Source: Bryobacterales bacterium (GTDB lineage Bacteria; Acidobacteriota; Terriglobia; Bryobacterales; UBA6623). From it: a stretch of DNA of 64,000 nucleotides. A model generated the notes under the pieces. It was not told the DNA's origin. It made no database searches and saw nothing but the letters and a program-made list of their open reading frames with translations. The position numbers and the translations under genes are program-made. Below are positions 1 to 64,000 of the stretch, one piece after another. The stretch covers positions 2,924 through 66,923 of the forward strand of contig JAJEHF010000215.1 of NCBI GenBank assembly GCA_022823865.1. Reading direction: 5' to 3'. Every line of letters begins with the position of its first letter. Positions within the stretch are counted from its first letter, which is position 1.

Positions 1-471
1 ATGCTAGCGATTCCATTGAAGAGCTACTGGAAGCCCGTGATCATCTTGAGCGCGATTCCCTTCGGGATGGTCGGTGCGATCTGGGGCCACGCGATCCTAG
101 GCATGGAAGTGAGCTTCCTGTCCATGTGCGGGATGGTGGCACTGGCAGGCGTGGTCGTCAACGACGCCTTGGTGATGGTTGCGTTTATCAACAAGAACGC
201 GCTCCGGAGAGCATCCCTGAAGAACGCCGTGCGACAGGCGGGCGAGGCGAGGTTCCGGGCGATCCTGCTGACCTCCCTGACTACCGCGGCGGGAGTGACG
301 CCGTTGATACTCGAGGAGAGTCTGCAGGCCCAGTTCTTGATTCCAATGGCGGTGGCCCTAGCCGCGGGCGTTCTGTTCGCTACTGCAGTGACGCTGGACT
401 TGGTCCCAGCGCTGTACCTCGTCATGGACGACATCCGGTCAGTGACTCGATGGATCGTTCACGGCACGTAG
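1..471 (+). CDS. RND (AcrB/HAE-type) efflux permease, C-terminal fragment; 5' end lies outside the window
   Basis: The ORF is open to the window edge. The sequences ...GMVALAGVVVNDALVMVAFINK... and ...AILLTSLTTAAGVTPLILEES... look like the last TM bundle of RND pumps. TAG stop at 469-471. Confidence 0.85.
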   Translation: MLAIPLKSYWKPVIILSAIPFGMVGAIWGHAILGMEVSFLSMCGMVALAGVVVNDALVMVAFINKNALRRASLKNAVRQAGEARFRAILLTSLTTAAGVTPLILEESLQAQFLIPMAVALAAGVLFATAVTLDLVPALYLVMDDIRSVTRWIVHGT

Positions 472-499
472 GATCCTGCACGGTAGCTTCCACTCGACA

Positions 500-515
500 C
501 CCAAGGGCCCTTGGG
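500..515. terminator. Candidate stem-loop after the RND gene
   Basis: 16-bp perfect GC-rich palindrome CCCAAGGGCCCTTGGG about 29 nt after the stop codon. There is no T-tract, so this is only a candidate. Confidence 0.3.
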
Positions 516-883
516 GGCGGCTGGCCTTCTGTTTCGGAAAGTTGCTCACAAGAACGCTCAACCGATTCCGGGATCCTGTCGGAGGAGTTGCGCCGAACGA
601 GCAGCATGGGGTTATCGCGGCACACAACTAGATCCCATTCGATCTCCTTTCCTTGATCGCCTGCCTCGGGCAGCTTCAGGAATGCCCGCCAAGACACGCG
701 AACTCCCTTATGACTCCCGTGTCAGTTGTGATGTCGCGCTAGACAGAACGTAATGGTCTTGTGTCCATTGTGCATGGTCGCCAGACAGCCCGCAGCAGTT
801 CTGTGGGTCAATTGTGTATGATCGCTAGCACATCGGCGGATGACCGGAACGGACTTCGATAGCCATTTCGGACTTCAGGGAAT

Positions 884-2074
884 TTGGATTTCATGGATAA
901 GTCTGAGCGACTTCGCGTCTTGAACACTCTTGCCGAGCACATCGCTAACGGTACGACTGCTGATGCTGGCGGCATCATGCGTGTACCGATGTCGGATTTC
1001 ACATGCCCAAAGCTCCTTGCGCAAGAGCAGGATGTGTTTTTTCGAAACACACCTTTGTTTATGGGGCTTTCCTCCGACCTGCCCGGACCCAATACATATT
1101 GGTCAGACAACGCAACAGGTATCCCGATATTGATGGTTCGAGACGGTGAAGGCGCTTTCAGAGCGTACGCAAACGTCTGTAGACATCGAGGGAGTAAAGT
1201 CGTCCTCGAAGGACGCGGCTCAAAGACGCGATTTACTTGTCCTTTTCACGCTTGGACATATGGAGTCGATGGCAGTCTTTTGAGTGTCTACAAAGATGGC
1301 CACTTCGGGAACTTGTCCAATGAGGATCTACCGCTCATCACATTACCCTCTGCGGAGATTCATGGGACTTTGTGGGTACGACCCACTCAAGGCGATCCTA
1401 TCGATGAGCACGAGTGTCTAGGTGGACTCCAAGACGACTTGGCTCATTGGAACATATCAGAACATCCGATTGCCGGGACGCAAGTCATCGATGCGCGGAT
1501 GAACTGGAAATTGGCAATCGATTCATACGGCGAGATCTATCATCTAAACATCCTCCATGCCAAAACAGCGGCCAAAGAAGCGCTGGGAAACTTGCAGGTG
1601 ATCGACACTTTCAACAATAACCTTCGCATGGTCGTCGCGAATCAGAAATTCAAGCTGATGCGATTGTTCATGCCGAACATGGGCATTTGGCCTTACAGGC
1701 AGATAACAGAAACTACGTATTTCTTCTACCCAAACGTCTTAATGTTGGTGGACACGTTTGGCGTAGACGTCGTACGTATTTTCCCTCTCGAGGACTCACC
1801 TACGAAATCCAGAACGATCCATACTTGGTACATTCACCCCAACGTACAACAACATTTCGAAACCCATGGGATGTCGTACGAGGACAGGCTTAGAGCATTC
1901 AGGGATGCCGTCGCAAAAGAGGACTACGTAATGGGAGAGGATGTTCAATTGAACGCTGATATAGGGATTCAATCAGAGATATTTCTTGGGAGAAATGAGG
2001 GGGCATTGCAGCATTTTCACAATGTGCGCCGATCTGGAATTGGTCGTGATTTGCTGCCAGTTGAGGATGTGTAA
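884..2074 (+). CDS. Rieske [2Fe-2S] ring-hydroxylating oxygenase, alpha (catalytic) subunit
   Basis: Rieske motif CRHRG...CPFHAW and mononuclear-iron motif EIYHLNILH in a full-length 396-aa ORF. The gene looks AT-richer than its flanks by eye. Confidence 0.85.
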   Translation: MDFMDKSERLRVLNTLAEHIANGTTADAGGIMRVPMSDFTCPKLLAQEQDVFFRNTPLFMGLSSDLPGPNTYWSDNATGIPILMVRDGEGAFRAYANVCRHRGSKVVLEGRGSKTRFTCPFHAWTYGVDGSLLSVYKDGHFGNLSNEDLPLITLPSAEIHGTLWVRPTQGDPIDEHECLGGLQDDLAHWNISEHPIAGTQVIDARMNWKLAIDSYGEIYHLNILHAKTAAKEALGNLQVIDTFNNNLRMVVANQKFKLMRLFMPNMGIWPYRQITETTYFFYPNVLMLVDTFGVDVVRIFPLEDSPTKSRTIHTWYIHPNVQQHFETHGMSYEDRLRAFRDAVAKEDYVMGEDVQLNADIGIQSEIFLGRNEGALQHFHNVRRSGIGRDLLPVEDV

Positions 2075-2076
2075 CT

Positions 2077-2099
2077 GACGTCCGGTTGTTTAGGACGTC
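2077..2099 (+). terminator. Hairpin immediately after the Rieske gene
   Basis: Inverted repeat GACGTCC-N9-GGACGTC begins 2 nt after the TAA stop (2072-2074). No T-tract follows. Confidence 0.35.
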
Positions 2100-2696
2100 G
2101 AACGTCACCGGGAGGACAACCCCAGCGGGGAGTCAATCGGGGCGGCGCTGCCCAAGAACGGTCGAAGCGTGACTCACGCCCGGGCCTCGGCTCCCTAAGA
2201 TGGCGACCCGTCGCCGCAGGGGGAACTCGCGATCTCCTTGTCCCGGCCCGGAGCCTATAGCGCTTTCAGCGCCGGCTCGGAACACACTCGCCGGGCACGG
2301 TTCGGATCCCCGGCAGGCTTGGGCTTGCTGGCGTTGAACGGTGCCCAGGTTTCCGAGCTCGTGGCAGGCATCCCACGGGCCTCCGCCGTCGTGATGGTGC
2401 ACTGATCCCAGAACTGAGACGCCACTTGTCCTATCGTCGGTCAATGCGCTGAGAATTGCGCGCAGGCCGAGCGTGGGACCGCAAGATTTGACCTCCGGTT
2501 AACACCGTGGCCAGACACCGGTATCGTCCTTTGAGTCAATTGGTTGCCGGCCAGACCGGGCGAGCTTGCTAGCGCGAGGGGGGCGGGCCCTGAGAGCAGG
2601 TGACGATGCTAAGATTGTGGCAGCTTGTCGTGCACACAGCACATCGGACTAGCCCAACAAGCGGTAATCGACTGACATCTGTCGAAGTCATGTGCT

Positions 2697-3971
2697 GTGA
2701 TACTGCCGGGCAGCAAGTCTCTACGGAAGATCGCGGTTGTCGGGCGAGGGACCGCAGGCTCCTTGGCGGCCGCCAGCGTAGCGCGGCTTCACCCGGACAG
2801 CGACCACGAGTTACACCACATCTATGACTCGCGCATCCCGGTCATCGGAGTGGGCGAGGGCAGTTGGCCGAGCTTGGTCGAGCATTTGCAACAACTGACA
2901 GGCCTTCCCCATGAAGCCGTCCAACAGCGCTTGGATGGGACTCGCAAGTACGGTGTTGCATTCGAGGGATGGGGTCGGTGCAACCGACACTTCACCCACT
3001 ACTTCACGCCGCAACAGGTGTCCTACGCCTACCACCTATCCGCCGACTTGATGGCAGAACTGTTGCAGGAAAGCACGCGCGCGCGGCATATCGACGCGAG
3101 GGTACTCAATATCACCAGGGTGGAGGGTGGCGCGCAAGTGGAATTCTAGGGCCTAGCGCCGGAACGCTACGACCTAGTCTTCGACGCCCGCGGGTTTCCC
3201 CGAAAACTCGATCCCGACCAGCACATCGACATTTCTTTCATCCCGACCAATACGTCCGTTATCCGCCGCTGTCCGCCGATCATCAACGAAGAGCAGGACG
3301 GCCCGGTTCTGAAACCCACCTATACCCGGGCGGTGGCGCGTCCACACGGCTGGATATTCGTCATTCCGCTCACAGCACACACTTCCTACGGGTACATCTT
3401 CAACCGCGATGTATCCAGCCTTGGCGAAGTGGAATCGGACTTTGACGCGTTCCTAGAGGCCGACGGCGTCTCAGAATGCGAACAACGCGCCGTGATTCCG
3501 TTTCCCAACTTCGTGCACCGTCAGATCTATGATGGCGCGGTGGCCCGGATCGGAAACGCGGCAGCCTTCATGGAGCCCCTGGAAGCAACGGCGATCGTTT
3601 CAGCCCAGCTACAGATTGGGATGGTTCTCCACTTGCGCCTCAACCGTTCGGTGGAGCACCTTGAGCGCGACTCTCCGTTGGTCAATCGATTTCTGATCAA
3701 TAACATCCTCTGCTACGGCCTGTTCGTCGGTTGGCACTATGCCTGTGGCTCCACGTACGACAGCGAGTTCTGGCGTTACGCTCGCGACCGCGCCTGGACA
3801 AAGTTCCGCAAGGCGGCGGATCCCGAACTGGTGGGCTGCGACGCGCTCCGCAAGTTTGACGAAATGATCGAACTGATCAGCCAGCCGGTTATCGGCAAGG
3901 CGGACTGGAATCGTATGTGCGGGGTCCCCCTCACCAGTTATGCCCAGATATCCCAGGGTCTGGGCCATTAG
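2697..3971 (+). pseudogene. Flavin-dependent (tryptophan-halogenase-family) halogenase interrupted by one in-frame TAG at 3147-3149
   Basis: FAD fold GxGxxG (KIAVVGRGTAGS) and a degenerate WxWxIP halogenase motif (GWIFVIP). ORFs 2697-3149 and 3333-3971 share one frame, and the translation reads sensibly straight across the stop (...GGAQVEF*GLAPERYDLVFDARGF...). Confidence 0.75.
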
Positions 3972-4317
3972 CCACCCATCCTGCTTAGGCAGCGATCTTG
4001 GCATGGAGCCGTGTGTGTTGATTCTTGCACTGCACGGGGCTCGAATGTCCTGGCGCAGGGCGCAACCTGCGGGCGTTGCGGACCCCCTCGAACGTCTTCC
4101 AGCGCGCTCTTCGAGCTTCAGAGTCTTGCAGAAGCTCGCGGCCATGGCGTCGTCGACGGACTGCCAGCCGGCACCGAGACCCGACCAACCCACACACGTG
4201 CGAGAAGCAGCTCGCGAAAGCGCGTCGAGGCGCGCTGCAATCCGCGGGCGCTGTGACAGATGCACCCGGAAAACGGTCGGCGGCGAGTGGGCACAGCACC
4301 TCCGCGTGAGTCCGACA

Positions 4318-5436
4318 TTAGAGGGCGACCGCTCCGGAAAGCACCATGAACACGTAGGCTTTCGCTTTCCGCAGCCGATTTTCCGAGATGACCAGCTTGA
4401 TGTGGTGAATGCCTCGTAGCAGCACATAGCGCCCGGACTTCCCGAAGAGCGTGGTCGGTTTCGAGACCCAGCCGGCAAGCGCCGCTAGCTTCTCCGGAAC
4501 TACATGATCCTCGTGGCTCAGCGCTTCCAGAAACGGGTCCCAATCCGTCAGGCCATCGAGCCAGTACCGTGAGTCTTTCGTAAATCTCTGCTTGACGATA
4601 ACCGTGAGGCCGAGCGTCGGGCCGAGCCCCCCTTCCTGGACGTCGATATTCGCCCCGGTCCTGACAATGCTGACGCGCTCCTGGAAGCGTGCAAGCACTG
4701 ATTCGACGGCCGAGATCTGACCCGGCCAACCCGCGCTCTTGAGATAGGAACACAATTCCTGCTGCGACTTGAAGCCCATGATCGCCAAGCGGACCGCCCG
4801 CGAACGAGACGGGAACACACCGAACGAATCCATGCGCGTGTCTCCCGGCTGTGCCAGGTAAACGCGTTCGACGATCTCCCGCTGGGCGCCATTCGTCTCC
4901 CACCCCAAGCAAGAAGCGAGCGCGTCAACCACCACACCTACATCGTTGACCTGACCGCCGGCTCCGACGATCGGTCGTTCGCCGGGCCGAAGGAACATTC
5001 CCGGCAGCGAACATCCGCCGTCCCGCGCCGAGCCGATGTCATATTCCAACATCAGCTTGCGGCCGACAATGTCACGGAGAGGCGAGTGCTCGGCGTCCAT
5101 TTGGCTGAACAGCCGCACGATCGCCCTTGCGGTCTGATCCGTGTTGTCGGTCCGAGCCCGCTTTCGGAAGAAAGCCGCCGTTCTAGTTCCGCTCGCCAGA
5201 GACGCGCCAAAGTCCGCAGCTGGTTCGCGTGCATGCAGCGGCAGTTCGAAACCGAATGGAAGGGCACCCATCGTGATCGGAAGCGTCCTCGCGCATTCGA
5301 GTATTCGCTCCCACTCCGTATCTCCAATGAGAACGGGCGAGACTCTGTTTCGAAAGTGCCCGAGCAATTCGCCCATGGTGCCGCCCTCTTCCGCGAGACG
5401 GTCTTGGGTGAGTACGACTGCCTCGTCAATGTCCAT
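4318..5436 (-). CDS. Hypothetical protein, last gene of the YcaO operon; possible ABBA-type prenyltransferase-like fold (speculative)
   Basis: 372-aa ORF with a GAGGAG RBS, starting 9 nt after the YcaO stop. I can name no motif. Paired beta-strand-like segments (LGLTVIVKQ, IHHIKLVIS, KAKAYVFMV) give only a weak ABBA flavour. Confidence 0.5.
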   Translation of the reverse strand: MDIDEAVVLTQDRLAEEGGTMGELLGHFRNRVSPVLIGDTEWERILECARTLPITMGALPFGFELPLHAREPAADFGASLASGTRTAAFFRKRARTDNTDQTARAIVRLFSQMDAEHSPLRDIVGRKLMLEYDIGSARDGGCSLPGMFLRPGERPIVGAGGQVNDVGVVVDALASCLGWETNGAQREIVERVYLAQPGDTRMDSFGVFPSRSRAVRLAIMGFKSQQELCSYLKSAGWPGQISAVESVLARFQERVSIVRTGANIDVQEGGLGPTLGLTVIVKQRFTKDSRYWLDGLTDWDPFLEALSHEDHVVPEKLAALAGWVSKPTTLFGKSGRYVLLRGIHHIKLVISENRLRKAKAYVFMVLSGAVAL

Positions 5437-5445
5437 ACAGTCTCC

Positions 5446-7800
5446 TCAGGCAATTACAGGCACCGGATTCAGATCGGCCTCGGCCAAAGGTTGCTCGCGA
5501 CGCCCCATGCTGACAGGCACGTCGTACAGGCGTCCGGGGGCGAATCTTGCCCAAAAATGGCGCATGCCCGGGACGATGACCCGAGCCACTGGCATTCCTA
5601 TGTCCGGCCGGGTCTGATCCAGCACCAAGAATTCCATGCCCCTGGCTTCGACGAGTGCCCGGCAATTCTCCACATCTTCGCGCGTATCGGTCGATTCGAT
5701 CACTGAGTATTCTGAAGCCTTGCGGAGCGGCTCGTCTTCCGCCGGCGCCAGCCAGGGACAATCGGCGAGCCGAACGGTTTTCCACCACCAAAGCGCCAGC
5801 GGATCATCGATCATGGGCCGACCGTCGCGCCTCCCTGGACGGGGCAGCCAGGTAAGGCACTGGTTCAATTCGCAAATCGCGCGCAGGGCCGCTATGTTTG
5901 GGTCGGCGTGGGCACCGGCGCCGTAAATGATGTCCTCCGTTTGGGCGCCCGGTCTGCGCGAGAGCGCAACGAACGTGGGGATGCCGAGATCGGAAGTGAC
6001 GTCGAGCATCCACAGGTCCCGCTCGTAGCCACCGTAATAGTCCGGGGCCGACGCGAGGTACTCGTCGTTGAAGCCGGAAAGATCGACGCCGGGAACTCGC
6101 AGCCGGTTGTACCACCAGATGGCGAACGCATCGCGCTCGGCCAGTTCATAGAAGCCTTGCGCTATGGCTTCTTCCAAGGTATTGCCCGCGGCGCAGCCGT
6201 TGGAATCGGCGATCAGGTCCGCAGGGCCACGCTGTTCGGCCGGCATGCTGTAGAGCATCGACGTCGGAAGGTAACGATGTCGCTGCTGCGTAAGCGACCA
6301 CACAGGTGTCCAATCGAGCTCTGCATCGGGATCGAGACGCTGCGGGACGATGTTATACGGGTGGCCCTTCGCGTTGATGCTCTTCGCGTCGTCAAGCTGA
6401 TCGTCGCTGAACAGCTGAGCGTCGTTTGGATGGATCGCTTCCTCTCCGCTGGCGAAGTCGATAAACCGCTTGCGGACTCGGATCTCGTCCCCACAGCAAG
6501 CGCCCGAATGGCGCTCGACCGCCTCGCAGAGGGCGCTGGCCCTGGATTGCTCTCGTGTGCTGCCCTTGCCCGCGCTCTTACTGCGCAGGCTGCGCCTGAG
6601 CGAACTCAACGTCCGACTTCTCATGCCGAGATTGCTCCCGGCCCAATAGACATGCAGCCAGGAATCGGTCTCAGCGGTCGTCCGCGACAACCAAGTCACG
6701 ACACCGCTGATCGGGCTCACCAAGTGGCGGTATTTCGCCAACGTGACTTCCGGCGCCACGGTGCGCGCCCCGCCGCTGTTTCGGTGCGTCTTGGGGCTCG
6801 CCTTCAGGCTCAGCGCAGCTGGCGGTCGATCCGGCCGGTACAACGCTTCGTCCCCACAGGCCAGACACTGCGGCCGGCGCATTACCGAGTGCCGGGAGCT
6901 TTCGAGTGTGCCGACATTCATCGCGATCGCCTGTTTGTGAATCGGGGCCAGCTCATCCAGCACGAGCCACTTGACGATCTCCCCTGCGATCAGCCCGTAC
7001 AGCGCTTCGAGCACTGCGGGCTGAGCCGCGAACGGCTTGAATGCAGCCTCCTCGCCGGCCAAGTTGCGCAGGAAGTTGTGGACTTCCTGATGGCTGCGCA
7101 GGCGGTAAGCCAAGCAGTCCCAGCACGGTCCTTGTCTATCCGCATGAAATATGGGGCCGAACAGCGCCTCCATGCCACGGGGTCGCACCAGTGTCCACGG
7201 CGCTCCCGTCTCGAGGCGGCACCGATTCACCACTGCCAGGTGTGACGCGAGATAGTCGTCGCAGACAAGGACGGTGAGCGTGGGATCGACAGTCCCCACG
7301 CTGGCGCCGCTATCTTCCAACTGCCGGATTAGCCGGCCGTCGTCACCCTCAACCTTGATGCGCGATTCCGCCAGTCGCTGCTCGACCCAGCGCGGCGATG
7401 CACCAAGCGACGACCAGTAGGCCGCCCGGCATCGGTCCATGCCATGATCGGCAGAGACGACATAGCCTTTGGCCGAGAGCGCAACAATCGCCGCACGAAC
7501 ATCGGCTGCGGCATGTGTGCCCTCAAGGGCCGCGACAGTCTCTTGCTGGGGGTGCCGGCCATCGAGCAACGGCAGCAGACTGCGATACAGCTTGCCGTGC
7601 AGCAAGGTATTGAACGACTCGGAAACCAGCAGCATTTGCTGTTCGCCGATATGGCGAAATCGCAGGTGCGGGGCCAGCGCGGGAAGCTCGACGAGGCCCT
7701 GGTCCAACGGAGTCGTTCTGGTCAGAATCCCATGCCTGGGATTGATGTCCGTCTGCGCTGGCATCTGGGATTTGCGCGCCGGGTCAGCCGACAAGCTCAC
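5446..7800 (-). CDS. Fused E1-like (cyclodehydratase C-type) / YcaO (SagD-type) azoline-forming cyclodehydratase
   Basis: 784 aa. The N-terminal half carries CxxC pairs (GPCWDCLAY, RRPQCLACG). The C-terminal half is YcaO-like (...GKGSTREQSRASALCEAVERHSG..., ...NGCAAGNTLEEAIAQGFYELAERDAF...) with a Pro-containing C-terminal tail (NPVPV). Size and architecture resemble PatD/TruD-type fusions. The GTG start overlaps the upstream stop (GTGA at 7797-7800). Confidence 0.85.
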   Translation of the reverse strand: MSLSADPARKSQMPAQTDINPRHGILTRTTPLDQGLVELPALAPHLRFRHIGEQQMLLVSESFNTLLHGKLYRSLLPLLDGRHPQQETVAALEGTHAAADVRAAIVALSAKGYVVSADHGMDRCRAAYWSSLGASPRWVEQRLAESRIKVEGDDGRLIRQLEDSGASVGTVDPTLTVLVCDDYLASHLAVVNRCRLETGAPWTLVRPRGMEALFGPIFHADRQGPCWDCLAYRLRSHQEVHNFLRNLAGEEAAFKPFAAQPAVLEALYGLIAGEIVKWLVLDELAPIHKQAIAMNVGTLESSRHSVMRRPQCLACGDEALYRPDRPPAALSLKASPKTHRNSGGARTVAPEVTLAKYRHLVSPISGVVTWLSRTTAETDSWLHVYWAGSNLGMRSRTLSSLRRSLRSKSAGKGSTREQSRASALCEAVERHSGACCGDEIRVRKRFIDFASGEEAIHPNDAQLFSDDQLDDAKSINAKGHPYNIVPQRLDPDAELDWTPVWSLTQQRHRYLPTSMLYSMPAEQRGPADLIADSNGCAAGNTLEEAIAQGFYELAERDAFAIWWYNRLRVPGVDLSGFNDEYLASAPDYYGGYERDLWMLDVTSDLGIPTFVALSRRPGAQTEDIIYGAGAHADPNIAALRAICELNQCLTWLPRPGRRDGRPMIDDPLALWWWKTVRLADCPWLAPAEDEPLRKASEYSVIESTDTREDVENCRALVEARGMEFLVLDQTRPDIGMPVARVIVPGMRHFWARFAPGRLYDVPVSMGRREQPLAEADLNPVPVIA

Positions 7801-10193
7801 ACCCGCGAGAGAAGCGTATCGATCTGCTCCCCGGCGCGGGCCGCGGTTCCGGCGACCGCCGAATTCAACGCATCAAGATCCTCGTGCCCGCAAGCGTTCG
7901 CAACCAGAGACTTGACCTTAGGGCCTGCCGCGGTCACGTCGAACCCTTCCTCCCCAATGAGGCGCGTGATGCCCTGCAAATCTCGCCAAGCGTTGGCGGC
8001 TTGCGACAGCGGCTCGGCGCCGGCGGCACTGAACACCGCTGCGGCAGTCGGAGCCGGATCGTCAAGGCCCGCTGCGAAACCTGTTAACTGCAGGAACCGC
8101 GCGGCCCTCTCGACATCATCCAGCCCGCCGCGCACACGAGCGTAGCTAGACACGCCAGGCTCGGCCCGACCTTCCGGCGCCTCGCGCAACTGGGCGATCA
8201 GGGACTCGTTCGCGGCGTACTCGGCAAGGGCTTCGCTCCGCGCTCGGTCGAAGTGCAGGCCGATTTCAGAACCGCCGGACTCGAACACGCAACGTGCCCG
8301 CGTAAGCGCGGGGATTCCTCCGGGAGCGACATTCCTGCAATGCTCCGCCAGTTCCGAGAGCGGCAGCACGAGAAGGGAACGCGAGCCGGGCCGAACCGGC
8401 GAGAACAACAGGCTGTCCTCTGCCAAGTCGGTCAGGGCCTTTCGAAAACGCCGGCGCAGGCGCTCGTGGTCGCCAGAGCGCCAGCCATCATGGACGAACA
8501 GCGTCTCGACTGCCACGCCGGGATAGACTTCCCGGCTGGCGAGGTCGCCCAAGAATATGGCGGCGACTCCACCCGCGCGCTGCGGCCCAACCCGTTCGAG
8601 AACATCCGCGACGACCGCGCCAAGCACGGTCGCAACCGACGCTTCCGCAAGATTGGACAGCGCAATCTTCGCCTCAGCAGGCGACAGGTTGCCGCGCACG
8701 ACATGCATGCCGATCTGAAATGCCTTGTCGTTCGACCAGTTTCGGACGATTTCAGCCGATTCCTTCGCATCAGCTGTCGGCAATTCGGCAATCATGTCCT
8801 TCATTTCCTGAACGCCCATTTCGCGCGTCCAGTAGAGTCTCGTCAGCCCACGCCGCGCAATCGCTTCGGATTGCTGATCCGGCCCGAATCCGCTCGGCAG
8901 GTCCAGATCCGTGAATTCGCGGTCCTGCAAGTTGTCGAGCAGCTCCGAGTTGCGCTCGATCGACTTGGCGAGCCGCGGGGCGGTGCCGAAAATCTCGACA
9001 ATCGCCTCGAAGGCATCAGGTCGCGCTGCGGAGGCCGGGCTGTCGTAGGCGCTCCAGTCCTCGATTTCTGGATAGAAGTGCATTCGCCATTGATCTACCA
9101 GCGGGTCCATCCTTGCGAACCAGCGCTTCGGCCGCAGCACGATGTTCATCATGTCGGCGTAGGTTCCCGGCAGCTCCGGCGATTCGTCCGGGCCACGAGC
9201 TTGGAGGAGCGGATAGTGGCGGGATGCCATCGCATGATGATCTGCATGCCGCTGCATGTTGAAGAACATCCAGTTGCTGAACTTCCAATCGGCACTCCAC
9301 GAGTGGCGTGGCAGCACCTTTTCCCAACGACCGTTCGGCAGACGGACCCGTCGCAAACCGTAGTGTTGAAAATAGTTGCTGATCTTCATCGAAAAGACGC
9401 AGCTCAATCCGAGAGAGGCAAAGACCAGAACGGCCCAGATCCCGCTCATCCAGAAGACTAGCCCGTACCAGAACGCAACAGCCGCTGCGTAGCGCCAAAA
9501 CGGATTGCTGTAGTGCCACATAGATCGCTGGCGCCGCGCAAGGCGTTCGCGGGCAACCTCCCAAGAATTGGTGAGGTTGCTTACAACCTCCTTGGGGAAA
9601 TACCTCCAGAAACTTTCGCCCTTTGGAGCGGATCCCACGTCATGCGGCGTGCCAACCTTCGCGTGGTGGATATAGACATGCTCCGTGGCATATTGCGGAT
9701 AGGAAGCACAAGCAAGGAGAAACTCCCCGAGCCGCCTTTCCCAAGCAAAACGCCGGTGAATGAGTTCGTGACCGACTACAAACACAGCCTGTGCTTCCAT
9801 GGTCAAGATGATTGCTAGGAGCACGTCTTCCCAGATTGAGAACGGATTCGCGACAAGGATCTGCCACATGCCGAAGATGAGTGTCGGCGGCCACAGAAAC
9901 GCCCACCCCCAGACGGGCAGATTGTGCCAGAACAAGTGGCGCTCTGACGTCTTCTCCGGGTCCATATTGCGGCCGTCGAGGCCCAGCGCCCGGTCAAGCG
10001 GCCCCGCGACGCTCATGAAGAGGAATGCCGGCAACAACCACCAGCCGCCATAGGCTGCGGCGAGAAGAATCAATGGAAAGATCCCTAGTGGCAGATAGTG
10101 CGGGATGGCGTTACGGATCGTAGGTTCGATTTCCTGGGTGGAGGCAGCCCTGTTCGAGCCCAAGCCACCACCTATAGCTGTAGCTTGCGGCAT
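7797..10193 (-). CDS. AlkB-like membrane di-iron hydroxylase fused to a degenerate GlnE-like nucleotidyltransferase domain
   Basis: His boxes HELIHR, EHVYIHH, NYFQHYGL and QRHADHH in the N-terminal ~400 aa. The C-terminal ~400 aa align by eye with the GlnE in this window, but GKLGGxELNxxSDVDL is replaced by GDLASREVYPGVAVET. GGIRDIEFLVQCLQ corresponds to GGLDDVERAARFLQ. Confidence 0.8.
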   Translation of the reverse strand: MPQATAIGGGLGSNRAASTQEIEPTIRNAIPHYLPLGIFPLILLAAAYGGWWLLPAFLFMSVAGPLDRALGLDGRNMDPEKTSERHLFWHNLPVWGWAFLWPPTLIFGMWQILVANPFSIWEDVLLAIILTMEAQAVFVVGHELIHRRFAWERRLGEFLLACASYPQYATEHVYIHHAKVGTPHDVGSAPKGESFWRYFPKEVVSNLTNSWEVARERLARRQRSMWHYSNPFWRYAAAVAFWYGLVFWMSGIWAVLVFASLGLSCVFSMKISNYFQHYGLRRVRLPNGRWEKVLPRHSWSADWKFSNWMFFNMQRHADHHAMASRHYPLLQARGPDESPELPGTYADMMNIVLRPKRWFARMDPLVDQWRMHFYPEIEDWSAYDSPASAARPDAFEAIVEIFGTAPRLAKSIERNSELLDNLQDREFTDLDLPSGFGPDQQSEAIARRGLTRLYWTREMGVQEMKDMIAELPTADAKESAEIVRNWSNDKAFQIGMHVVRGNLSPAEAKIALSNLAEASVATVLGAVVADVLERVGPQRAGGVAAIFLGDLASREVYPGVAVETLFVHDGWRSGDHERLRRRFRKALTDLAEDSLLFSPVRPGSRSLLVLPLSELAEHCRNVAPGGIPALTRARCVFESGGSEIGLHFDRARSEALAEYAANESLIAQLREAPEGRAEPGVSSYARVRGGLDDVERAARFLQLTGFAAGLDDPAPTAAAVFSAAGAEPLSQAANAWRDLQGITRLIGEEGFDVTAAGPKVKSLVANACGHEDLDALNSAVAGTAARAGEQIDTLLSRV

Positions 10194-10270
10194 AGCAGTC
10201 CCCCTAATGGACTATCGCTCCCTAGCATTGACGTTCATGTTACCACCGGATGACCCAACCTGCAAGTCCT

Positions 10271-11569
10271 TCAATCCCTTATGGTTTCGACAAGACGTTC
10301 CAGAGCTTCGATACAAAATGCCGAGGTCACTGCTTCCGATCCGTGCCCGATCCTCCCCACCGCGCCCCACTTCAAGAATTGGTCACCAAACGCGAGAAGC
10401 TCCGGCCAGCTACCGTCCTCGCGTTGCGAATCTATGAACGCCTCGACCTGGTGCTTCGCATCGACGCTCTCAAGGCTTCCGACGCTGTAAAGCGCCGATG
10501 CCGCCTGCGCGGCCTGAAGGACGTTGCCGAATCCTCCGTTGTTGTCGCACAGACCTCGGATGCGGTCCGCAAGTATCGGGCGGAGTTGATCGAGAGCAGG
10601 CTGCACACGAACCACGGCGCGAGCGATCGCATAGTAGATCGCGACCGTATCCGGATACCACTTGGACGAGCCGTCGAGGCGGTCTTCGGCGATCAAGTCT
10701 TCCAACCATCGTTGGGCATCTTTCGTTTCCGGATGGTCGCCTAAGTAGGCAATCACATTCGCATTGACAACTGGGTCAGATTCGAGGCGAAATCTTGACA
10801 CAACGTTGGGCTCATCGTCTTCTAGGACCCAAGTTGAGAAACAGCCGTTTTCGTCGCGATTCTTCAATATTCTTGGAACGTTTCGTCCGAGAAGAATCCA
10901 AGGATGATTCCCGCCGACCAATGAACACAGCGCAGTGCTGTCAAGATCCTGGGGAAGATGGCTGTAATAGCGCCAAAAGCCGGGATATTCAATGGTGTCG
11001 GCAAGGTACCTCTTGGTAGCGGTGCACATGGCCTTGGCCCGCGCTTCATTGCAACTCTCCAAGGCAAGCACGCACAGGGCTGAAACGAAAGGAGGCCTTT
11101 CGAAATGCCGTGGAATATCCGGATCAGCCGTGTTGAAACGGATGCACTGCCAAGCCCCGTTCTTGTCGATCGTGGATTCCAAGAATGCGAGACCGCGGCG
11201 GATGCTGTCTCTACCCGCTCTCGCAAGCGTCCCAGAGACGGCAGCGATGGTTCGGGCTCCCGTCGCTCCCCGGGCGGGCCGGGCCGGCGGCGCGGGGTCG
11301 TAGAGTGTCTTGCGAAGAAAATCGAGCGATGCTGCTCCGGCTTTCGCCGCGCTCCGTTCGGCGTCACTGAGTTTCCTACGTGGCGGTAGCACCACGTGCG
11401 TCGAGGAATAGGTCTCTTCGTGTACGTGAATCTCGTGGCCTTCGGGCAGCGTCACGCCGAATTCCTTCTCGAATGCTTCGCTAGGTTTCTCGAGAAGAAG
11501 TTCGCGAAAGTCATCGTCCTCGCCAGCTCTTGATACCAGAAAATCTTCTGCGCCGATAGGTTCCTTCAT
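10271..11569 (-). CDS. NHLP (nitrile-hydratase-like) leader domain fused to an alpha/alpha-toroid prenyltransferase/terpene-cyclase-like repeat domain
   Basis: The N-terminus DDDFRELLLEKPSEAFEKEFGVTLPEGHEIHVHEETYSSTHVVLPP...KLSDAERSAAKAGAA matches the NHLP leader pattern, including a Gly-Ala/Gly-Gly-type cleavage region. The remaining ~350 aa carry spaced repeats (KNGAWQ, YPGFWRYY, ENGCFSTW, DGSSKWY, NNGGFGN, EDGSWPE) typical of prenyltransferase-beta/squalene-cyclase repeats. Confidence 0.75.
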   Translation of the reverse strand: MKEPIGAEDFLVSRAGEDDDFRELLLEKPSEAFEKEFGVTLPEGHEIHVHEETYSSTHVVLPPRRKLSDAERSAAKAGAASLDFLRKTLYDPAPPARPARGATGARTIAAVSGTLARAGRDSIRRGLAFLESTIDKNGAWQCIRFNTADPDIPRHFERPPFVSALCVLALESCNEARAKAMCTATKRYLADTIEYPGFWRYYSHLPQDLDSTALCSLVGGNHPWILLGRNVPRILKNRDENGCFSTWVLEDDEPNVVSRFRLESDPVVNANVIAYLGDHPETKDAQRWLEDLIAEDRLDGSSKWYPDTVAIYYAIARAVVRVQPALDQLRPILADRIRGLCDNNGGFGNVLQAAQAASALYSVGSLESVDAKHQVEAFIDSQREDGSWPELLAFGDQFLKWGAVGRIGHGSEAVTSAFCIEALERLVETIRD

Positions 11570-11597
11570 TGATGTCTTCCTCGTCCCCGGGCCTTTG

Positions 11598-11617
11598 TCG
11601 AGGGCGAATCCTCGACA
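11598..11617 (-). other. 7-bp stem-loop in the 5' region of the NHLP-fusion gene
   Basis: GTCGAGG-N6-CCTCGAC, ~29 nt upstream of the ATG at 11569, within the 234-nt gap after the ABC genes. Function unknown. Confidence 0.3.
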
Positions 11618-11803
11618 GCCAAGCTGATTCGAGCACTCGGATCATCACAGCCCCAAACTACTCCAAGGCCGCCCCGGGGAGCAGGAGCGGGAGATGCTGT
11701 CACGACTCCGATCTTGGGCAGGGCGGGATGAAATCCTATAGCCGGCCATCCGATCCTCGCCCACCAATGGAACGACAGCTCCCAGGCGGTTCGCCCATTC
11801 GGA

Positions 11804-14746
11804 TCAGGCGATCTGCCTCTTGACCAGTTCCTTGAACACCCCGTCGACCTCCATCAGGTCGCTGAACGAGCCGCTTTGCACCACTCTTCCGGCCTGCAAC
11901 ACATAGATGTGATCAGCCTGTTCCAGAGTGGACAGGCGGTGCGCGATCACGATCCGGGTGGAGGTGAGGGCAGTGAGGTTCCGCATCACTTTGGCCTGGC
12001 TCTCGTTGTCGAGCCAATTGGTTGCCTCGTCGAACAGCATGATTCGCGGGCTACCGATCACCGAGCGGGCGATCGTCACGCGCTGACTCTCGCCGCCTGA
12101 CAGGACAGCCCCGCTGGTGCCGACCATAGTCATCATGCCCATCGGCATGCTCTTGATTTCGCTTTCAACCTCGGCGATCTGGACCGCCTTCCATACTTCC
12201 TCGTTCGCCACTTCATCGCGGTGACCGACCAGATTGTCCCAGAGATCCAGAGGATGCAGTCCGACCGATTGAGGCACGGCGCCAATCTTCCTGCGCACCT
12301 GTCTCAGGTTCAGATGTCTCAAGTCGCGGCCGTCGTAATACACCGCGCCGGCGGTCGGCCGGTCGATTCCAAGCGCAAGCCGGAACAGCGTGCTCTTGCC
12401 AGCACCAGACTCACCGGCAATCGCGACGAACTCGCCCGGGCGGGCGCGAATCGTGACATCGTCGAGAATCAGCGGGCCATCCGGATCGTAGCGGAAGGAA
12501 ATACGGTCGAACAGGAGTTCGCCACCCAGATACTCGACTGGCTGTCCTTCGACATCGCTCTCAGGAACTGCAGCGAGCAGCGGACGCATCTGATCGAAGG
12601 CCGGCAGCATGGCGGCAACGGTGCCGAAGGACTCGCCGAGCCGCGCGATGGCGGACTGGAAAGCGATGAAGACGGTGTAAACGACGAGAAAATCGCCGAC
12701 CGGGACGTTCCCCGTGCCGATCTCGACCGTTGCAAAAAGCAATACCCCGCCAGCAACAAAGGGGAGCGCGGCACCGAATGCCCGCAAATGTCCCTCCAGT
12801 GCGCCCAGTTCAAATTCCGCGCGTTTCTGCTCGCGATAATCCCGTGCCCAGATAGCGAAAGCCGACCCTTCCGCGTTTTCCACGCGCAGCTTGCCGATAC
12901 CCCCCACGATCTGGAAGAGCCGACCGGCGACACGACGCGCTGCGCCGAGCATTCGCGCATACGGTGGAATCTGGCGCAGCCCAAGGACGACGGTGATTAG
13001 CAGAGAAGCCAAGCTGAAGACGAGTGCGACAGTTCCGAGGGTGGCATCGTAGAAGAAGATGAGGCCGAGAGCCGGAAGCAGGAAGATGATCGACAGCAGG
13101 CTATCGGCGACGACTCCGTGCAAGCCATCGCGAAGATTCTGGAAGGTCATTCCCGACATCGCCAGATCTCCGGATGGATGTCGGTGCAGAATGCTTGGCG
13201 GAAGACGCATGAGGCGGTCCCAGAAGGCAGCCTCGACCCGAGACGCCGAGCGCCCCTCAAGCCGCATCATCGCTGTGCTTTGAAAGACGTGCAGCAGTGC
13301 CCCGAGCAGGCCAAACCCCGCCAATGCCACCGCCATGGCATATAGCGCCCCAGAGGTTTCACCGGCCATCACTTGGTTCGCGACGAATCCAAGCGCGAGT
13401 GCCGGCAGCAGCTTGATCAGACCGCCGGGAAGCCCGGCAATCACCAGCCGCGCCAATTCTGCGGCCGATCCCCGCAGGGCGATCCTCAGAAGGTCTGCCG
13501 GCTTCACAGTCCCCGACGGCAACGGGCGATAGAACACCCAAGCCTTCTCCCCAAGCGCACCGGCACGGCGGGCCGTGATGCGGACGCGGCGCTTGCTGAC
13601 CGGGTCGATTTCCCGGTAGCTTCCGAACATTCCCGGAAGTAGCGCTACGGGATGGCCGTCCTCGGCGCGGAATGCCAGCATCGCATTGCTGTCGCCGCGC
13701 CACCATTTCCGCTCGGATGTGAATCGCACGCGCCGGGCGCGTACCCCGGACGCATCGAGAACGTCAACGAGGCCGACTGGGGAGTCAGAAGGGCTCGGGC
13801 GCACTGGAATCTTGAAATCGATTCCTTCATGGCGACCAATGACTTGGAGGGCGTCCGCCAGAGCCGTGTCCTCGACGTTGGCGTGCCGGTCGATCGGCAG
13901 GTCATAAATGTTGAACAGCCTCTGCCGCGCGGCTTTTTCCGCCATGCGGCGGCTCGTTGTCCGCGCTCGTTCGAGATTCGCATCATCGACCACTGCCAGT
14001 CGGCGGTTAAGGCGTTCCAAATAGAAAGCAATCGAGTGAAAGGATGCGAGCGCCGGCAGCAGAGTGCCTTGCTGTGCCAGCGTTTCACTTGACTTGCCTG
14101 AGATCGTCACTTCGTCGAACAATGTCAGCCAGCTTGTTCGCGTCAGCGGTATCAAGGCTTCGTGCGGGCCGCTCGCACCGGCATGTTCTGCTGGGTCAGC
14201 GATGCCCATGAATAGGCTCGCGCCGAGCGGCGGCTCGGACACCCATACCACGCCACGCCGCACGGATAGCGTGCAAGGGGACAAGGTCTGAGTCAGGCCG
14301 GGCTCGGCCAGCGCAGTCGGCCTCGGAGGCCGGCTCACGAAGCGCGCAAGTGAGTCAGCAATAGCGGTCAGCCAAGTATCGGTCTGTTCTGCAAGCTCTG
14401 CCGGAGAAACGTCGGACAGGGAGGATGCCGGCAGACGTTTGAGAAGGGTTCCTGGCGATCCCTTGGCAATCAGGCTGAGGGTCGTGTCTTCGTCATTGCC
14501 TCGCTCGTCCGGTGCGACACCCGGCAGCAACCAGCCCGACTCGAGGCTCAGCAAATGCTGCGGGGTCGCCTGCTCCACCCCGTCCTTGAGTTCGATCAGG
14601 AAAAGGTTGACGGCACCCCGTTCGATGAACCAGACGCTATCCAGGTCGTCGAGTTTCAGCGGCAGGTTGCCGGCGCAGGGCACGGAAGCACCCGAGCGAG
14701 CCGCGAGCTCGGCAAGTGATGTGTACCCCGGACTTGTTTCCCGCAT
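11804..14746 (-). CDS. NHLP/NHLM-type bacteriocin export ABC protein ('ABC2'): cNMP-binding-like domain + non-catalytic C39-like domain + TMD + NBD
   Basis: 980 aa. N-terminal beta-roll-like segment (DSVWFIERGAVNLFLIE), a C39-like region without a catalytic Cys, Walker A GESGAGKST, signature LSGGESQR and Walker B IMLFDEATNWLD. The start overlaps the upstream stop (TGATG at 14744-14748). Confidence 0.8.
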   Translation of the reverse strand: MRETSPGYTSLAELAARSGASVPCAGNLPLKLDDLDSVWFIERGAVNLFLIELKDGVEQATPQHLLSLESGWLLPGVAPDERGNDEDTTLSLIAKGSPGTLLKRLPASSLSDVSPAELAEQTDTWLTAIADSLARFVSRPPRPTALAEPGLTQTLSPCTLSVRRGVVWVSEPPLGASLFMGIADPAEHAGASGPHEALIPLTRTSWLTLFDEVTISGKSSETLAQQGTLLPALASFHSIAFYLERLNRRLAVVDDANLERARTTSRRMAEKAARQRLFNIYDLPIDRHANVEDTALADALQVIGRHEGIDFKIPVRPSPSDSPVGLVDVLDASGVRARRVRFTSERKWWRGDSNAMLAFRAEDGHPVALLPGMFGSYREIDPVSKRRVRITARRAGALGEKAWVFYRPLPSGTVKPADLLRIALRGSAAELARLVIAGLPGGLIKLLPALALGFVANQVMAGETSGALYAMAVALAGFGLLGALLHVFQSTAMMRLEGRSASRVEAAFWDRLMRLPPSILHRHPSGDLAMSGMTFQNLRDGLHGVVADSLLSIIFLLPALGLIFFYDATLGTVALVFSLASLLITVVLGLRQIPPYARMLGAARRVAGRLFQIVGGIGKLRVENAEGSAFAIWARDYREQKRAEFELGALEGHLRAFGAALPFVAGGVLLFATVEIGTGNVPVGDFLVVYTVFIAFQSAIARLGESFGTVAAMLPAFDQMRPLLAAVPESDVEGQPVEYLGGELLFDRISFRYDPDGPLILDDVTIRARPGEFVAIAGESGAGKSTLFRLALGIDRPTAGAVYYDGRDLRHLNLRQVRRKIGAVPQSVGLHPLDLWDNLVGHRDEVANEEVWKAVQIAEVESEIKSMPMGMMTMVGTSGAVLSGGESQRVTIARSVIGSPRIMLFDEATNWLDNESQAKVMRNLTALTSTRIVIAHRLSTLEQADHIYVLQAGRVVQSGSFSDLMEVDGVFKELVKRQIA

Positions 14747-16956
14747 CAGCCTGCCCTGACCAGCTTGTAGTACGTGCCGTCCCGATCCGCAATCAATTCC
14801 TCGTGCGTGCCGCGCTGCACTTCGACGCCCTTGTCCAGCACGATGATCTCGTCGCAGTCCCGCACGGTGCTTAGCCGGTGGGCCACGATCAGGCAGGTAA
14901 CACCCCGGCGCCGCAGGGCGTCGTCGACATCTTCCTCTGTCGCGGCATCCAGAGCGCTGGTTGCCTCGTCCAGGATCAGCACCGTCGGGTTGCCCACCAG
15001 AGCGCGGGCGATTTCGAGTCGCTGCCGCTGCCCGCCGCTGAAATTCACGCCGCCCTCCTCGACGACGGTCGAATATCCGTTCGGCCTGACCAGGATTTCG
15101 TCATGGATGCGCGCATCTCGTGTCGCGGCGAAGATGGCTTCGTCCGGAACCGCTGGATTCCACAAGGTGATGTTGTCGCGCAGGGACGCAGAGAAGAGTA
15201 CGCATTCCTGATCCACCATGGAAACGGACTGCCGCAGCACTCCCTCGGGAATCTCGTCACGCAAATGGCCATCAAACAGAATCTCACCCGACCAAGGCCG
15301 ATAGACGCCCGCAGCCAGACGCGCCAAGGTCGACTTGCCGGATCCGCTGGGGCCGACCACGGCAACTCGCTGCCCTGGCTTGATCACGAGGCTGAAGTCC
15401 TTCAGCAAAGCTGGCCGGCTCTTATTGAAGCCGAAGGTGACGTCTCGCAGTTCGAGCTAGCCCGCAAGCTGGAGTCGGCCGTTGAATGTCGAAATTGACC
15501 CCGATTCGGTACCCCGGCGGCTGAAGACGGGGTCTTCGGCGGTCTTGGAGATGTCGTCGAGTCGTTGCAAATCGGTCGCAAGCTCCTGGCGCTTGTCGGC
15601 GAACTCTAGGAAGCGCCCGATAGGAGCCAAGAACATCTCAGCCAAGATATAGAAGCCAGCCAGCGTCCCTAGGGTCATTTCTCCGGTCATCACCAGCCCC
15701 CCTCCGACACCAAGGACCGCCGCGCTGCGGAGTCCGGCGACCAGGCCCGGAAGTGCGGTGTTGACGGAGCCCAGTTCGGAATAGAGCTGGCGCGCCTGCA
15801 GCTCGCGGGCCTGCTGACCGCTCCAGCGCGAGAAAAATCGGTCATCGGCCCCCGTCATGCGCAGGTTGTCCGCATGACTGAGCATCTGCATGCCGACGCC
15901 AATCAGCAACCCCTGCTCGCGCCTCATCGCCTGGCTTCGAACAGCCCGGGCCGCGTTGAGAAAGTGGGCCAGCATCCCGTGCAGCACGCCCAGGAGCACC
16001 ACAATCAGCGCGAGCAGGACATCGTATGTCAACATCGCGATGAGCAACACCGCACTCATCGCTATGTCGACAATGAGCACGATGAACTCGTCCGTCAGCT
16101 TCTTCGCGATCCGGTCCATCGAGGAAACCCGATCGGTCAAATCGCCCACCAGCCTGTGTTGAAAAAACTCCACCGGAAATCGCAGAAGCCGCGACAAGCC
16201 CCGACTTCGACCGATCACCGAAATCCGGATTGACAGCCGCTTCAGGAACCGGTGCTTGAGCAATGACAGGATGTATGTCAAGACGCCGCCGCCAATCAAG
16301 GCCACCACCAATCTGTCCCAAGCTCCATGATTTTCCAGAACGTCGTCCACAAATATGCTGAGAGAGATAGGAACAATGAGGGCTAACAGAGTCAACATAA
16401 ATCCGCAAGCAATTACCCCAGAAAGTATACTCCATGATCCGGCAAATAAAGCTCGCAATTTCCCGAGAAATCCGGACTGCTCTCCTCCTAGAGTAAAGTT
16501 GGGTCCGCGCTTGAACCGCAACGCAATTCCACTATATCCTTGGTTGAACTCCTCAGTGGAAATCTTGCGTCTCCCTGTAGACGGATCATTGAGATAGAAA
16601 CTGTTGGCATCGAAGCCTTCAAGAACAACGAAATGGCTGAACTGCCAAAACAAGATCAGTGGCAACTCCAGCCTCCTTAGTTGACCGGCACGTATGCTGA
16701 GTCCATTGCATTCGAGGCCGTAGTGTCTGGAAGCGCGCACGATGCTCGCCGCACTGCTTCCGTCTCGGCTCACCTCGCATTTCTCGCGCAACTCGGTGAG
16801 CGGCACCCACCGCCCGAAGTAGCCAAGCACACTGCCCAAACAGGCGGCGCCACACTCTGATGCGTGCATCTGCAACAGTACTGGCGTGGCTATCTTTCGT
16901 TTTATTGGGTCTGGTTCGGCGGTATTTCTAGAATTTCTAGAAGCGTGGATTGGCAT
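14746..16956 (-). pseudogene. C39 peptidase-containing ABC exporter (PCAT, 'ABC1') interrupted by one in-frame TAG at 15457-15459
   Basis: C39 catalytic region QMHASECGAACLGSVLGYFG plus FSHFVVLEG, a TMD, and an NBD ([29 protein letters not shown]). The two ORFs share a frame, and reading through the stop gives ...[36 protein letters not shown]..., a normal TMD-NBD junction. The start is coupled to the HlyD-like stop (TAAGATG at 16954-16960). Confidence 0.85.
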
Positions 16957-16957
16957 C

Positions 16958-17509
16958 TTACGATTGCCTCGGATCAAAGATTGCAGCCGGGGGATCTTCA
17001 GAAATTTCAATGATAATCTTGCATTCGGTTCCTGCAAGCGGGGACAGATCGTGGCTTGAGTCGATCGCGATAGTTACGCGATGCACGGACACTGGTGCCG
17101 CTGCCTCAAACGCAGCCACTTCCGCAGGTGAGGGCAGCGCCGAAATCGTCCTAATCTCCCCGTCTAGTGTGTCCGCTTCTCCATCGGCGATGTCTAACTC
17201 TATGACTGCTGGCAACCCGGCTCTAAAATGCGGCGCTGCCTCGTTCTCAACCCAAATGAGCGCTTGCACAGTCTGGTTGGCCCCAAGCAAGTCCTCGCCA
17301 GACTCGATCAGTACGCCGTCTACCGCAAGGCTACGGCCTACATTGCCGAAGAAGAGCCATGCCGCAAGGATGAACAGCAACAGCGCGATGACCGCGACAA
17401 GCTGACGCTCACGCGGTGTGGAGACTGTCAATAGCCGGTCGAGTTGTTCACGCTCCTCCTTGGCTTCCGCAACAGTACTGTGAAATGAATCGAATGGATT
17501 ATTGAACAC
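16958..17509 (-). CDS. Short HlyD-family (NHLM-type) membrane-fusion-like protein lacking the coiled-coil hairpin
   Basis: NPFDSFHS...EEREQLDRLLTVSTPRERQLVAVIALLLFILAAWLFFG is the typical HlyD N-terminus plus TM. It is followed directly by a ~130-aa beta-rich domain. The start is placed at the in-frame GTG at 17509, after a GGGAGG ~12 nt upstream. The longer ORF to 17788 would overlap the divergent gene and the predicted promoter, but the start remains uncertain. Confidence 0.6.
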   Translation of the reverse strand: MFNNPFDSFHSTVAEAKEEREQLDRLLTVSTPRERQLVAVIALLLFILAAWLFFGNVGRSLAVDGVLIESGEDLLGANQTVQALIWVENEAAPHFRAGLPAVIELDIADGEADTLDGEIRTISALPSPAEVAAFEAAAPVSVHRVTIAIDSSHDLSPLAGTECKIIIEISEDPPAAIFDPRQS

Positions 17510-17585
17510 GACCGTGCATTGCCTCCCAGTCGAGATCAGGTGACGACGAAGAGGAGATCTCTCGCTTTCAGCGCAGTTTTCGGCG

Positions 17586-17615
17586 ATTATATGCAATCTC
17601 GAGCCGCGGGGGCAA
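17586..17615 (-). promoter_or_regulatory. Candidate sigma70-like promoter for the export/RiPP-like operon
   Basis: On the minus strand TTGCCC-N18-TATAAT, ~75 nt upstream of the GTG at 17509, in the divergent intergenic region shared with the FG-GAP gene. Confidence 0.4.
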
Positions 17616-17733
17616 GTCTCTTCCTGACAGTGCAGCAGAGCAAGCAGGTACCGCGTGGTGGCGCTATCTCCTGTTCGACAGGCGACTGCTGGCGCGGCTT
17701 GCGCCGTCGCGCGCATAGTGTCACAGTAGCGGG

Positions 17734-19680
17734 ATGCGTTCGACTTGTGGCTTCTTGGTCTTCGTGCTGCTCGGGCAACTCTCGGCAACGGAGCTCGAAC
17801 GTGTTCGCTACAACGACCCGAGCCTCGAGGTGGATCTCGGAGTCGGACTGTGGGCCTGGCCGCTCCCTCTGGACTACGACCAGGACGGCGACCTAGACCT
17901 AGTCGTCTCGAGCGGCGGCTTGCCCTATGAGGGGACGTACTTCTTCGAGAATCCAGCCCCGCCGGGAAGCAATCCAGCGATGCCGATATTTCTGCCGGGC
18001 GTGCGCATCGGCGAATACCGTACCAATGCGCAGGTCTCCCACAACTCCGGCCATCCCGCTCTGATCACCACTCCGGGCGAAATGCACGCGACTTTCCACG
18101 AAGACGCCTACTCCAAACCCGTAGGACTGGATGTCCACACGGAGCGAGTCTACGCTTCCAGCGGCAGGCTGCGGGCGAAGCAGTGGAAGCTGGCCGACTG
18201 GGAGGGAGACGGGGACCTCGACCTCATCATTGGAGTGGGCGACTGGGGCGACTACGGCTGGGACGACGCGTTCGACCGCTCCGGCACGTGGACCAACGGC
18301 CCGCTGCACGGCTACGTCTACCTCGCCCTGCGCGAAGCGGACGGCACGTTCAGCGATCCTCGCCGGCTCACAGCCGCAGGGCTCGACGTCGATGTATTCG
18401 GCATGCCGAGCCCCAACCTGGCGGACTTCGACTCCGACGGCGACCTCGACTTGCTCTGCGGGGAATTCCTGGACGGATTTACCTACTTCGAAAACGTCGG
18501 CACGCGGGAACAGCCGCGGTTGGCCAAGGGCCGCCGCCTGCGCAGCGGAGACGAACCGCTCGCGATGGACCTGCAGATGATCACGCCGACCTCGGTGGAC
18601 TGGGATCGTGACGGCGATGTCGACTTGATCGTGGGGGACGAGGATGGCCGGGTCGCATTTGTCGAGCACACCGGCCGGCTCGAGGCGGGCATGCCGGTGT
18701 TCGCCCAGCCGCGGTATTTTCGCCAACGCGCCGAGTTCGTCAAGTTCGGCGCGCTGGTCACGCCGCAAGGGGTGGATATCGATTCCGATGGTGACGAGGA
18801 CATCGTCGCTGGCAACACCGCAGGCTATATCGGCTGGATTGAGAACTTGGGGGGCTACCCGCCGCGCTTCGCAGAACCGGCACTGCTACGGGCCGCCGGA
18901 ATGACCATTCGCATTCAAGCCGGACCGAACGGGTCCATCCAAGGCCCCTGCGAGGCAAAGTGGGGCTACACGACGATCGGTGTCGCCGACTGGGACGGAG
19001 ACGGGCTGTTGGACATTGTGGCGAACTCGATTTGGGGCCGCGTCGTCTGGTACCGCAACGTCGGCAGCCCGCACAGCCCTCGCTTTGAAGGCGGGCGCCC
19101 CGTGCGAGTGGACTGGCAGGCCACGCCGCCCAAGCCAGCTTGGAACTGGTGGAATCCGGGCGAGCGCGAGCTCGTCAGCCAGTGGCGCACGCGGCCCGTT
19201 CCGGTCGACTGGAACGCGGATGGACTGATGGATCTCGTGATGCTCGATCACGAGGGCTATCTGGCATGGTTTCGCCGCGTCCTCCATGACGGCCACGCCG
19301 TACTGCTGGCCGGCCAGCGGATCTTCGAATCCCAGCCGGCGTCCGACTACGACCGGCAGCACCGGGCCGTGAACAACCAGCCGGGCCCCCTCAGGTTGAA
19401 CTCCGACTGGGCCGGCAAGAGCGGACGCCGCAAGATCGACGTGGTGGACTGGGACGAAGACGGCAAGCTGGACATCATCGTGAACAGCACGAGCGCGAGT
19501 TGGATGCGTAACTTGGAAACCGACTATGGCAAGACCCGCTTAGTCGACATGGGACCGCTCTCCGAGACCAAGCTGGCCGGGCACACGTCGAGCCCGACCA
19601 CCGTCGACTGGAACGGCGACGGTAGGAGGGAACTCTTAGTTGGAGCCGAGGACGGCTTTCTCTACTGGGCCAAGCCGTAA
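17734..19680 (+). CDS. Secreted FG-GAP/VCBS repeat protein
   Basis: Signal peptide MRSTCGFLVFVLLGQLSA and repeated DxDGDGDLDL(I/V)VG Ca-binding-like motifs throughout. Confidence 0.8.
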   Translation: MRSTCGFLVFVLLGQLSATELERVRYNDPSLEVDLGVGLWAWPLPLDYDQDGDLDLVVSSGGLPYEGTYFFENPAPPGSNPAMPIFLPGVRIGEYRTNAQVSHNSGHPALITTPGEMHATFHEDAYSKPVGLDVHTERVYASSGRLRAKQWKLADWEGDGDLDLIIGVGDWGDYGWDDAFDRSGTWTNGPLHGYVYLALREADGTFSDPRRLTAAGLDVDVFGMPSPNLADFDSDGDLDLLCGEFLDGFTYFENVGTREQPRLAKGRRLRSGDEPLAMDLQMITPTSVDWDRDGDVDLIVGDEDGRVAFVEHTGRLEAGMPVFAQPRYFRQRAEFVKFGALVTPQGVDIDSDGDEDIVAGNTAGYIGWIENLGGYPPRFAEPALLRAAGMTIRIQAGPNGSIQGPCEAKWGYTTIGVADWDGDGLLDIVANSIWGRVVWYRNVGSPHSPRFEGGRPVRVDWQATPPKPAWNWWNPGERELVSQWRTRPVPVDWNADGLMDLVMLDHEGYLAWFRRVLHDGHAVLLAGQRIFESQPASDYDRQHRAVNNQPGPLRLNSDWAGKSGRRKIDVVDWDEDGKLDIIVNSTSASWMRNLETDYGKTRLVDMGPLSETKLAGHTSSPTTVDWNGDGRRELLVGAEDGFLYWAKP

Positions 19681-19708
19681 CGACGGGCTGCTTGGTGGGG
19701 AGATACGG

Positions 19709-19724
19709 GGCCAGCGCGCTGGCC
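19709..19724. terminator. Candidate stem after the FG-GAP gene
   Basis: 16-bp perfect palindrome GGCCAGCGCGCTGGCC ~30 nt after the TAA stop. No T-tract. Confidence 0.3.
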
Positions 19725-19752
19725 AAATCACGACCGGCAGAGGCCTGCACGA

Positions 19753-21279
19753 ATGCTATTCCTTGAGCGCTTGCGTCGCAACTGCCTGAAGCACGGCCCG
19801 AAGACGGCGATAGAGTTTCGCAGCGAGGGCGGCGCGGAGAGAATCAGCTACGACGCGCTGTGGCACCGCGTCATGGCGACCGCCGCCTGGCTGGCTGAGC
19901 AGGGCGCCGCCCCGGGGGACCGCGTGGCCGTCTGCTTGCCGAAGAGCTTGGCCGCGATCGAGTTGCACCTTGCGGCATGCAGCATGGGCGCCGTGTCCAT
20001 ACCGCTCAATCCAGCCTATTCGGCCCCCGAACTGGAGTACCTGCTGGAGGACTCGCAGGCAAGAGTGCTGGTCACGCCGCAGCGGCACCCCGGACAGGCG
20101 GGCCCCGGCGCGCTTGCAGTCGATTCGCCCACTCGTATCGTGGCCGTAGATCAAGATACCTTTCAAGGGTCTCTGCCGTCCGCAACCACTCCGTTTGATA
20201 AAGTTACGCTTTCTTATAAGTCTCCTGCACTGATGCTCTACACAAGCGGAACGACGGGACGCCCCAAGGGCGCGCTTATGTCGCATGGCAGCTTGACAGC
20301 AAACATCGACATGCTGGGCGAGGCCTGGCAATGGTCCGCGGACGACGTTCTGCTGCACGTGCTGCCGATGTTTCACGTGCACGGCTTGTTGGTGGCCTTG
20401 CACGGCGCGCTGCACGCGGGCGCGAGCGCCGTCGTGCGTCCATCGTTCGAAGCGAGCACGGCGCTGCGCGACCTTGGCGCGAAGGACTGCACCGTGTTCA
20501 TGGCAGTCCCAACCATGTACCGCCGCCTGCTGGCGGCGCTGGGCGGTGGCAAGCTCGACTTGGGGCACATGCGACTGCTGACATCCGGCTCGGACCGCCT
20601 GCCGGTCGAGGTCTTCGAGGCAATCGAGGAGCGCCTGGGGCACCGCGTGGTCGAACGTTACGGGATGACCGAGACCGGCATCATGCTGTCCAACCCCGTG
20701 GACGGAGCGCGCGTTCCAGGCCAAGTGGGAGTTCCCCTGCCGGGCGTGGAGATGCGCATCGTCAAGGAGGGCACTGGCAAGCCCTGCGAGCAAGGGGAGG
20801 TGGGGGAGCTGCAGACCCGCGGACCGCACCTGTTCTCGGGCTACTGGAACGATGCCGACAAGACCCGCAGGTCGTTCACCGGCGATGGCTGGTTCCGGAC
20901 CGGCGACCTTGGGCTGCGCGACTCGCTAGGGCGCTTCGAGCTCAAGGGGCGCATGACGGACCTGATCATCACCGGCGGCTTCAATGTGTACCCGACAGAG
21001 GTCGAACACGTGCTTGCGCGACATCCTGGCGTCCTGCATTGTGCCGTGGCGGGCGTTCCCGACGCGGATTGGGGCGAGACCGTAACAGCGTTCGTGGTCC
21101 GGGGAGATGCTTCCACGACCGCCGAAGAACTGGTCCAGCACAGCCGGGCGTCCCTGACCGCCTACAAGTCTCCCAAGCGGGTGGTGTTCGTGGACGCGCT
21201 GCCCCGCAACGCGATGGGAAAGGTGCAGAAGAAGGCGCTCGTAGCAGAGCTCGCCGCGGAGAGCCCGAAGCCAGCGTGA
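19753..21279 (+). CDS. AMP-dependent acyl-CoA synthetase/ligase
   Basis: AMP-binding motifs LYTSGTTGRPKGA and GWFRTGD, and a C-terminal lysine region (PRNAMGKVQKK). Confidence 0.9.
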   Translation: MLFLERLRRNCLKHGPKTAIEFRSEGGAERISYDALWHRVMATAAWLAEQGAAPGDRVAVCLPKSLAAIELHLAACSMGAVSIPLNPAYSAPELEYLLEDSQARVLVTPQRHPGQAGPGALAVDSPTRIVAVDQDTFQGSLPSATTPFDKVTLSYKSPALMLYTSGTTGRPKGALMSHGSLTANIDMLGEAWQWSADDVLLHVLPMFHVHGLLVALHGALHAGASAVVRPSFEASTALRDLGAKDCTVFMAVPTMYRRLLAALGGGKLDLGHMRLLTSGSDRLPVEVFEAIEERLGHRVVERYGMTETGIMLSNPVDGARVPGQVGVPLPGVEMRIVKEGTGKPCEQGEVGELQTRGPHLFSGYWNDADKTRRSFTGDGWFRTGDLGLRDSLGRFELKGRMTDLIITGGFNVYPTEVEHVLARHPGVLHCAVAGVPDADWGETVTAFVVRGDASTTAEELVQHSRASLTAYKSPKRVVFVDALPRNAMGKVQKKALVAELAAESPKPA

Positions 21280-21296
21280 TGCTGACGTGCCGCGCG

Positions 21297-24293
21297 CTAC
21301 TCAGTCTCGACAAAGATCGGGGATGACCACGCCACCTCCCCTTCCCGCCTCGGCTCGTCTTCGCTGAAGCTCTGGAGCACGCGCAAGTAGTAGAAACTCT
21401 CGCGGGGATTCGGCCTCGGTCGAATGCCGGTCTCGGGGCGGGACCAGTCCGTGATCATGACCGTCGGCCCCATCGAGGTGTCGCTGAAGTCCGCGTCCTT
21501 GTACTCGAACTCAACCTCGCTGCTGCCCTGCCCCTTGTGCGTGTAGACCGCCTTGTTGTTCTTGACAACCTCGACACTCAAGATCGGTCCGGTGCCGCGC
21601 ACCCGGACATTGAAGACGGGCGACTGGGCCGCGGAAATGACCGACCCCTGGTGCTGTCCTGCAGCATGGAAGTCGACAGCTATGTTGTCGGTCGACGCAT
21701 ACGTCCTCCGCTGGCGAAACGCGTCCAACAGATCTTCCCGCGTCGTCACGCCGTCAGGCACGATCAAGTTCGCGTACGAGATGTGGGTGGAGTAGTGGTC
21801 GCTGGAGGCGATGAACCCCATGCGGTAGCCCACGCCCAGAGCATTCTGGACCAAGCCCTGCTGGTGGGGTGCCGCGCCGGCCCGCCCCGGACCCGGCGAG
21901 CTGGGCAAGGCCGCCCGAGGGCCGCCCTGCGTCTCGTATGAGTTCCGGTCACCCTGATAGATCTCCGTCACCGGGATCACGTCGTCGTTGCGGCGCTTCC
22001 AGTTCGTTCCCATCGTCGTGGCCGGTGTGTGCGGAATGCCGATCCCGCCGGTACGGCGCAAGTAGGCCCACAGATTCAGCGGATCCGAGTCGAGCAGTTC
22101 GGGACGCTCTCGCACGTGCAGGCGCGGCACGCGCAGGCTGAACACGCCGCGCTGGGCGTGAAAGATGTTGCGATGGCCGAGAGGGAAATTCGGGGTGCGC
22201 TCGTAGCCGAAGAGCGGCGTGAAGCGTCCGGGCACATAGAAGAGGTCGGCCGACTTCTGTGTCCGCCAGAATTGGAACTCGTTGTCGGACTGCGGGTACT
22301 CGGGCTCGTCGGTATCCAGCCATTGGCCGTAGTTGTGGTCGCTGACGCCAAGGAAATCCAATTGCGCCGCATTCAGCGCGTAGCGATAGGCGTCGTACAA
22401 CGAGCCGTCTATGGCCCCGTCCATCGAAATCTCGGTGTGGCGGTGCAAGTCACCACGGACGACCTTCCACGTCCTGCCATCGATCTCCACGCGGTGGGCG
22501 CGAATGCGCGCGATGTCCCCGCTCTCGTCCGCATGGGTCGGTCGGTAGTCCGGCGCGGCGCTCGGTTCGAACGGCTCTAGCTCTACCGCGTCGCCTGCAG
22601 ACGGCACCCTTGCCCCATCAATGCGCATCACCGCCACATCGTGCCGGCGCGGCAGTCCCACCGGCATGCGGCGGCCGTCGCCGACCACCGCCGCTACTAG
22701 CGAAGCGCCGTCCCCCGCGGCCGTGCTGACGACCGTGTCCTGGCGGCTGGTGCTGCCCGAAAGCAAGACAGGGGCGATCCAAGCTTCTCCAGTCCAAGTC
22801 GTGGCGTAGAAGTCGAAGAAATGACCGCCCCAGCGCCCAGCTCCGCGCCACTGGTGCCGCAGGAGCACCCACACCTTGCCAGAGCCATCGACCGCCAGTC
22901 TCGGATTTTGGAAGAGAGCCGGGTTCAGGTACCCGGGCGTGGCCCCGGTGACGTGCTGGCTGGGCTGGCTCCACTTGCCATCCGCGAAGACCGCGACCCG
23001 CGGGAGGCGACCCGCGCGCGGGTCGTACAATCGCGAGCCCTGCTTGAGGTTGATGCGGTGCTTGGGATTCTCATAGCCATAGTCCTTGCCCCAGTTCGGA
23101 GCGCCTTCTTCCCATGCGACCCACACGCGGCCGGCCGCATCGACGGCCACATCCGCCTTCATTTCCGCGAACGGAGTGGCGGAGACCGCGACCGTCTCGC
23201 CCATGCCGTCGTCGGCAACCTCGCGCATCAGCAGGTCGAAACCCATCTCGCGGTACGAATCCCACGCCACCCAAGCGCTCCCCGCCGCATCAACGGCCAC
23301 CGCTGGCTCCCAATCGTCTTGATCGGATCGGGTAAGGTTCGATGCTTCGCCCCACGACTCGCCGTCGAAGCGGCGCAGCATGATGTCGCTCTGGGGCGGG
23401 CCGCCGGAGGGCGAATCCCGGTACCCGGCCCACACCACGTAGAAGCTCCCGTCAGGCGCCGTAGCCACATCGTGAAACGCATCGGGCCGGGGATCCTCGC
23501 TCAGACGAACCGGCGCCGACCATGCGGCGCCGTCCCAGCTCTTGGCAAAGATATCGAAGTTCCCGGTGCCCAACTCCTCCTGAAGCCCGTACACGCACCA
23601 GACCCGGCCTTGGCCGTCCTCTGCCAACGCGACCCGGAAGTGATCGCCCGGTGCCGTGACGGATTCCTGCTTAGACCAAATGCGCCCGTCCGTGCTGCGC
23701 GAGACGAGGACCTGATCGGCGCCGTCCAAGTAGTCGCCCTCGCGGCGCAGCGTCCGATACGACACCCACGCCAGCCAGTACTCGCCGGAATTGGTGCGCA
23801 ACAGGGCAGGGTCGTCGTCTTCCGACTCGCTGGACGAGACCACCAGCGGATCTGGAACCCGCTCGATGGCAATGTCGTCACCGAGATCTGGCGGGAAGTA
23901 CGGCGCTCCGTAGGGCAGGTCGGACGGCACGAACGTGGTGTCACCCTGGCGCGTGAAGAATCGGAAAGGCACGCTCTCCGGTCCGTTGAGCGAGAGAATC
24001 AAGCCCGGGGCGGCCACGTCGCCGCCCACGGACTGGGTCACGATGTCCCAGCGGTTGGGCGGCCGCAGACGGTCGTCATCGTGAAGATGCCAGCCAAGCA
24101 TGCTGCGCAGGCGCTCAGCATCCTCCACGCCACCGTTCCAGACCCTGCCGTGGGTGCGCCGTTGCGCAGCAAACGTGATCTTGAATGCCGATTCCGCCAA
24201 TGCGGAAACCGCAAAGCACCCAAACAGCAGCATGACCAGCAGCGGTCGGAGGCTGTTCATCACAGGCCTTCGGATCTCTGTACTGTTGCTCAT
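21297..24293 (-). CDS. Secreted protein: BNR/Asp-box beta-propeller-like region + PHP/metallo-phosphoesterase-like C-terminal region
   Basis: Start moved to MSNSTEI...(24293) ahead of the signal peptide LRPLLVMLLFGCFAVSALA. Asp-box SRSTDGRIWS and metal-site-like GDLHRHTEISMDG / GVSDHN. Function uncertain. Confidence 0.55.
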   Translation of the reverse strand: MSNSTEIRRPVMNSLRPLLVMLLFGCFAVSALAESAFKITFAAQRRTHGRVWNGGVEDAERLRSMLGWHLHDDDRLRPPNRWDIVTQSVGGDVAAPGLILSLNGPESVPFRFFTRQGDTTFVPSDLPYGAPYFPPDLGDDIAIERVPDPLVVSSSESEDDDPALLRTNSGEYWLAWVSYRTLRREGDYLDGADQVLVSRSTDGRIWSKQESVTAPGDHFRVALAEDGQGRVWCVYGLQEELGTGNFDIFAKSWDGAAWSAPVRLSEDPRPDAFHDVATAPDGSFYVVWAGYRDSPSGGPPQSDIMLRRFDGESWGEASNLTRSDQDDWEPAVAVDAAGSAWVAWDSYREMGFDLLMREVADDGMGETVAVSATPFAEMKADVAVDAAGRVWVAWEEGAPNWGKDYGYENPKHRINLKQGSRLYDPRAGRLPRVAVFADGKWSQPSQHVTGATPGYLNPALFQNPRLAVDGSGKVWVLLRHQWRGAGRWGGHFFDFYATTWTGEAWIAPVLLSGSTSRQDTVVSTAAGDGASLVAAVVGDGRRMPVGLPRRHDVAVMRIDGARVPSAGDAVELEPFEPSAAPDYRPTHADESGDIARIRAHRVEIDGRTWKVVRGDLHRHTEISMDGAIDGSLYDAYRYALNAAQLDFLGVSDHNYGQWLDTDEPEYPQSDNEFQFWRTQKSADLFYVPGRFTPLFGYERTPNFPLGHRNIFHAQRGVFSLRVPRLHVRERPELLDSDPLNLWAYLRRTGGIGIPHTPATTMGTNWKRRNDDVIPVTEIYQGDRNSYETQGGPRAALPSSPGPGRAGAAPHQQGLVQNALGVGYRMGFIASSDHYSTHISYANLIVPDGVTTREDLLDAFRQRRTYASTDNIAVDFHAAGQHQGSVISAAQSPVFNVRVRGTGPILSVEVVKNNKAVYTHKGQGSSEVEFEYKDADFSDTSMGPTVMITDWSRPETGIRPRPNPRESFYYLRVLQSFSEDEPRREGEVAWSSPIFVETE

Positions 24294-24659
24294 CTCAGAG
24301 TCTCTCCGTGGCGTAAGCTTCGGTGAACACCGCTTTGGTACCACAGAGAGATGGTCGCACACGTTGCGCGCTGCCTGCGGCTCCCGGCCGCGCTCGCAAG
24401 TCCGTTCCGGGGACTCCAGCAGATCGGGCGGGCAGCCTCGCACAAGACCGCTTCGGGGCATTAGCCCCACACGCTGGCGACCCTAACCGGGTTCATGGAC
24501 GGCACGTCGGCGGGCCCGGCTCGGGCTCGTATGCGAACGGTGGTTCCAGGCCACTTGCAGCGTCCCGGGGGGACGACTTGCGGTCGTTTCTCGGAGCCCA
24601 GAGGCAAGCGCTTCGGGAACTCTCACCCAGTTTGCCGCGGCGCAGCACGCCCAGCCGGC

Positions 24660-25706
24660 TTAATGCACGATGGTGCGCTGCCCGCCGAAGAGCGTGCCAA
24701 CCTTCTCGTCCGCCAGGCGCACCTGGACTTGATGCGGACTCAGCTCCTCGTCGACCGAGTTCGGGTAGTAGCCCACGATGTACTCCGTCGCTGCGAGATC
24801 GGCCAGAGAGCGCAGGATCTTGCGAATCACCAAGTTATTGAGCACCATTGGATCGAAACTCTGGCCGCCGGTCTTGGGGCCGATTTCGGCAAAGATCGCC
24901 TGACGCAACTCTTGCTGCCGCAACGCAGATTGCCCGCCAAGCGCACCGCCCGGCCTGCGTGACGGGCCAATGCCCCTGTTGGTGCGGCGGGATCCGGCTC
25001 GGTTGAGCTTGTCCCGAATTTGGTCATGTCCCAAGATGACCGGGTAGAGCGGGATCGCATAGGCGTTTGCTACTTGGATGACGATGTCGGGATCCAGTTT
25101 GGTCGTGCTGAACCCGTCCGAGAACACAAGCATCATCCGCGAAACGTTGCGGCCGCGACTTGAAGCGTCACGCGCGGTCTGAATGATCGCCTCGTAGATC
25201 CGGCTTCCGCCCGCTTGCGACTCGTAGGCCAGCTCGATCGCCCGATTCAGCTTCTTGTAGTCGCGGGTCGGCCCGGTGAAGCGTTTGAGCGAGCCTGCGA
25301 AACCGTAGACCGAGATCAGAACGTCCTTGCGGAGGCCTTCCAACAGCGTCTCGCGGATGCTGGTGAAGTCCAGCAAGTTCTTCATCATGACGCTGTGGCT
25401 GAAATCGATCAGAAAGATGATTTCTGTCGGCACTGTGCGGCCTGCTTCAGCCGGCTCACCGTCGCCGGCTGGCCCTTCGACGAACGCGATGTTCTGCTTC
25501 ACGCCATCCTCGTATAGCTCGAACGACGCTTTCCCCAAGCCGTTGACGGACGACTTTTTCCGATACACGTGCATCGGCACCACAACGAGGTTCGACTCGG
25601 TTCTGATGACAAGGCCGGAATCCTCGACCGTTTCCTCCGCTTCTTGCCCGAAGACCAACGCAGTGACCGCTAGGAAGCCCGCTAGGAACCGCACGATCGG
25701 TTTCAT
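24660..25706 (-). CDS. Secreted VWA-domain protein (VWFA-related 'acidobacterial' type)
   Basis: Signal peptide, then the N-terminal pattern ...IRTESNLVVVPMHV...FELYEDGVKQNIAFVE... and a MIDAS-like IIFLIDFSHS. As I recall, this is the pattern of the acidobacterial VWFA family. Confidence 0.75.
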   Translation of the reverse strand: MKPIVRFLAGFLAVTALVFGQEAEETVEDSGLVIRTESNLVVVPMHVYRKKSSVNGLGKASFELYEDGVKQNIAFVEGPAGDGEPAEAGRTVPTEIIFLIDFSHSVMMKNLLDFTSIRETLLEGLRKDVLISVYGFAGSLKRFTGPTRDYKKLNRAIELAYESQAGGSRIYEAIIQTARDASSRGRNVSRMMLVFSDGFSTTKLDPDIVIQVANAYAIPLYPVILGHDQIRDKLNRAGSRRTNRGIGPSRRPGGALGGQSALRQQELRQAIFAEIGPKTGGQSFDPMVLNNLVIRKILRSLADLAATEYIVGYYPNSVDEELSPHQVQVRLADEKVGTLFGGQRTIVH

Positions 25707-25915
25707 CGCCTAGCCACCGCGGCTGCCCGTTCCATCCCAGATGACGGTCGTCCATCTGACCGGTGACCGGAGTCTAGCACGGGCTCGCCTGCATTGAGCG
25801 GCGGATCGCGGTTGAATCAAATCCTGGTCGCCCAGCGCTTCCGCCAAAGTTGGCAGGTGGAGGGGTGGCGGAACAGTGCATACCGCCGCGGTGGGAGGGA
25901 CGCGCTTGAAACCGC

Positions 25916-28900
25916 GTGTCGGGCGCGCGCGCCATAGGACCATCCATGCTGTACGCAAATGCCAATCCGTCCTTGCGCGGGTCTGGCTCCGTGGATTCGA
26001 TACTCGCTGGCACTCGTGCTTCCCACGCCTGGAACCACAACAAGAAACGCTTGCGGGCACCCGTCCGAGCCGCCACCCAGCTCGGGCTCATAACGTGCCT
26101 GGCGCTATTCGTTGTGGTACCCGGACCCGCGCAGGAGGTCATGACGCTGCCGCTCGATGCCAACGGCAAGCCCGTGCTTCCACCCGGGGCCGTCACAGAA
26201 CCGGCCTACGTAATCGACGCCTTTGCGGGTACAGGCGAGCAAGGATTTCATGGCGATGGCGGACCGGCGATTGAAGCGCGCATCCACAATCCAGGGGGAA
26301 TCGTCGCAGATGCGGCAGGCAACGTCTATGTCGCTGACGTCAACAACGGGAGGGTGCGCCGAATCGATCAAGCCGGAATCATTACCACGATCGCGGGTAC
26401 CGGCGAGCGAGGCTCCGCCGGGGACGGCGGGCCGGCGGTGGAAGCGCAACTTCTCGGCCCGACCGCTGTCGCTCTGGATTCCAGCGGCAATCTCTATATC
26501 GCCGAGAGTGCTGGAAATCGAGTGCGCAAGATCGATGTCATGGGCAGGATCAGTACGGTGGCCGGCACGGCGAGGCGGGATCCCAAGGAGATGGCGGCCC
26601 CGCGGTTGAGGCGCAACTCAACTGGCCCGCGGCAGTGGTGATAGATGCAGCGGGCAACATCTTGATCAGTGACTCGAGAAGCCATCGCGTGCGCAAGGTC
26701 AGCCTCGACGGCACGATCACCACCATCGCGGGAACGGGATCCAGGGGTGGTAGCGGGGATGGCGGCGCTGCTACCGCCGCCCAACTCAACTTCGTCAGCG
26801 ATCTAGAGACAGACGCACTGGGCAACATCTACCTTGCTGACATCAACGAGGGCCGGATACGAAAGATCTCACCGACTGGCCGGATCACCACCATTGCAGG
26901 TGCCGGTGGCCGCCGGCACTCAGGGGACAGAGGCCCAGCGATCGACGCCGGACTGGAAACTCCCGGAGGCATTGTATTAGATTCTGCAGGGAATCTCTTT
27001 CTATCTGAATACTGGCCAGGCTGGCTCCGAAAGATCGACGCTGTGGGCATCATCGACACAATCGCTGGCACTGGCGAGCAACTCTCCACTGGAAACATGG
27101 GCTTGGCTATCGATGCCTCACTGGACAGGCCGGGCTATATCGCGGTGGACTCCGACGGCAACCTCTACATCAGCGAGTTCTTTGGGAACCGAGTTCGCAT
27201 TCTCAGGCCAACAGCCAAACTGTCGAGTCTTGCAGTGCCGTTGGGCACCAGCGGCGACTCCGTTGTGCTCACTATCACGCAGACCGGGTCAGTGCGCTGG
27301 AATGCCGGCCCGCTCGCGCATGGCACGGAAGCGTTTGCCACCAATGGGAACCGTTATGCATTGGAACAGACGGCAAGCGGAGCCATCGTGGCGACGTACG
27401 TTCCCCACCAACAAACGGTCGAACTGCACGAAGGGAAGACCGTCACCCTGATGGCCAGCGAGGACGGCGTCTGGCACATTGGCGACCGGGTTGCGGCGAA
27501 CGGCTATCGCCATGTTGAGGATGGCCAGGAGTACCTTCTGGAATGGACCGGAGCGCAGTGGAGGCTGGCCAAGTACACCATTCGAACGGTCGCGGGAACA
27601 CTTGATGTCGCCGAAGGAGTTCCGGCGACCGAGGCAAGACTCTTCAACCCCCACGCCGTTGCACTCGATTCCGCTGGCAACGCGTACGTGACGGAAGCCT
27701 CCAACAACCGTGTGCGGAGGATCGATACGTCCGGCTCGATCACGACGATTGCGGGAACAGGGGAGCAAGGCTACGCGGGTGACGGGGGGCCGGCCACACA
27801 GGCCGAATTTGACTCTCCGAGGGGAATCGGAGTCAACTGGCTCGGCGAGATCTTCGTGGCTGATTTCGGAAACGACGTAGTGCGCAAGATCGACGTTTTA
27901 GGGAGAATTTCCACGATCAGCACGAGCCGCCCGCTATTTAATCCAGACGGTTTGGCGCTGGACTTGTTCGGAAACATCGTGGTGGCCGAATCACATGTCC
28001 GAAATCACCTTGTGCGGCGGATCGACGTTCGTGGAAATCTCTCAACCATCGCCGGTGTAGCGGGACAGCGAGGCAGCTTTGAAGGGGGCAGCTCGGCAGC
28101 CAAGGCCCGGCTCTATTACCCGAGAGCTGTCGCAGCGGACCCAGCGGGCAACGTCTATGTTGCTGATAGCTTCAACCAGCGCGTGCGCAAGATTGACCCG
28201 ACGGGCACGATCAGGACAATTGCCGGAACAGGCGAGCGCGGCTACGCGGGGGACGGTGGACCGGCGATAGATGCCCAGCTTGCTAGTCCCAACGGATTGC
28301 TAGTGGATGCCGAAGGGAACGTGTATATTTCTGACTCTGGCAATTACAGGATTCGGAAGGTTGACTCGTCGGGAATGATCGAAACGATCGCAGGGACGGG
28401 CGAACCGGGCAATTTCGGGAACGGCGGTCCGGCAGTCGAGGCTAGGCTTAGATTCCCGAGAAACCTTGCGATGGATTCTTCTGGCAACCTGTTCATCGCG
28501 GACACCGGCAACCACACCGTCCGCCGGATCTCTGGGTCGGGCATGATCGAGCCGTTCGCGGGATCGGGCGAGCCTATCGACAAGCGCGATGGCGGTCCGG
28601 CCTCCTTGGCGCAATTTCATTATCCAAGTGACATCGCGGCCGATGCTGCGGGCAACGTGTATGTGCTCGACGCGAATCAGATTCGCAGGATTGATCCCAA
28701 CGGCACCATCACAACCATCGCTGGTACAGGCGAGAACGGTTACTCCGGCGACGGCGGTCCAGCCATTGCGGCAAAGCTACGGAATCCGTCGGAACTGGCG
28801 TTGGATGCTGCTGGAAACCTCTACTTGGCAGAGAGGTTTGGCAACCGCGTGAGAAAGATCGATGTTGCGGGCACGATTACAACGATTGCCGGAACAGGCG

Positions 28901-29583
28901 AGCGAGGATTCTCGGGGGACGGTGGGGCGGCGACCGAGTCCCAGCTCGGCAGCCCACGAGCCATTGCTGCGGATTCCGTAGGAAACGTCTACATTGCTGA
29001 CTCTTACAATCACCGCGTGCGCAAGATCGACACGTCCGGCGTCATCACAACTTACGTCGGTACCGGGGATCGCGACCGTACCTCCGAGTTCGGCTACGTG
29101 ATCTCGACCGGCCACGGGCAATCCGACTATCTGTGGGAGCCCGGCGGTATCGCCCCGGCGGCTGAGACGAGACTGTCGTCCCCATATGAGCTAGCAGTGG
29201 ATGCCAATGACATCCTGTACGTCTTTGACTCGGGAAACCGTTCTAGCTTCAATGCCCGGGTCGGCAAGATCGACACAGCGTCGTCCGAACCTCTCATCGC
29301 GCCGCTGCCGCCGATGGAGGTACCGCGTTTTGTGACTGGTTTCGACGTAGACGACTCCGGCAACGTTTTTGTCTTCTCTAGGGGGGCAGCCTTGATGTTC
29401 GATTCTGACGGATCGCGAACTACGGTAGCGGGTGGAGGAGAAACGCGGTTCATGGGTGACGGCGAACCGGCAGGAGGCGTGTTCATGGGACGGTTCGCCA
29501 ATATTGCGCTAGATGCCCATGGGAACATTTGGGTCGCCGATTCTTCGAGTCGGCGTGTCCATGTCTTGGAGCCCGTGCCATGA
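25916..29583 (+). pseudogene. Large secreted NHL-repeat protein with a -1 frameshift at ~26569-26570
   Basis: ORFs 25916-26641 and 26635-29583 are in different frames. At 26561-26580 the repeat consensus (V/I)AGTGE.G..GDGGPA is restored only if one G is added to acGGc (expected acGGGc). More than 20 NHL modules of the form ITTIAGTGE.G..GDGGPA..A.L..P.G...D..GN.Y.AD..N.R.RK. Confidence 0.8.
26215..29060 (+). repeat. Tandem array of ~40-45-codon NHL repeat units (coding repeats)
   Basis: Recurrent atcgc(g/c)gg(a/t)ac(a/g)ggcgag... / GTGE.G..GDGGPA units, visible in both protein and DNA. Coordinates are approximate. Confidence 0.7.
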
Positions 29584-30051
29584 GGGAGTTTGGGGCCTAG
29601 ATCCTACTGCGATTGCCAAGGAAACTTGGCGCGGTCGCTACGCTCCCTTAGCTAGAGATCTCATTTCGCCGCTCCCGGCAGTAGGCCCAGCGAGTCGGAC
29701 GTTGTGTGACCTACCGGCCCATGCCAAGCTGCAGACCATCGGCCTCGACCGCATGCCGACCCATCCGACGAACTCTCCCCTTGGGTTCTTCAGGATCCTC
29801 ATGCAACTCACTATAAATCGCTGAGAACAAAAGGATTAATACTACAAGTCTCTCATGTGGAGCTCAGCCTGGGACCCATTTCGTCAGTTAGCAGTAGAGG
29901 CGAAACCAATCGATCAGTTTTTTGCCGCTTTGGTCTCGGTTGCTTGCGCAGGTTGAGGGCAGAGCAGGAGCTTCATTAGCCCGACCGGTTATCCCCGTAG
30001 AATTCCGATGGCGTTGATGGCGACTGTGTTTGCCACGATGAACATTATCCG

Positions 30052-30062
30052 GTACACTGTAC
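30052..30062. promoter_or_regulatory. Palindromic candidate operator upstream of the toxin-antitoxin pair
   Basis: GTACA-C-TGTAC, 16 nt upstream of the GTG start at 30078, in an AT-richer intergenic region. Confidence 0.3.
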
Positions 30063-30077
30063 TAAATAAGGTGCAGG

Positions 30078-30434
30078 GTGGCAGGGCCCGCGAAACCACA
30101 GAAAATCCCTCTGGTGTTCTTCCGCACACTGGCTGGGAGAGAACCTGTCAGGGAATGGCTGAAAGGGTTGGATGAGGCTGAGCGTCAGGCGATAGGCTTG
30201 GATCTGCTGCGGGCGCAATGGCGGTGGCCCGCAAGCATGCCACTGTGTCGCCCGATGGGCAATGGCCTGTGGGAAATCCGGACGGATTTGCCGACGAAAC
30301 GCACGGCGCGCGTATTCCTCTGCCCTTACCGCGAGCACCTCGTGGCTCTGCACGGATTCGTCAAGAAGACGTCGGCCACGCCGGAATCGGACTTGGCAAT
30401 GGCGCGGAAGCGCCAGAAGGAGCTGGAGCAATGA
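30078..30434 (+). CDS. RelE/HigB-like toxin (phage Gp49-like family)
   Basis: 118 aa with the pattern ...FFRTLAGREPVREWLKGL...GNGLWEIR....ARVFLCPYREHLVALHGFVKKT... typical of Gp49/HigB-type toxins. Its stop overlaps the next start (ATGA at 30431-30434). Confidence 0.7.
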   Translation: MAGPAKPQKIPLVFFRTLAGREPVREWLKGLDEAERQAIGLDLLRAQWRWPASMPLCRPMGNGLWEIRTDLPTKRTARVFLCPYREHLVALHGFVKKTSATPESDLAMARKRQKELEQ

Positions 30435-30709
30435 GTGAAGAGAATCTGGGATCGAGCATCGATGAATTCCTCGAGGAGGAGGGCACCCTTGAGGAGGCGC
30501 AATCGCAAGCGGTCAAGGAGGTCGTCGCGTGGCAGCTTGCCGAGGCCATGAAGACGAGGAAGATCTCGAAGAAAAAGATGGCTGCGTTGCTCAAGACGAG
30601 CCGCTCGCAAGTGGACCGGCTGCTCGACCCGAGGAATGACATTACGCTGGGTAGCCTGCAACGAGCGGCAGCTGTAGTCGGACGCCGAGTGAACATCGAA
30701 CTAGTCTAG
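30431..30709 (+). CDS. XRE/HigA-like HTH antitoxin
   Basis: 92 aa, with an acidic N-terminus followed by the HTH ...KISKKKMAALLKTSRSQVDRLLDP.... Translationally coupled to the upstream toxin. Confidence 0.7.
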   Translation: MSEENLGSSIDEFLEEEGTLEEAQSQAVKEVVAWQLAEAMKTRKISKKKMAALLKTSRSQVDRLLDPRNDITLGSLQRAAAVVGRRVNIELV

Positions 30710-30817
30710 GGGCGGTGGGCGACATCAGCTCACATTGCCGCGTCGGTGACTGCACCCCTTAAATACGAATAGACGTAGAACAAATTTGGTGTTAGTGTAG
30801 AATCTAATAACAAGGAG

Positions 30818-33214
30818 ATGGCGACAATGCCTCCATCAATCAGTCCCGCGAGCCAGTCTGGACAAACAAGCGGAACGATAGTTCGACGGCAGCCGAGCCC
30901 ATTGTCCCCGCGTGACAGCTCGCTCGCTGGCGTGATCGCGCGATTCGAATCCCTGCACCGCGAATCCAGCACGCCAATTGCAGCCATCCGCACTCAGCCG
31001 GCGCGGGAGGCACGCTTTGCAGAGATTCCCGCCACGACCGACCCGCGCATCCGGGCGGCGCTCGCAAGCAAGGGGATCGAGCAGTTGTACGTCCACCAAG
31101 CGCAGAGCCTCGAGCAGATCTCGGCAGGGAGAAACGTGGCCGTGGTCACCCCAACCGCGAGCGGAAAGACGCTGTGCTACAACCTGCCGGTCCTGAACGC
31201 GCTGGCCGCCGATCCGGCCGCCTGTGCCCTGTACCTGTTCCCAACCAAGGCGCTGGCCGTGGACCAGCTTGAGGAGTTCAACCAGCTCGGAGACGCTCTC
31301 GGCTCGGACATCCGGGCCTATACCTACGATGGCGACACGCCCTCCGACGCCCGGCGGGCGATCCGCAGGCGCGCCAACGTGGTTCTCAGCAACCCGGACA
31401 TGCTGCATGCCGGGATGCTGCCCCACCACACGCGCTGGGCGCGCTTTTTCGAACACCTGCGCTACATCGTGATCGACGAGCTGCACGCCTATCGCGGAGT
31501 GTTCGGGAGCCACCTCGCCAACGTGCTGCGCCGCCTCAAGCGGATCGCCGCGTTCTACGGCTCCGAGCCGCAGTTCGTCTGCTGCTCGGCCACCATTGCC
31601 AACCCCAAGGAGTTGGCGGAGAACCTCACCGAAGAAGACTTCCAGCTTATCGACGACAACGGGGCGCCTAGCGGCGAGAAGCACTTCGTCTTCTACAACC
31701 CGCCGGTAGTCAATGCCCAGCTCGGCATCCGCCGCAGCTACATCAACGAGGCCCGCCGCATGGCGGAAATCTTCCTCGAGCGCGGGCGCCAGACACTCGT
31801 CTTCGCGAACAACCGCCTCGCGACCGAGGTGCTCACGCGCTATCTCAAGGAAGCGCTCGGCCGGCGGCCCGGGGTGCCCGCGCAGGTCCGCGGCTACCGC
31901 GGCGGCTACTTACCGCGAGAGCGCCGGGAGATCGAGCGCGAGCTGCGCGAGGGGCAGATCCTCGGCGTGGTCGCTACCAACGCGTTGGAGCTCGGCATCG
32001 ACGTCGGGTCGCTGGACGCGGTTGTTCTGGCAGGCTATCCCGGCGCGATCTCGTCCACCTGGCAGCGCGCCGGAAGGGCGGGACGGCGCAACGACGTCTC
32101 GATCGCGGTGCTGGTCGCCTCGTCCGCCCCCTTGGATCAATACGTCGTCGAACATCCCGAGTACTTCTTCGACGCATCGCCCGAACACGCCCACGTCAAT
32201 CCCGACAATCTCGAGATCCTCGTGAGCCACCTCAAGTGCGCTGCCTTCGAGCTGCCCGTTCAGGTCGGCGAGAAATTCGGCCCGCACGACACCGCTGACC
32301 TGTGCAGTTTCCTAGAAGAGACCGGCGTGCTCCATCGGGCCGGCGACTCCTGGCACTGGACATCGGAAGCCTACCCGGCCGATGCCATCAGCTTGCGCAA
32401 GATTACCAGCGACAACTTCGTCGTCGTCGATGACAGCGACGATTCCAAGGTCATCGGGGAGGTCTCCTTCCCGGCAGCGCTCACGAGCCTCCACGAGAAG
32501 GCGATCTATATCCACGAAGGCCGCCTGTACCACGTCGAGCGCTTCGAATACGACGAGCGCAAGGCATACGTCAAGCAGGTCGAGTGCGGCTACTACACAG
32601 ATGCCATCGAACACGTGCAGGTCGAGCCGCTAGAAGGTTTCGACGACGAGAGCTTGGGGCCGGCAGTGGCCAGCCACGGCGAAGTCCGGATCACGCGTCG
32701 GGTGGTCGGCTTCAAGAAGATTCGCTTCCACACGAACGAGAACGTCGGCGATGGCAAGCTGTCGATGCCCGAGCAGGAGATGCACACGACGGCCTTCTGG
32801 CTGCACTTCCCGATGGAATTCCTGGCTTCCCTGCCCTACTCGACGACCGAGAAGCGCGACGGGCTGATCGGGCTCGGCAACGTCCTGCGGACCGTCGGCG
32901 CGCTCGTCATGATGTGCGATGCCCGCGACCTCGGCGTTTCCAGCCTGAACTCCCAATCCGGCCCGGACCAGCTGCTGGATCCGGAGGTTTACCTATACGA
33001 CAACTTCCCCGGCGGGATCGGGCAGAGCGAACCGCTGTTCCGGCTACGCGAATCGATCTGCGCCAAGGCTCGCGAGCTACTCGAATCTTGCCCCTGCGCC
33101 ACGGGATGCCCCAGTTGCGTCGGCGCTCCGGGAGAGGTTGGGCCGAAATCCAAAGAGGTCGCACTCCGGCTTGCGAGCACCCTAGTTTCCGACCAGAGCA
33201 GCCCCGCGGCGTGA
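30818..33214 (+). CDS. mrfA: DEAD/DEAH-box helicase with C-terminal Zn-ribbon (YprA/MrfA family, DUF1998)
   Basis: Walker A TPTASGKT, DExH box VIDELH, and a C-terminal CPCATGCPSCVGAP motif. Paired with a YprB-like exonuclease gene. An alternative ATG at 30827 has better spacing from the AAGGAG. Confidence 0.75.
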   Translation: MATMPPSISPASQSGQTSGTIVRRQPSPLSPRDSSLAGVIARFESLHRESSTPIAAIRTQPAREARFAEIPATTDPRIRAALASKGIEQLYVHQAQSLEQISAGRNVAVVTPTASGKTLCYNLPVLNALAADPAACALYLFPTKALAVDQLEEFNQLGDALGSDIRAYTYDGDTPSDARRAIRRRANVVLSNPDMLHAGMLPHHTRWARFFEHLRYIVIDELHAYRGVFGSHLANVLRRLKRIAAFYGSEPQFVCCSATIANPKELAENLTEEDFQLIDDNGAPSGEKHFVFYNPPVVNAQLGIRRSYINEARRMAEIFLERGRQTLVFANNRLATEVLTRYLKEALGRRPGVPAQVRGYRGGYLPRERREIERELREGQILGVVATNALELGIDVGSLDAVVLAGYPGAISSTWQRAGRAGRRNDVSIAVLVASSAPLDQYVVEHPEYFFDASPEHAHVNPDNLEILVSHLKCAAFELPVQVGEKFGPHDTADLCSFLEETGVLHRAGDSWHWTSEAYPADAISLRKITSDNFVVVDDSDDSKVIGEVSFPAALTSLHEKAIYIHEGRLYHVERFEYDERKAYVKQVECGYYTDAIEHVQVEPLEGFDDESLGPAVASHGEVRITRRVVGFKKIRFHTNENVGDGKLSMPEQEMHTTAFWLHFPMEFLASLPYSTTEKRDGLIGLGNVLRTVGALVMMCDARDLGVSSLNSQSGPDQLLDPEVYLYDNFPGGIGQSEPLFRLRESICAKARELLESCPCATGCPSCVGAPGEVGPKSKEVALRLASTLVSDQSSPAA

Positions 33215-33234
33215 AGTAGCCGAGGCGACGCACG

Positions 33235-34518
33235 ATGCAGCGCATTACCCAAGGCGACATCGACGCCCTGCGGCGACGCATGCAGCTACAGGATCAACGC
33301 CCAGTTGGCAGCCCGCCAGAGCCGCAAGGTGTGGGTCGGGTACCACCGGTCGCGGCGCTCGACCAAGGAATCGAGGGTACGGAACAAGTCACACCGCTCG
33401 GCAGATTCTTGCTGCAAGAGCATTTCTACCCCAACGAGCGGTCTCACGGCAGCGTGCAAATCGGATGCCTGCAGGACTTGCCGTGCGATGCCATGCACGA
33501 CATTGGCGGCGAGCACATGCGCTCGACGGACGCCAGGCGCTGGGTGTTCCTCGATACCGAGACCACCGGCTTGGCCGGGGGCACCGGCACGTGCGCGTTC
33601 TTGGTCGGCATCGGAATGATCGAGGACGGCGGCTTCCGCGTGCAGTTGTACTTCATGCGCGACTTTGACGAAGAGCCCGCCATGCTGGATGCACTGGCCC
33701 AGACCCTGGCCCAGTACGACACCGTCATTACCTTCAACGGCAAGGTGTTCGACGTGCCGTTGCTGGAGACCCGCTACCGCCTAAAGCGACAGCGAAATCC
33801 GTTCCACAGCATGGACCACGTGGATCTGCTGCATCCCGCGAGGCGGCTCTGGAAGGAGCGTCTCGGCAGCTGCCGCTTGACGAACCTGGAGTCCCACGTG
33901 CTAGGCGTCGAACGGCAGGGCGACATCCCCGGGGCGCTGATCCCGCAGTGCTATTTCGACTACCTGCGCAGCGGTGACGCCAGCAAGCTGGCTGCCGTGT
34001 TTCACCACAACGTGCTCGACATCGTCTCGCTAGCGTGCATCAACTCGGTCCTGCTGACCGTGCTGGCCGCGCCCGACCGCGCCGGCCTGCGCCACGGCCA
34101 GGACATCCGCGGCCTGGCTCGCTGGCTGAACAAGCTTGGCAAAGAGGGCCAAGCCCTGGCCCTGTACCGCACGGCGATCCGCAGCGGGCTGCCCCGGAGA
34201 GACCTCTTCGCGGCACTCTGGGAAACCGCCCAGATCGAACGCCGGGCTGGACGCCACGATGAGCAAGTCCAGCTGCTGCGCGATCTGGCGCGCGTGAGCG
34301 CCATGCACAGGGCTGCCGCCTTCGTGGAGCTGGCCAAGCACTACGAGCACCGCCTCAAGGACTACGCACTCGCCCTGAAGATGACCCGCAACGCCCAGCG
34401 CGACGCTCCGTCCGAGGAACTTTGCCACCGGGAGCGCAGGATCCTCCGCAAGCTCAGCGCGGCCGCCAAGGATGGCGAGGCAGGAGCTCCAGGGCCTGGG
34501 GGCGATTCACTGGGCTAG
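33235..34518 (+). CDS. mrfB: RNase H-like (DEDD) exonuclease with TPR-like C-terminus (YprB/MrfB family)
   Basis: WVFLDTETTGL exonuclease motif I. Lies immediately downstream of the YprA-like helicase. Confidence 0.7.
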   Translation: MQRITQGDIDALRRRMQLQDQRPVGSPPEPQGVGRVPPVAALDQGIEGTEQVTPLGRFLLQEHFYPNERSHGSVQIGCLQDLPCDAMHDIGGEHMRSTDARRWVFLDTETTGLAGGTGTCAFLVGIGMIEDGGFRVQLYFMRDFDEEPAMLDALAQTLAQYDTVITFNGKVFDVPLLETRYRLKRQRNPFHSMDHVDLLHPARRLWKERLGSCRLTNLESHVLGVERQGDIPGALIPQCYFDYLRSGDASKLAAVFHHNVLDIVSLACINSVLLTVLAAPDRAGLRHGQDIRGLARWLNKLGKEGQALALYRTAIRSGLPRRDLFAALWETAQIERRAGRHDEQVQLLRDLARVSAMHRAAAFVELAKHYEHRLKDYALALKMTRNAQRDAPSEELCHRERRILRKLSAAAKDGEAGAPGPGGDSLG

Positions 34519-36279
34519 GCCAAGCTCCCGCTCCAAGCGGAGCTTGCGGTCCAGCAGCTTAGGCAGGTCGGCAGTGCTACCGCTGCGCCCGATGTGCCTC
34601 AGCAGATCTTGGTACTGGTCTTCCAGCGCCTGCCTCTGCAGAGCCGCAAGCAGGTCTTCGCCGTCGGCCAGCGTGGGCGTCGGGCGATCCCGGTCGAAGA
34701 CCAAGCGCGCCAAACGCTCCCGGTCAGCACCATCCAGACGGCCTTCGACGGCTTCGTAGCGAAACGGGCCGTCCGCTTTCTCGACCGCCCTGAGCGCTGA
34801 CAAGATCTGACGGCTCGGCAACCCTCGCTCGGCGATCTCGCAGGCCTTTTCCAAGAACTGCTGGCGCGCCCCCTCTTCGCTCACCAGCAGGACTACCAAC
34901 AGCCGCTCGCTTGGAGAGAGGCCGTCCGCCTGGGCGACCGGCGCGGCTTCGCTGCGAGAAGACGGCTTGGCGGCGCCGCGCAACTTAGCCAGCGCGAGGC
35001 TCTGTGGCAGCCCGATATGCTGCGCCAAGTCCGTGACCGTGGTGGCTTGCTGCACTTCATCAGGGAGCAAGACGACCGATCGCAGCAAATGCTCGAACGC
35101 CTTGGTCCGGCCATCGGAGGTCGACAGGTCGAACTGGGTGCGCGAGCGGTCGAGCAGCCAGTGAAAGTAGGCCGGCGCAGCTTCCAGCTGCTGGCGATAA
35201 CTCTCCCCCCCGTGTTCGCGGCAGTACTCGTCAGGATCCAGCCCGCTGGGCAGTTCCAGCACGCGCACGCTCAGGCCGTCTCGCAGGAGCATTTCCACGG
35301 AGCGCTCGGCGGCCGCCTGGCCGGCAGAGTCGGAATCGAAGTTGACCACGACCGTGTCGCAATGGCGGCGGAGCATGCTGATCTGCCTCGATGTCAGGGC
35401 CGTTCCGCAGGTTGCGACAGCGTTGCGGATGCCAGCCCTCCAGACGCCGATCACGTCCATGTAGCCTTCGACGAGGACCGCCAGATTGCTCTGGCGCATC
35501 GCCGTGCGCGCGCGGTGGATGTTGTACAGCACCGCGTTCTTACGGTAAATCGGCGTCTCGGGCGAGTTCAGGTACTTGGGCTGGCGGTCCGCTTCGAGGC
35601 TGCGCCCCCCATAGCCGATGAGATTGCCTCCATCGGAGTGGATGGGGAACATGAGCCGATCGCGGAAGCGCGCGTAGACGGAGCTGTCCCGGTCGGACTG
35701 GCCCACCAAGCCGGACTCCAGCACGTGCGATCGCCTGAGATCCTTGCCCTTCAGATAGCTCATGAGCGCGTCGCCGGACGGAGCGTAGCCCAGCCCGAAT
35801 TCCTCGATCTCTTCAAGGCCGAGGCCGCGCTGCCTGAGATACCGCATGGCTCCGGCGCCGCGCCTGGACTTGAGCTGCTCCACCAAGAATCGCTGCGTGA
35901 ATTCGTGGACCTGTAGCAGGCCTTCGCGGGTACGCGCCGCGGCATCGGCACCGGGACCGCCGCCCTTGCGCGGCATTTCCTTGCCCTGTTGCTGGGCCAG
36001 CAGCTTGAGGGTTTCGATGAAGCTCAGCCCCTGCAGCTCCATGAGGAAGCTGAACACATCGCCGCTCTTGCCACAGCCGAAGCACTTGTAGATTTGCAGC
36101 GCGCCGTGGACCGAAAACGAAGGGGTCTTCTCGGTATGGAACGGGCACAGCCCCAGATAGCGGTTCCCGGACTGCCGCTTCAGGCGCACGTGCGCCCCGA
36201 CGACACTAACTATGTCGGCGGCTGCCTTGACCTCCTGGGCGAAGTCCATGCTGCTGCGCGAGGCGCGGCCCGATGCCAC
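34507..36279 (-). CDS. dnaG: DNA primase
   Basis: Zinc finger CPFHTEKTPSFSV...YKCFGCGKSGD and TOPRIM region LVEGYMDV...NFDSDSAG. 590 aa. Confidence 0.95.
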   Translation of the reverse strand: MASGRASRSSMDFAQEVKAAADIVSVVGAHVRLKRQSGNRYLGLCPFHTEKTPSFSVHGALQIYKCFGCGKSGDVFSFLMELQGLSFIETLKLLAQQQGKEMPRKGGGPGADAAARTREGLLQVHEFTQRFLVEQLKSRRGAGAMRYLRQRGLGLEEIEEFGLGYAPSGDALMSYLKGKDLRRSHVLESGLVGQSDRDSSVYARFRDRLMFPIHSDGGNLIGYGGRSLEADRQPKYLNSPETPIYRKNAVLYNIHRARTAMRQSNLAVLVEGYMDVIGVWRAGIRNAVATCGTALTSRQISMLRRHCDTVVVNFDSDSAGQAAAERSVEMLLRDGLSVRVLELPSGLDPDEYCREHGGESYRQQLEAAPAYFHWLLDRSRTQFDLSTSDGRTKAFEHLLRSVVLLPDEVQQATTVTDLAQHIGLPQSLALAKLRGAAKPSSRSEAAPVAQADGLSPSERLLVVLLVSEEGARQQFLEKACEIAERGLPSRQILSALRAVEKADGPFRYEAVEGRLDGADRERLARLVFDRDRPTPTLADGEDLLAALQRQALEDQYQDLLRHIGRSGSTADLPKLLDRKLRLERELGLAQ

Positions 36280-36288
36280 GAAATGAGA

Positions 36289-36948
36289 CTAGTCGAGCAC
36301 CTTGACGCGGATGTTCTTGTACATTACGACGCTGCCGGGATCGTGACCTTGCAGGGCGAACGTGCCAGTGTCCAGCTTGCGCAGGGGAAAGTTCTGACCG
36401 CGACCGCTCGAGAGCGGGCGCAGGCCATCCCAGTCGTCCGGCTGGACCCAGTTGGTTACCAGGTCGTCGTTGACGTAGATCTTGACGCTGTTGCCGCGCA
36501 CGACGATGTGCTCTGTGAACCATTCGTCGTCTTTCGCCGGCGGCACTAGGTTGTCGGAGACTCCGTACAGCCCGCCCGTCTTGCGAGGGTCCCGGTCGAA
36601 CGTATTGTTGACTTGGACTTCGAAGCCCTTGTCCGGCCAGCCGGTCTCCTGATAGGCGGTATGGAAGTAGATTCCGCCGTTGGAATTGTTCTTGGCGAGC
36701 ACGTCGACCTTAAGTTCGAAGTTGCGGAAGTTGGCGCCGGCCACCTTGCCGTCATAGAACAGGTGAGCGCGGGGGCCTTGGGCAAGAATCACGCCGTCCT
36801 TGATCTTGAATGTGTCGGGGTTTTCCGTGCTCAACTTCCAGCCGTCAAAGCTGGAGCCGTCCCAAAGGTCGACCCACCCGTCCTCATCGGCGAACGACGG
36901 GGACGCGAGCAAAGCGACAGCGCAAGCAACGTGAATCAGTACTCTCAT
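36289..36948 (-). CDS. Secreted DUF1080 / 3-keto-disaccharide hydrolase-like protein
   Basis: Signal peptide, then ...GWVDLWDGSSFDGWK...FKIKDGVI...FELKVD...NSNGGIYFH..., the typical DUF1080 pattern. Confidence 0.75.
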   Translation of the reverse strand: MRVLIHVACAVALLASPSFADEDGWVDLWDGSSFDGWKLSTENPDTFKIKDGVILAQGPRAHLFYDGKVAGANFRNFELKVDVLAKNNSNGGIYFHTAYQETGWPDKGFEVQVNNTFDRDPRKTGGLYGVSDNLVPPAKDDEWFTEHIVVRGNSVKIYVNDDLVTNWVQPDDWDGLRPLSSGRGQNFPLRKLDTGTFALQGHDPGSVVMYKNIRVKVLD

Positions 36949-37119
36949 AACACGGTCATTGTACTAGAGCACCCCATGCTCCCAGCCGGGAGCCGGCCTC
37001 TTTCGGGATCGAGCTCATCCACCCTCGCGCATCCTGAGTCGCGCCTTCGCTGCGTCCAATGCAGGGTTCCGCGCCTGAGCCGGTCCGGCCGGTCCCTGCG
37101 GCGGGCCTTTCGCTGCTAT

Positions 37120-39036
37120 ATGATGGCGGGCAACACCATGCCATACCGCCCCACTCGGCGAGCGTTCATGCAAAGCGCCGCCCTGTCCACCGCGGCGCTG
37201 TACGCGCGGCCAGCCAGCTCTTACATCTCCGCCGCTGGCGACTGGCGCCACTACGGCGGCTCGCTGGGAGCCACGCGCTACTCCGAACTGGACCAGATCA
37301 ACCGCTCCAACGTCTCCGAACTCAAAGTTGCCTGGGTTCACGCGACCGGCGACAGCCAAGCCCGTCCTGCGACCAAGATCGAATGCACGCCAATCGTGGT
37401 CGATGGCCGCATGTATGTCACCACTGCCCAAGTGCAGGTCCGGGCACTCGATGCGACCACTGGGGAGATGCTCTGGAACTTCGACCCCTTCGAGGGGATC
37501 CAGATGCGCCGCTCGAAGGGAGTAAACCGAGGCGTGGCGTATTGGTCTGACGGCAACGACCGACGCATCTTCATGTCCGGGTCAGCGCAGGACTACCTGT
37601 ACTGTCTCGATGCCGATACCGGCAAGTTGGTGCCGGAGTTTGCGGATGGCGGCGTACTCGACATGAAACTGCACCTAGATCGCGACATGCCGGACTCCGT
37701 TCGTTCCTACTACGCCAGCCCTCCGGTGATCTTTGAAGACATGCTTCTGCTGGGCGGCGGGTCCGGCAGCGAAGGGCCGGCACCAGCCGCCCCCGGGCAC
37801 ATCCGCGCATTCGACGTGCGCACGGGCAAGCGGCTGTGGATCTTCCACACAATTCCGCACCCGGGCGAATTCGGCTACGAAACTTGGGGCAAGGACAGTT
37901 GGAAGACCGCCGGCGGCGCGAACAACTGGGGCGGTATGAGCCTCGATCCAGAGCGCGGGTGGCTGTTCGTCTCGACCGGATCGCCGACATACGACTTCTA
38001 CGGCGCGGACAGGCCGGGGGCCAATCTCTTCGGGAACTGCGTCATCGCCTTGGACGCACGCACTGGCGAACGCCAGTGGCACTACCAAACGATTCACCAC
38101 GACCTATGGGACTACGACCTTCCCGCACAGCCCGTGCTGGCACGGCGCAAGAACGGCGATCAGTGGCAAGACCTGGTAGTGCAGATCTCCAAACAGGCCT
38201 TCTGGTACATCTTCGACCGCGCCAGCGGCGAGCCGATCTGGGAGATCGAGGAGCGGCCGGTGCCCGACTCGGACATGGAGGGCGAGCACGTCTACCCGAC
38301 GCAGCCGTTCCCGACGAAGCCACCGCCGTTCGCGCGCCAGGGCTTCGAGAACGACGACTACATCACGGACATTTCCGAAGAGTCGCGCGAGTACATCAAG
38401 AGGCGCCTGAAGGACCTGCGACGGGGAATGCTCTATACGCCGCCCAGTCGCGGCGGAACGGTGTATAACCCGGGAACCGTCGGAGGAACCATCTGGGGCG
38501 GGACCAGCCACGATCCCGAGGCCGGCCTGATGTTCATCAACACCAACAACTGGCCGAAGTTCTTCACGCTCGTGGACGCACCCGAGGGGCTCGGCTACCC
38601 GCTCATGCATACCGGCTATCCGTTCTTCGTCGATCAGGACAAGTATTCCGCAGCCAAGCCGCCGTGGGGCGAACTGCTGTGCTTGGACCTGGCAAGCGGC
38701 GATTACCTCTGGCGCAGGCCAATCGGCGAGTATGCGGAGCTGAAGGCCAGGGGCATCGAAGGAACGGGCACATTCAACGTCGGCGGCTCGATCGTCACCA
38801 AGGGCGGGCTGCTATTCCTCGGCGCGACGCAGGACGAGAAGTTCCGGGCGTTTGATACCAGCTCGGGGAAGATCCTGTTCGAACACCAGCTCTCAGCTGG
38901 AGGCTACGCCACGCCATCCACCTATGCCGTCGATGGCAAGCAGTACGTGGTCATCGCCGCCGGTGGCGGAGGACGCGACATTGGCAGCGGAGGAAGGAAG
39001 TCGGGTGATGAGTTCGTGGCATTCAGGCTCGAGTAG
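37120..39036 (+). CDS. PQQ-dependent (quinoprotein) dehydrogenase, Tat-exported
   Basis: Start moved to the ATG at 37120, because the upstream part of ORF 36613 is antisense to the DUF1080 gene. Tat-like RRAFMQSAALS and beta-propeller W-motifs (...HHDLWDYD...). 638 aa. Confidence 0.8.
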   Translation: MMAGNTMPYRPTRRAFMQSAALSTAALYARPASSYISAAGDWRHYGGSLGATRYSELDQINRSNVSELKVAWVHATGDSQARPATKIECTPIVVDGRMYVTTAQVQVRALDATTGEMLWNFDPFEGIQMRRSKGVNRGVAYWSDGNDRRIFMSGSAQDYLYCLDADTGKLVPEFADGGVLDMKLHLDRDMPDSVRSYYASPPVIFEDMLLLGGGSGSEGPAPAAPGHIRAFDVRTGKRLWIFHTIPHPGEFGYETWGKDSWKTAGGANNWGGMSLDPERGWLFVSTGSPTYDFYGADRPGANLFGNCVIALDARTGERQWHYQTIHHDLWDYDLPAQPVLARRKNGDQWQDLVVQISKQAFWYIFDRASGEPIWEIEERPVPDSDMEGEHVYPTQPFPTKPPPFARQGFENDDYITDISEESREYIKRRLKDLRRGMLYTPPSRGGTVYNPGTVGGTIWGGTSHDPEAGLMFINTNNWPKFFTLVDAPEGLGYPLMHTGYPFFVDQDKYSAAKPPWGELLCLDLASGDYLWRRPIGEYAELKARGIEGTGTFNVGGSIVTKGGLLFLGATQDEKFRAFDTSSGKILFEHQLSAGGYATPSTYAVDGKQYVVIAAGGGGRDIGSGGRKSGDEFVAFRLE

Positions 39037-39113
39037 CCGACCGGCAAGATGGGCTGGACTCTTCCGACGCGGCGCGTGCGCATAGATCAGTGCGCTCGTC
39101 TCGATGAAGGCTG

Positions 39114-39344
39114 TCAGCGGGCGTTGACTTCATCTCGATCGAAACTGTAGCCGTCGGGCATGGGACATGCACGGGCTCCCATGCGGCCGATCGCCTGCAC
39201 CCGGATCTCGGGCTTCGCCACTACAATGCGGGTCGGAGTAGCCGCCACGACTTCCAGTTCGTCGCCTGGCTTCAGACCTAGTGCGTTGACCAATTTCTGT
39301 GGCAGCCGCACTCCCAAGCTATTGCCCCACCTCGAAACCGCCAT
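39114..39344 (-). CDS. AbrB/MazE/SpoVT-family antitoxin-like DNA-binding protein (no cognate toxin present)
   Basis: MAVSRWGNSLGVRLPQKLVNALGLKPGDELEV is the swapped-hairpin AbrB/MazE signature. Only 77 nt separate its stop from the next gene. Confidence 0.7.
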   Translation of the reverse strand: MAVSRWGNSLGVRLPQKLVNALGLKPGDELEVVAATPTRIVVAKPEIRVQAIGRMGARACPMPDGYSFDRDEVNAR

Positions 39345-39461
39345 GGTGTTTCACGACATCCTTGTCCACGAGGATATCGCCGTCTGCACCGGCCACGGGC
39401 CGACAGCCGACCGCTACAAATCGACCAAGCTGTCCTAGGCGGCGTCCACGCAACCGGCACT

Positions 39462-42389
39462 CTATCCGACCCCATGGAACGCCTTGCCGAAGACTTCCCG
39501 CACCTGCTTCCTCGTTGCATCGACGATCTCCGCCAAGGAGCCCTGGCGGGCCTCGTTGGGAAGCCAGCGGGAGACTAGCGCCCCGAGCAGCTCGCGCTGC
39601 CATTCCGTGGGCGGCAGGTCATGGGCCGAAGTCCCGGTCGACACACGCACGCCGTGGTCGAGGGAGCGGAGCACTCGCGTGGCGTGCAGCAGCGTGTCCA
39701 AGTCAGGTCCGAACGCCGGATCGGTCTTGCGTATGATCTCGATCCTCTGCGGCGTATTGAGCGATTCGTAGAACGCCTCGGCGTGGCGCAGTCGCCAGTA
39801 GAGCAGGATGAAGTCGATGTCGTAATAGCCGCCAGGGCCGGACTTGAGCGGCTTGGCCGCACCCTGTTCCGCCTCGAGGCGCATACGCATTCGCAGCAGC
39901 AGCGCGGCAAACTCGTCTTCGTGGGAAAAGCGCTGCCACAGCACATCTTGCAACTTGGCCAAGAATTCCCTTCCCACTTCCGCGTCGCCAGTAATGTTGC
40001 GAGCCTTCATGTAGGTAATCGCTTCCCACGACTCGGCCTTGCCAGAGAAATACGCCAAGAACTGCGCCTCTGTCTGGACCAAGTCGCCGTTCCGGCCCAA
40101 CGGTCGCAGCCGAGCATCGATCGTAAACATCTGGCCATCGGCCGTATAGCTGCTGACAATGTCGATGATCCGGTTGGCGACCAGCGTCCAGAGCTGGATG
40201 CGGGGAGCTTCGCTGTCGGGGATCACGAAGGCTACGTCGGCGTCAGAGCCGAAGTCGAACTCGCGCATGCCCAGCCGACCGAGAGCGATGACGCGGATCG
40301 CCCGAGTCGGGTCAATGGCCTCGCGCTTCTGCGCAGCTGCTTCTCGCGTCGCAAGCGCGTGGGCCGCTCGCATGATGCCTTCGGCTAGGTCGCTGGAGTT
40401 CGAGAGCGTCGCGAATACATCGTCCCCGTCGCAGATGCTGCGGGTTTGGATCGATAGCATCTGGCGCCGATACAAGCGCCGCAGAGCGCCGGCGGTATCG
40501 TCCGGGTCTTGGTCGACCGCCATGATGTGCTCAAGCGAGCGCGGCATGGGCTCTGCGGTCTCCCCAACATCTCCGGCGATGACGGCGAGGTCTTCGGGGA
40601 AGCGCAACAGGTAGCCGCCGAAGTGGCTGCTGTAGTCCACCAATTGCGCGATTCGCGGTACCACATCCGGATTGCCGGACAACACTTGCAGCACGGAGGG
40701 CATCCCGACGATCCTCTCCAAGAGCTGCTCCAGCATGCGGTTGCCCCACCGCAGATTGACGCTGTCGAAACTCTCCGCAAGAGGTGCCGAGAACTGCCGC
40801 AGGCGCGGCAGGTGGACCCGCCACACCGACGACGCGATCGGGGCCGCACGGTCTGACGAGGCTGATTGGTGCCCGGGCGAAGGTTGCACCCTGGCCGTGG
40901 GCTTGACGGCGGGCTCTCGCTGGCCGCGTATCACCCGGTCGTAGATTTCGCTCACCGACCGGCAGCAGTCCTCGATGTCGGATCGCAGTGACGCGGGGGC
41001 TTCCGGGCTCCGGCCCTTGCCCATCTGAATCGCTACGCGGCAGGCCGCTTCTTCGTTCGTCGGCAGTTGGTGCGTCTGCTGGTTATTCGCCAGCTGCAGC
41101 CGGTGCTCCACCGTCCTGAGAAAACTGTAAGCGCGGAAGAGCCTGCCGTAGTCGTGGTCAGCGAGATACCCTTTCTCCCGCAAGCGATGCAGCGCGTACA
41201 TCGTGCCGCCGCTGCGCAAGAACGTGTCCTGCCCACCGTGCAATCGCTGCAAGCACTGCACCAGAAACTCAATGTCGCGGATGCCGCCCGGGTCCAGCTT
41301 GACGTCCAACGCCGTGGCCGGCCGTGACCTGCGCGCCTTCTGGATGCGGTCGCGCGTGACCGCAAGGGTCTCGATTTGCGAAAAGTCCGTGGTCGTGCGG
41401 TAAATGCGCGGCGTGACGACATCAAGAAACATGCGCCCCAGCCTCAGGTCGCCCGCCACCGGCCGGGCTTTGAGCAGCATCTGCAACTCCCAGTCGCGCG
41501 CCCGCTGGAAGTAGTAGTGCGTCGCGGCTGAGATCGGGTACACCAGCTCCCCCGCGTTCCCTTCCGGGCGCAGCCTGAGGTCAATCCGGTAGCTGAAGCC
41601 CTCCGGCGTGACGACCGAGAGCATGTTAGTTAGCCGCTTGGCCAGCTTCACGGTGAAGTCGCGGTTGGTCGTCACTACCGGCCCGTGCGTATTGCCATCG
41701 CCCGTGTGGATATACATCAGGTCAACGTCGGAACTGTAGTTCAGCTCTGCCCCGCCGAGCTTGCCCAGCGCTATGACCGCAAATCCGCAGATGATCTGCC
41801 CCTCGCGGGCGTCGCACAGCGGCCGGCCGAAGCGCCGCACCAGCTGCTGGCGGATATGGTCGTGCGCTGCCTGGATCAGGGCGTCCGCCAAGCTAGAGAG
41901 GTCCCGCGCGGTCTCGGCCAAGGGAGCGAAGCCGAGCAGGTCTCGCATCGCGATCCGCAACATGTGCCGCCGCTTCAGCCGCGCCAGCTGCACTGCGACC
42001 ACCTCGTCGGAGGCATCGGCATAGAAGGAGCCGATTTCCGAGCGGAGCTCGCCGGCAATGGTGGGCCGCTCGAGATTCTCCGGCTCCAGCGCCCAGCGCA
42101 GCAGTTCGGGCTGGCCCAGCAGAAGGTTTGACAGGTAGCGGCTGTTGCTAAAGACCGTCAGCGCCGCATAGACTGCCTTGCCATCGAAATCTTCGGGACG
42201 GGTGCCGGGCGTCGTCTGTTCGCAGAACTGCAACAGGCGCTGCAGCGCGCCGACCGGATCCGGCAACGGGTCCAGAAGGCGGGGAATCCGAGCGATCGCA
42301 CGCCCGGAAAGGTGCTCTGAGAGGCCCTCAAGCAACGCGGGCACGCGCTCGTCGATGCTGGATCTGGCGACGACCGACATCGGCAGCAA
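39462..42389 (-). CDS. glnE: Bifunctional glutamine synthetase adenylyltransferase/adenylyl-removing enzyme
   Basis: 975 aa with two nucleotidyltransferase cores (GKLGGAELNYSSDVDL and GRLGMREFDFGSDADV), each followed by a GlnE helical domain. Confidence 0.9.
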   Translation of the reverse strand: MLPMSVVARSSIDERVPALLEGLSEHLSGRAIARIPRLLDPLPDPVGALQRLLQFCEQTTPGTRPEDFDGKAVYAALTVFSNSRYLSNLLLGQPELLRWALEPENLERPTIAGELRSEIGSFYADASDEVVAVQLARLKRRHMLRIAMRDLLGFAPLAETARDLSSLADALIQAAHDHIRQQLVRRFGRPLCDAREGQIICGFAVIALGKLGGAELNYSSDVDLMYIHTGDGNTHGPVVTTNRDFTVKLAKRLTNMLSVVTPEGFSYRIDLRLRPEGNAGELVYPISAATHYYFQRARDWELQMLLKARPVAGDLRLGRMFLDVVTPRIYRTTTDFSQIETLAVTRDRIQKARRSRPATALDVKLDPGGIRDIEFLVQCLQRLHGGQDTFLRSGGTMYALHRLREKGYLADHDYGRLFRAYSFLRTVEHRLQLANNQQTHQLPTNEEAACRVAIQMGKGRSPEAPASLRSDIEDCCRSVSEIYDRVIRGQREPAVKPTARVQPSPGHQSASSDRAAPIASSVWRVHLPRLRQFSAPLAESFDSVNLRWGNRMLEQLLERIVGMPSVLQVLSGNPDVVPRIAQLVDYSSHFGGYLLRFPEDLAVIAGDVGETAEPMPRSLEHIMAVDQDPDDTAGALRRLYRRQMLSIQTRSICDGDDVFATLSNSSDLAEGIMRAAHALATREAAAQKREAIDPTRAIRVIALGRLGMREFDFGSDADVAFVIPDSEAPRIQLWTLVANRIIDIVSSYTADGQMFTIDARLRPLGRNGDLVQTEAQFLAYFSGKAESWEAITYMKARNITGDAEVGREFLAKLQDVLWQRFSHEDEFAALLLRMRMRLEAEQGAAKPLKSGPGGYYDIDFILLYWRLRHAEAFYESLNTPQRIEIIRKTDPAFGPDLDTLLHATRVLRSLDHGVRVSTGTSAHDLPPTEWQRELLGALVSRWLPNEARQGSLAEIVDATRKQVREVFGKAFHGVG

Positions 42390-42470
42390 TCCGCAGAATA
42401 CCCCAGCGGCCGCCGGCGACCTGCGAGAATGACAAGATAGCGGCCCGCAATCCAGCGAGCCAACGAGGCA

Positions 42471-43271
42471 ATGCTCACACGCAGGATGTTCACACTCGGC
42501 GCGGCGGGCGCGGCGGCCCTCAGCGCCGAGACCCGCCAGGAAAAGGCCAAGCGGTTGGTCGACGAGGCGTTTGCGGCGATCGGCGGGCAGAAATTCCTAG
42601 ACATCCAGACCCAAGTTCGTGCCGGTCGGGCGTACTCCTTCTACAACCGACAGGTGCGCGGCACGGCCCGGATTACGATCTATGACCGCTTCGATGAAAT
42701 GCAGCCCGACGCAGGTGACGACTGGCTGCCGCTCAAGCGGCGCGAAGTCTATACCGAGAAGGGCGACTACTATGCGCTGTTCCTCAACGGCGCCGGGTTC
42801 GAAGTGACCTACCGGGGCACGGTGCCGCAGCCAGAGGACTACATGCAGCGATACCGCTTGGAGAGCCGGCGCGACATCTTCTACTTCATGCGTTACCGCA
42901 TGCAAGAACCCGGGCTGTACTACTACTACAACGGCACCGAGATCGTCGACAACGTGCCGGCCGACTCACTCGACATCGTGGACGCCGAGGGCGAGGCGAT
43001 CACGCTGTACCTGAGACAGGCGGACGGCTTGCCCTTGCAGCAGGAATACTTGCGGCGCGATCCCAAGACGCGCATACCGTACGAGGAGAAGTCCGTCTTC
43101 GGCCGCTACAAGCCGGTGGGCGACGTGTTGATGCCATGGATCATCCGGCGCGAGCGCGACGGAGACAAGGTCTTCGAGCTGTACGCCGACAGCTACGAAA
43201 TCAACCGTCCCCTGAGCGGAGACCTGTTCACTGTGCCGAACGACCTGCCGATGCTGCCGCCCAATCCGTAG
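42471..43271 (+). CDS. Secreted hypothetical protein
   Basis: 266-aa ORF with an N-terminal signal/Tat-like segment (MLTRRMFTLGAAGAAALSA). I can name no motif. Confidence 0.5.
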   Translation: MLTRRMFTLGAAGAAALSAETRQEKAKRLVDEAFAAIGGQKFLDIQTQVRAGRAYSFYNRQVRGTARITIYDRFDEMQPDAGDDWLPLKRREVYTEKGDYYALFLNGAGFEVTYRGTVPQPEDYMQRYRLESRRDIFYFMRYRMQEPGLYYYYNGTEIVDNVPADSLDIVDAEGEAITLYLRQADGLPLQQEYLRRDPKTRIPYEEKSVFGRYKPVGDVLMPWIIRRERDGDKVFELYADSYEINRPLSGDLFTVPNDLPMLPPNP

Positions 43272-43283
43272 CGCTCGAGCCCG

Positions 43284-43883
43284 CTAGCGGTTCAGCCAGC
43301 GGTCGGAGAGCTGGTGAACCGCAACGAACAGGGCGACCAGCAAAGCGCACGCGACCACAACCAGATATAAGTGGTCGGCGGCGAGCTCCATAGCCCTGTC
43401 GCCATAGCGGACGCCGAGAAACACCACCCCGAAATAGCGCACGACTCGCGAGAAGCCCACGGCAAGGCAGAACCACCCCAGAGGCATCTGGAAGATTCCG
43501 GCGGCCAAGACGACGGGCTTCATCGGCAGCGGGAGCGGGATCATGGCGACAGGAATCAGAGCGGCGGCACCCCACTTGCCGACCAAGTCACTCAGCCGCC
43601 TGATGCCGCGCTCGGTAATCCGCTTCCGGAGCATCGCCTGGCCCGCCCGCCGCGCCAAGTAATAGAGCGTCACGCTGCCGATCACGGATCCCACGGTGCC
43701 GAGCCCGGCCGCCCAGTAGGCGCTCTCGGGGGTGGCGATCGCCTGCGCCAAGAGCAGGGCGTCAACGCCCTGCGGCATGGGAATGAACGCGCTATCGGCC
43801 AGCGCGATCAGGAATACACCCCATGGTCCCAGAAAGCCCGCCGCGGCGGCCACCCACTCCCCAAGTTGACGGACGAATGCCAA
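43284..43883 (-). CDS. DedA/YqaA-family (VTT domain) membrane protein
   Basis: 199 aa and multi-TM. The pattern ...LADSAFIPMPQGVDALLL... and ...GKWGAAALIPVAMIPLPLPMKP... is typical of YqaA/DedA proteins. Confidence 0.65.
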   Translation of the reverse strand: MAFVRQLGEWVAAAAGFLGPWGVFLIALADSAFIPMPQGVDALLLAQAIATPESAYWAAGLGTVGSVIGSVTLYYLARRAGQAMLRKRITERGIRRLSDLVGKWGAAALIPVAMIPLPLPMKPVVLAAGIFQMPLGWFCLAVGFSRVVRYFGVVFLGVRYGDRAMELAADHLYLVVVACALLVALFVAVHQLSDRWLNR

Positions 43884-43924
43884 GGCGGTCGATTTCCCAT
43901 TGTGGCGTATATTCGGACACAGGC

Positions 43925-44767
43925 ATGCCGAGCGCCCGGGACGTCCCCCTGCACTCTCCCGTAGAGTTCCCCGCGGGCAGCCGTCTCGTGCGAGGCCACC
44001 TCGCCCGCAAGTCCCGTTCGCTCGCTCTGGTGGTGGCCGAGGATGGCCGGGAATACAACGTCCGTTGGCCGCTCCTGCAGCATCACCGATCCGGAGTGCG
44101 CAAGAACGTCAGCCTGGCCAGCGAGGAGCGCATGGCCGGCTTTCTCCCTGGAGCCGAAGTCTCGTTCCCGTCGCGCTCCGACACGCTGCGGGGTGTGGTC
44201 GTTCGCAATGGTCCGAAGCGCGCCCGCATCGCCTGCGATGGAACTGAGTACAGCGTGCCGTATGGCTTGCTCAAGGCGGTCGATTCACAGGCGCGGGAGA
44301 GCAACCAACGGCGGCTATCCAAGTGTGTCGCGGAAGCCGAGGCGCTCATCCAGCGGCACGGTCTGGATGGCTGGAGCTTCCAGTTCGACAGCGCCCAGAA
44401 ACGGGCCGGCGCGTGCGTGTTCAACACCAAGGTGATCAGCCTCTCACGCTTCTACTGCATCAAGGCCGGCGACGCTCAGGTTCGCGACACGATCCTGCAC
44501 GAAATCGCGCACGCACTGGCCGGTCCCAAGCACAACCATGACGCGACTTGGAAGCGGATAGCCCGCTCCATCGGCTGCACCGCCGACCGCTGCCACACTG
44601 TCGACTTCGCCCCGGCGAAGTACATCGCGTCGTGCTCTCGCTGCGGCTGGAACCAGAAGAAGAACCGCCGCCTGCGCGGGGGCGTGTGCAAGACTTGCGG
44701 CCAACCCGTGACCTACCGAAGGTTCACCGAGCGAGAGTGGGAGGCGTGTTCTCAGCAGCACGGCTGA
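43925..44767 (+). CDS. SprT-like zinc metalloprotease-domain protein with C-terminal Zn ribbon
   Basis: HExxH motif (ILHEIAHAL) and CSRCGW...CKTCG. Start moved to the ATG at 43925 to avoid overlapping the divergent gene. Confidence 0.7.
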   Translation: MPSARDVPLHSPVEFPAGSRLVRGHLARKSRSLALVVAEDGREYNVRWPLLQHHRSGVRKNVSLASEERMAGFLPGAEVSFPSRSDTLRGVVVRNGPKRARIACDGTEYSVPYGLLKAVDSQARESNQRRLSKCVAEAEALIQRHGLDGWSFQFDSAQKRAGACVFNTKVISLSRFYCIKAGDAQVRDTILHEIAHALAGPKHNHDATWKRIARSIGCTADRCHTVDFAPAKYIASCSRCGWNQKKNRRLRGGVCKTCGQPVTYRRFTEREWEACSQQHG

Positions 44768-44845
44768 TCCAAGTGACGGTAGGTCGCTCGTCGGCGAAAT
44801 GCCCGCGTCCTGAGTCTCGCCCCCAGTTGGCGCGTCGACAGAATA

Positions 44846-45733
44846 CTATGCTTCGATCCGGACTCGACCGCGGTCGAAGTCCCGTTTCAGGTGGCTATAT
44901 GGGTGGCGCCGGTCCTGCGGTCGCTTCAGCTTGACGCGTTCGACCCAGTCCTCATACGCGATTCCGGGATTCTGGAGAATGATCTCGAACGCAATGAATC
45001 TGTGGGAATCCGGTTGGTATGGATTCGCCTCAACCGTCGGAAACAACCGCTTTCCCTTAATGTCCCGCCAAAGTGGCCGATTGCTCACGGATTGAGACTG
45101 ACGGCGCTTCTCACGGATCTGAATCTGATAGTCGGCCGTCTCCTGAAGCGGTATGACCTGCTGCACGTCGAGGAATACGCTGTTGTCGTGCTTATACGCC
45201 GAGAGGCGGACGCATCGGATGTCGAGGTCGCTATCGTTTAGCCACATCACGGTCGTGGTGATCTCTTTCGAGAAGCCTTGGCTGACCAAGACGATTCGAA
45301 CGTTGCGCGCGAATCTCTCTTCATCCGCCTCGGCCCAACCTAGGAACTCAAGAATCAGCTGTTGCGGGTCGGATTCATCCTTGGTCGGATCCATGAAGTC
45401 GCGATAAGCTTCGACGGCCTGTTGGAACGTCATTGCGGACACCATCGCCGCATAGCGCAGCGCTTGTAGTTCCATATGGCCACCGTCCTGCGTGCGCTTC
45501 AGCTCGATGACGACCAGATCCCCACTGCGGTCCAGCCCGAGCAGGTCAATGCGTCTCGAGCTGCTGTCCCACTGGCTGTATTCCTCCGAGATGATGAGGG
45601 TATCCGGGGAGACGATGTCAATCTGGTCGCGAAGGATTCGCTGAAGATCCTCAGCTTCGCGGATCCCTTCCTGAACAAGCGACGTGTCGGCGAGTCGGTC
45701 GAGACCGTTTCCTGCCAACCGGTCGAGTGCCAT
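44846..45733 (-). CDS. PD-(D/E)xK (NucS/DUF91-like) nuclease-domain protein
   Basis: ...RRIDLLGLDRSGDLVVIELKRTQDGGHMELQALRYAAMV... carries the D...E-x-K nuclease core. The gene looks AT-richer than its neighbours by eye. Confidence 0.6.
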   Translation of the reverse strand: MALDRLAGNGLDRLADTSLVQEGIREAEDLQRILRDQIDIVSPDTLIISEEYSQWDSSSRRIDLLGLDRSGDLVVIELKRTQDGGHMELQALRYAAMVSAMTFQQAVEAYRDFMDPTKDESDPQQLILEFLGWAEADEERFARNVRIVLVSQGFSKEITTTVMWLNDSDLDIRCVRLSAYKHDNSVFLDVQQVIPLQETADYQIQIREKRRQSQSVSNRPLWRDIKGKRLFPTVEANPYQPDSHRFIAFEIILQNPGIAYEDWVERVKLKRPQDRRHPYSHLKRDFDRGRVRIEA

Positions 45734-45881
45734 AGATCCTCACTTTAGACCGCTGAGGCTGAATCCGACACAGATCAGCCGGCCTCTCTTTTCCTGTCCT
45801 AGACCATGGGTGGGGCTGGGCCTACGACGAGCCAATGCCTCGTTTGCGGTGTCGAGCACCCCGTCCACTACACCGGACTCA

Positions 45882-48854
45882 TCACGCGCTGCCTTCAAGC
45901 GTTGCGAGAAACGTGATCAAGTCGATCAGCTCCTGCGTGGTCATCGCGCTGACAAGGTCATCCGGCATGATCGAGAGCTTGCCCTGACGCCGCTCCAAGA
46001 TGTCCGACGGCACAAGCTGGAACTCGTCCGCGGCTTCGTTGCGCAGCACGACGCGCTCCGGCGTGTCTTCGATCAGGATCCCCGTCAGCAGGCCATGGCT
46101 GGCCGTGTCCAAGATCCACGAGACATACTCGTGGGAAATTCCGGCACTCGGGTGCAGGATGGCATTGAGCATGCCCTCCTTGCCGTACTTCGACGCGATC
46201 GCTGCCAAGCTCGGTCCAACGATCTCCTCCCCTACGGACAGCGAGTGACATTTGGCGCAATTGGCCCCGTCCCTGCGATGGTAAACCTCACGGCCACGCT
46301 CCGCGCTACCCACCCCTTCCACGATTTCGCGCACTCGGACCACCGGACGCTCATTGCTGCTCTTGGGAGCTGGAAGGACCCTCGCGGCTCGTTCACGAAC
46401 TTCGGGATCACGGGATGTATTAACCACGCTGGTCGCCACGGCGCGCATTTCGCCGGGCAATTCGAAGGACTCCTCCATGTCCAGCAGCAGTTTCGCGCCA
46501 TCTCCGCGGCGCCCGAGAACGCGGACCGCCTCGCTGCGGACTTGATTGGGCGCAGTAGATAGGATCAGGTCACGCAGTGTTTGATCGAGGCCTTCAGCCG
46601 ACGCGGCCCACAGCCCTTCGATGGCGGCGATGCGCAGGGCGTCGGGCCCTTCGGACAACTGCTGCGAGAGCATGGCTTCGGCGGCACTGCCGCCGATGGC
46701 GCCGAGCGTCTTGATCGCAACCACACGGTCGGCTTCCTCAGCTGCGCCGTCCGCTGCCAAGCGTCGCAACTGGGGGGCCAGCGAGGGATTGGCGAGCAGC
46801 GCCGAGAGCTCGAGCGCGGCCGAGCGGGTCTCGGAATTAGCCAGAGCCCTTCCGACCGCAGTGACCAGATACGGCTCCGCTCGTTGATCGCTCCATTCGC
46901 TGAAGACCTGCTTGGATAGCAGATACAGGGCGCGGTTGCGAACCTCGCCACTCTCTGCCGGGTCGCCGGCCATGCCCGCGACCGTTCGGGCCACCCCTGC
47001 GCTCGGCTGCCAGCCGAGAGCATCCAGGGCCTTGAGGCGGTCCTCCACGGGCCGCGACCGGTCCCGAGCGATCCCGGTGAGGTAGGTGCGAGAGGCCGGG
47101 GCCTGAAGCACCCAGTACAAGTCGCCCAGCTTGGAGCTCCACGCAGGATGCTTGCGGCGCAGCGCTCTAAACAACCCATCCTCGGCACCATCCGCAGCAA
47201 TCCCCAGCGCGCCGAGATACCAGCGGTCAGCACCTTCATATCCGTCCGCAAGGCTTAGCCAAACTTCCTCTCTTTGGGCGGTGTCGAACCCTCGCAGCAT
47301 CAGTGCCGCTTCGCGGCGTACCTGAGCATCCGAGTCTATCGCCAGCTGCGCTACACGCTGATAGTGGTCAAGTTCGTGGTGTCTCGAGACGCGCAGTCCG
47401 AGTATGCGGAAGCGCGGATCGTCCGCCTCCAACGCATCCTCCAACGCGCCCCGACCTGCCTCGCCGAGCGGAGCCAGCAGCCACAGGGCCCTTGCTCGCA
47501 TGGTGTCGGAACCGCTCTGCCAAGCTTCCAAGAGCAGTTCGCGGCGCTCGTCTTCGCCGCGCAGCAGCAACTCCTGGTAGGCACGGTAGCGAGTGGCCTG
47601 GTTAGGCGAGCCGAAGGCGGCCAAGAGTCCGGCACCGCTCTCAAGATCCAATTCCGGGACCGAGCCGCGGTGGCCGATCGGAGCAATCCGGAAGATCCTG
47701 CCGCGCTCGACATCAAACATGGCGTGCCCGCCCACGACCGGGTCTTGCCAGTCCGCCACGAAGACCGAGCCGTCGGGAGCGACCGCGATGTCGCTGGGCC
47801 GGAAGATCGGATCGGTGCTCGTTACCGTGTTCTCCGCCTCCATCTCGTAGCCGGCGCCAGCGGGGCGCACGAAGAACGTCTGGATCAGGCGCTTGCCCGG
47901 CTCGGCATGCAGCAATTGGTTGCGGTACTTGGCGGGCAGCAGTTCGCCCTCGTACAGCACCAGCCCCGTCGGCGAGCCCGGTCCGGTGCGGGCCACGTAC
48001 GGCAGTGTGCCGGGCCGCTCTTCGTGAAAGTGCGTGCCCCGGTCCTCCCGCCAGCGCCTGCCCCCGGGACCCCAGTAGCCGAAGTTGGCCCCTTCCATCA
48101 CGTACAGCAGGCGGGTCCACTGGTTGCCGTCGTCATCGTTGTCGGTTTGCCAGATCGAGCCGAAGGAGTCCAGCGCGACTTCGTAGGGATTGCGGGCATT
48201 GTGGGCGAGAACGCGAAAATCGCTGCCGTCGGGCCGCACCGTCTGCACCGTGGCGGCGTAATAGGGTCCCTCGCGGCTGCTGCGGAACGACTTGCCCGAG
48301 CGATCCGTGGTCTGGAAGCCCTGATCACCGGAATTGAAGTAGTAGCGGCCGTCATGCCCGAACATCACGACGTGCAGGCCGTGGTCGTGATCCACTCCGC
48401 TCCAGCCGCTGAGCAGCGTCTCCTTCGAGACGATCCTGTCGTCCTCGTCCTTGGTGTAGACGAACAGATCCGGTGACTGGGAAACAATGACCTTGTTGCC
48501 GAGCACGGAAATGCCCAGCGGGGCAAGCATGTCGGCATGCTGGTCGAAGACCTTGCGGGAATCGGCCTGTCCGTCGCCGTCAGTGTCCGCTAGGATCACT
48601 ATGCGGTCGCCGCTCTCGTCGTTCTTGGGCCGGCTCCTGAGATCGCTGCGGTAGTTGACTGACTCGATGAACCACACGCGCCCGCGCTCGTCGATATCAA
48701 AGTTGGTCGGGTTCACCAGCAGCGGCTCACTGGCCCAGAGCGTCATCTCCAGTCCCGGCGCGACCTCGAATTCTTCACCGACAGTTGGCGAGGAAACGCT
48801 ACAGGCGGTCAGAGCTAGGACCGCCGCCACGGCGATACAACGGAAAACGGTCAT
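45882..48854 (-). CDS. 'Membrane-bound dehydrogenase domain' / HEAT-repeat / c-type heme-binding protein
   Basis: Start moved to MTVFRCIAVAAVLALTAC (lipoprotein-like signal). N-terminal beta-propeller-like domain, a long HEAT-like middle and a C-terminal CAKCH heme motif. This architecture is common in Planctomycetes, Verrucomicrobia and Acidobacteria. Confidence 0.75.
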   Translation of the reverse strand: MTVFRCIAVAAVLALTACSVSSPTVGEEFEVAPGLEMTLWASEPLLVNPTNFDIDERGRVWFIESVNYRSDLRSRPKNDESGDRIVILADTDGDGQADSRKVFDQHADMLAPLGISVLGNKVIVSQSPDLFVYTKDEDDRIVSKETLLSGWSGVDHDHGLHVVMFGHDGRYYFNSGDQGFQTTDRSGKSFRSSREGPYYAATVQTVRPDGSDFRVLAHNARNPYEVALDSFGSIWQTDNDDDGNQWTRLLYVMEGANFGYWGPGGRRWREDRGTHFHEERPGTLPYVARTGPGSPTGLVLYEGELLPAKYRNQLLHAEPGKRLIQTFFVRPAGAGYEMEAENTVTSTDPIFRPSDIAVAPDGSVFVADWQDPVVGGHAMFDVERGRIFRIAPIGHRGSVPELDLESGAGLLAAFGSPNQATRYRAYQELLLRGEDERRELLLEAWQSGSDTMRARALWLLAPLGEAGRGALEDALEADDPRFRILGLRVSRHHELDHYQRVAQLAIDSDAQVRREAALMLRGFDTAQREEVWLSLADGYEGADRWYLGALGIAADGAEDGLFRALRRKHPAWSSKLGDLYWVLQAPASRTYLTGIARDRSRPVEDRLKALDALGWQPSAGVARTVAGMAGDPAESGEVRNRALYLLSKQVFSEWSDQRAEPYLVTAVGRALANSETRSAALELSALLANPSLAPQLRRLAADGAAEEADRVVAIKTLGAIGGSAAEAMLSQQLSEGPDALRIAAIEGLWAASAEGLDQTLRDLILSTAPNQVRSEAVRVLGRRGDGAKLLLDMEESFELPGEMRAVATSVVNTSRDPEVRERAARVLPAPKSSNERPVVRVREIVEGVGSAERGREVYHRRDGANCAKCHSLSVGEEIVGPSLAAIASKYGKEGMLNAILHPSAGISHEYVSWILDTASHGLLTGILIEDTPERVVLRNEAADEFQLVPSDILERRQGKLSIMPDDLVSAMTTQELIDLITFLATLEGSA

Positions 48855-49369
48855 TGGTTCGATTCTACCGAGCGCCCAGGTCGTCCCCGCGTTGGCTAGG
48901 GAGAATTGAAGATTCTGAGCGTGTGCACGTGGCACCAAAGTCAGATCTGAGCGTCGCTTGTCTGTTCGTATCGAGACCCTGGCCAACCGTCCGAAGACCA
49001 AAACGAGGCCTCTGGGTGACGCCTGCAAAGGGAGCTTCAAGGCGTGATCGGTGCCATCGAGTATTGCCGGAAGATGTGACCTTCGTCCGTCGCAGGTGGG
49101 GCAGACCGTCGCTGCGGGGGCCAAGGAGGCCACCGCTCGTCGGCTAGAAGAGGCACCGCGTTCCTGCGCGACCTCAATGACACCAGCCGACGTCGGAGAG
49201 CATTTGCGCACAATGGAAAATAGGCATCGATACTGGGACCGGTCGAGGCCCGAGTCCCAGACGCTGTTCTTTCCGCGGCCACCGCGCGGCTCGCTGTGGT
49301 GACGCGGTGGACCGGTGGGTTTCGCGATATAGGCGTCAAGGCCGTGATTCCCGGGACCGCTGGGCTGCT

Positions 49370-52300
49370 ATGAGAATCATTTCCAACACCGGCACTGATC
49401 GCGTGGTCGATATCGTCCGGCCCAAGCTTCTGGCCGGTAATCGACTCGACCTCGCTTCCCAAACGCTATCGCTCTTTGCCTTTGGCGAGCTTGCCGGAAA
49501 TCTGGCTCGCTTAGCGGGCGCACGACTCATCCTGCCAACCGACGATACTGAGATCGATCTTCTGGGATCGAATGCGGACCGGTCCGCCCGCAATCGTCTG
49601 CAGGGGCGCTGGCTGGCCAGCCGTTGTGCGGCTTGGATCGAGAAAGCGGTCGACGTGCGCAAAGCAAACGGATCGATACCTCAGGGGGCCATCGTGCTGC
49701 GTGACGGCGATGGCCGTGCTGGGCAGGCCCTGCTCGGCTCGTTTTCATTCAGCACCGACGGGCTCGGCCTTGCACCGGGAAACTCGCTCAATCTGATTCA
49801 GGCTTCTGAGACGCCCGGAGAATGTGATCGGCTGGGCCTATGGTTCGATGCGCAATGGTCTGAGATGAGAGAAGAGACCGCCGCAAAGCAGGATCTCGTG
49901 GCGGCTCTGCGCTGTCTTGCTGCGCACCGCGCCCCATCCAGCATCTACGCGCTGATCCTGCACCACTTGTTCCGAACGGAGGGCGGCGAACTCGATGAAG
50001 AGCGAGTCGTAAAGTCGGCGACCGGGATTCGCGACACGGAAGTCTGGAAGAGACTGTTCAAGTTCCAGCGTGACGGGGTAGTTGGGGCCATCGACAAACT
50101 AGAGCAGTTCGGAGGCTGCATCATCGCTGACAGCGTAGGACTTGGCAAGACCTTCGAGGCGCTCGCGATCATCAAATACCACGAGCTCCGCAACGACCGC
50201 GTGCTTGTGCTCTGCCCGAAGCGGCTACGCGACAACTGGACGCTCTATCGCGCTAATGATCGACGCAACTTCCTGGCGGGCGACCGCTTCAATTACGACA
50301 TTCTGAATCACACCGACCTGTCTCGCGATGGCGGCTTGTCGGGCGATATTGACCTTTCCCATGTCAATTGGGGCAACTACGATCTCGTCGTAATTGATGA
50401 GTCGCACAACTTCCGCAATAAGCGTTCGCCACGTCAGGGCGGAGAGACACGGTACGACCGCCTCATGCACCGGATCGTCCGCGATGGCGTGAAGACTAGG
50501 GTCCTCATGCTCACCGCCACGCCCGTGAACAACCGTTTGGCCGACCTACGCAACCAGATCGCTTTCGCTACCGAGGGCAACGACACAGCGCTCGCGGATC
50601 ATGGTGTGTCCAGCATTGACGGCACGACGCAGCGTGCGCAGAAGCAGTTCAACCGCTGGCTCGAACTGGACGAAACCGAGCGTACGCCGACCCGGCTCGT
50701 CGACATGCTGGGGTTTGATTACTTCGCGTTGCTGGACCGTCTCACAATCGCCCGATCTCGCCGACATCTCAAGAAGTACTATGGCTACAGCGAGAGCGGG
50801 CGCTTCCCGGAGCGCCTCAAGCCGATCAACGTAAAACCGGATGTTGATCTCCGAGGAGAGTTCCCCTCGATCCGTGAGATCAATGCGGAGATCCGCCGCC
50901 TGAACCTCGCTGCCTACGCACCGCTCCGCTATATCCTGCCGCACAAGCGAGAGGCATACGACGAGAAATACAGCACCCGACTGCGCCGTGGAGGCGGTAC
51001 CTTCCGGCAACTGGACCGCGAGGAGAGCCTCGTCCAACTTCTCCGCGTGAACGCGCTCAAGCGAATGGAGAGTTCAGTCGCTTCGTTTACCTTGACGGTG
51101 CAGCGCCAGCTTGCCGATGTCGAAGCACTCTTGGCGCGTATCGAGGACCAAGCCGAAGAACTCGAGGAACTCGACATCGCGGACATAGATGTCGAGGACC
51201 CTGAGTTTGAGAGCCTCCTTGTAGGTCGTAAGGTCAAGGTTCTGCTTCAGGACGTTGATCTAGTCCGATGGCGGCAAGACTTGGTCGAGGACCGCAACCG
51301 GCTGGAGACGCTTCGTGCTGTGGCCGCACAAGTGACCTCCGACCGCGATGCCAAGCTCATTGAACTACGCGCAACAATCGAGCGAAAATGCCGCGACCCG
51401 ATCAACATCGGCAATCGCAAAGTCATTGTGTTCACTGCATTTGCCGACACCGCCCGTTATCTCTACGACGCGCTGGCACCCTGGGCACATGACCACTTGG
51501 GGGTTCAAGCCGCACTGGTTACCGGCGCGGGCCAAAATCAGGCAACCTTGTCTGGTCTTCGGCGTGATCTCGCATCCATCCTGACCGCCTTCGCGCCACG
51601 GACCAAGGAACGTCCGGATGACCTGGCGGCCGAAGGCGAGATTGATCTCTTGATCGCAACCGACTGCATCTCCGAAGGGCAGAACCTCCAAGACTGCGAC
51701 TGGCTCATCAACTACGATATCCACTGGAACCCGGTACGCATTATTCAGCGATTCGGCCGTATCGACCGCATTGGGTCACCCAACGATCACATTCAGCTCG
51801 TCAACTTCTGGCCCAACATGGAGCTTGAAGAATATCTCCGCTTGGAACAGCGCGTGAGTGGCCGCATGGTGCTTCTCGATATTTCGGCGACCGGCGAGGA
51901 GAACCTGATCGAGCAGCAGGCAGGCGACCCAATGAACGATCTGGTCTACCGACGCAAGCAACTCCTGAAGCTCCAAGATGCGGTGATAGATCTGGAGGAC
52001 TTGTCGTCGGGGGTCTCCATCGCCGATTTAACGCTGACCGATTTCCGGATCGATCTGGCGCACTATCGCAGGACCGATCCCGACGCATTGGACTCGGCTC
52101 CTCACGGTATGCATGCGGTCACCGTCACAGCTGATGAGGATATCCCGCCAGGAGCAATATTCTGCCTACGCGCAGAAGGAAGCGCAGCAGAGCATCACTT
52201 CCAGTCGAATTACCCTCTAGCGCCGCACTATCTGGTTCATGTCGGCCAGGACGGATCCGTGCTCTTGCCGTTCACTAGGGCCAAGGCGGTTCTCGACCGC

Positions 52301-52567
52301 CTGAAGGGGCTATGTGTGGGCAAGGACATGCCCGATCCGAGTGCCTGCGCTCGATTCGATGCCGCCACCCAGCAAGGCAAGGATATGCGGGCCGCGCAGC
52401 GGTCGCTGGCCGCCGCGGTTACCTCTATTGTTGGAACGGGCGAGGAACGCGCGATCGCCAGCCTGTTCTCTCCGGGAGGGACGCACGCGATCGCCGGCGA
52501 GTTCGCTGGAATGGACGATTTCGAGGTGGTGGCGTTTCTCATCGTGCTACCGGAGGACTTAGCTTGA
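49370..52567 (+). CDS. SNF2-family helicase with an extra ~180-aa N-terminal domain (PLD-like?)
   Basis: Start at MRIISNTG (49370). SNF2 motifs ADSVGLGKT, VVIDESHNFRNK and QRFGRIDRIGS. First gene of the defence operon. Confidence 0.85.
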   Translation: MRIISNTGTDRVVDIVRPKLLAGNRLDLASQTLSLFAFGELAGNLARLAGARLILPTDDTEIDLLGSNADRSARNRLQGRWLASRCAAWIEKAVDVRKANGSIPQGAIVLRDGDGRAGQALLGSFSFSTDGLGLAPGNSLNLIQASETPGECDRLGLWFDAQWSEMREETAAKQDLVAALRCLAAHRAPSSIYALILHHLFRTEGGELDEERVVKSATGIRDTEVWKRLFKFQRDGVVGAIDKLEQFGGCIIADSVGLGKTFEALAIIKYHELRNDRVLVLCPKRLRDNWTLYRANDRRNFLAGDRFNYDILNHTDLSRDGGLSGDIDLSHVNWGNYDLVVIDESHNFRNKRSPRQGGETRYDRLMHRIVRDGVKTRVLMLTATPVNNRLADLRNQIAFATEGNDTALADHGVSSIDGTTQRAQKQFNRWLELDETERTPTRLVDMLGFDYFALLDRLTIARSRRHLKKYYGYSESGRFPERLKPINVKPDVDLRGEFPSIREINAEIRRLNLAAYAPLRYILPHKREAYDEKYSTRLRRGGGTFRQLDREESLVQLLRVNALKRMESSVASFTLTVQRQLADVEALLARIEDQAEELEELDIADIDVEDPEFESLLVGRKVKVLLQDVDLVRWRQDLVEDRNRLETLRAVAAQVTSDRDAKLIELRATIERKCRDPINIGNRKVIVFTAFADTARYLYDALAPWAHDHLGVQAALVTGAGQNQATLSGLRRDLASILTAFAPRTKERPDDLAAEGEIDLLIATDCISEGQNLQDCDWLINYDIHWNPVRIIQRFGRIDRIGSPNDHIQLVNFWPNMELEEYLRLEQRVSGRMVLLDISATGEENLIEQQAGDPMNDLVYRRKQLLKLQDAVIDLEDLSSGVSIADLTLTDFRIDLAHYRRTDPDALDSAPHGMHAVTVTADEDIPPGAIFCLRAEGSAAEHHFQSNYPLAPHYLVHVGQDGSVLLPFTRAKAVLDRLKGLCVGKDMPDPSACARFDAATQQGKDMRAAQRSLAAAVTSIVGTGEERAIASLFSPGGTHAIAGEFAGMDDFEVVAFLIVLPEDLA

Positions 52568-53322
52568 CATCGTTCGATCCCTTCGTGGCGCTCGCGATCC
52601 CCCCTGACGCGCTCGTCGACCGCCGCGTGCCCAAGACGCTGCTGATCGAAAATGGCGCGTTCGCTGCGGGAGACCGGCGGCACATCCAAGAGGGGATCGA
52701 GGAATTGAGGTGGCTTGCGGCACTCAAGCCGACGACGATCAGCATCACCGAATATCGTGATGCCGAGCGGGAGTATCTTGAGATTGCCGTTCTGAAGCTC
52801 AATCTACGTCCAGCCGCACGAGGTGATCGCCTCGTCGAACTGGTTCACCGCGCCGTCCCCTATCCGGTGTTGCTGATCGCTTGGCGGGACGGGACGCCCG
52901 AGATCTCGCTCGCCCACAAGCGTCGGTCTCTGGGTGAAGCGGACAAGACAGTGATCGATAGCGAAATCTTTGTGGCACGTGCCTGCGGCGACCAGGCAAA
53001 CGCGCTGGTCATGTCGTTCCGGGATGCTCTCTCCCTAGCACGACAGCCCCGGCACACACTCCACGCCTTGTATCAGGGCTGGATCGATACTGTCCAAGCG
53101 TTCCGGGCGGCAACGATCACCGGCGCATTTCGCCTTCCCGCCACGACCCCAGCGGCGGCCGACCGGGAAGCCGCTCTCCGGGAATACCGCGATCTCAATG
53201 CTAGGATCGCCAATATACGTTCCGCGGCCAGCAAGGAGAAACAGATGTCCCGCCGGGCCGACTTGAACATCGAACTTGCGCGCCTGCGCGCACAGCGCGA
53301 TTTTGCTCGTGCCAGACTGTGA
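52564..53322 (+). CDS. DUF4391-like protein
   Basis: The TTG start overlaps the SNF2 stop (TTGA at 52564-52567). The layout (...VPYPVLLIAW...ISLAHKR... and C-terminal KEKQMSRRADLNIELARLR) matches my memory of DUF4391 proteins that sit between SNF2 and methylase genes. Confidence 0.6.
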   Translation: MTSFDPFVALAIPPDALVDRRVPKTLLIENGAFAAGDRRHIQEGIEELRWLAALKPTTISITEYRDAEREYLEIAVLKLNLRPAARGDRLVELVHRAVPYPVLLIAWRDGTPEISLAHKRRSLGEADKTVIDSEIFVARACGDQANALVMSFRDALSLARQPRHTLHALYQGWIDTVQAFRAATITGAFRLPATTPAAADREAALREYRDLNARIANIRSAASKEKQMSRRADLNIELARLRAQRDFARARL

Positions 53323-53336
53323 AGGAGATTCGCGTC

Positions 53337-55325
53337 ATGGAGAAGATTATTGCCGGTGAACCGCAGGCCCGCTCGGCGGATATCATCGCCGACAATCTCG
53401 AAAGGCTGAAGGCCTTGTTTCCTGAGGCATTTACTGAAGGCAAGGTAGATTTTGCGGTGCTACGGCAGCCTCTCGGCGACAACGTGGACGAGAGTGATGA
53501 GAAATACGGCCTCAACTGGTACGGGAAACGCCGTGCACGGCAGCTAGCGCTCACACCCTCGCTTGGGACATTGCGCCCCTGTCCGGAGGAAAGCGTCGAT
53601 TGGGATATGACACAGAATCTGATGATCGAGGGCGATAATTTGGAGGTTCTAAAGCTCCTTCAGAAGAGTTATTCAGGTAAGGTCAAGCTTATCTATATCG
53701 ACCCTCCCTACAACACCGGTAAGGATTTCGTCTATTCGGACAATTATCGTGACAATCTACAAAACTACTTAGAGAGTACCGGGCAAACCGACAGCAGTAA
53801 CAGCGGTACGTTTTCATCAAACTCTGAGACCTCTGGAAGATTTCATACCTATTGGCTCAATATGATTCTACCGAGGCTGTACCTTGCTAGGTCACTGCTA
53901 CGGAAAGACGGAACAATCATGATCAGCATTGACGATACTGAAGTTGCTCATGTCCGACTAATTATGGACGACATTTTTGGCCCTGAGAACTTTATCGCCG
54001 AAATAGTCTGGGAGGGGGCCAACAAGAATGACGCACGGCAGATAGGCATTTGCCATGAGTACGTCATAGTATATGCCAAGAACCGTGAGAGCCTTCAGCG
54101 CGACTGGGGGTTGGACAAGGAGGGAGTGCAACCCGTACTCCAAGAAGTAAAACGCCTCAGAGGTTTACACGGCACCGATTACTGTGCGGCTTCTGAAGAT
54201 CTGGCAGGCTGGTTCCGAGCCAACAAAGCCAAACCAGCATTCGCAAATCGCCGGTTCAGAAATATTGATGCAAGGGGTGCGTACAAGGAGGATGATCCGA
54301 CCGCACCGGGGGGACGAAAATTCGAATTGCGGAATCCAAGGACTGGACAAGTTATTCCTCTCAGACAAAATCGAGGGTGGAGCTTTGACCAAGAGAGATT
54401 CGATCGGTTAGTGGGAGATGGAAGAATCACATTCGTGACGGAGACGAGCGTAATGGTTCGTCGTTATTTGCACGAGACGGACAAGCTAACTCCTCCAAGT
54501 GTCTTCTATCAGCCAGCACGTTCTGCGTCGGAACGACTCAATCGCATGATGGGTGCGCAGATTTTTGACTACCCGAAGGATGAAAGCATTTTAGGAAAAT
54601 TCATACAAATGGCGACTGACGATGACCCAAACGCTATTGTGATGGATTTTTTTGCTGGATCCGGTACGACAGGGCATGCTGCATTGGAACGAAATTCGTT
54701 AGATAATGGCAATCGTCGCTACGTCCTTGTTCAGCTTCCTGAACCACTTGACTCAAAGAAGAGCCACCAGAGAGCCGCTACCGATTACTGTGACGAACTC
54801 CGTAGACCACGCAGTATCGCCGAACTCACGAAGGAGCGTCTGCGCCGCGCGGCGCAGAAAATCAAGGATGAGAATCCCGAGTACACCGGCGATCTCGGCT
54901 TCCGCGTCTTCAAACTCGATACATCCAACATCCGTGCGTGGAATTCGAAGCCAGACAATCTGGAAGGCGCACTGCGTGCGGCTCTCAACCATGTCGAATC
55001 GGGCCGCACCGAAGAGGACATTCTCTATGAGCTGCTTCTAAAGCTCGGTCTCGATCTCTGCGTTCCCATCGAGACCCGGACGATTGCCGCTAGGGCCGTG
55101 CATGCGGTTGGTGCCGGAAGCCTGATTGCCTGCCTCGACGAGGCGATCTCCAGCGACGAGGTTGAGCCGCTAGGGGCTGGCATCGCTGACTGGCATGACA
55201 TCCTCGATCCCGCTGGCGAATCCACTGTTGTCTTTCGTGACAGCGCGTTCGGCGATGACGTCGCCAAAACGAACCTCACCGCAATCCTTGAGCAACGCGG
55301 TCTCGGAAATGTCCGAAGCTTGTGA
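53337..55325 (+). CDS. Site-specific DNA methyltransferase, beta-class N6-adenine (type III Mod-like)
   Basis: Motif IV IYIDPPYNTG precedes motif I DFFAGSGTTGHAA. AAGGAG RBS 9 nt upstream of the ATG. This is the AT-richest part of the operon by eye. Confidence 0.9.
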   Translation: MEKIIAGEPQARSADIIADNLERLKALFPEAFTEGKVDFAVLRQPLGDNVDESDEKYGLNWYGKRRARQLALTPSLGTLRPCPEESVDWDMTQNLMIEGDNLEVLKLLQKSYSGKVKLIYIDPPYNTGKDFVYSDNYRDNLQNYLESTGQTDSSNSGTFSSNSETSGRFHTYWLNMILPRLYLARSLLRKDGTIMISIDDTEVAHVRLIMDDIFGPENFIAEIVWEGANKNDARQIGICHEYVIVYAKNRESLQRDWGLDKEGVQPVLQEVKRLRGLHGTDYCAASEDLAGWFRANKAKPAFANRRFRNIDARGAYKEDDPTAPGGRKFELRNPRTGQVIPLRQNRGWSFDQERFDRLVGDGRITFVTETSVMVRRYLHETDKLTPPSVFYQPARSASERLNRMMGAQIFDYPKDESILGKFIQMATDDDPNAIVMDFFAGSGTTGHAALERNSLDNGNRRYVLVQLPEPLDSKKSHQRAATDYCDELRRPRSIAELTKERLRRAAQKIKDENPEYTGDLGFRVFKLDTSNIRAWNSKPDNLEGALRAALNHVESGRTEEDILYELLLKLGLDLCVPIETRTIAARAVHAVGAGSLIACLDEAISSDEVEPLGAGIADWHDILDPAGESTVVFRDSAFGDDVAKTNLTAILEQRGLGNVRSL

Positions 55326-55351
55326 AAGCAAGTAGAGCCCAATTGAGCATC

Positions 55352-56125
55352 ATGGCCCGCCGACACCACTACAGGAATCCTCCCATCGAGGAGGCACTCT
55401 GCGAGTTTCGCTTCGAGCCTGGGCGAGACTGGAATCTCACGATTCCAGGAAGGCTGCAAACGGTTCTTGGGGAGGCTTACTCCGGCAGGCCAAGAGAACA
55501 GAGGGCTATTGAAGTAGATCTAGGTCTGGGAAGTGCCCTGCCTTCCGGTTTGCAATTCCGGCAGGGGCTCGCCAAGGTTCAGTTGGTGACCGCAGATGGA
55601 AAGCGGTCAGTAGGCGTGGGGAAAGACTCGCTCAGTGTCCACATGTTGCGACCGTACCAGCGGCAAAGCGAGGAAAGCCAAGCTGGCTGGGACGAATTCA
55701 AGTTACGGATATCGGAAGCACTGGATGCCTACTGGAAGGTGGCTCGCCCCAAAGGTGTCAAGCGGGTCGGCGTCCGATACATCAATAAGCTCGTGGTCCC
55801 TAGTGGCAGCATCGAGCTTGAAGATTATCTTGCTTGTGGCCTTCCCCAAACTACAGCGCTGCCAGAGACCGCGAGCAGCTTCGTCAGTCGAGTGGAGTAC
55901 GCTTTCCCTGGTCCGGTGCGTCTGATCCTGACACTCGGCACTGTTCCGGCCTCACGGGAAGGCGTCCAAGAGTTGTTGGTGGATCTCGATGTCATCCGGG
56001 AGGATGCCGAGCCACTGGATCAACGTCAGGCAAGCAAGGTGGTTGAAGAGTTGCGGGCTAGGGAGCGCCAAGTGTTCGAATCTGTCATTACAGACAAGGC
56101 GAGGAGGCTGTTCGATGCGGATTGA
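55352..56125 (+). CDS. TIGR04255-like uncharacterised protein
   Basis: The N-terminus MARRHHYRNPPIEEALCEFRF matches the Y.n.PI.EA..E.RF start that I recall for the TIGR04255 family. ~257 aa. An alternative GTG at 55322 would overlap the methylase stop. Confidence 0.55.
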   Translation: MARRHHYRNPPIEEALCEFRFEPGRDWNLTIPGRLQTVLGEAYSGRPREQRAIEVDLGLGSALPSGLQFRQGLAKVQLVTADGKRSVGVGKDSLSVHMLRPYQRQSEESQAGWDEFKLRISEALDAYWKVARPKGVKRVGVRYINKLVVPSGSIELEDYLACGLPQTTALPETASSFVSRVEYAFPGPVRLILTLGTVPASREGVQELLVDLDVIREDAEPLDQRQASKVVEELRARERQVFESVITDKARRLFDAD

Positions 56126-56840
56126 ATCAAAGTCCATTGCTTCTGCCAGAACTTGGACGGCCGACCAGGCAACCTCGGCAACTCCGGATCGTTCACACCG
56201 TTCATCGAAGGATTCTCGGATCGTGGCACTAGGAAACGACTCGCTCGCGACGCTTCCCGATGCAGCGGTGTTGAGAATGGCTACGCTCGAAGCCAGACTC
56301 GCATCGTCCCTTCGATCGGATGCAATGAGCCATGCGGCGTGGTCGCCGCCGACCAGTGATTCCGGTGCTCTGCCGGAGATCCTGAGCTACCTGGCGAGCA
56401 CTGACGAACAACGTTGTGTGGAGCCTGTCGCTCATGCACAACTTGAGCGGCAATTGCAAAATGCCTTCGAACGCCAACCGTTTGAAGACGGAATCGATCA
56501 TGCCGCGGACGACATAATTCAAGAGGCATTGCAAACACCCTACCAGCACGTCGCGCTGGAGTGGCTACGGTCGTTCGCCCTAGACACAGAGAATCCTGTG
56601 TTTGCTGCCTCCACGCTGAGGTGCCTTGGGCGCGTAGAGAACTTGGGCACCCCTATATGGAGAACCGAGCTCGTGCGGGAGGGCCTGATGATGGAGGACC
56701 TTGAGATGCGGGATGCTGCGATTCAGACGGCGGAGAATTGGGGAGACAGGGAGATGGTCGAGGTTCTCCAAGCGCATACCGAATCGAACAGTTTGCTCCG
56801 CAGATATGTTGAAGATGTGATCAGCGATCTGAGCGAGTGA
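56115..56840 (+). CDS. Hypothetical protein with C-terminal HEAT/ARM-like repeats
   Basis: ATG at 56115 with a GAGGAGG RBS 7 nt upstream; overlaps the previous gene by 11 nt. The C-terminus ...MEDLEMRDAAIQTAENWGDREMVEVLQAH... is HEAT-like. Confidence 0.5.
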   Translation: MRIESKSIASARTWTADQATSATPDRSHRSSKDSRIVALGNDSLATLPDAAVLRMATLEARLASSLRSDAMSHAAWSPPTSDSGALPEILSYLASTDEQRCVEPVAHAQLERQLQNAFERQPFEDGIDHAADDIIQEALQTPYQHVALEWLRSFALDTENPVFAASTLRCLGRVENLGTPIWRTELVREGLMMEDLEMRDAAIQTAENWGDREMVEVLQAHTESNSLLRRYVEDVISDLSE

Positions 56841-56843
56841 TCG

Positions 56844-57356
56844 ATGTCGATGTTCGTGGCACGCAAGATTTCGAGCTCAAAATGGGAGAAGCATCCTGAG
56901 TTCGCCGAGGGCGAAATCCAGGCAGATGCGGTGACCGCCGACCTACGGACCAATAAAAATGTGCTTTCGTTCTGGCGTTGTCAAAGCGGCGAGATTACGG
57001 ATGTCGAAAACGTGGCTCTGGCAATCGCAGCGGCAGCGGACCGCATCGAGAAAGTCGATGTGGTGTGGCTGCCCACCGACCAGCTTCTCGAAGATCGCCA
57101 GACATTTATGGACAGCCCCGGCCGGACCCCGGTCGCCGATCTCGTTGATAGTCACGTGGACCTCAGCAGACTTGATCTCGTGCGGCTTGGGCGGCTCGCG
57201 AACCGGGTAGTGGAAGCTATCGGAGCGGGCCGTACACAACGAGTTCCCAGAGCGCGGGTAAAGAGCCTCCTAGTGAATGCCGTACTAACGAATCGAATCG
57301 AGCCCGAGCGGCTGTCGGAGAAGATTCGTAGGGCTCTGAATGCCGAGGGAGGCTAA
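56844..57356 (+). CDS. Hypothetical 170-aa protein
   Basis: Begins 3 nt after the previous stop. The N-terminus ...ARKISSSKWE....EIQADAVTADLRTNKNVLSFW... recalls an unnamed family I have seen in defence islands, but I cannot assign it to a family. Confidence 0.45.
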   Translation: MSMFVARKISSSKWEKHPEFAEGEIQADAVTADLRTNKNVLSFWRCQSGEITDVENVALAIAAAADRIEKVDVVWLPTDQLLEDRQTFMDSPGRTPVADLVDSHVDLSRLDLVRLGRLANRVVEAIGAGRTQRVPRARVKSLLVNAVLTNRIEPERLSEKIRRALNAEGG

Positions 57357-57359
57357 CTG

Positions 57360-57614
57360 GTGCATAGGCGTCAGACTATTCTCTGCTCAAGCAACCAAGA
57401 TCAATCGTTCGTTGCCGAGGTCCCCGAGACACGTAGGGGCATGAAGTTGGGCGCTGATCAGGGAACTGTCCACCGGCGCGTCATTGACGCGATGCAGTTC
57501 TGGATCGAACAGGCACAGGAACGGGGACGGCCCCTCCTGCACCCTAACGGCCAACTCCTGATGCTCGCCGACCGCGTGTGGCAACAACCACAGCAAGCAC
57601 CTCTCCAGCCATGA
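57360..57614 (+). CDS. HicB-like (antitoxin-fold) small protein, diverged
   Basis: GTG start with a GAGGGAGG RBS 7 nt upstream. ...SFVAEVPETRRGMKLGADQGTVHRRVIDAMQFWIEQAQERGRPLLHP parallels the HicB pattern ...fvAevPeLpGc.a.G.T.eEA....eA...wie.a.e.G.piP.P. Its stop overlaps the Res start (ATGATGA). Confidence 0.45.
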   Translation: MHRRQTILCSSNQDQSFVAEVPETRRGMKLGADQGTVHRRVIDAMQFWIEQAQERGRPLLHPNGQLLMLADRVWQQPQQAPLQP

Positions 57615-60337
57615 TGAAGCTCCGTTTCGAGCCCGACCTCGATTTTCAGTTGCAAGCGGTGGATGCCGTATGCGGTCTCTTCCGCGGTCAGGAGATATGC
57701 CGGACCGAGTTCACGGTCACGCGGGATCCACTGGACCCACAAGAGCGACTGGCGTTTTCTCAGAACGATCTCGGAGTCGGCAATCGACTGACCCTGCTCG
57801 ACGACGAGATTCACGAGAACCTGAAAGACATCCAGCTCCGCAACGGTCTGCCGCCGTCCGAGTCGTTGCACTCGGGGGACTTCACTGTGGAGATGGAGAC
57901 CGGGACCGGCAAGACCTACGTATATCTGCGCACGGTCTTCGAGTTAAACAAGCGCTACGGCTTTACCAAGTTCGTCATCGTCGTGCCGTCGGTCGCGATC
58001 AAGGAAGGCGTCTACAAGTCGCTCCAGATGACAGACGACCACTTCCGTGCGCTCTATTCGGGCACGCCATTCGATTACTTCCTCTACGACTCGACAAAGC
58101 TCGGCCAAGTCCGCAATTTCGCCACTAGCCCGCAAATCCAGATCATGGTGGTAACAGTCGGAGCCATCAACAAGAGGGATGTCAACAATCTCTACAAAGA
58201 CAGCGAGAAAACAGGCGGCGAAAGGCCGATCGATCTCATCAAAGCCACCAGACCTATTCTGATCGTGGACGAGCCCCAAAGCGTGGACGGTGGCCTCGCA
58301 GGGCGAGGCAAGCAAGCCCTCGACGCGATGAATCCGCTCTGTACGCTACGGTACTCGGCGACACATGTGGATAAACACCACATGGTCTACCGGCTCGATG
58401 CCGTTGACGCGTATGAACGCAAGCTGGTCAAGCAGATCGAGGTGGCGTCCGCCAACATCGAAGACGCCCACAACAGGCCCTATGTCCGGCTGATCTCAAC
58501 AAACAACAAACGCGGCGTCGTCAGCGCCAAGGTCGAAGTCGATGTCGAAGTCGCCGGACATGTACGGCGCAGCGAGAGGGCGGTCCACGATGGCGACGAT
58601 CTCGAACAGGAGACGGGGCGGGTAGTCTATCGCGATTGCCGCGTCGGCGAGATAAGGGTTGGGAAAGGAAACGCACTCATTGAACTGCGGGTGCCGGGCG
58701 GCGAGCACTTTCTCCGGGAGGGCGAAGCCTACGGCGATGTGGATGCATCAGCCGTCCAGCGGCAGATGATACGACGGACCATTCGCGAGCATCTCGATAA
58801 AGAGAAACGCTTGCGTCCACAGGGGATCAAGGTCCTGAGCCTCTTCTTCATCGATTCTGTGGAGCGCTACCGTCGCTATGACGATGCGGGCCAACCGTGC
58901 AAAGGTGACTATGCCCGAATGTTCGAGCAGGAGTACCAGCGCCTTGCTCGCCATCCCGACTATGTTTCGCTGTTCGAAGAAGTGGATCTCACAGCGGATG
59001 TCGTAGATGTCCACGATGGCTATTTCTCGATCGACAGGAAGGGGGGCTGGACGGATACCGCCGAAAACAACCAAGTCAATCGCGACAATGCTGAGCGTGC
59101 CTACAACCTCATCATGAAGGAAAAAGAGAAGCTACTGAGCCTCAACGAGCCTCTCAAGTTCATCTTCTCCCATTCAGCATTGCGCGAGGGTTGGGACAAC
59201 CCCAATGTCTTCCAAATCTGCGCTCTGCGGGATATCCACACCGAGCGTGAGCGGCGGCAGACCATCGGACGCGGCCTGCGTCTTTGCGTCAATCAAGGCG
59301 GTGAGCGCTTGCGTGGCTTCGAAGTGAACACGCTGACGGTAGTTGCAAGGGAGAGCTACGAGGAGTTCGCAGAGAACCTCCAACGGGAAATCGAGGAAGA
59401 TACTGGAATCCGCTTCGGGGTCATCGAGCCGCACCAGTTCGCACAGATTCCAGTTATCGACGATGATGGAGCAAAGTCCGTTCTTGGGTTCGACAAGTCG
59501 CAGGTCCTGTTCGACCATCTACAGGCTGAAGGCTACCTCGACGCAAAGGGGCGAATACAGGACTCCCTACGCAATGCGATCAAGGCCGATAGTTTCTCGA
59601 TTCCTCAAGGATTTGTCGAGCAGCGGACTGACATCGGTTCCGTTTTGCGCAAATTCGCTGGTCGATTTGAAATCAAGAATGCAGACGAGCGCCAAGCCGT
59701 CCGCCCGCGCCAAGCTGTGCTGGACGCCGCAGAGTTCAAGGCATTGTGGGACCGCATCAAGCACAAGACTACCTATCGCGTGGCCTTCGACAACAAGGCC
59801 CTTCTAGAAAAATGCGCCGCTGCGTTACGCAAAGCACCACCAATCCCAAGAACGCGGCTGCAATGGCGTAAGGCCGACGTGTCCATCGGTCAGGCGGGAG
59901 TACAGGCTACCGAAATCGCCGGGGCGTCGACGGTCGTTTTAGATGAGGTCGACATCGAGCTGCCAGACTTGCTCACGGAGCTTCAGGACCGGACGCAGCT
60001 CACTCGGCGCAGCATCCACAATATTCTTGTTGAAAGTGGGCGCCTCGACGATTTCAAGCGGAATCCGCAGCAGTTCATCGAAATTTCCGAGCAGGCCGTC
60101 AATAGTTGCAAGCGACAGGCACTCGTGGACGGCATCAAGTACCAGCGAATCGGGGATGAGTCCTACTACGCCCAAGAACTCTTCGAGCAAGAAGAGCTCA
60201 CCGGCTACCTCAAGAACATGCTCGATGCCCAGAAATCGGTCTATGAGAAAGTCATTGTAAGCGGACGTTATATCTCGGTCCGCCGGGACGTAATACCCGG
60301 CCCAGGACTTAAAGTAATACCTCAGCCCAGTTTCTGA
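57611..60337 (+). pseudogene. Type III restriction enzyme Res-subunit helicase, apparently truncated before the C-terminal endonuclease domain
   Basis: Helicase motifs METGTGKTY, ILIVDEPQS and HSALREGWDNPNVF. After ...KSVYEKVI the expected DS.vE...PD-(D/E)xK segment is absent. The last ~26 codons (VSGRYISVRRDVIPGPGLKVIPQPSF) are unrelated, and the DNA there is AT-richer. Confidence 0.65.
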
Positions 60338-60404
60338 CGACCACAACATGTAGTGGTGTAGGCCGCACCTAAAAACGGTCCTGCGCTGGCGCCAACGAGG
60401 TCGA

Positions 60405-60836
60405 CTAGAAGCGGAGGACGCCTCGCGCAACTCGGTCAGATTCGGCTGTCCGGAGGTCAGGCAGGCGTCGTCGCAGAGCCTTCAGCGAGAGCACTGGGTA
60501 GCCGCGCCTGGCCGCTTCGGATTGGTAGCGGCGAAGGGCGGCAGCGACGCTCGAGCGCGGAATTCGCCGGTATTCCGCCGCGAGCAGTTGCAAGGCCTCG
60601 GCGGGCAGCTTGACCCTGGGCCGGCCGCCGCATGGGGCGCCCCGATTACGGTCTAGCGCTCGCGAGTTGCCGAGATTGTTTTCGCGCCATCGCCTCCAGA
60701 GGTACAGGCTGGCCCGGGAGACGTTGCGCTTGCTCGCGACGATGACGGCCGCCGCGCTCCAGCTCATGCCGCTAGCGGCAAGGCGGTCGCAATCGCTCAA
60801 GCACTTAGCCCTGAAGAATCTATCGGGTTGCGGCAT
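60405..60836 (-). CDS. HTH DNA-binding protein; possibly the N-terminal fragment of a Mu/Tn-type transposase or a phage regulator
   Basis: HTH-like ...SGMSWSAAAVIVASKRNVSRASLYLWRRW..., then ...GRPRVKLPAEALQLLAAEY...GYPVLSLKALRRRL..., which resembles Mu-type DNA-binding subdomains. No catalytic domain follows. The start (60836 vs 60896) is uncertain. Confidence 0.4.
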   Translation of the reverse strand: MPQPDRFFRAKCLSDCDRLAASGMSWSAAAVIVASKRNVSRASLYLWRRWRENNLGNSRALDRNRGAPCGGRPRVKLPAEALQLLAAEYRRIPRSSVAAALRRYQSEAARRGYPVLSLKALRRRLPDLRTAESDRVARGVLRF

Positions 60837-60892
60837 GGAGATGATTATACGGCCCCTTGAAGGCCTCTTCAAGCATCGCTGAAGGGCATTTC

Positions 60893-61870
60893 TCACGCCG
60901 TGGGAACCTCCGCCGTGACGCTGGTCGAATAGCCGCCGCCGCTGATCCGGTGCACCGCCCGAACGCAGATCCAGCGACGGTCGAGGCCGTCCCTGAAACC
61001 CTTCAGGCGCAGCTCCGCCTCGGCCGCGACCTCGGGCTTTCCGGGCTCCAGCTCGATCGCCAGCCGGCCGGTGCCGCGCAGCAGCTCTCGCAGTTTCGCG
61101 CGAGCGGCGTCGCGCGCCTCTCCGGAGCTCGGATACAGCCGCCGCAGCGCGTAGACCGGCTCCCCCGATCCCGCCTCCTCGGTGACGCTGCCGGCCGCCT
61201 GAGCGTCGCGCCAGCGCGCCGTCACGGCGCTATAGTCGCCCCTGTCGGCCAGCGAGGCTCGCCAGCGCGAGGCGTCGGCCGGCCCGATCTCGACGGCCGG
61301 CATGCGCCTGCCGGTGGCGCTGGAGGCCTCCCCGCGCGGCACCAGCAGCAGCTTCCCCTCGGCCGGCTTCGCGATCGCGTCGTAGTCGCGGGCGACCCTG
61401 GTCAGCAGGTGCAGGTCGGACTCCTCGGTCTGGTCCAGGTGAGGGATCCGCACCGCTCGCAGGGACTCTCCGACGCGGCCTTCGAGGCCGTGCTCGGAGG
61501 CGATCCCGGCGACCAGCTCGCCGAGCGAAACATCGCTCCAGGAGCGCGACTTGCGAGACTTCAGCGAGCTGCGCATGTCGGCTCCCCGGGCGCGGATCAC
61601 CAGCGTGTCCGGCGGCCCCTCAAGGGCCGTCTCGTCGACCGTGAACTCTCCGGCGGGAGTCATCTTACCGTCCAGCCAGCCCAGCGAGATCGACAGCCGG
61701 GAGCCCTTGCGCGGCAGCGCCACCGCCCCGTCGCGATCGTCGATCCGGATCTCGGCCGAGTCGGACTGCTCGCCCGCCTCGTCGGTCACCGACAGCTGCA
61801 GCAGGCGGTCGCGGATCGCCTCGGTGGCGTCCTGGGACTCGTCGACCTCGATGCGAAAATCGGGCGTCAC
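60893..61870 (-). CDS. Phage late control protein D (P2 gpD-like tail/baseplate hub protein)
   Basis: 325 aa with the gpD-like pattern ...PDFRIEVD...DITDRLLSLSVTDEAG..SD.AEI.IDDRDG... and ...DQTEESDLHLLTRVARDYDA.AKPAEGKLL.VPRG. Confidence 0.85.
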   Translation of the reverse strand: MTPDFRIEVDESQDATEAIRDRLLQLSVTDEAGEQSDSAEIRIDDRDGAVALPRKGSRLSISLGWLDGKMTPAGEFTVDETALEGPPDTLVIRARGADMRSSLKSRKSRSWSDVSLGELVAGIASEHGLEGRVGESLRAVRIPHLDQTEESDLHLLTRVARDYDAIAKPAEGKLLLVPRGEASSATGRRMPAVEIGPADASRWRASLADRGDYSAVTARWRDAQAAGSVTEEAGSGEPVYALRRLYPSSGEARDAARAKLRELLRGTGRLAIELEPGKPEVAAEAELRLKGFRDGLDRRWICVRAVHRISGGGYSTSVTAEVPTA

Positions 61871-61874
61871 GCGA

Positions 61875-62084
61875 TCACTCCCAGAGCCTCACGGCCTCGC
61901 TCCGCCTGCTCTCGGCGGGCAGCTCCGGCAGCTCGATGAGCACTCCGGCCGGCAGCAGCGGGCCCCTGTCCGCCAGCCCGGGATTGGCCTCCAGCACGAC
62001 CTCGGCCGCGCCGGGCCGCGGGCCGTAATGCCGGCGGCTGATGGCGTCGACCATGTCGCCCTCGCTGGTCAGGTACGCGGCCAT
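61875..62084 (-). CDS. Phage tail protein X (P2 gpX-like)
   Basis: 69 aa. ...GDMVDAISRRHYG......VLEANPGLA......LPAGVLIELPE is the gpX/LysM-like pattern. Confidence 0.8.
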   Translation of the reverse strand: MAAYLTSEGDMVDAISRRHYGPRPGAAEVVLEANPGLADRGPLLPAGVLIELPELPAESRRSEAVRLWE

Positions 62085-62087
62085 TGC

Positions 62088-62492
62088 CTAGCCCTCCCCG
62101 TCCTCTCCGTAGAACGCGAGCGAGATCTGGAATTCGACCTTTCGGGGCGCCCCGCCGGCCAGGTGCGCGCTGCCGGTATCGCGGATCCGCGTGATCACCC
62201 ACAGGCCGAGCACCTTCCCGTCGCCGCCCACCAGGCGCAGCGGCTCGCCCTTGGCGGCCTCCGCGCGCATGGCGTCCAGCTGGCCCAGCCCCCCGCGCCA
62301 GGCCGGGTAGATCGTCCCGCGCAAATCGATCGTGTCGTCCCCCGGCCCCAGCCACTGCCGCGCCGGCGTCCGGCCGACGCGGTCCTGCCGGTGCCAGCGG
62401 TATTCCTGCGCGCGAGAAAGCTCGCCGTAGGCCGCCGTCGAGACCGAGAAGGCGTATGCTCCGAGCTTCAGCAGCTGCGCGTCATCCGGCAT
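62088..62492 (-). CDS. Phage tail protein U (P2 gpU-like)
   Basis: 134 aa. ...LGAYAFSVSTAAYGELSRAQEYRWHRQDRVGR.PA.QWLGPGDDTIDL.G.IYP... is the typical gpU pattern. Confidence 0.85.
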   Translation of the reverse strand: MPDDAQLLKLGAYAFSVSTAAYGELSRAQEYRWHRQDRVGRTPARQWLGPGDDTIDLRGTIYPAWRGGLGQLDAMRAEAAKGEPLRLVGGDGKVLGLWVITRIRDTGSAHLAGGAPRKVEFQISLAFYGEDGEG

Positions 62493-64000
62493 CGTAGAGT
62501 CCCTCCAGGCGGCCCTGCCGCTGGGCGTCCTCGAGCTTCTCGATCACGCGGTCCGCCAGCTCCTCGGCGCTCTCCCCGGGCAGCTGCTGGATCGAGATAC
62601 GGACATTCCACGTGACGGAAGGAGCGGGCGCAGGCTCGGGACGGCGAGCCTCGGAAGGCTCGGCGCGGATCTCCGCTGCCGGCAGCGGAGAGTCCGGTGT
62701 CGTGTCCGTATCGCCCGCGGGGATTCCCGCGGCCGCCAGCGGGACCGCCAGCGCCGTCGCGGCAGCGGCCGTCGCCAGGCGGGGCGCGCGCCTGCCGCCC
62801 AGCTGTCGCGCGGCCGGCTTGCCGGACTCCTCGATCCCGGCCTGCTCGATCTTCCCGGCCAGAGCCGGATCGTGGAACACTTGGCTCGCGAAGGAGCCGA
62901 TCTTGTGCCCGGCGAGACCGCCCGCCACGCTGCCGAGGAGCCCGCCGATGACTGTCCCGACGACCGGCACGACCGACCCCAGCGCCGCTCCCAGCGCCGC
63001 GCCGGCCATGGCGCCGCCGATGCCTCCGGCCTCTTTCGTCACTCCGGCCGCCTTCTCCCCGGCGCTGAGCTTCTTGTCGAGCAGCGTGCCGCCTATCGCG
63101 GCCGCCCCGATCAGGGCGCCCGCGATGCCGGCCTTGCCCTTGAGCATGCCGAGCGCCTGCCGGCCGCGGCCGCGGCCGAATTCGAAGACCTTGCCGGCAA
63201 GGCCCCGGAAGCCGCCCTTGCGCAGGCCTCTGAGCTTGTCTCCCAAGCCCCGGAAGCCCCGTCCGGCCTTGCCCGGGGGAGCGCCCCCGGCCGGGCCGCC
63301 GATGGCATCCGCGAGCACCGCTGCCTTGCTCCTGCGGGCCTGTTTCCCGAGGAACGCGATCGCCAGGCCCAGGTTGGTGACGGCGGTAACCACCGGCGCG
63401 GCGATCAAGGCGACGGCGCCGGCGGCTCCCAGGGCGCCGACGAGGATTCGCGTCCAGACGGGCGCCCCCTCCGCGAAGCCGGAGATCTTCTCCGCCAGCC
63501 ACTCGACCATCGGGGCGGCCGCCTCCAGCGCGGGGATCAGAGCCTCCCCGATCTTCAGGCCGACCTCGTTCCAGCGCGCCTCCAGCTTGTCCATCCTGGC
63601 GTCGAAGTTGTCCTCGTCGGCCGCGTCGACCGCGTCGCGCACCGCTTGCGCGCCTCCCTCGCCGGCAGCGCGAATGTCGGCCTCGGCGGCTCGCAGCGCG
63701 TCCGCCTGCCCCCACAGCGAATCGAAGAAGCGCACGGCCTCCTCGGACCCGAAGGCCTGCCTGAGCGCCTCGCCGCGCTCGCTCGCGCCCATGCCGCGGA
63801 ACTCGCGCTGCACCTGCTCGAGCAGGTCCGCCAGCGGCAGGACGTTCCCGCGCGCGTCCAGCGTCCGGACGCCCAGGCCCTGCTCGCGAAAGTACTCGTC
63901 GGCCTTGGCCGCGTTGGCCGCCAGGGCCTTCAGGGCCGTGCCGGCCTCGCCGGCCTCCATCTTCGACTGCAGCATGCCCAGCGCCGCGAACTGCGACTCC
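62482..64000 (-). CDS. Phage tail tape-measure protein (gpT-like), N-terminus outside the window
   Basis: The ORF is open to the window edge. Ala/Gly-rich with a TMP core (...EAGTALKALAANAAKA...) and hydrophobic Gly-rich segments. Overlaps the gpU start by 11 nt. Confidence 0.8.
   Translation of the reverse strand, partial: ESQFAALGMLQSKMEAGEAGTALKALAANAAKADEYFREQGLGVRTLDARGNVLPLADLLEQVQREFRGMGASERGEALRQAFGSEEAVRFFDSLWGQADALRAAEADIRAAGEGGAQAVRDAVDAADEDNFDARMDKLEARWNEVGLKIGEALIPALEAAAPMVEWLAEKISGFAEGAPVWTRILVGALGAAGAVALIAAPVVTAVTNLGLAIAFLGKQARRSKAAVLADAIGGPAGGAPPGKAGRGFRGLGDKLRGLRKGGFRGLAGKVFEFGRGRGRQALGMLKGKAGIAGALIGAAAIGGTLLDKKLSAGEKAAGVTKEAGGIGGAMAGAALGAALGSVVPVVGTVIGGLLGSVAGGLAGHKIGSFASQVFHDPALAGKIEQAGIEESGKPAARQLGGRRAPRLATAAAATALAVPLAAAGIPAGDTDTTPDSPLPAAEIRAEPSEARRPEPAPAPSVTWNVRISIQQLPGESAEELADRVIEKLEDAQRQGRLEGLYDAG

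Follow-up and report, generated by a model that had tools for sequence, protein, structure and literature searches.

In Type III restriction-modification systems the specificity resides in the Mod subunit, and no separate specificity subunit is needed. Among the toxin-antitoxin systems, tripartite forms are represented by TAC (HigB-HigA-SecB-like) and PaaR-PaaA-ParE, and in TAC an antitoxin that does not carry the chaperone-addiction segment no longer needs the chaperone. Back-up immunity has been proposed for prrC, a gene which lies inside the EcoprrI locus and becomes active upon inhibition of restriction (PMC12707154). With Ronin and with the Type III system EcoR22I, which includes a DrmD-like SNF2 helicase, cell death is triggered by anti-restriction proteins (bioRxiv 10.1101/2023.04.06.535777). 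The window analysed here, i.e. the whole stretch of 64,000 nucleotides from a Bryobacterales bacterium, contains a Type III restriction operon with three genes, hereafter A, B and C, lodged between mod and res. Their sequences and arrangement suggest that A-B-C is most likely a toxin-antitoxin-like or phage-defence unit, probably one that has not been described before.

The open reading frames of A (55352-56125, 257 aa), B (56115-56840, 241 aa) and C (56844-57356, 170 aa) are co-directional on the + strand, and genes called independently on a metagenome scaffold of identical sequence (L082) have the same boundaries, so that the three-gene cassette between methylase and restriction helicase (55352-57356) proposed in an earlier note on this DNA is real. 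The overlap between A and B measures 11 nt, and 3 nt separate the B stop codon from the C start codon; together with the B-C spacing of at most 20 nt in 69 loci described below, this is the adjacent, tightly coupled arrangement expected of toxin-antitoxin genes. The earlier note had credited all three genes with good ribosome-binding sites or overlaps, which holds for B, whose ATG at 56115 is preceded by GAGGAGG, but not for A, whose ribosome-binding site is weak. The promoter scan of the region gave no promoter-like site, terminator-like sites occurred at chance level only and the Rfam scan likewise returned nothing above chance. None of the PADLOC-DB v2.0.0 models matched A, B or C at E ≤ 0.01. 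Compared with their orthologues, the three genes have dN/dS values between 0.12 and 0.34 (0.12-0.18 for A, 0.27-0.31 for B and 0.24-0.34 for C), and all are under purifying selection.

Gene A, the head of the module, was confirmed as the TIGR04255-like protein that it had been taken for: it matches the NCBIfam TIGR04255 HMM with 105.9 bits (cut-off 30, E 2.9e-30) over profile positions 2-251 of 252, and has more than 462 homologues of about 256 aa each. Its AF2 model (pLDDT 84.9) is of alpha+beta type with two beta-sheet/long-helix segments. Neither sequence and profile searches nor Foldseek of this model gave a significant match to A in the PDB; in the Foldseek comparisons (A model against PDB, C model against PDB and BFVD) nothing was found at E ≤ 0.001 and the TM-score reached about 0.46 at most. 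The weak and non-significant fold neighbours of A include ligand-binding proteins (Bet v1, PYL and GyrI-like). Literature searches on TIGR04255, CHP04255 and IPR026349 found no paper.

In the product of gene B, some 100 variable N-terminal residues are followed by a conserved, very acidic and weakly HEAT-like C-terminal domain (approximately residues 101-241; pI 4.4, net charge -17), and the acidity is a family-wide property (median pI 4.6). The C-terminal HEAT-like repeats announced earlier are seen as a weak likeness, the match to Pfam HEAT_2 (17.9 bits, E 0.004) lying below the gathering score of 27.7 bits. A precomputed PF13646 match exists in one B homologue, and the top PDB profile match is a designed alpha-Rep, at a weak E of 0.09. 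Scans of B against Pfam, NCBIfam, PHROGs and PADLOC yielded nothing other than the sub-threshold HEAT_2, and the PDB sequence and profile searches nothing meaningful. The B alignment contains the motifs EDGxxHPAE, FAASVLRCLGR, RDAAVQAAESW and WLRxYIxDVIxDL.

Gene C belongs to a large unnamed family of 2664 clusters at 50% identity (E ≤ 1e-3), and among the best 150 of these clusters nearly all members are stand-alone proteins of about 165-175 aa. Its only match is to an unnamed PHROG (phrog_10743, E 1e-22), with none in Pfam, NCBIfam, PADLOC or PDB, hence no toxin domain is recognised in C by these resources. The AF2 model is confident (pLDDT 93.9) and found no fold match by Foldseek in PDB or BFVD. 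The N-terminal signature noticed from the sequence is genuine and family-wide, as R7, K13, W14, D28, R35, S42 and W44 are invariant across 61 homologues; in C copies at 25-36% identity, R7, K13, W14, D28, R/K35, S42, W44, T95, H104 and D106 are kept. The previous statement that no catalytic motif can be seen in the trio needs a qualification, as eight of these ten invariant residues of C are polar and could be catalytic. ART/RES, GNAT, TIR, PIN and similar folds were motif-based candidates for C and were dropped, there being no fold match.

The host operon begins with a SNF2/DrmD-like helicase gene (49370-52567, + strand; PADLOC C3a139 'HKD+Snf2', E 5.8e-111, and DrmD models) followed by a DUF4391 gene (52564-53322, + strand; Pfam DUF4391, E 8.9e-62), both with coordinates from the gene call on scaffold L082; literature searches on DUF4391 found nothing relevant. 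The Mod methyltransferase (53337-55325, + strand) matches Pfam N6_N4_Mtase (E 2e-27) and PADLOC MTase_III (E 1e-208), and the operon thus possesses the specificity-carrying methyltransferase of Type III systems. The Res gene (57611-60337, + strand; PADLOC REase_III, 1193 bits) is truncated: it is 91% identical to a Res of 1000 aa (L003) over residues 1-882 only, with a break at nt 60256. The ResIII helicase is present, whereas PF19778 (RE_endonuc), found in the Res orthologue, is absent from the window Res, which in consequence does not combine a helicase with a C-terminal PD-(D/E)xK nuclease as a Type III Res does. The loss of the nuclease domain results from the insertion into res of a Mu-like or P2-like prophage, whose end occupies 60257-64000 on the - strand. 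The homology breaks at 60256/60257, where the new sequence begins with TGTAAGCGG, the GC content shifts from about 0.57-0.58 to 0.73, and phage genes appear, with Phage_GPD, tail_X, GpU and tape-measure genes on the minus strand and an ORF (60405-60896) matching the Mu-transposase HTH and phrog_310. This prophage end is outside the A-B-C module and inactivates the restriction gene.

In counting three genes between mod and res, the earlier note missed a fourth small one, ORF D (57360-57614, + strand, 84 aa from GTG), which is HicB-like: its 70-aa orthologues carry PF15919 (HicB_lk_antitox), whereas Pfam gives no match on the window copy, in which the ancestral stop is lost. The TGA of ORF D overlaps the res ATG as ATGA (57611-57614), and in locus L044 ORF D is located upstream of the cassette; it goes with res and not with A-B-C. 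Its dN/dS is 0.55-0.68 in the window, compared with 0.29 among the orthologues themselves, and it looks as if ORF D is decaying here. No HicA partner is suggested by the Pfam matches or gene calls in the region, and ORF D does not appear to form part of a HicAB pair of HicB-like domain and HicA toxin. The pairing of C with ORF D, or with a downstream HTH gene, as a toxin-antitoxin system was rejected, in the case of ORF D since it moves separately from the cassette and its coupling is with res; the gene 3' of C has an HTH in just 2 of 66 loci and is HicB-like in a few.

To what extent the trio is an integral part of the restriction system can be judged from its insertion site and from its distribution. 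In pOLGA2, a cassette-free SNF2-DUF4391-Mod-Res operon, the gap from mod to res is 15 nt, and since mod directly adjoins res in this canonical operon, A-B-C represents an insertion. Six loci from several phyla, namely the window, L008, L009, L020, L044 and L052, have the trio exactly at the mod/res junction and thereby show the embedding in a restriction locus typical of a PrrC-like guard. Mod-3' stubs occur directly upstream of A at eight further loci and res-5' stubs directly downstream of C at four. In total about 15 of the 69 genome loci either lie within a Type III operon or bear such stubs (about 10 of them with stubs), which indicates that the mod/res junction is a recurrent landing site. 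Mod and Res do not adjoin the module in about 54 of the 69 genome loci nor in any of the 80 metagenome loci seeded on A, and no mod-3' or res-5' stub was found in the latter. A, B and C are neither present in the canonical operon nor obligately co-occurring with Mod/Res, as subunits of a Type III/SNF2-DUF4391 system would be, and they are not parts of the restriction system. The suggestion that they could serve as adaptor, sensor or specificity component of the flanking enzymes finds no support, given the existence of the cassette-free operon and the many copies without adjoining Mod/Res.

Searches that started from C gave 69 genome loci and 29 viral loci, from which the distribution was established. 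In every one of the former B stands next to C, at a spacing of at most 20 nt, and in every one of the latter the two occur together, so the question of whether the trio travels together elsewhere is answered by a co-occurrence far beyond chance. A full-length A stands directly upstream of B-C in 39 of the 69 genome loci, and of the 45 A-seeded loci whose downstream sequence is long enough, 18 contain B and C. The module is found sporadically in at least 15 phyla (by record titles) with heterogeneous flanking genes, including an ABC transporter, aconitase, chorismate synthase, methylases and OLD-like ATPases. One copy (L089) adjoins an integrase at a prophage end, another follows the tail-fibre gene of Acinetobacter phage Ab105-1phi, and a third forms the main cargo on a MobQ plasmid of 7.5 kb, its gene 2 matching the B C-terminal domain by hhalign (94% probability, E 1e-7). 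The first gene of the phage and plasmid versions is not TIGR04255 by NCBIfam, hhalign or Pfam, and its interpretation as a TIGR04255 homologue was abandoned as unsupported, all three being blank. In several related Latescibacterota genomes the module occupies one stable site between ABC-transporter and aldo-keto-reductase genes.

Forms devoid of A have arisen at least four times independently, through deletions in which the first residues of A (YKNPPIE...) became fused to the B C-terminal domain, the loss of A coinciding with the loss of the first ~90 aa of B; in these two-gene forms the B C-terminal domain and C have dN/dS values of 0.06-0.36. C is disrupted while B is intact in L075, L128, L115 and L116. 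The opposite is seen in L070, where B contains an in-frame stop yet C is intact with every invariant residue, which would be unexpected if B were an essential antitoxin, barring a sequencing error. Taken together, these data show that the module is autonomous and horizontally mobile. None of the three genes could be clearly assigned to a housekeeping family. The alternative raised in the earlier note, an independent small defence or abortive-infection module, fits the evidence better than the adaptor or specificity reading: its independence is borne out by the autonomy, the horizontal spread, the purifying selection and the PIN- and HEPN-containing sister modules described next, while the defence role is a candidate one.

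In 27 of the 45 TIGR04255 loci, A is followed by two small co-directional genes (X and Y) other than B and C. The third gene of these sister loci encodes a PIN domain in 5 cases and a HEPN domain in 4, and one of the X/Y partners matches ParE. An Eco57I/MmeI-like methylase, a ResIII helicase or integrases are found as neighbours of other TIGR04255 modules, and in L187 a module of HEPN type is flanked by a Mod-like gene on one side and by ResIII on the other. The PIN and HEPN modules share with A-B-C the first-gene family and the tightly spaced, same-strand layout of three genes; in contrast, neither their second nor their third gene is detectably similar to B or C (best E 0.76), and for this reason the positional comparison can be used only as an analogy. 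By position, C is likely to be the effector, B a neutraliser or adaptor and A a sensor or regulator. We know of no description of TIGR04255 modules whose third gene encodes PIN or HEPN. A tentative extension, which we hold to be possible though doubtful, is that TIGR04255 marks a superfamily, as yet undescribed, of three-part immune or toxin modules with a conserved head and interchangeable two-gene tails, A-B-C being a new anti-phage branch. Within such a superfamily the tail effectors would be PIN, HEPN, the C family with its new fold, or others, and effector C would have a fold and a chemistry unseen before. The mod/res junction would then be a preferred landing pad, on which cassettes are swapped by recombination via the mod-3'/res-5' stubs, and the embedded copies may act as a second defence line when restriction fails.

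The explanation that we favour, with slightly better than even confidence, is that A-B-C is an autonomous mobile three-gene cargo at the Type III mod/res junction with a toxin-antitoxin-like or abortive-infection-like mechanism. In this mechanism C, with its unmatched fold and its R/K/D/S/T/H/D constellation, would be the effector, and the acidic HEAT-like C-terminal domain of B would bind C and keep it inactive, a proposal based on the constant adjacency of the two genes and on a spacing that suggests translational coupling. A, acting via the variable N-terminal region of B, may serve as the sensor or regulator through which C is released upon a trigger, which could be phage infection or, for the restriction-embedded copies, possibly failed or inhibited restriction. 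Several observations count against this explanation: neither C nor A has a recognisable toxin or enzyme fold and PADLOC gives no match, the first gene of the phage and plasmid versions is not TIGR04255, the HEAT match of B is sub-threshold, and the stable Latescibacterota housekeeping site is compatible with a non-defence cellular role.

The embedded copies also agree with a restriction guard resembling PrrC or Ronin, in which Mod/Res silences the trio and the trio is set off once restriction has been disabled by an anti-restriction protein of a phage. The exact mod/res position in the window and five other loci of several phyla, the mod-3' stubs at eight further loci and res-5' stubs at four, the HEPN-type module between Mod-like and ResIII genes and the precedents of prrC, Ronin and EcoR22I cited above all speak for it. 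We nevertheless regard such a guard as unlikely, as most genome and all metagenome loci have no Mod/Res flank, the copies without Mod/Res are intact and under purifying selection, those on phages and the small plasmid are accompanied by no restriction genes at all, and A, B and C are intact in the window although Res has no nuclease domain there. The unflanked intact copies and the loss in the window Res restrict a guard role to the embedded copies and rule it out as the general function. The hypothesis that A, B and C are accessory or regulatory subunits, tuning the specificity, assembly or timing of Mod/Res or of the SNF2 helicase, is largely refuted by the distribution and appears very improbable. 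They are co-directional with the operon, have no promoter-like site of their own in the region and terminator-like sites only at chance level, and interrupt mod and res in several phyla, but the canonical operon is entirely free of them, most copies have no Mod/Res neighbour, the B-C pair on phages and plasmids has a different first gene, and a Type III system needs no separate specificity subunit.

Pure addiction, with B-C (with or without A) as a selfish toxin-antitoxin unit that stabilises its carrier DNA and has no anti-phage role, seems quite unlikely. It would account for the tight B-C linkage with coupling-like spacing, the acidic middle protein, the persistence of the B-C core after the loss of A and the decay of surrounding restriction genes, the place as main cargo of a mobilisable 7.5-kb plasmid and the four copies with disrupted C and intact B. 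It is weakened by the lack of any recognised toxin or antitoxin domain and of a DNA-binding domain for autoregulation, and by the conserved third partner A, which suggests a regulated input over simple addiction; its difference from the favoured explanation is functional and beyond what sequence can settle. A cellular function outside conflict, such as that of a trio which binds small molecules or responds to stress and merely spreads easily, is highly improbable, even if it agrees with the stable ABC-transporter/aldo-keto-reductase site in several Latescibacterota genomes and with the weak, non-significant ligand-binding neighbours of the A fold. The sporadic occurrence across at least 15 phyla, the carriage by prophages and plasmids, the linkage to restriction operons, the PIN or HEPN domains of the sister modules and the modular swapping of partners are all opposed to it.

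If the cargo explanation is correct, there is a large family of three-gene conflict modules extending across phyla, with about 2,700 clusters for C, that is absent from PADLOC, the sole defence catalogue checked. It would provide a candidate effector, C, whose predicted model is confident and has no fold match in PDB or BFVD, and which perhaps harbours new biochemistry, as well as a way into the function of TIGR04255, for which, curated family though it is, no literature was found. Type III restriction operons would be carriers and landing sites for other defence cargo, as Type I loci are with prrC, which would help to account for the assembly and movement of layered immunity. For annotation, genes between mod and res should not be presumed to be restriction subunits.

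Compared with the known systems, A-B-C shares with PrrC (EcoprrI Type IC locus; also RloC and the 'rlo' genes) the condition of unrelated cargo lodged in, and travelling with, a restriction-modification operon. PrrC consists of one protein only, which has known domains (ATPase and nuclease) and depends on its restriction partner to be masked, whereas A-B-C comprises three proteins without known domains beyond TIGR04255, its host operon is of Type III and not Type I, and most of its copies have no restriction operon. EcoR22I, as described, has the same general build as the host operon of the window, i.e. a DrmD-related SNF2 helicase together with Type III mod and res; in contrast to the window, its death function is in Mod/Res itself and no inserted cassette has been described. 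In Ronin (HsdMS and RonA), RonA is a membrane protein of 61 aa, unlike A, B and C. The tripartite toxin-antitoxin systems resemble A-B-C in having three genes with tight spacing or overlaps suggestive of coupling and a two-gene core with a dispensable third partner. No likeness to SecB, HigA/B, ParE or an HTH regulator is seen in A-B-C, and its gene order and gene sizes differ from those of TAC and PaaR-PaaA-ParE. The parallel with TAC extends to the way in which the third partner is lost, since A and the N-terminal segment of B disappear together and leave the pair formed by the B C-terminal domain and C.

Between 49.3 and 60.3 kb of the window, the genes form one co-directional string on the + strand, with an SNF2/DrmD-like helicase gene (49370-52567), a DUF4391 protein gene (52564-53322) and the Type III mod gene (53337-55325) followed by the cassette genes A (55352-56125), B (56115-56840, its ATG at 56115 preceded by GAGGAGG) and C (56844-57356), a small ORF called D (57360-57614) and the Type III res gene (57611-60337). 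A matches NCBIfam TIGR04255 well above the cut-off, A and B overlap by 11 nt, 3 nt separate the B stop from the C start, and independent gene calls on an identical metagenome scaffold give the same boundaries, in agreement with the coordinates and descriptions of the cassette in the earlier note. Two details need to be qualified: the HEAT-like likeness of the C-terminal repeats of B is present but sub-threshold only, and A, B and C do lie between mod and res, but D is found there too, between C and res. Orthologues of D have 70 aa and a HicB-like Pfam match (PF15919), the D stop overlaps the res start codon (ATGA), and in genome locus L044 D is located upstream of the cassette, not downstream; on these grounds D belongs to a Mod-D-Res variant of the operon rather than to the trio, and its role in that operon may be that of a regulator or of an antitoxin relic. 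The window copy of D has lost its stop, evolves under relaxed selection (dN/dS 0.55-0.68) and gave no match in a Pfam scan.

Between the window operon and its orthologues L002 and L003, where the island occupies different chromosomal sites, Mod is far more diverged (dN ~0.32-0.37, dS saturated) than Res (dN 0.04-0.07) or the cassette. Together with its GC, the lowest of the island (0.50-0.54), this suggests that the specificity region of Mod has been replaced. The chromosomal boundary probably lies at ~49.2 kb, marked by the gene directly left of the island (45882-49211, minus strand, 990-1109 aa according to the choice of start). This gene matches DUF7133; a faint HEAT_2 match and, by eye, an apparent cytochrome-c-type CxxCH motif at its end were also seen.

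The trio had been thought to sit where specificity or sensor subunits would be expected. In Type III enzymes, specificity resides in Mod, and the junction needs no further subunit: the same four-gene operon is carried without cassette by the Paraburkholderia plasmid pOLGA2, with mod (9791-11740) and res (11756-14869) only 15 nt apart. The cassette is thus an insertion and not a group of subunits of the restriction enzyme. Profiles built from the nucleotide sequences of the two junction ends, mod 3' and res 5', were run on the genome loci and, with protein-level support, revealed intact mod/res junctions around the cassette in five of them (L008, L009, L020, L044, L052), mod-3' stubs immediately 5' of A in eight (L013, L018, L027, L033, L034, L043, L045, L049) and res-5' stubs immediately 3' of C in four (L018, L022, L045, L076). 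L018 (8378-8443 and 10519-10634) and L045 (8408-8469 and 10514-10591) carry both stubs and zero restriction genes. In L044 the order is Mod-D-[res5' stub][mod3' scar]-A-B-C-Res, the stub and the scar (the latter seen in the DNA alignment) lying at 8423-8468 inside an intact operon. These remnants look like the signature expected of cassette exchange between related operons by recombination through the flanks, or else like the retention of a promoter in the mod 3' end. The historical tie of the cassette to Type III operons is real; the association is recurrent (~15/69 loci) and not obligate, since the same test on 80 metagenome loci seeded on A found no stubs.

In other genomes the trio moves as one unit built around B and C. 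Homologues of C numbered 126 by word index, and a full HMMER scan extended the family to 2664 clusters at 50% identity (E<=1e-3), the best 150 of which are almost all stand-alone proteins of ~165-175 aa. The 69 genome loci recovered through C span, according to the record titles, at least 15 phyla (Acidobacteriota, Latescibacterota, Binatia, Rhodothermales, Chloroflexota, Spirochaetota, Pseudomonadota, Verrucomicrobiota, Nitrospirota, Thermodesulfobacteriota, Cyanobacteria, Myxococcota, Planctomycetota, Bacillota and Eisenbacteria). A B homologue lies immediately 5' of C, within 20 nt, in all 69 and a full A immediately 5' of B in 39. The forms without A are derived, because their B genes open with the A N-terminal peptide (YKNPPIE..., up to ~50 residues) joined to the C-terminal domain of B. 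These fusions have no fewer than four different breakpoints (L012/14/19, L038, L068, L025), so that A has been lost together with the ~90 N-terminal residues of B. What remains is under purifying selection (dN/dS 0.06-0.36 for the B C-terminal domain and C), and A, B and C in the window's own clade give values of 0.12-0.34.

The neighbours of the module in the genome loci are heterogeneous: Type III Mod is upstream in 7/68 and Res downstream in 4/66, a few OLD/AbiEii-like ATPases and one SNF2+Mrr protein occur, and the remainder are housekeeping genes (for example transporter, aconitase, chorismate synthase, UbiD). Remote copies, with 25-36% identity in C, occur in IMG/VR contigs at the ends of prophages (L089 has the order integrase, gene 1, B-like, C-like), behind the tail-fibre gene in Acinetobacter phage Ab105-1phi (L077, 2656-4594) and in many Acinetobacter prophages, and on the 7.5-kb MobQ plasmid pYWS30-1-6 of Acinetobacter (NZ_CP114612.1; L078, 2753-4555), where the copy is the main cargo. 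By hhalign, their gene 2 matches the C-terminal domain of B (94%, E 1e-7); their gene 1 encodes a different protein, ~230-248 aa long, for which no relation to TIGR04255 could be detected. Such varied neighbours, together with the prophage-end, phage and plasmid copies, show that the module is autonomous and mobile.

The partners of A can also be exchanged. Among 80 metagenome loci seeded on A (L117-L196, 30-79% identity), 45 have at least 1300 nt downstream; B and C follow A in 18 of these, and in the remaining 27 the place of B and C is taken by two other small genes in the same direction, X and Y, which form six or more kinds of pair and are unrelated to B and C. Pfam matches among the 27 are PIN in five, HEPN in four and one each of ParE, HTH and PilZ, and in each individually checked case the PIN or HEPN match is the third gene: 4013-4462 in L159 (module 2865-4462), 1372-1821 in L131 (181-1821) and 6289-6654 in L187 (5007-6654). 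An Eco57I/MmeI-like methylase lies directly 5' of the module in L136, the order in L187 is a Mod-like gene, other genes and A-X-HEPN-ResIII, and integrases lie beside the module in L159 and L171. TIGR04255 is thus the first member in a family of three-gene modules, and in third place, where recognisable, stands a toxin-type RNase domain; with their swapped partner pairs, these systems look like an undescribed family.

For the embedded copies, a PrrC-like guard role, for which PrrC/EcoprrI (PMC12707154) and Ronin with EcoR22I (bioRxiv 10.1101/2023.04.06.535777) are precedents, is possible. However, it cannot be the general function, because most copies have no restriction neighbours, the stand-alone copies are under purifying selection, and in the window A, B and C are intact although the nuclease domain of Res is gone. 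There, a Mu-like or P2-like prophage end cuts res off at codon 882 (break at 60256/60257); the prophage side (60257-64000) begins TGTAAGCGG, raises the GC from ~0.57-0.58 to 0.73 and carries tail protein D, X and U genes and a tape measure gene on the minus strand. Res lacks its last 118 residues, the RE_endonuc domain included, so restriction is probably dead in the window. Sister operons decay often, and A-B-C stays intact there. The L001 operon is riddled with IS elements (4086-6361 and 11153-18187), with a Mu-transposase_C/IstB pair between DUF4391 and Mod and rve/AAA_22 and DruA/Tnp genes between D and Res; the Res of L002 is split into pieces of 899 and 94 aa.

We consider a toxin-antitoxin-like or abortive-infection-like module most likely. 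C would act as the effector, bound by the C-terminal domain of B as a neutraliser or adaptor. These two form the invariant core, and their spacing suggests translational coupling; A, through the B N-terminal region, would provide a sensing or regulatory input. No catalytic motif had been seen in the trio earlier, but C does have an invariant polar constellation: R7, K13, W14, D28, R/K35, S42, W44, T95, H104 and D106 are kept even in 25%-identical phage and plasmid copies, which is consistent with an active site or with an important binding surface. The predicted C model (pLDDT 93.9) has beta-strands alternating with helices and no significant match in PDB (best E 0.5, TM-score ~0.2) or BFVD (best E 0.06, TM-score up to 0.46), and the alpha+beta A model (pLDDT 84.9), with two beta-sheet/long-helix segments, has only non-significant fold neighbours (Bet v1/PYL, GyrI-like, Med18/20 and triphosphate-tunnel proteins). 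The C-terminal domain of B, with a net charge of -17 and pI 4.4, is strongly acidic (family median pI 4.6). In viral contigs L115 and L116, C is cut to 54 residues and B is intact. L070 (9512-9981) does not fit a strict antitoxin model: B has an in-frame stop between the residues matching positions 183 and 185, and the C gene that follows is intact and keeps every invariant residue. Unless the stop is a sequencing error, this locus speaks against B as an essential neutraliser.

A PADLOC scan of A, B and C gave no match, Pfam has no family for B or C, no solved relatives were found by sequence (A, B, C) or by fold (A and C models), and a literature search found no paper mentioning TIGR04255; neither the components nor the Type III landing site nor the modular TIGR04255 family appears to have been described before. 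The system would be of a familiar kind, in which a restriction operon carries a mobile conflict module as its cargo and the layout is that of a tripartite toxin-antitoxin system. In toxin-antitoxin-chaperone systems the chaperone is linked to the chaperone-addiction segment of the antitoxin, a link which the joint loss of A and the B N-terminal region resembles.

Follow-up and report, generated by a model that had tools for sequence, protein, structure and literature searches.

Probable insertion of a Mu-like transposable prophage into the type III restriction gene res of a Bryobacterales bacterium

A Mu-like transposable prophage has very probably entered the type III restriction gene res by transposition, splitting it in its 3′ part between codons 882 and 883, in the Bryobacterales genome from which the window (the whole stretch of 64,000 nucleotides analysed here, on contig C45) is taken. 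The right end of the phage, with its late tail genes, lies in the window, where Res reads from its motor domains directly into phage terminal DNA. The severed codons sit at the left end of the phage, next to the repressor and transposase genes, on contig C56. The phage itself joins Mu-type transposition and head modules to a contractile tail module of P2 order. Insertion would have been made by DDE strand transfer with a 5-bp stagger during lysogenisation, at an essentially random site, and would be recent because neither half of res shows decay. Such an insertion is an ordinary, well-understood kind of event, and the apparent anomaly of a nuclease-less Res beside tail genes is explained by it as a textbook case of transposable-phage insertion.

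The truncated res gene and its missing 3′ end

The preliminary description of this locus proposed that Res loses its nuclease end at about position 60256. The loss was confirmed, and the position proved correct to the base. The features concerned are as follows.

57578-60337, + strand: open reading frame of Res, whose native start according to the orthologues is the ATG at 57611
57611..60255, + strand: native 5′ part of res, residues 1-882 of about 994, encoding the helicase/ATPase motor, nuclease domain absent
60256..60337, + strand: fusion tail of the truncated Res, 26 codons and a stop from phage right-end DNA, beginning where the orthologue alignment diverges

Res matched its orthologues, which are 993-994 aa long, up to ...SVYEKVI, and the match was followed by 26 unrelated codons and a stop. 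Foreign sequence begins at window position 60256, placing the break after native residue 882 and between codons 882 and 883, with the last native Ile codon completed by the first phage base. Up to this point the protein is well preserved, with 95-97% identity to the orthologue P0003 over residues 1-883 and the N-terminal SF2 helicase/ATPase domain ResIII present (PF04851, 40.2 bits). In the orthologues a PD-(D/E)xK endonuclease domain (PF19778, RE_endonuc) lies C-terminally at residues 874-978. This domain was absent from the window Res ORF according to Pfam, the PADLOC profile and the orthologue alignment, and only positions 1-875 of 989 in the PADLOC type III REase profile (REase_III) were covered. 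In total, 112 residues are absent relative to the orthologues, and the severed 112 codons constitute essentially the whole endonuclease domain.

A search for the missing 3′ fragment, as the preliminary description had suggested, recovered it intact on C56 at the other end of the prophage. The piece at G000:C56:11195-11539 (− strand) encodes residues 880-994 at 95% identity with no stops, and matches PF19778 positions 7-103 of 108. None of the Res orthologues ends at the same place as the window copy. Full-length res is present in three genomes of the same genus, none of which breaks at residue 882/883, and the junction was likewise not found in relatives lacking the phage; in other genomes of the genus, res has decayed. 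The locus is best annotated as a split res pseudogene together with a prophage end.

Target-site duplication and the empty site

The direct repeat sought at the far end of the element was also found, with GTCAT present at both junctions.

60251..60255, no strand assigned: target-site duplication GTCAT, window copy, placed by the junction sequences and by alignment to the empty sites of L007 and L008

The second copy lies at G000:C56:11532-11536. The window junction reads ...AAAGTCAT|TGTAAGCGG... and the C56 junction ...CCCCCACA|GTCATCTACGAT..., and the empty site of the intact relatives L007 and L008 reads ...AAAGTCATCTACGAT..., with GTCAT in single copy. The element has 5′-TG...CA-3′ termini, the window end starting TGTAAG... 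and the C56 end finishing ...CCCACA; TG...CA dinucleotides are characteristic of Mu-like prophages (PMC2628397). Formally, the duplication could be 6 bp (AGTCAT), given a left terminus one base shorter. The T-C-A centre of the duplication fits the Y-S-R core of the Mu target consensus, which is CYSRG (PMC7350765).

The genes flanking the insertion are syntenic with those of the relatives. The gene order in L007 is res, then a small gene, then a PSCyt1/PSCyt2/PSD1 gene. Downstream of the C56 res fragment, the ORF at the far edge of locus L002 has what we take, from its translation, to be a PSCyt1-type start.

The reciprocal junctions suggest that the ends on C45 and C56 belong to one continuous prophage. 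It is most improbable that the two contigs are instead chimeric or from different strains, with res intact in the real genome. Such an assembly or binning artefact is favoured by the fragmentation of the assembly (231 contigs, 94% complete), in which the middle of the phage is missing and the ends of C45 and C56 overlap with no other contig. However, the junctions come from two independent contigs and fit one empty site base for base with a 5-bp duplication, a feature that chimeras would not produce, and the assembly holds no uninterrupted copy of res.

The right end of the prophage

The terminus in the window is the right end of the proposed Mu-like prophage and contains the following elements.

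60256..60404, − strand: non-coding right end (attR-type) of the Mu-like prophage, the TG on the + strand being ...CA-3′ on the phage strand
60261..60298, no strand assigned: two direct repeats of the type GGGACG(T/A)(T/A)AT, 23 bp apart, candidate transposase-binding sites R1 and R2
60340..60353, no strand assigned: motif ACCACAACATGTAG, found in both phage ends, and in the right end within the best-conserved block (alignment A3)

Homology to related phage ends runs up to the terminal base, 60256, and no further; there the relatives end ...CTACA. The metagenome contigs L010, L011 and L013 terminate exactly at this base, and L009 runs past it into unrelated DNA that is not res. When compared by eye, the right end and the left end on C56 form an imperfect terminal inverted repeat. 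In the right end the GGGACG(T/A)(T/A)AT-type motif occurs at +9 and +32, and in the left end at +9 and +156, with every copy directed inward; paired repeats like R1 and R2 could also be read by eye in L009 and L013 from the end alignment. Judged by sequence, the direct repeats at 60261..60298 probably bind transposase. The ACCACAACATGTAG motif has its right-end copy at +85 and its left-end copy at +236.

A small hairpin, GCGGAC-N11-GTCCGC at 60261-60283, had been remarked on in this region and is indeed present, within the direct repeat pair, but is incidental. Its fold was not significant (z = -1.45, with 17 of 200 shuffles folding at least as well) and it was not conserved in the alignment of related phage ends. 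A functional hairpin was rejected on these grounds. The region 60256-60400 had also been called AT-richer, which holds relative to the phage genes but not to res: GC content was about 0.53–0.54 at 60100-60400, compared with 0.70–0.78 in the tail genes and 0.53–0.60 in res.

Gene content and extent of the prophage

Beyond the right end, the window contains tail genes on the − strand.

60893..61870, − strand: P2 gpD-type tail protein (Pfam Phage_GPD; phrog_52, E 3e-116)
61867..62355, − strand: ORF without family match, placed as gpU in the P2-order tail module by position only
62482..64000, − strand: tail tape-measure gene (phrog_28, E 4e-55), which runs on beyond the window

The prophage extends past the window to the end of contig C45, and the rest of the contig encodes tube, sheath, fibre and baseplate proteins, a Mu-type major head protein and a Mu-like I protease (Mu-like_Pro PF10123, E 6e-38). 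The order of the tail genes is P2-like (V-W-J-I-H-FI-FII-E-T-U-D). The major head protein (phrog_371, E 4e-80) is 48–51% identical to those of D3112/B3-like Pseudomonas phages and of Alteromonadaceae phage B23. On C56, a repressor-like gene faces the left end, and a transposase N-terminus of 158 aa is cut by the contig end. It matched positions 10-145 of 696 in phrog_310 (E 1e-12) and scored 23.1 bits against a cutoff of 23.3 for HTH_Tnp_Mu_1. MuB would be expected downstream of the transposase, beyond the C56 contig end.

About 22.6 kb of phage was recovered on C45 and C56 together; the transposase catalytic core, MuB, portal and Mu F genes were not among the sequence recovered. Searches of the genome for Mu-transpos_C, Portal_Mu, DDE_2 and Phage_Mu_F gave no matches, three of these searches being weak in that the control genomes were also silent. 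When the assembly was searched by tblastn with two Mu transposases, only the HTH gene described below was matched and no catalytic core was found. The assembly contains no second copy of the phage. Among cultured phages there was no DNA-level or close protein similarity, all matches being below 60% identity. The two ends of this new Mu-like phage, which comes from an uncultured lineage, are placed at exact coordinates.

The preliminary description attributed the junction to an insertion or deletion at a prophage/tailocin boundary. An insertion at a phage boundary is what was found; the locus shows neither scar nor deletion, and the boundary is not that of a tailocin. A domesticated R-type tailocin, or a deletion scar in which the 3′ end of res was deleted and the adjacent transposase-like gene truncated, would agree with the view from inside the window, where only tail genes are visible and the HTH gene resembles a transposase fragment. 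This explanation, to which we assign the lowest probability of those considered, is refuted by the recovery of the res 3′ end on C56, by the alignment to the empty site, and by the head, protease, repressor-like and transposase genes that lie beyond the window on C45 and C56. In addition, purifying selection acts on the HTH gene, whose length is constant in relatives. The tail genes are part of a prophage that also has head and transposition modules, not of a tailocin.

Very little probability also attaches to site-specific integration of a P2-like temperate phage into res through an integrase and a short att core. In its favour, the tail genes follow P2 order and gpD is the last of them, as it is at the end of a P2 prophage. 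However, the repeat is just 5 bp long, or 6 at most, the ends are TG...CA, head genes and a transposase N-terminus of Mu type are present, and phage relatives carry the same terminus beside different DNA. No integrase was noticed among the genes recognised in the recovered 22.6 kb. Transposition of a Mu-like phage remains by far the preferred explanation.

The 143-aa HTH gene at the right end

The last gene of the phage before its right end encodes a small HTH protein.

60405..60836, − strand: 143-aa HTH protein with a partial match to phrog_310, resembling the Mu transposase end-binding domains I-beta/I-gamma

The protein matched positions 110-243 of 696 in the phrog_310 transposase (E 1e-8). 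It scored 18.3 bits for Pfam HTH_Tnp_Mu_2, below the cutoff of 20.5, and had distant matches over the same segment to the full Mu transposases P0126 and P0128 (phmmer, E 2.6e-6 for a full Mu transposase). The best Foldseek match was MuA (4FCY), a weak match (E = 0.013) from a model with a pLDDT of 65.6. It had been proposed that this gene retains only the DNA-binding front of a larger Mu/Tn-type protein. The resemblance was upheld but truncation by the event was rejected: homologues in related phages inserted elsewhere have an identical length of 143 aa with 81–83% identity, dN/dS values of 0.37–0.45 indicate moderate purifying selection, and the gene sits 148 bp inside the phage terminus. It is an intact phage gene. 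The possibility that it arose by recent duplication of the transposase N-terminus of the same phage was also considered and discarded, there being no significant similarity between the two.

The HTH family is very rare, forming one small cluster in 1.84 billion representative proteins; the same search also returned two full-length Mu transposases (distant matches) and one unrelated 388-aa protein. No relatives were found in cultured phages or in viral contigs, and 400 genomes of the same order gave only weak matches, some of them within long, possibly transposase-like open frames (815 aa in G084).

The protein most likely has a role in binding the phage ends or in regulation. A more specific proposal, which we consider possible but rather doubtful, is that it represents a previously undescribed stand-alone form of the Mu-transposase end-binding module (I-beta/I-gamma) that modulates transposition from the terminal repeats. 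If so, the protein, expressed with the late operon, could shut transposition off late, protect the ends or aid immunity, and would resemble the truncated-transposase inhibitors of other transposons. This small gene, with its likeness to a transposase DNA-binding domain, is the one feature of the locus beyond the ordinary.

Likely consequences for the restriction-modification operon

The Mod partner of Res is encoded in the same operon, upstream of the insertion.

53319..55325, + strand: type III Mod methyltransferase, full length, 668 aa (PADLOC, Pfam N6_N4_Mtase)

As the preliminary description had stated, the methylase is intact and the nuclease domain of Res has been removed. Mod covered positions 5-620 of 621 in the PADLOC MTase_III profile (PDLC03634, E 1e-208), and its orthologues are 662–667 aa long. 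Upstream genes of the operon also include an SNF2/HKD helicase, DUF4391 and several additional small genes. With Mod intact and upstream of the insertion, domain content predicts that the host likely methylates without restricting through this type III system.

The same description suggested that the loss of restriction would benefit an incoming element. Nothing here indicates that the phage targeted res or that selection favoured loss of the gene; Mu-type integration is nearly random, and res has also decayed elsewhere in the genus.

Comparison with known systems

The window Res resembles that of EcoP15I in that the SF2 motor domains align (PDB 4ZCF chain C, E 1e-58, query residues 70-609) and its gene has a type III Mod as partner. 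Unlike EcoP15I-type Res, the window copy is without the C-terminal PD-(D/E)xK domain that its orthologues carry, and the operon differs from EcoP15I-type systems in the additional helicase, DUF4391 and small genes upstream.

The phage is similar to Mu in its nearly random, DDE-type transposition into a host gene, its 5-bp target duplication and 5′-TG...CA-3′ termini, the position of a repressor gene towards the left end with the late operon running to the right end, and the several transposase-binding repeats (candidates here) that are inverted between the ends (PMC7350765; PMC2628397). It differs from Mu in having a P2-ordered rather than a Mu-ordered tail module, in lacking both an invertible G segment and mom at its right end, and in having a small I-beta/I-gamma-like HTH protein as the product of its last gene. 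Like phages of the BcepMu and D3112/B3 types, it is a modular mosaic in which the transposition and head genes are Mu-type and the tail module is of another kind. D3112 and B3, however, are siphoviruses, whereas the phage described here encodes sheath and baseplate genes.

Truncation of Res

The restriction subunit bordering the phage element was identified as follows.

57578–60337, +, ORF of a type III Res homologue (from translation)

By comparison with orthologues, its native start is ATG 57611. The product matched ResIII in a Pfam scan and EcoP15I Res (4ZCF_C, E 1e-58, query residues 70–609), but its match to the 989-position PADLOC profile for type III REase spans positions 1–875 only. 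Orthologues were searched with Res residues 500–919 as query, and the 8000 candidates with the most words in common were scored. All 8000 matched; nearly all of the best 120 of them had 94 % query coverage, corresponding to all but the final 26 residues, and the closest orthologues among the matches listed were mostly 993–994 aa and carried PF19778 (RE_endonuc). Alignment to six orthologues showed 84–95 % identity up to ...SVYEKVI, followed in the window Res by 26 unrelated residues. In full-length orthologues this point is followed by ...NPDWAVL... and ...VVETKG..., conserved motifs of the nuclease. PF19778 occupies residues 874–978 of the intact orthologue P0003, and the window Res is short by 112 residues, essentially the whole nuclease domain. 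The truncation proposed in the preliminary description is therefore real, with the break where it had been placed.

One 899-aa orthologue (P0008, on a 1.6-Mb contig), 89 % identical to the query region, is shortened elsewhere, apparently through a separate frameshift that precedes the window break by a few codons (...NMLDAK, then out of frame). It represents a second nuclease-less Res allele, of independent origin and by a different route.

Location of the res 3′ end and insertion junctions

The window's own genome (G000) was searched with P0003 as query. Residues 1–883 were located on C45, the contig holding the window, and residues 880–994 on a second contig, C56 (11195–11539, −), at 95 % identity and without stops, where they match positions 7–103 of 108 of PF19778. 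The 3′ fragment absent from the window is thus intact elsewhere in the assembly.

The window junction reads ...GAGAAAGTCAT, then TGTAAGCGGACG..., and the C56 junction, in the direction of res, ...TTTCGTCCCCCCACA, then GTCATCTACGATTTCGG.... The empty site in the intact res of two relatives, L007 (NCBI assembly) and L008 (JGI metagenome), reads ...GAGAAAGTCATCTACGATT.... The pentamer GTCAT is found once in the empty site and once per junction.

Window 60251–60255, GTCAT copy
C56 11532–11536, GTCAT copy

The inserted DNA starts with 5′-TG and ends with CA-3′. A 5-bp duplication around a TG...CA element is the parsimonious reading, a 6-bp duplication (AGTCAT) being a formal alternative. Terminal TG...CA dinucleotides are characteristic of Mu-like prophages (PMC2628397), and Mu generates 5-bp duplications at the degenerate target CYSRG (PMC7350765). 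Within GTCAT, the central T-C-A agrees with the Y-S-R core of this target. In L007, a single small gene separates res from a downstream PSCyt1/PSCyt2/PSD1 gene. Downstream of the C56 res fragment, an ORF at the far edge of the locus (L002), recognised by eye, is presumably the start of a PSCyt1-type protein. This synteny supports a simple insertion.

Gene content of the inserted element

The element extends on C45 from window position 60256 to the contig end (16.9 kb) and on C56 over 11537–17209 (5.7 kb).

Predicted genes of the element, C45 inward from the right junction, then C56
First gene, −, 143-aa HTH protein (gene call)
Next inward, −, gpD (phrog_52, E 3e-116)
Next inward, −, ORF in gpU position
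Next inward, −, tape measure
Next inward, −, ORF in P2 gpE position (position only)
Next inward, −, tube protein and sheath
Next inward, −, tail fibre
Next inward, −, baseplate J-, W- and V-like proteins
Next inward, −, Mu-type major head protein (phrog_371, E 4e-80)
Next inward, −, Mu-like prophage I protease/scaffold (PF10123, E 6e-38)
C56, transcribed towards the element end, repressor-like HTH gene, 125 aa (weak phrog_4268 match)
C56, beyond the repressor-like gene, unrecognised early ORFs
C56 contig edge, first 158 residues of transposase (phrog_310 positions 10–145 of 696, E 1e-12)

Judged from these matches, the element combines tail genes ordered as in P2 with head genes of Mu type. 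Its major head protein shared 48–51 % identity with the counterparts in transposable Pseudomonas phages of the D3112/B3 type and in Alteromonadaceae phage B23, and its gpD 40–46 % with myovirus gpD proteins. The transposase fragment scored 23.1 bits against Pfam HTH_Tnp_Mu_1 (cutoff 23.3). The layout is that of Mu: the repressor faces the left end, early genes form an operon directed inward, and the late operon reads out to the right end. Head, repressor-like and transposase genes in this arrangement rule out a tailocin, which the preliminary description had named beside a prophage for the neighbouring module; its predicted gene content identifies the element as a prophage.

The G000 assembly yielded no transposase core, MuB, portal or Mu F gene, and the element-side ends of C45 and C56 overlapped no other contig, which leaves the middle of the phage unassembled or unbinned. 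Missing middle aside, the mechanism predicted from the sequences is standard Mu-type transposition of a full prophage into res, with nothing deleted. An insertion at the phage boundary that disabled restriction and spared Mod, as first proposed, is upheld, but the deletion suggested as its alternative is not, since the 3′ end of res lies on C56.

A 57-bp repeat (91 % identity, 120 bp spacing) was also observed within the sheath gene region (L005:6798–6974, C45 69897–70073).

The terminal HTH gene

Gene callers placed the start of the last phage gene before the right end at ATG 60836, giving 143 aa. Its product matched positions 110–243 of 696 of the transposase family phrog_310. An exhaustive search of 1.84 billion representatives returned only a single cluster of 143-aa proteins, the full Mu transposases P0126 (512 aa) and P0128 (660 aa), and an unrelated protein of 388 aa. 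Both transposases carry DDE_2 and Mu-transpos_C, and the HTH protein aligns to their I-beta/I-gamma segments. The AlphaFold model was confident for the first HTH domain only (pLDDT ~90 for residues 1–53, 65.6 overall). Among PDB folds the best match, at a probability of 0.97 but with E = 0.013, was MuA from the Mu transpososome (4FCY), with isolated I-gamma and I-beta structures ranking lower; these matches are consistent but weak.

The gene has an identical length in three lineages and a dN/dS of 0.37–0.45 at dS ~0.3. It is therefore an intact phage gene rather than insertion debris, contrary to its earlier interpretation as a product of the event. Sequence comparison also rejected recent duplication from the N-terminus of the phage transposase as its origin. 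Phage-end binding or transcriptional regulation is the favoured putative function. In P2, ogr follows gpD; the HTH gene occupies the equivalent position, although its product is not a zinc-finger protein.

Consequences for restriction in the host and genus

Mod is full-length by its PADLOC profile, and because its gene precedes the insertion site, methylation is expected to persist. As Res keeps its motor without the nuclease, domain content suggests that cleavage by this system should be lost. The two res halves were 97 and 95 % identical to orthologues, without stops, and this equal similarity suggests a recent insertion. Mu-type integration is nearly random, and nothing indicates targeting of res or selection for its loss.

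Within the genus, full-length res was present in three genomes (G056, G026 and G024) and only fragments in at least four (G090, G144, G019 and G152), with in-frame stops confined to those of G144. A break at residue 882/883 was found in none of the other same-genus genomes searched. Loss of this restriction system seems commonly tolerated.

Across the genus, its distribution is patchy, with repeated losses. The res/mod pair belongs to a larger operon, which ahead of Res (window 49307–57356) comprises an HKD+SNF2 helicase (PADLOC C3a139, E 6e-111), DUF4391, Mod and a number of small genes without assignment; the order in L007 is the same. On a further contig of G000, ~330 bp (C90:28106–28435; L003, ~1270–1600) are 68 % identical to window 57378–57708. 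They comprise a HicB-like small ORF and the first 33 codons of a res gene (82 % amino acid identity), where the stretch ends, and appear to be left over from a second, related restriction operon.

Ends of the element

Homologues of the HTH gene (81–83 % identity) were found on short metagenome contigs that align with the window right end down to the terminal ...TACA. Three stop exactly at the terminal base and a fourth runs on into DNA unrelated to res, as would a transposable phage that inserts at many sites, or virion DNA with variable host flanks. The hairpin at 60261–60283 noted in the preliminary description is present but incidental, and no product of the insertion (z = −1.45; 17 of 200 shuffles fold at least as well), and it is not conserved in related ends. 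By eye, the alignment instead showed a direct-repeat pair apparently common to these ends.

Between the repressor-like gene and the left terminus, 22-bp repeats occur in perfect register (GGGCCGCGCTTGATTG.TTCCC).

L006:2702–2767 (C56:11701–11766), three tandem 22-bp repeats
L006:2560–2574 (C56:11559–11573), one inverted copy, 22 bp from the terminus

The right end of the element lacks this motif, and the repeats may be candidate operators or further, for instance transposase, binding sites.

The outer ~22 bases of both ends form, by eye, an imperfect inverted repeat composed of TGT, a variable tetramer, GGACG, two variable bases, ATAT and then TCGG. A motif scan located a second motif, ACCACAA(C/G)ATGTAG, at +85 from the right end and +236 from the left. 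In the same type of scan, GGGACG(T/A)(T/A)AT-type motifs, all inward-facing, were found twice per end, on the right at +9 and +32 and on the left at +9 and +156. In Mu, the R1 and R2 sites are adjacent and L1 and L2 lie apart, an arrangement that the spacing of these motifs recalls.
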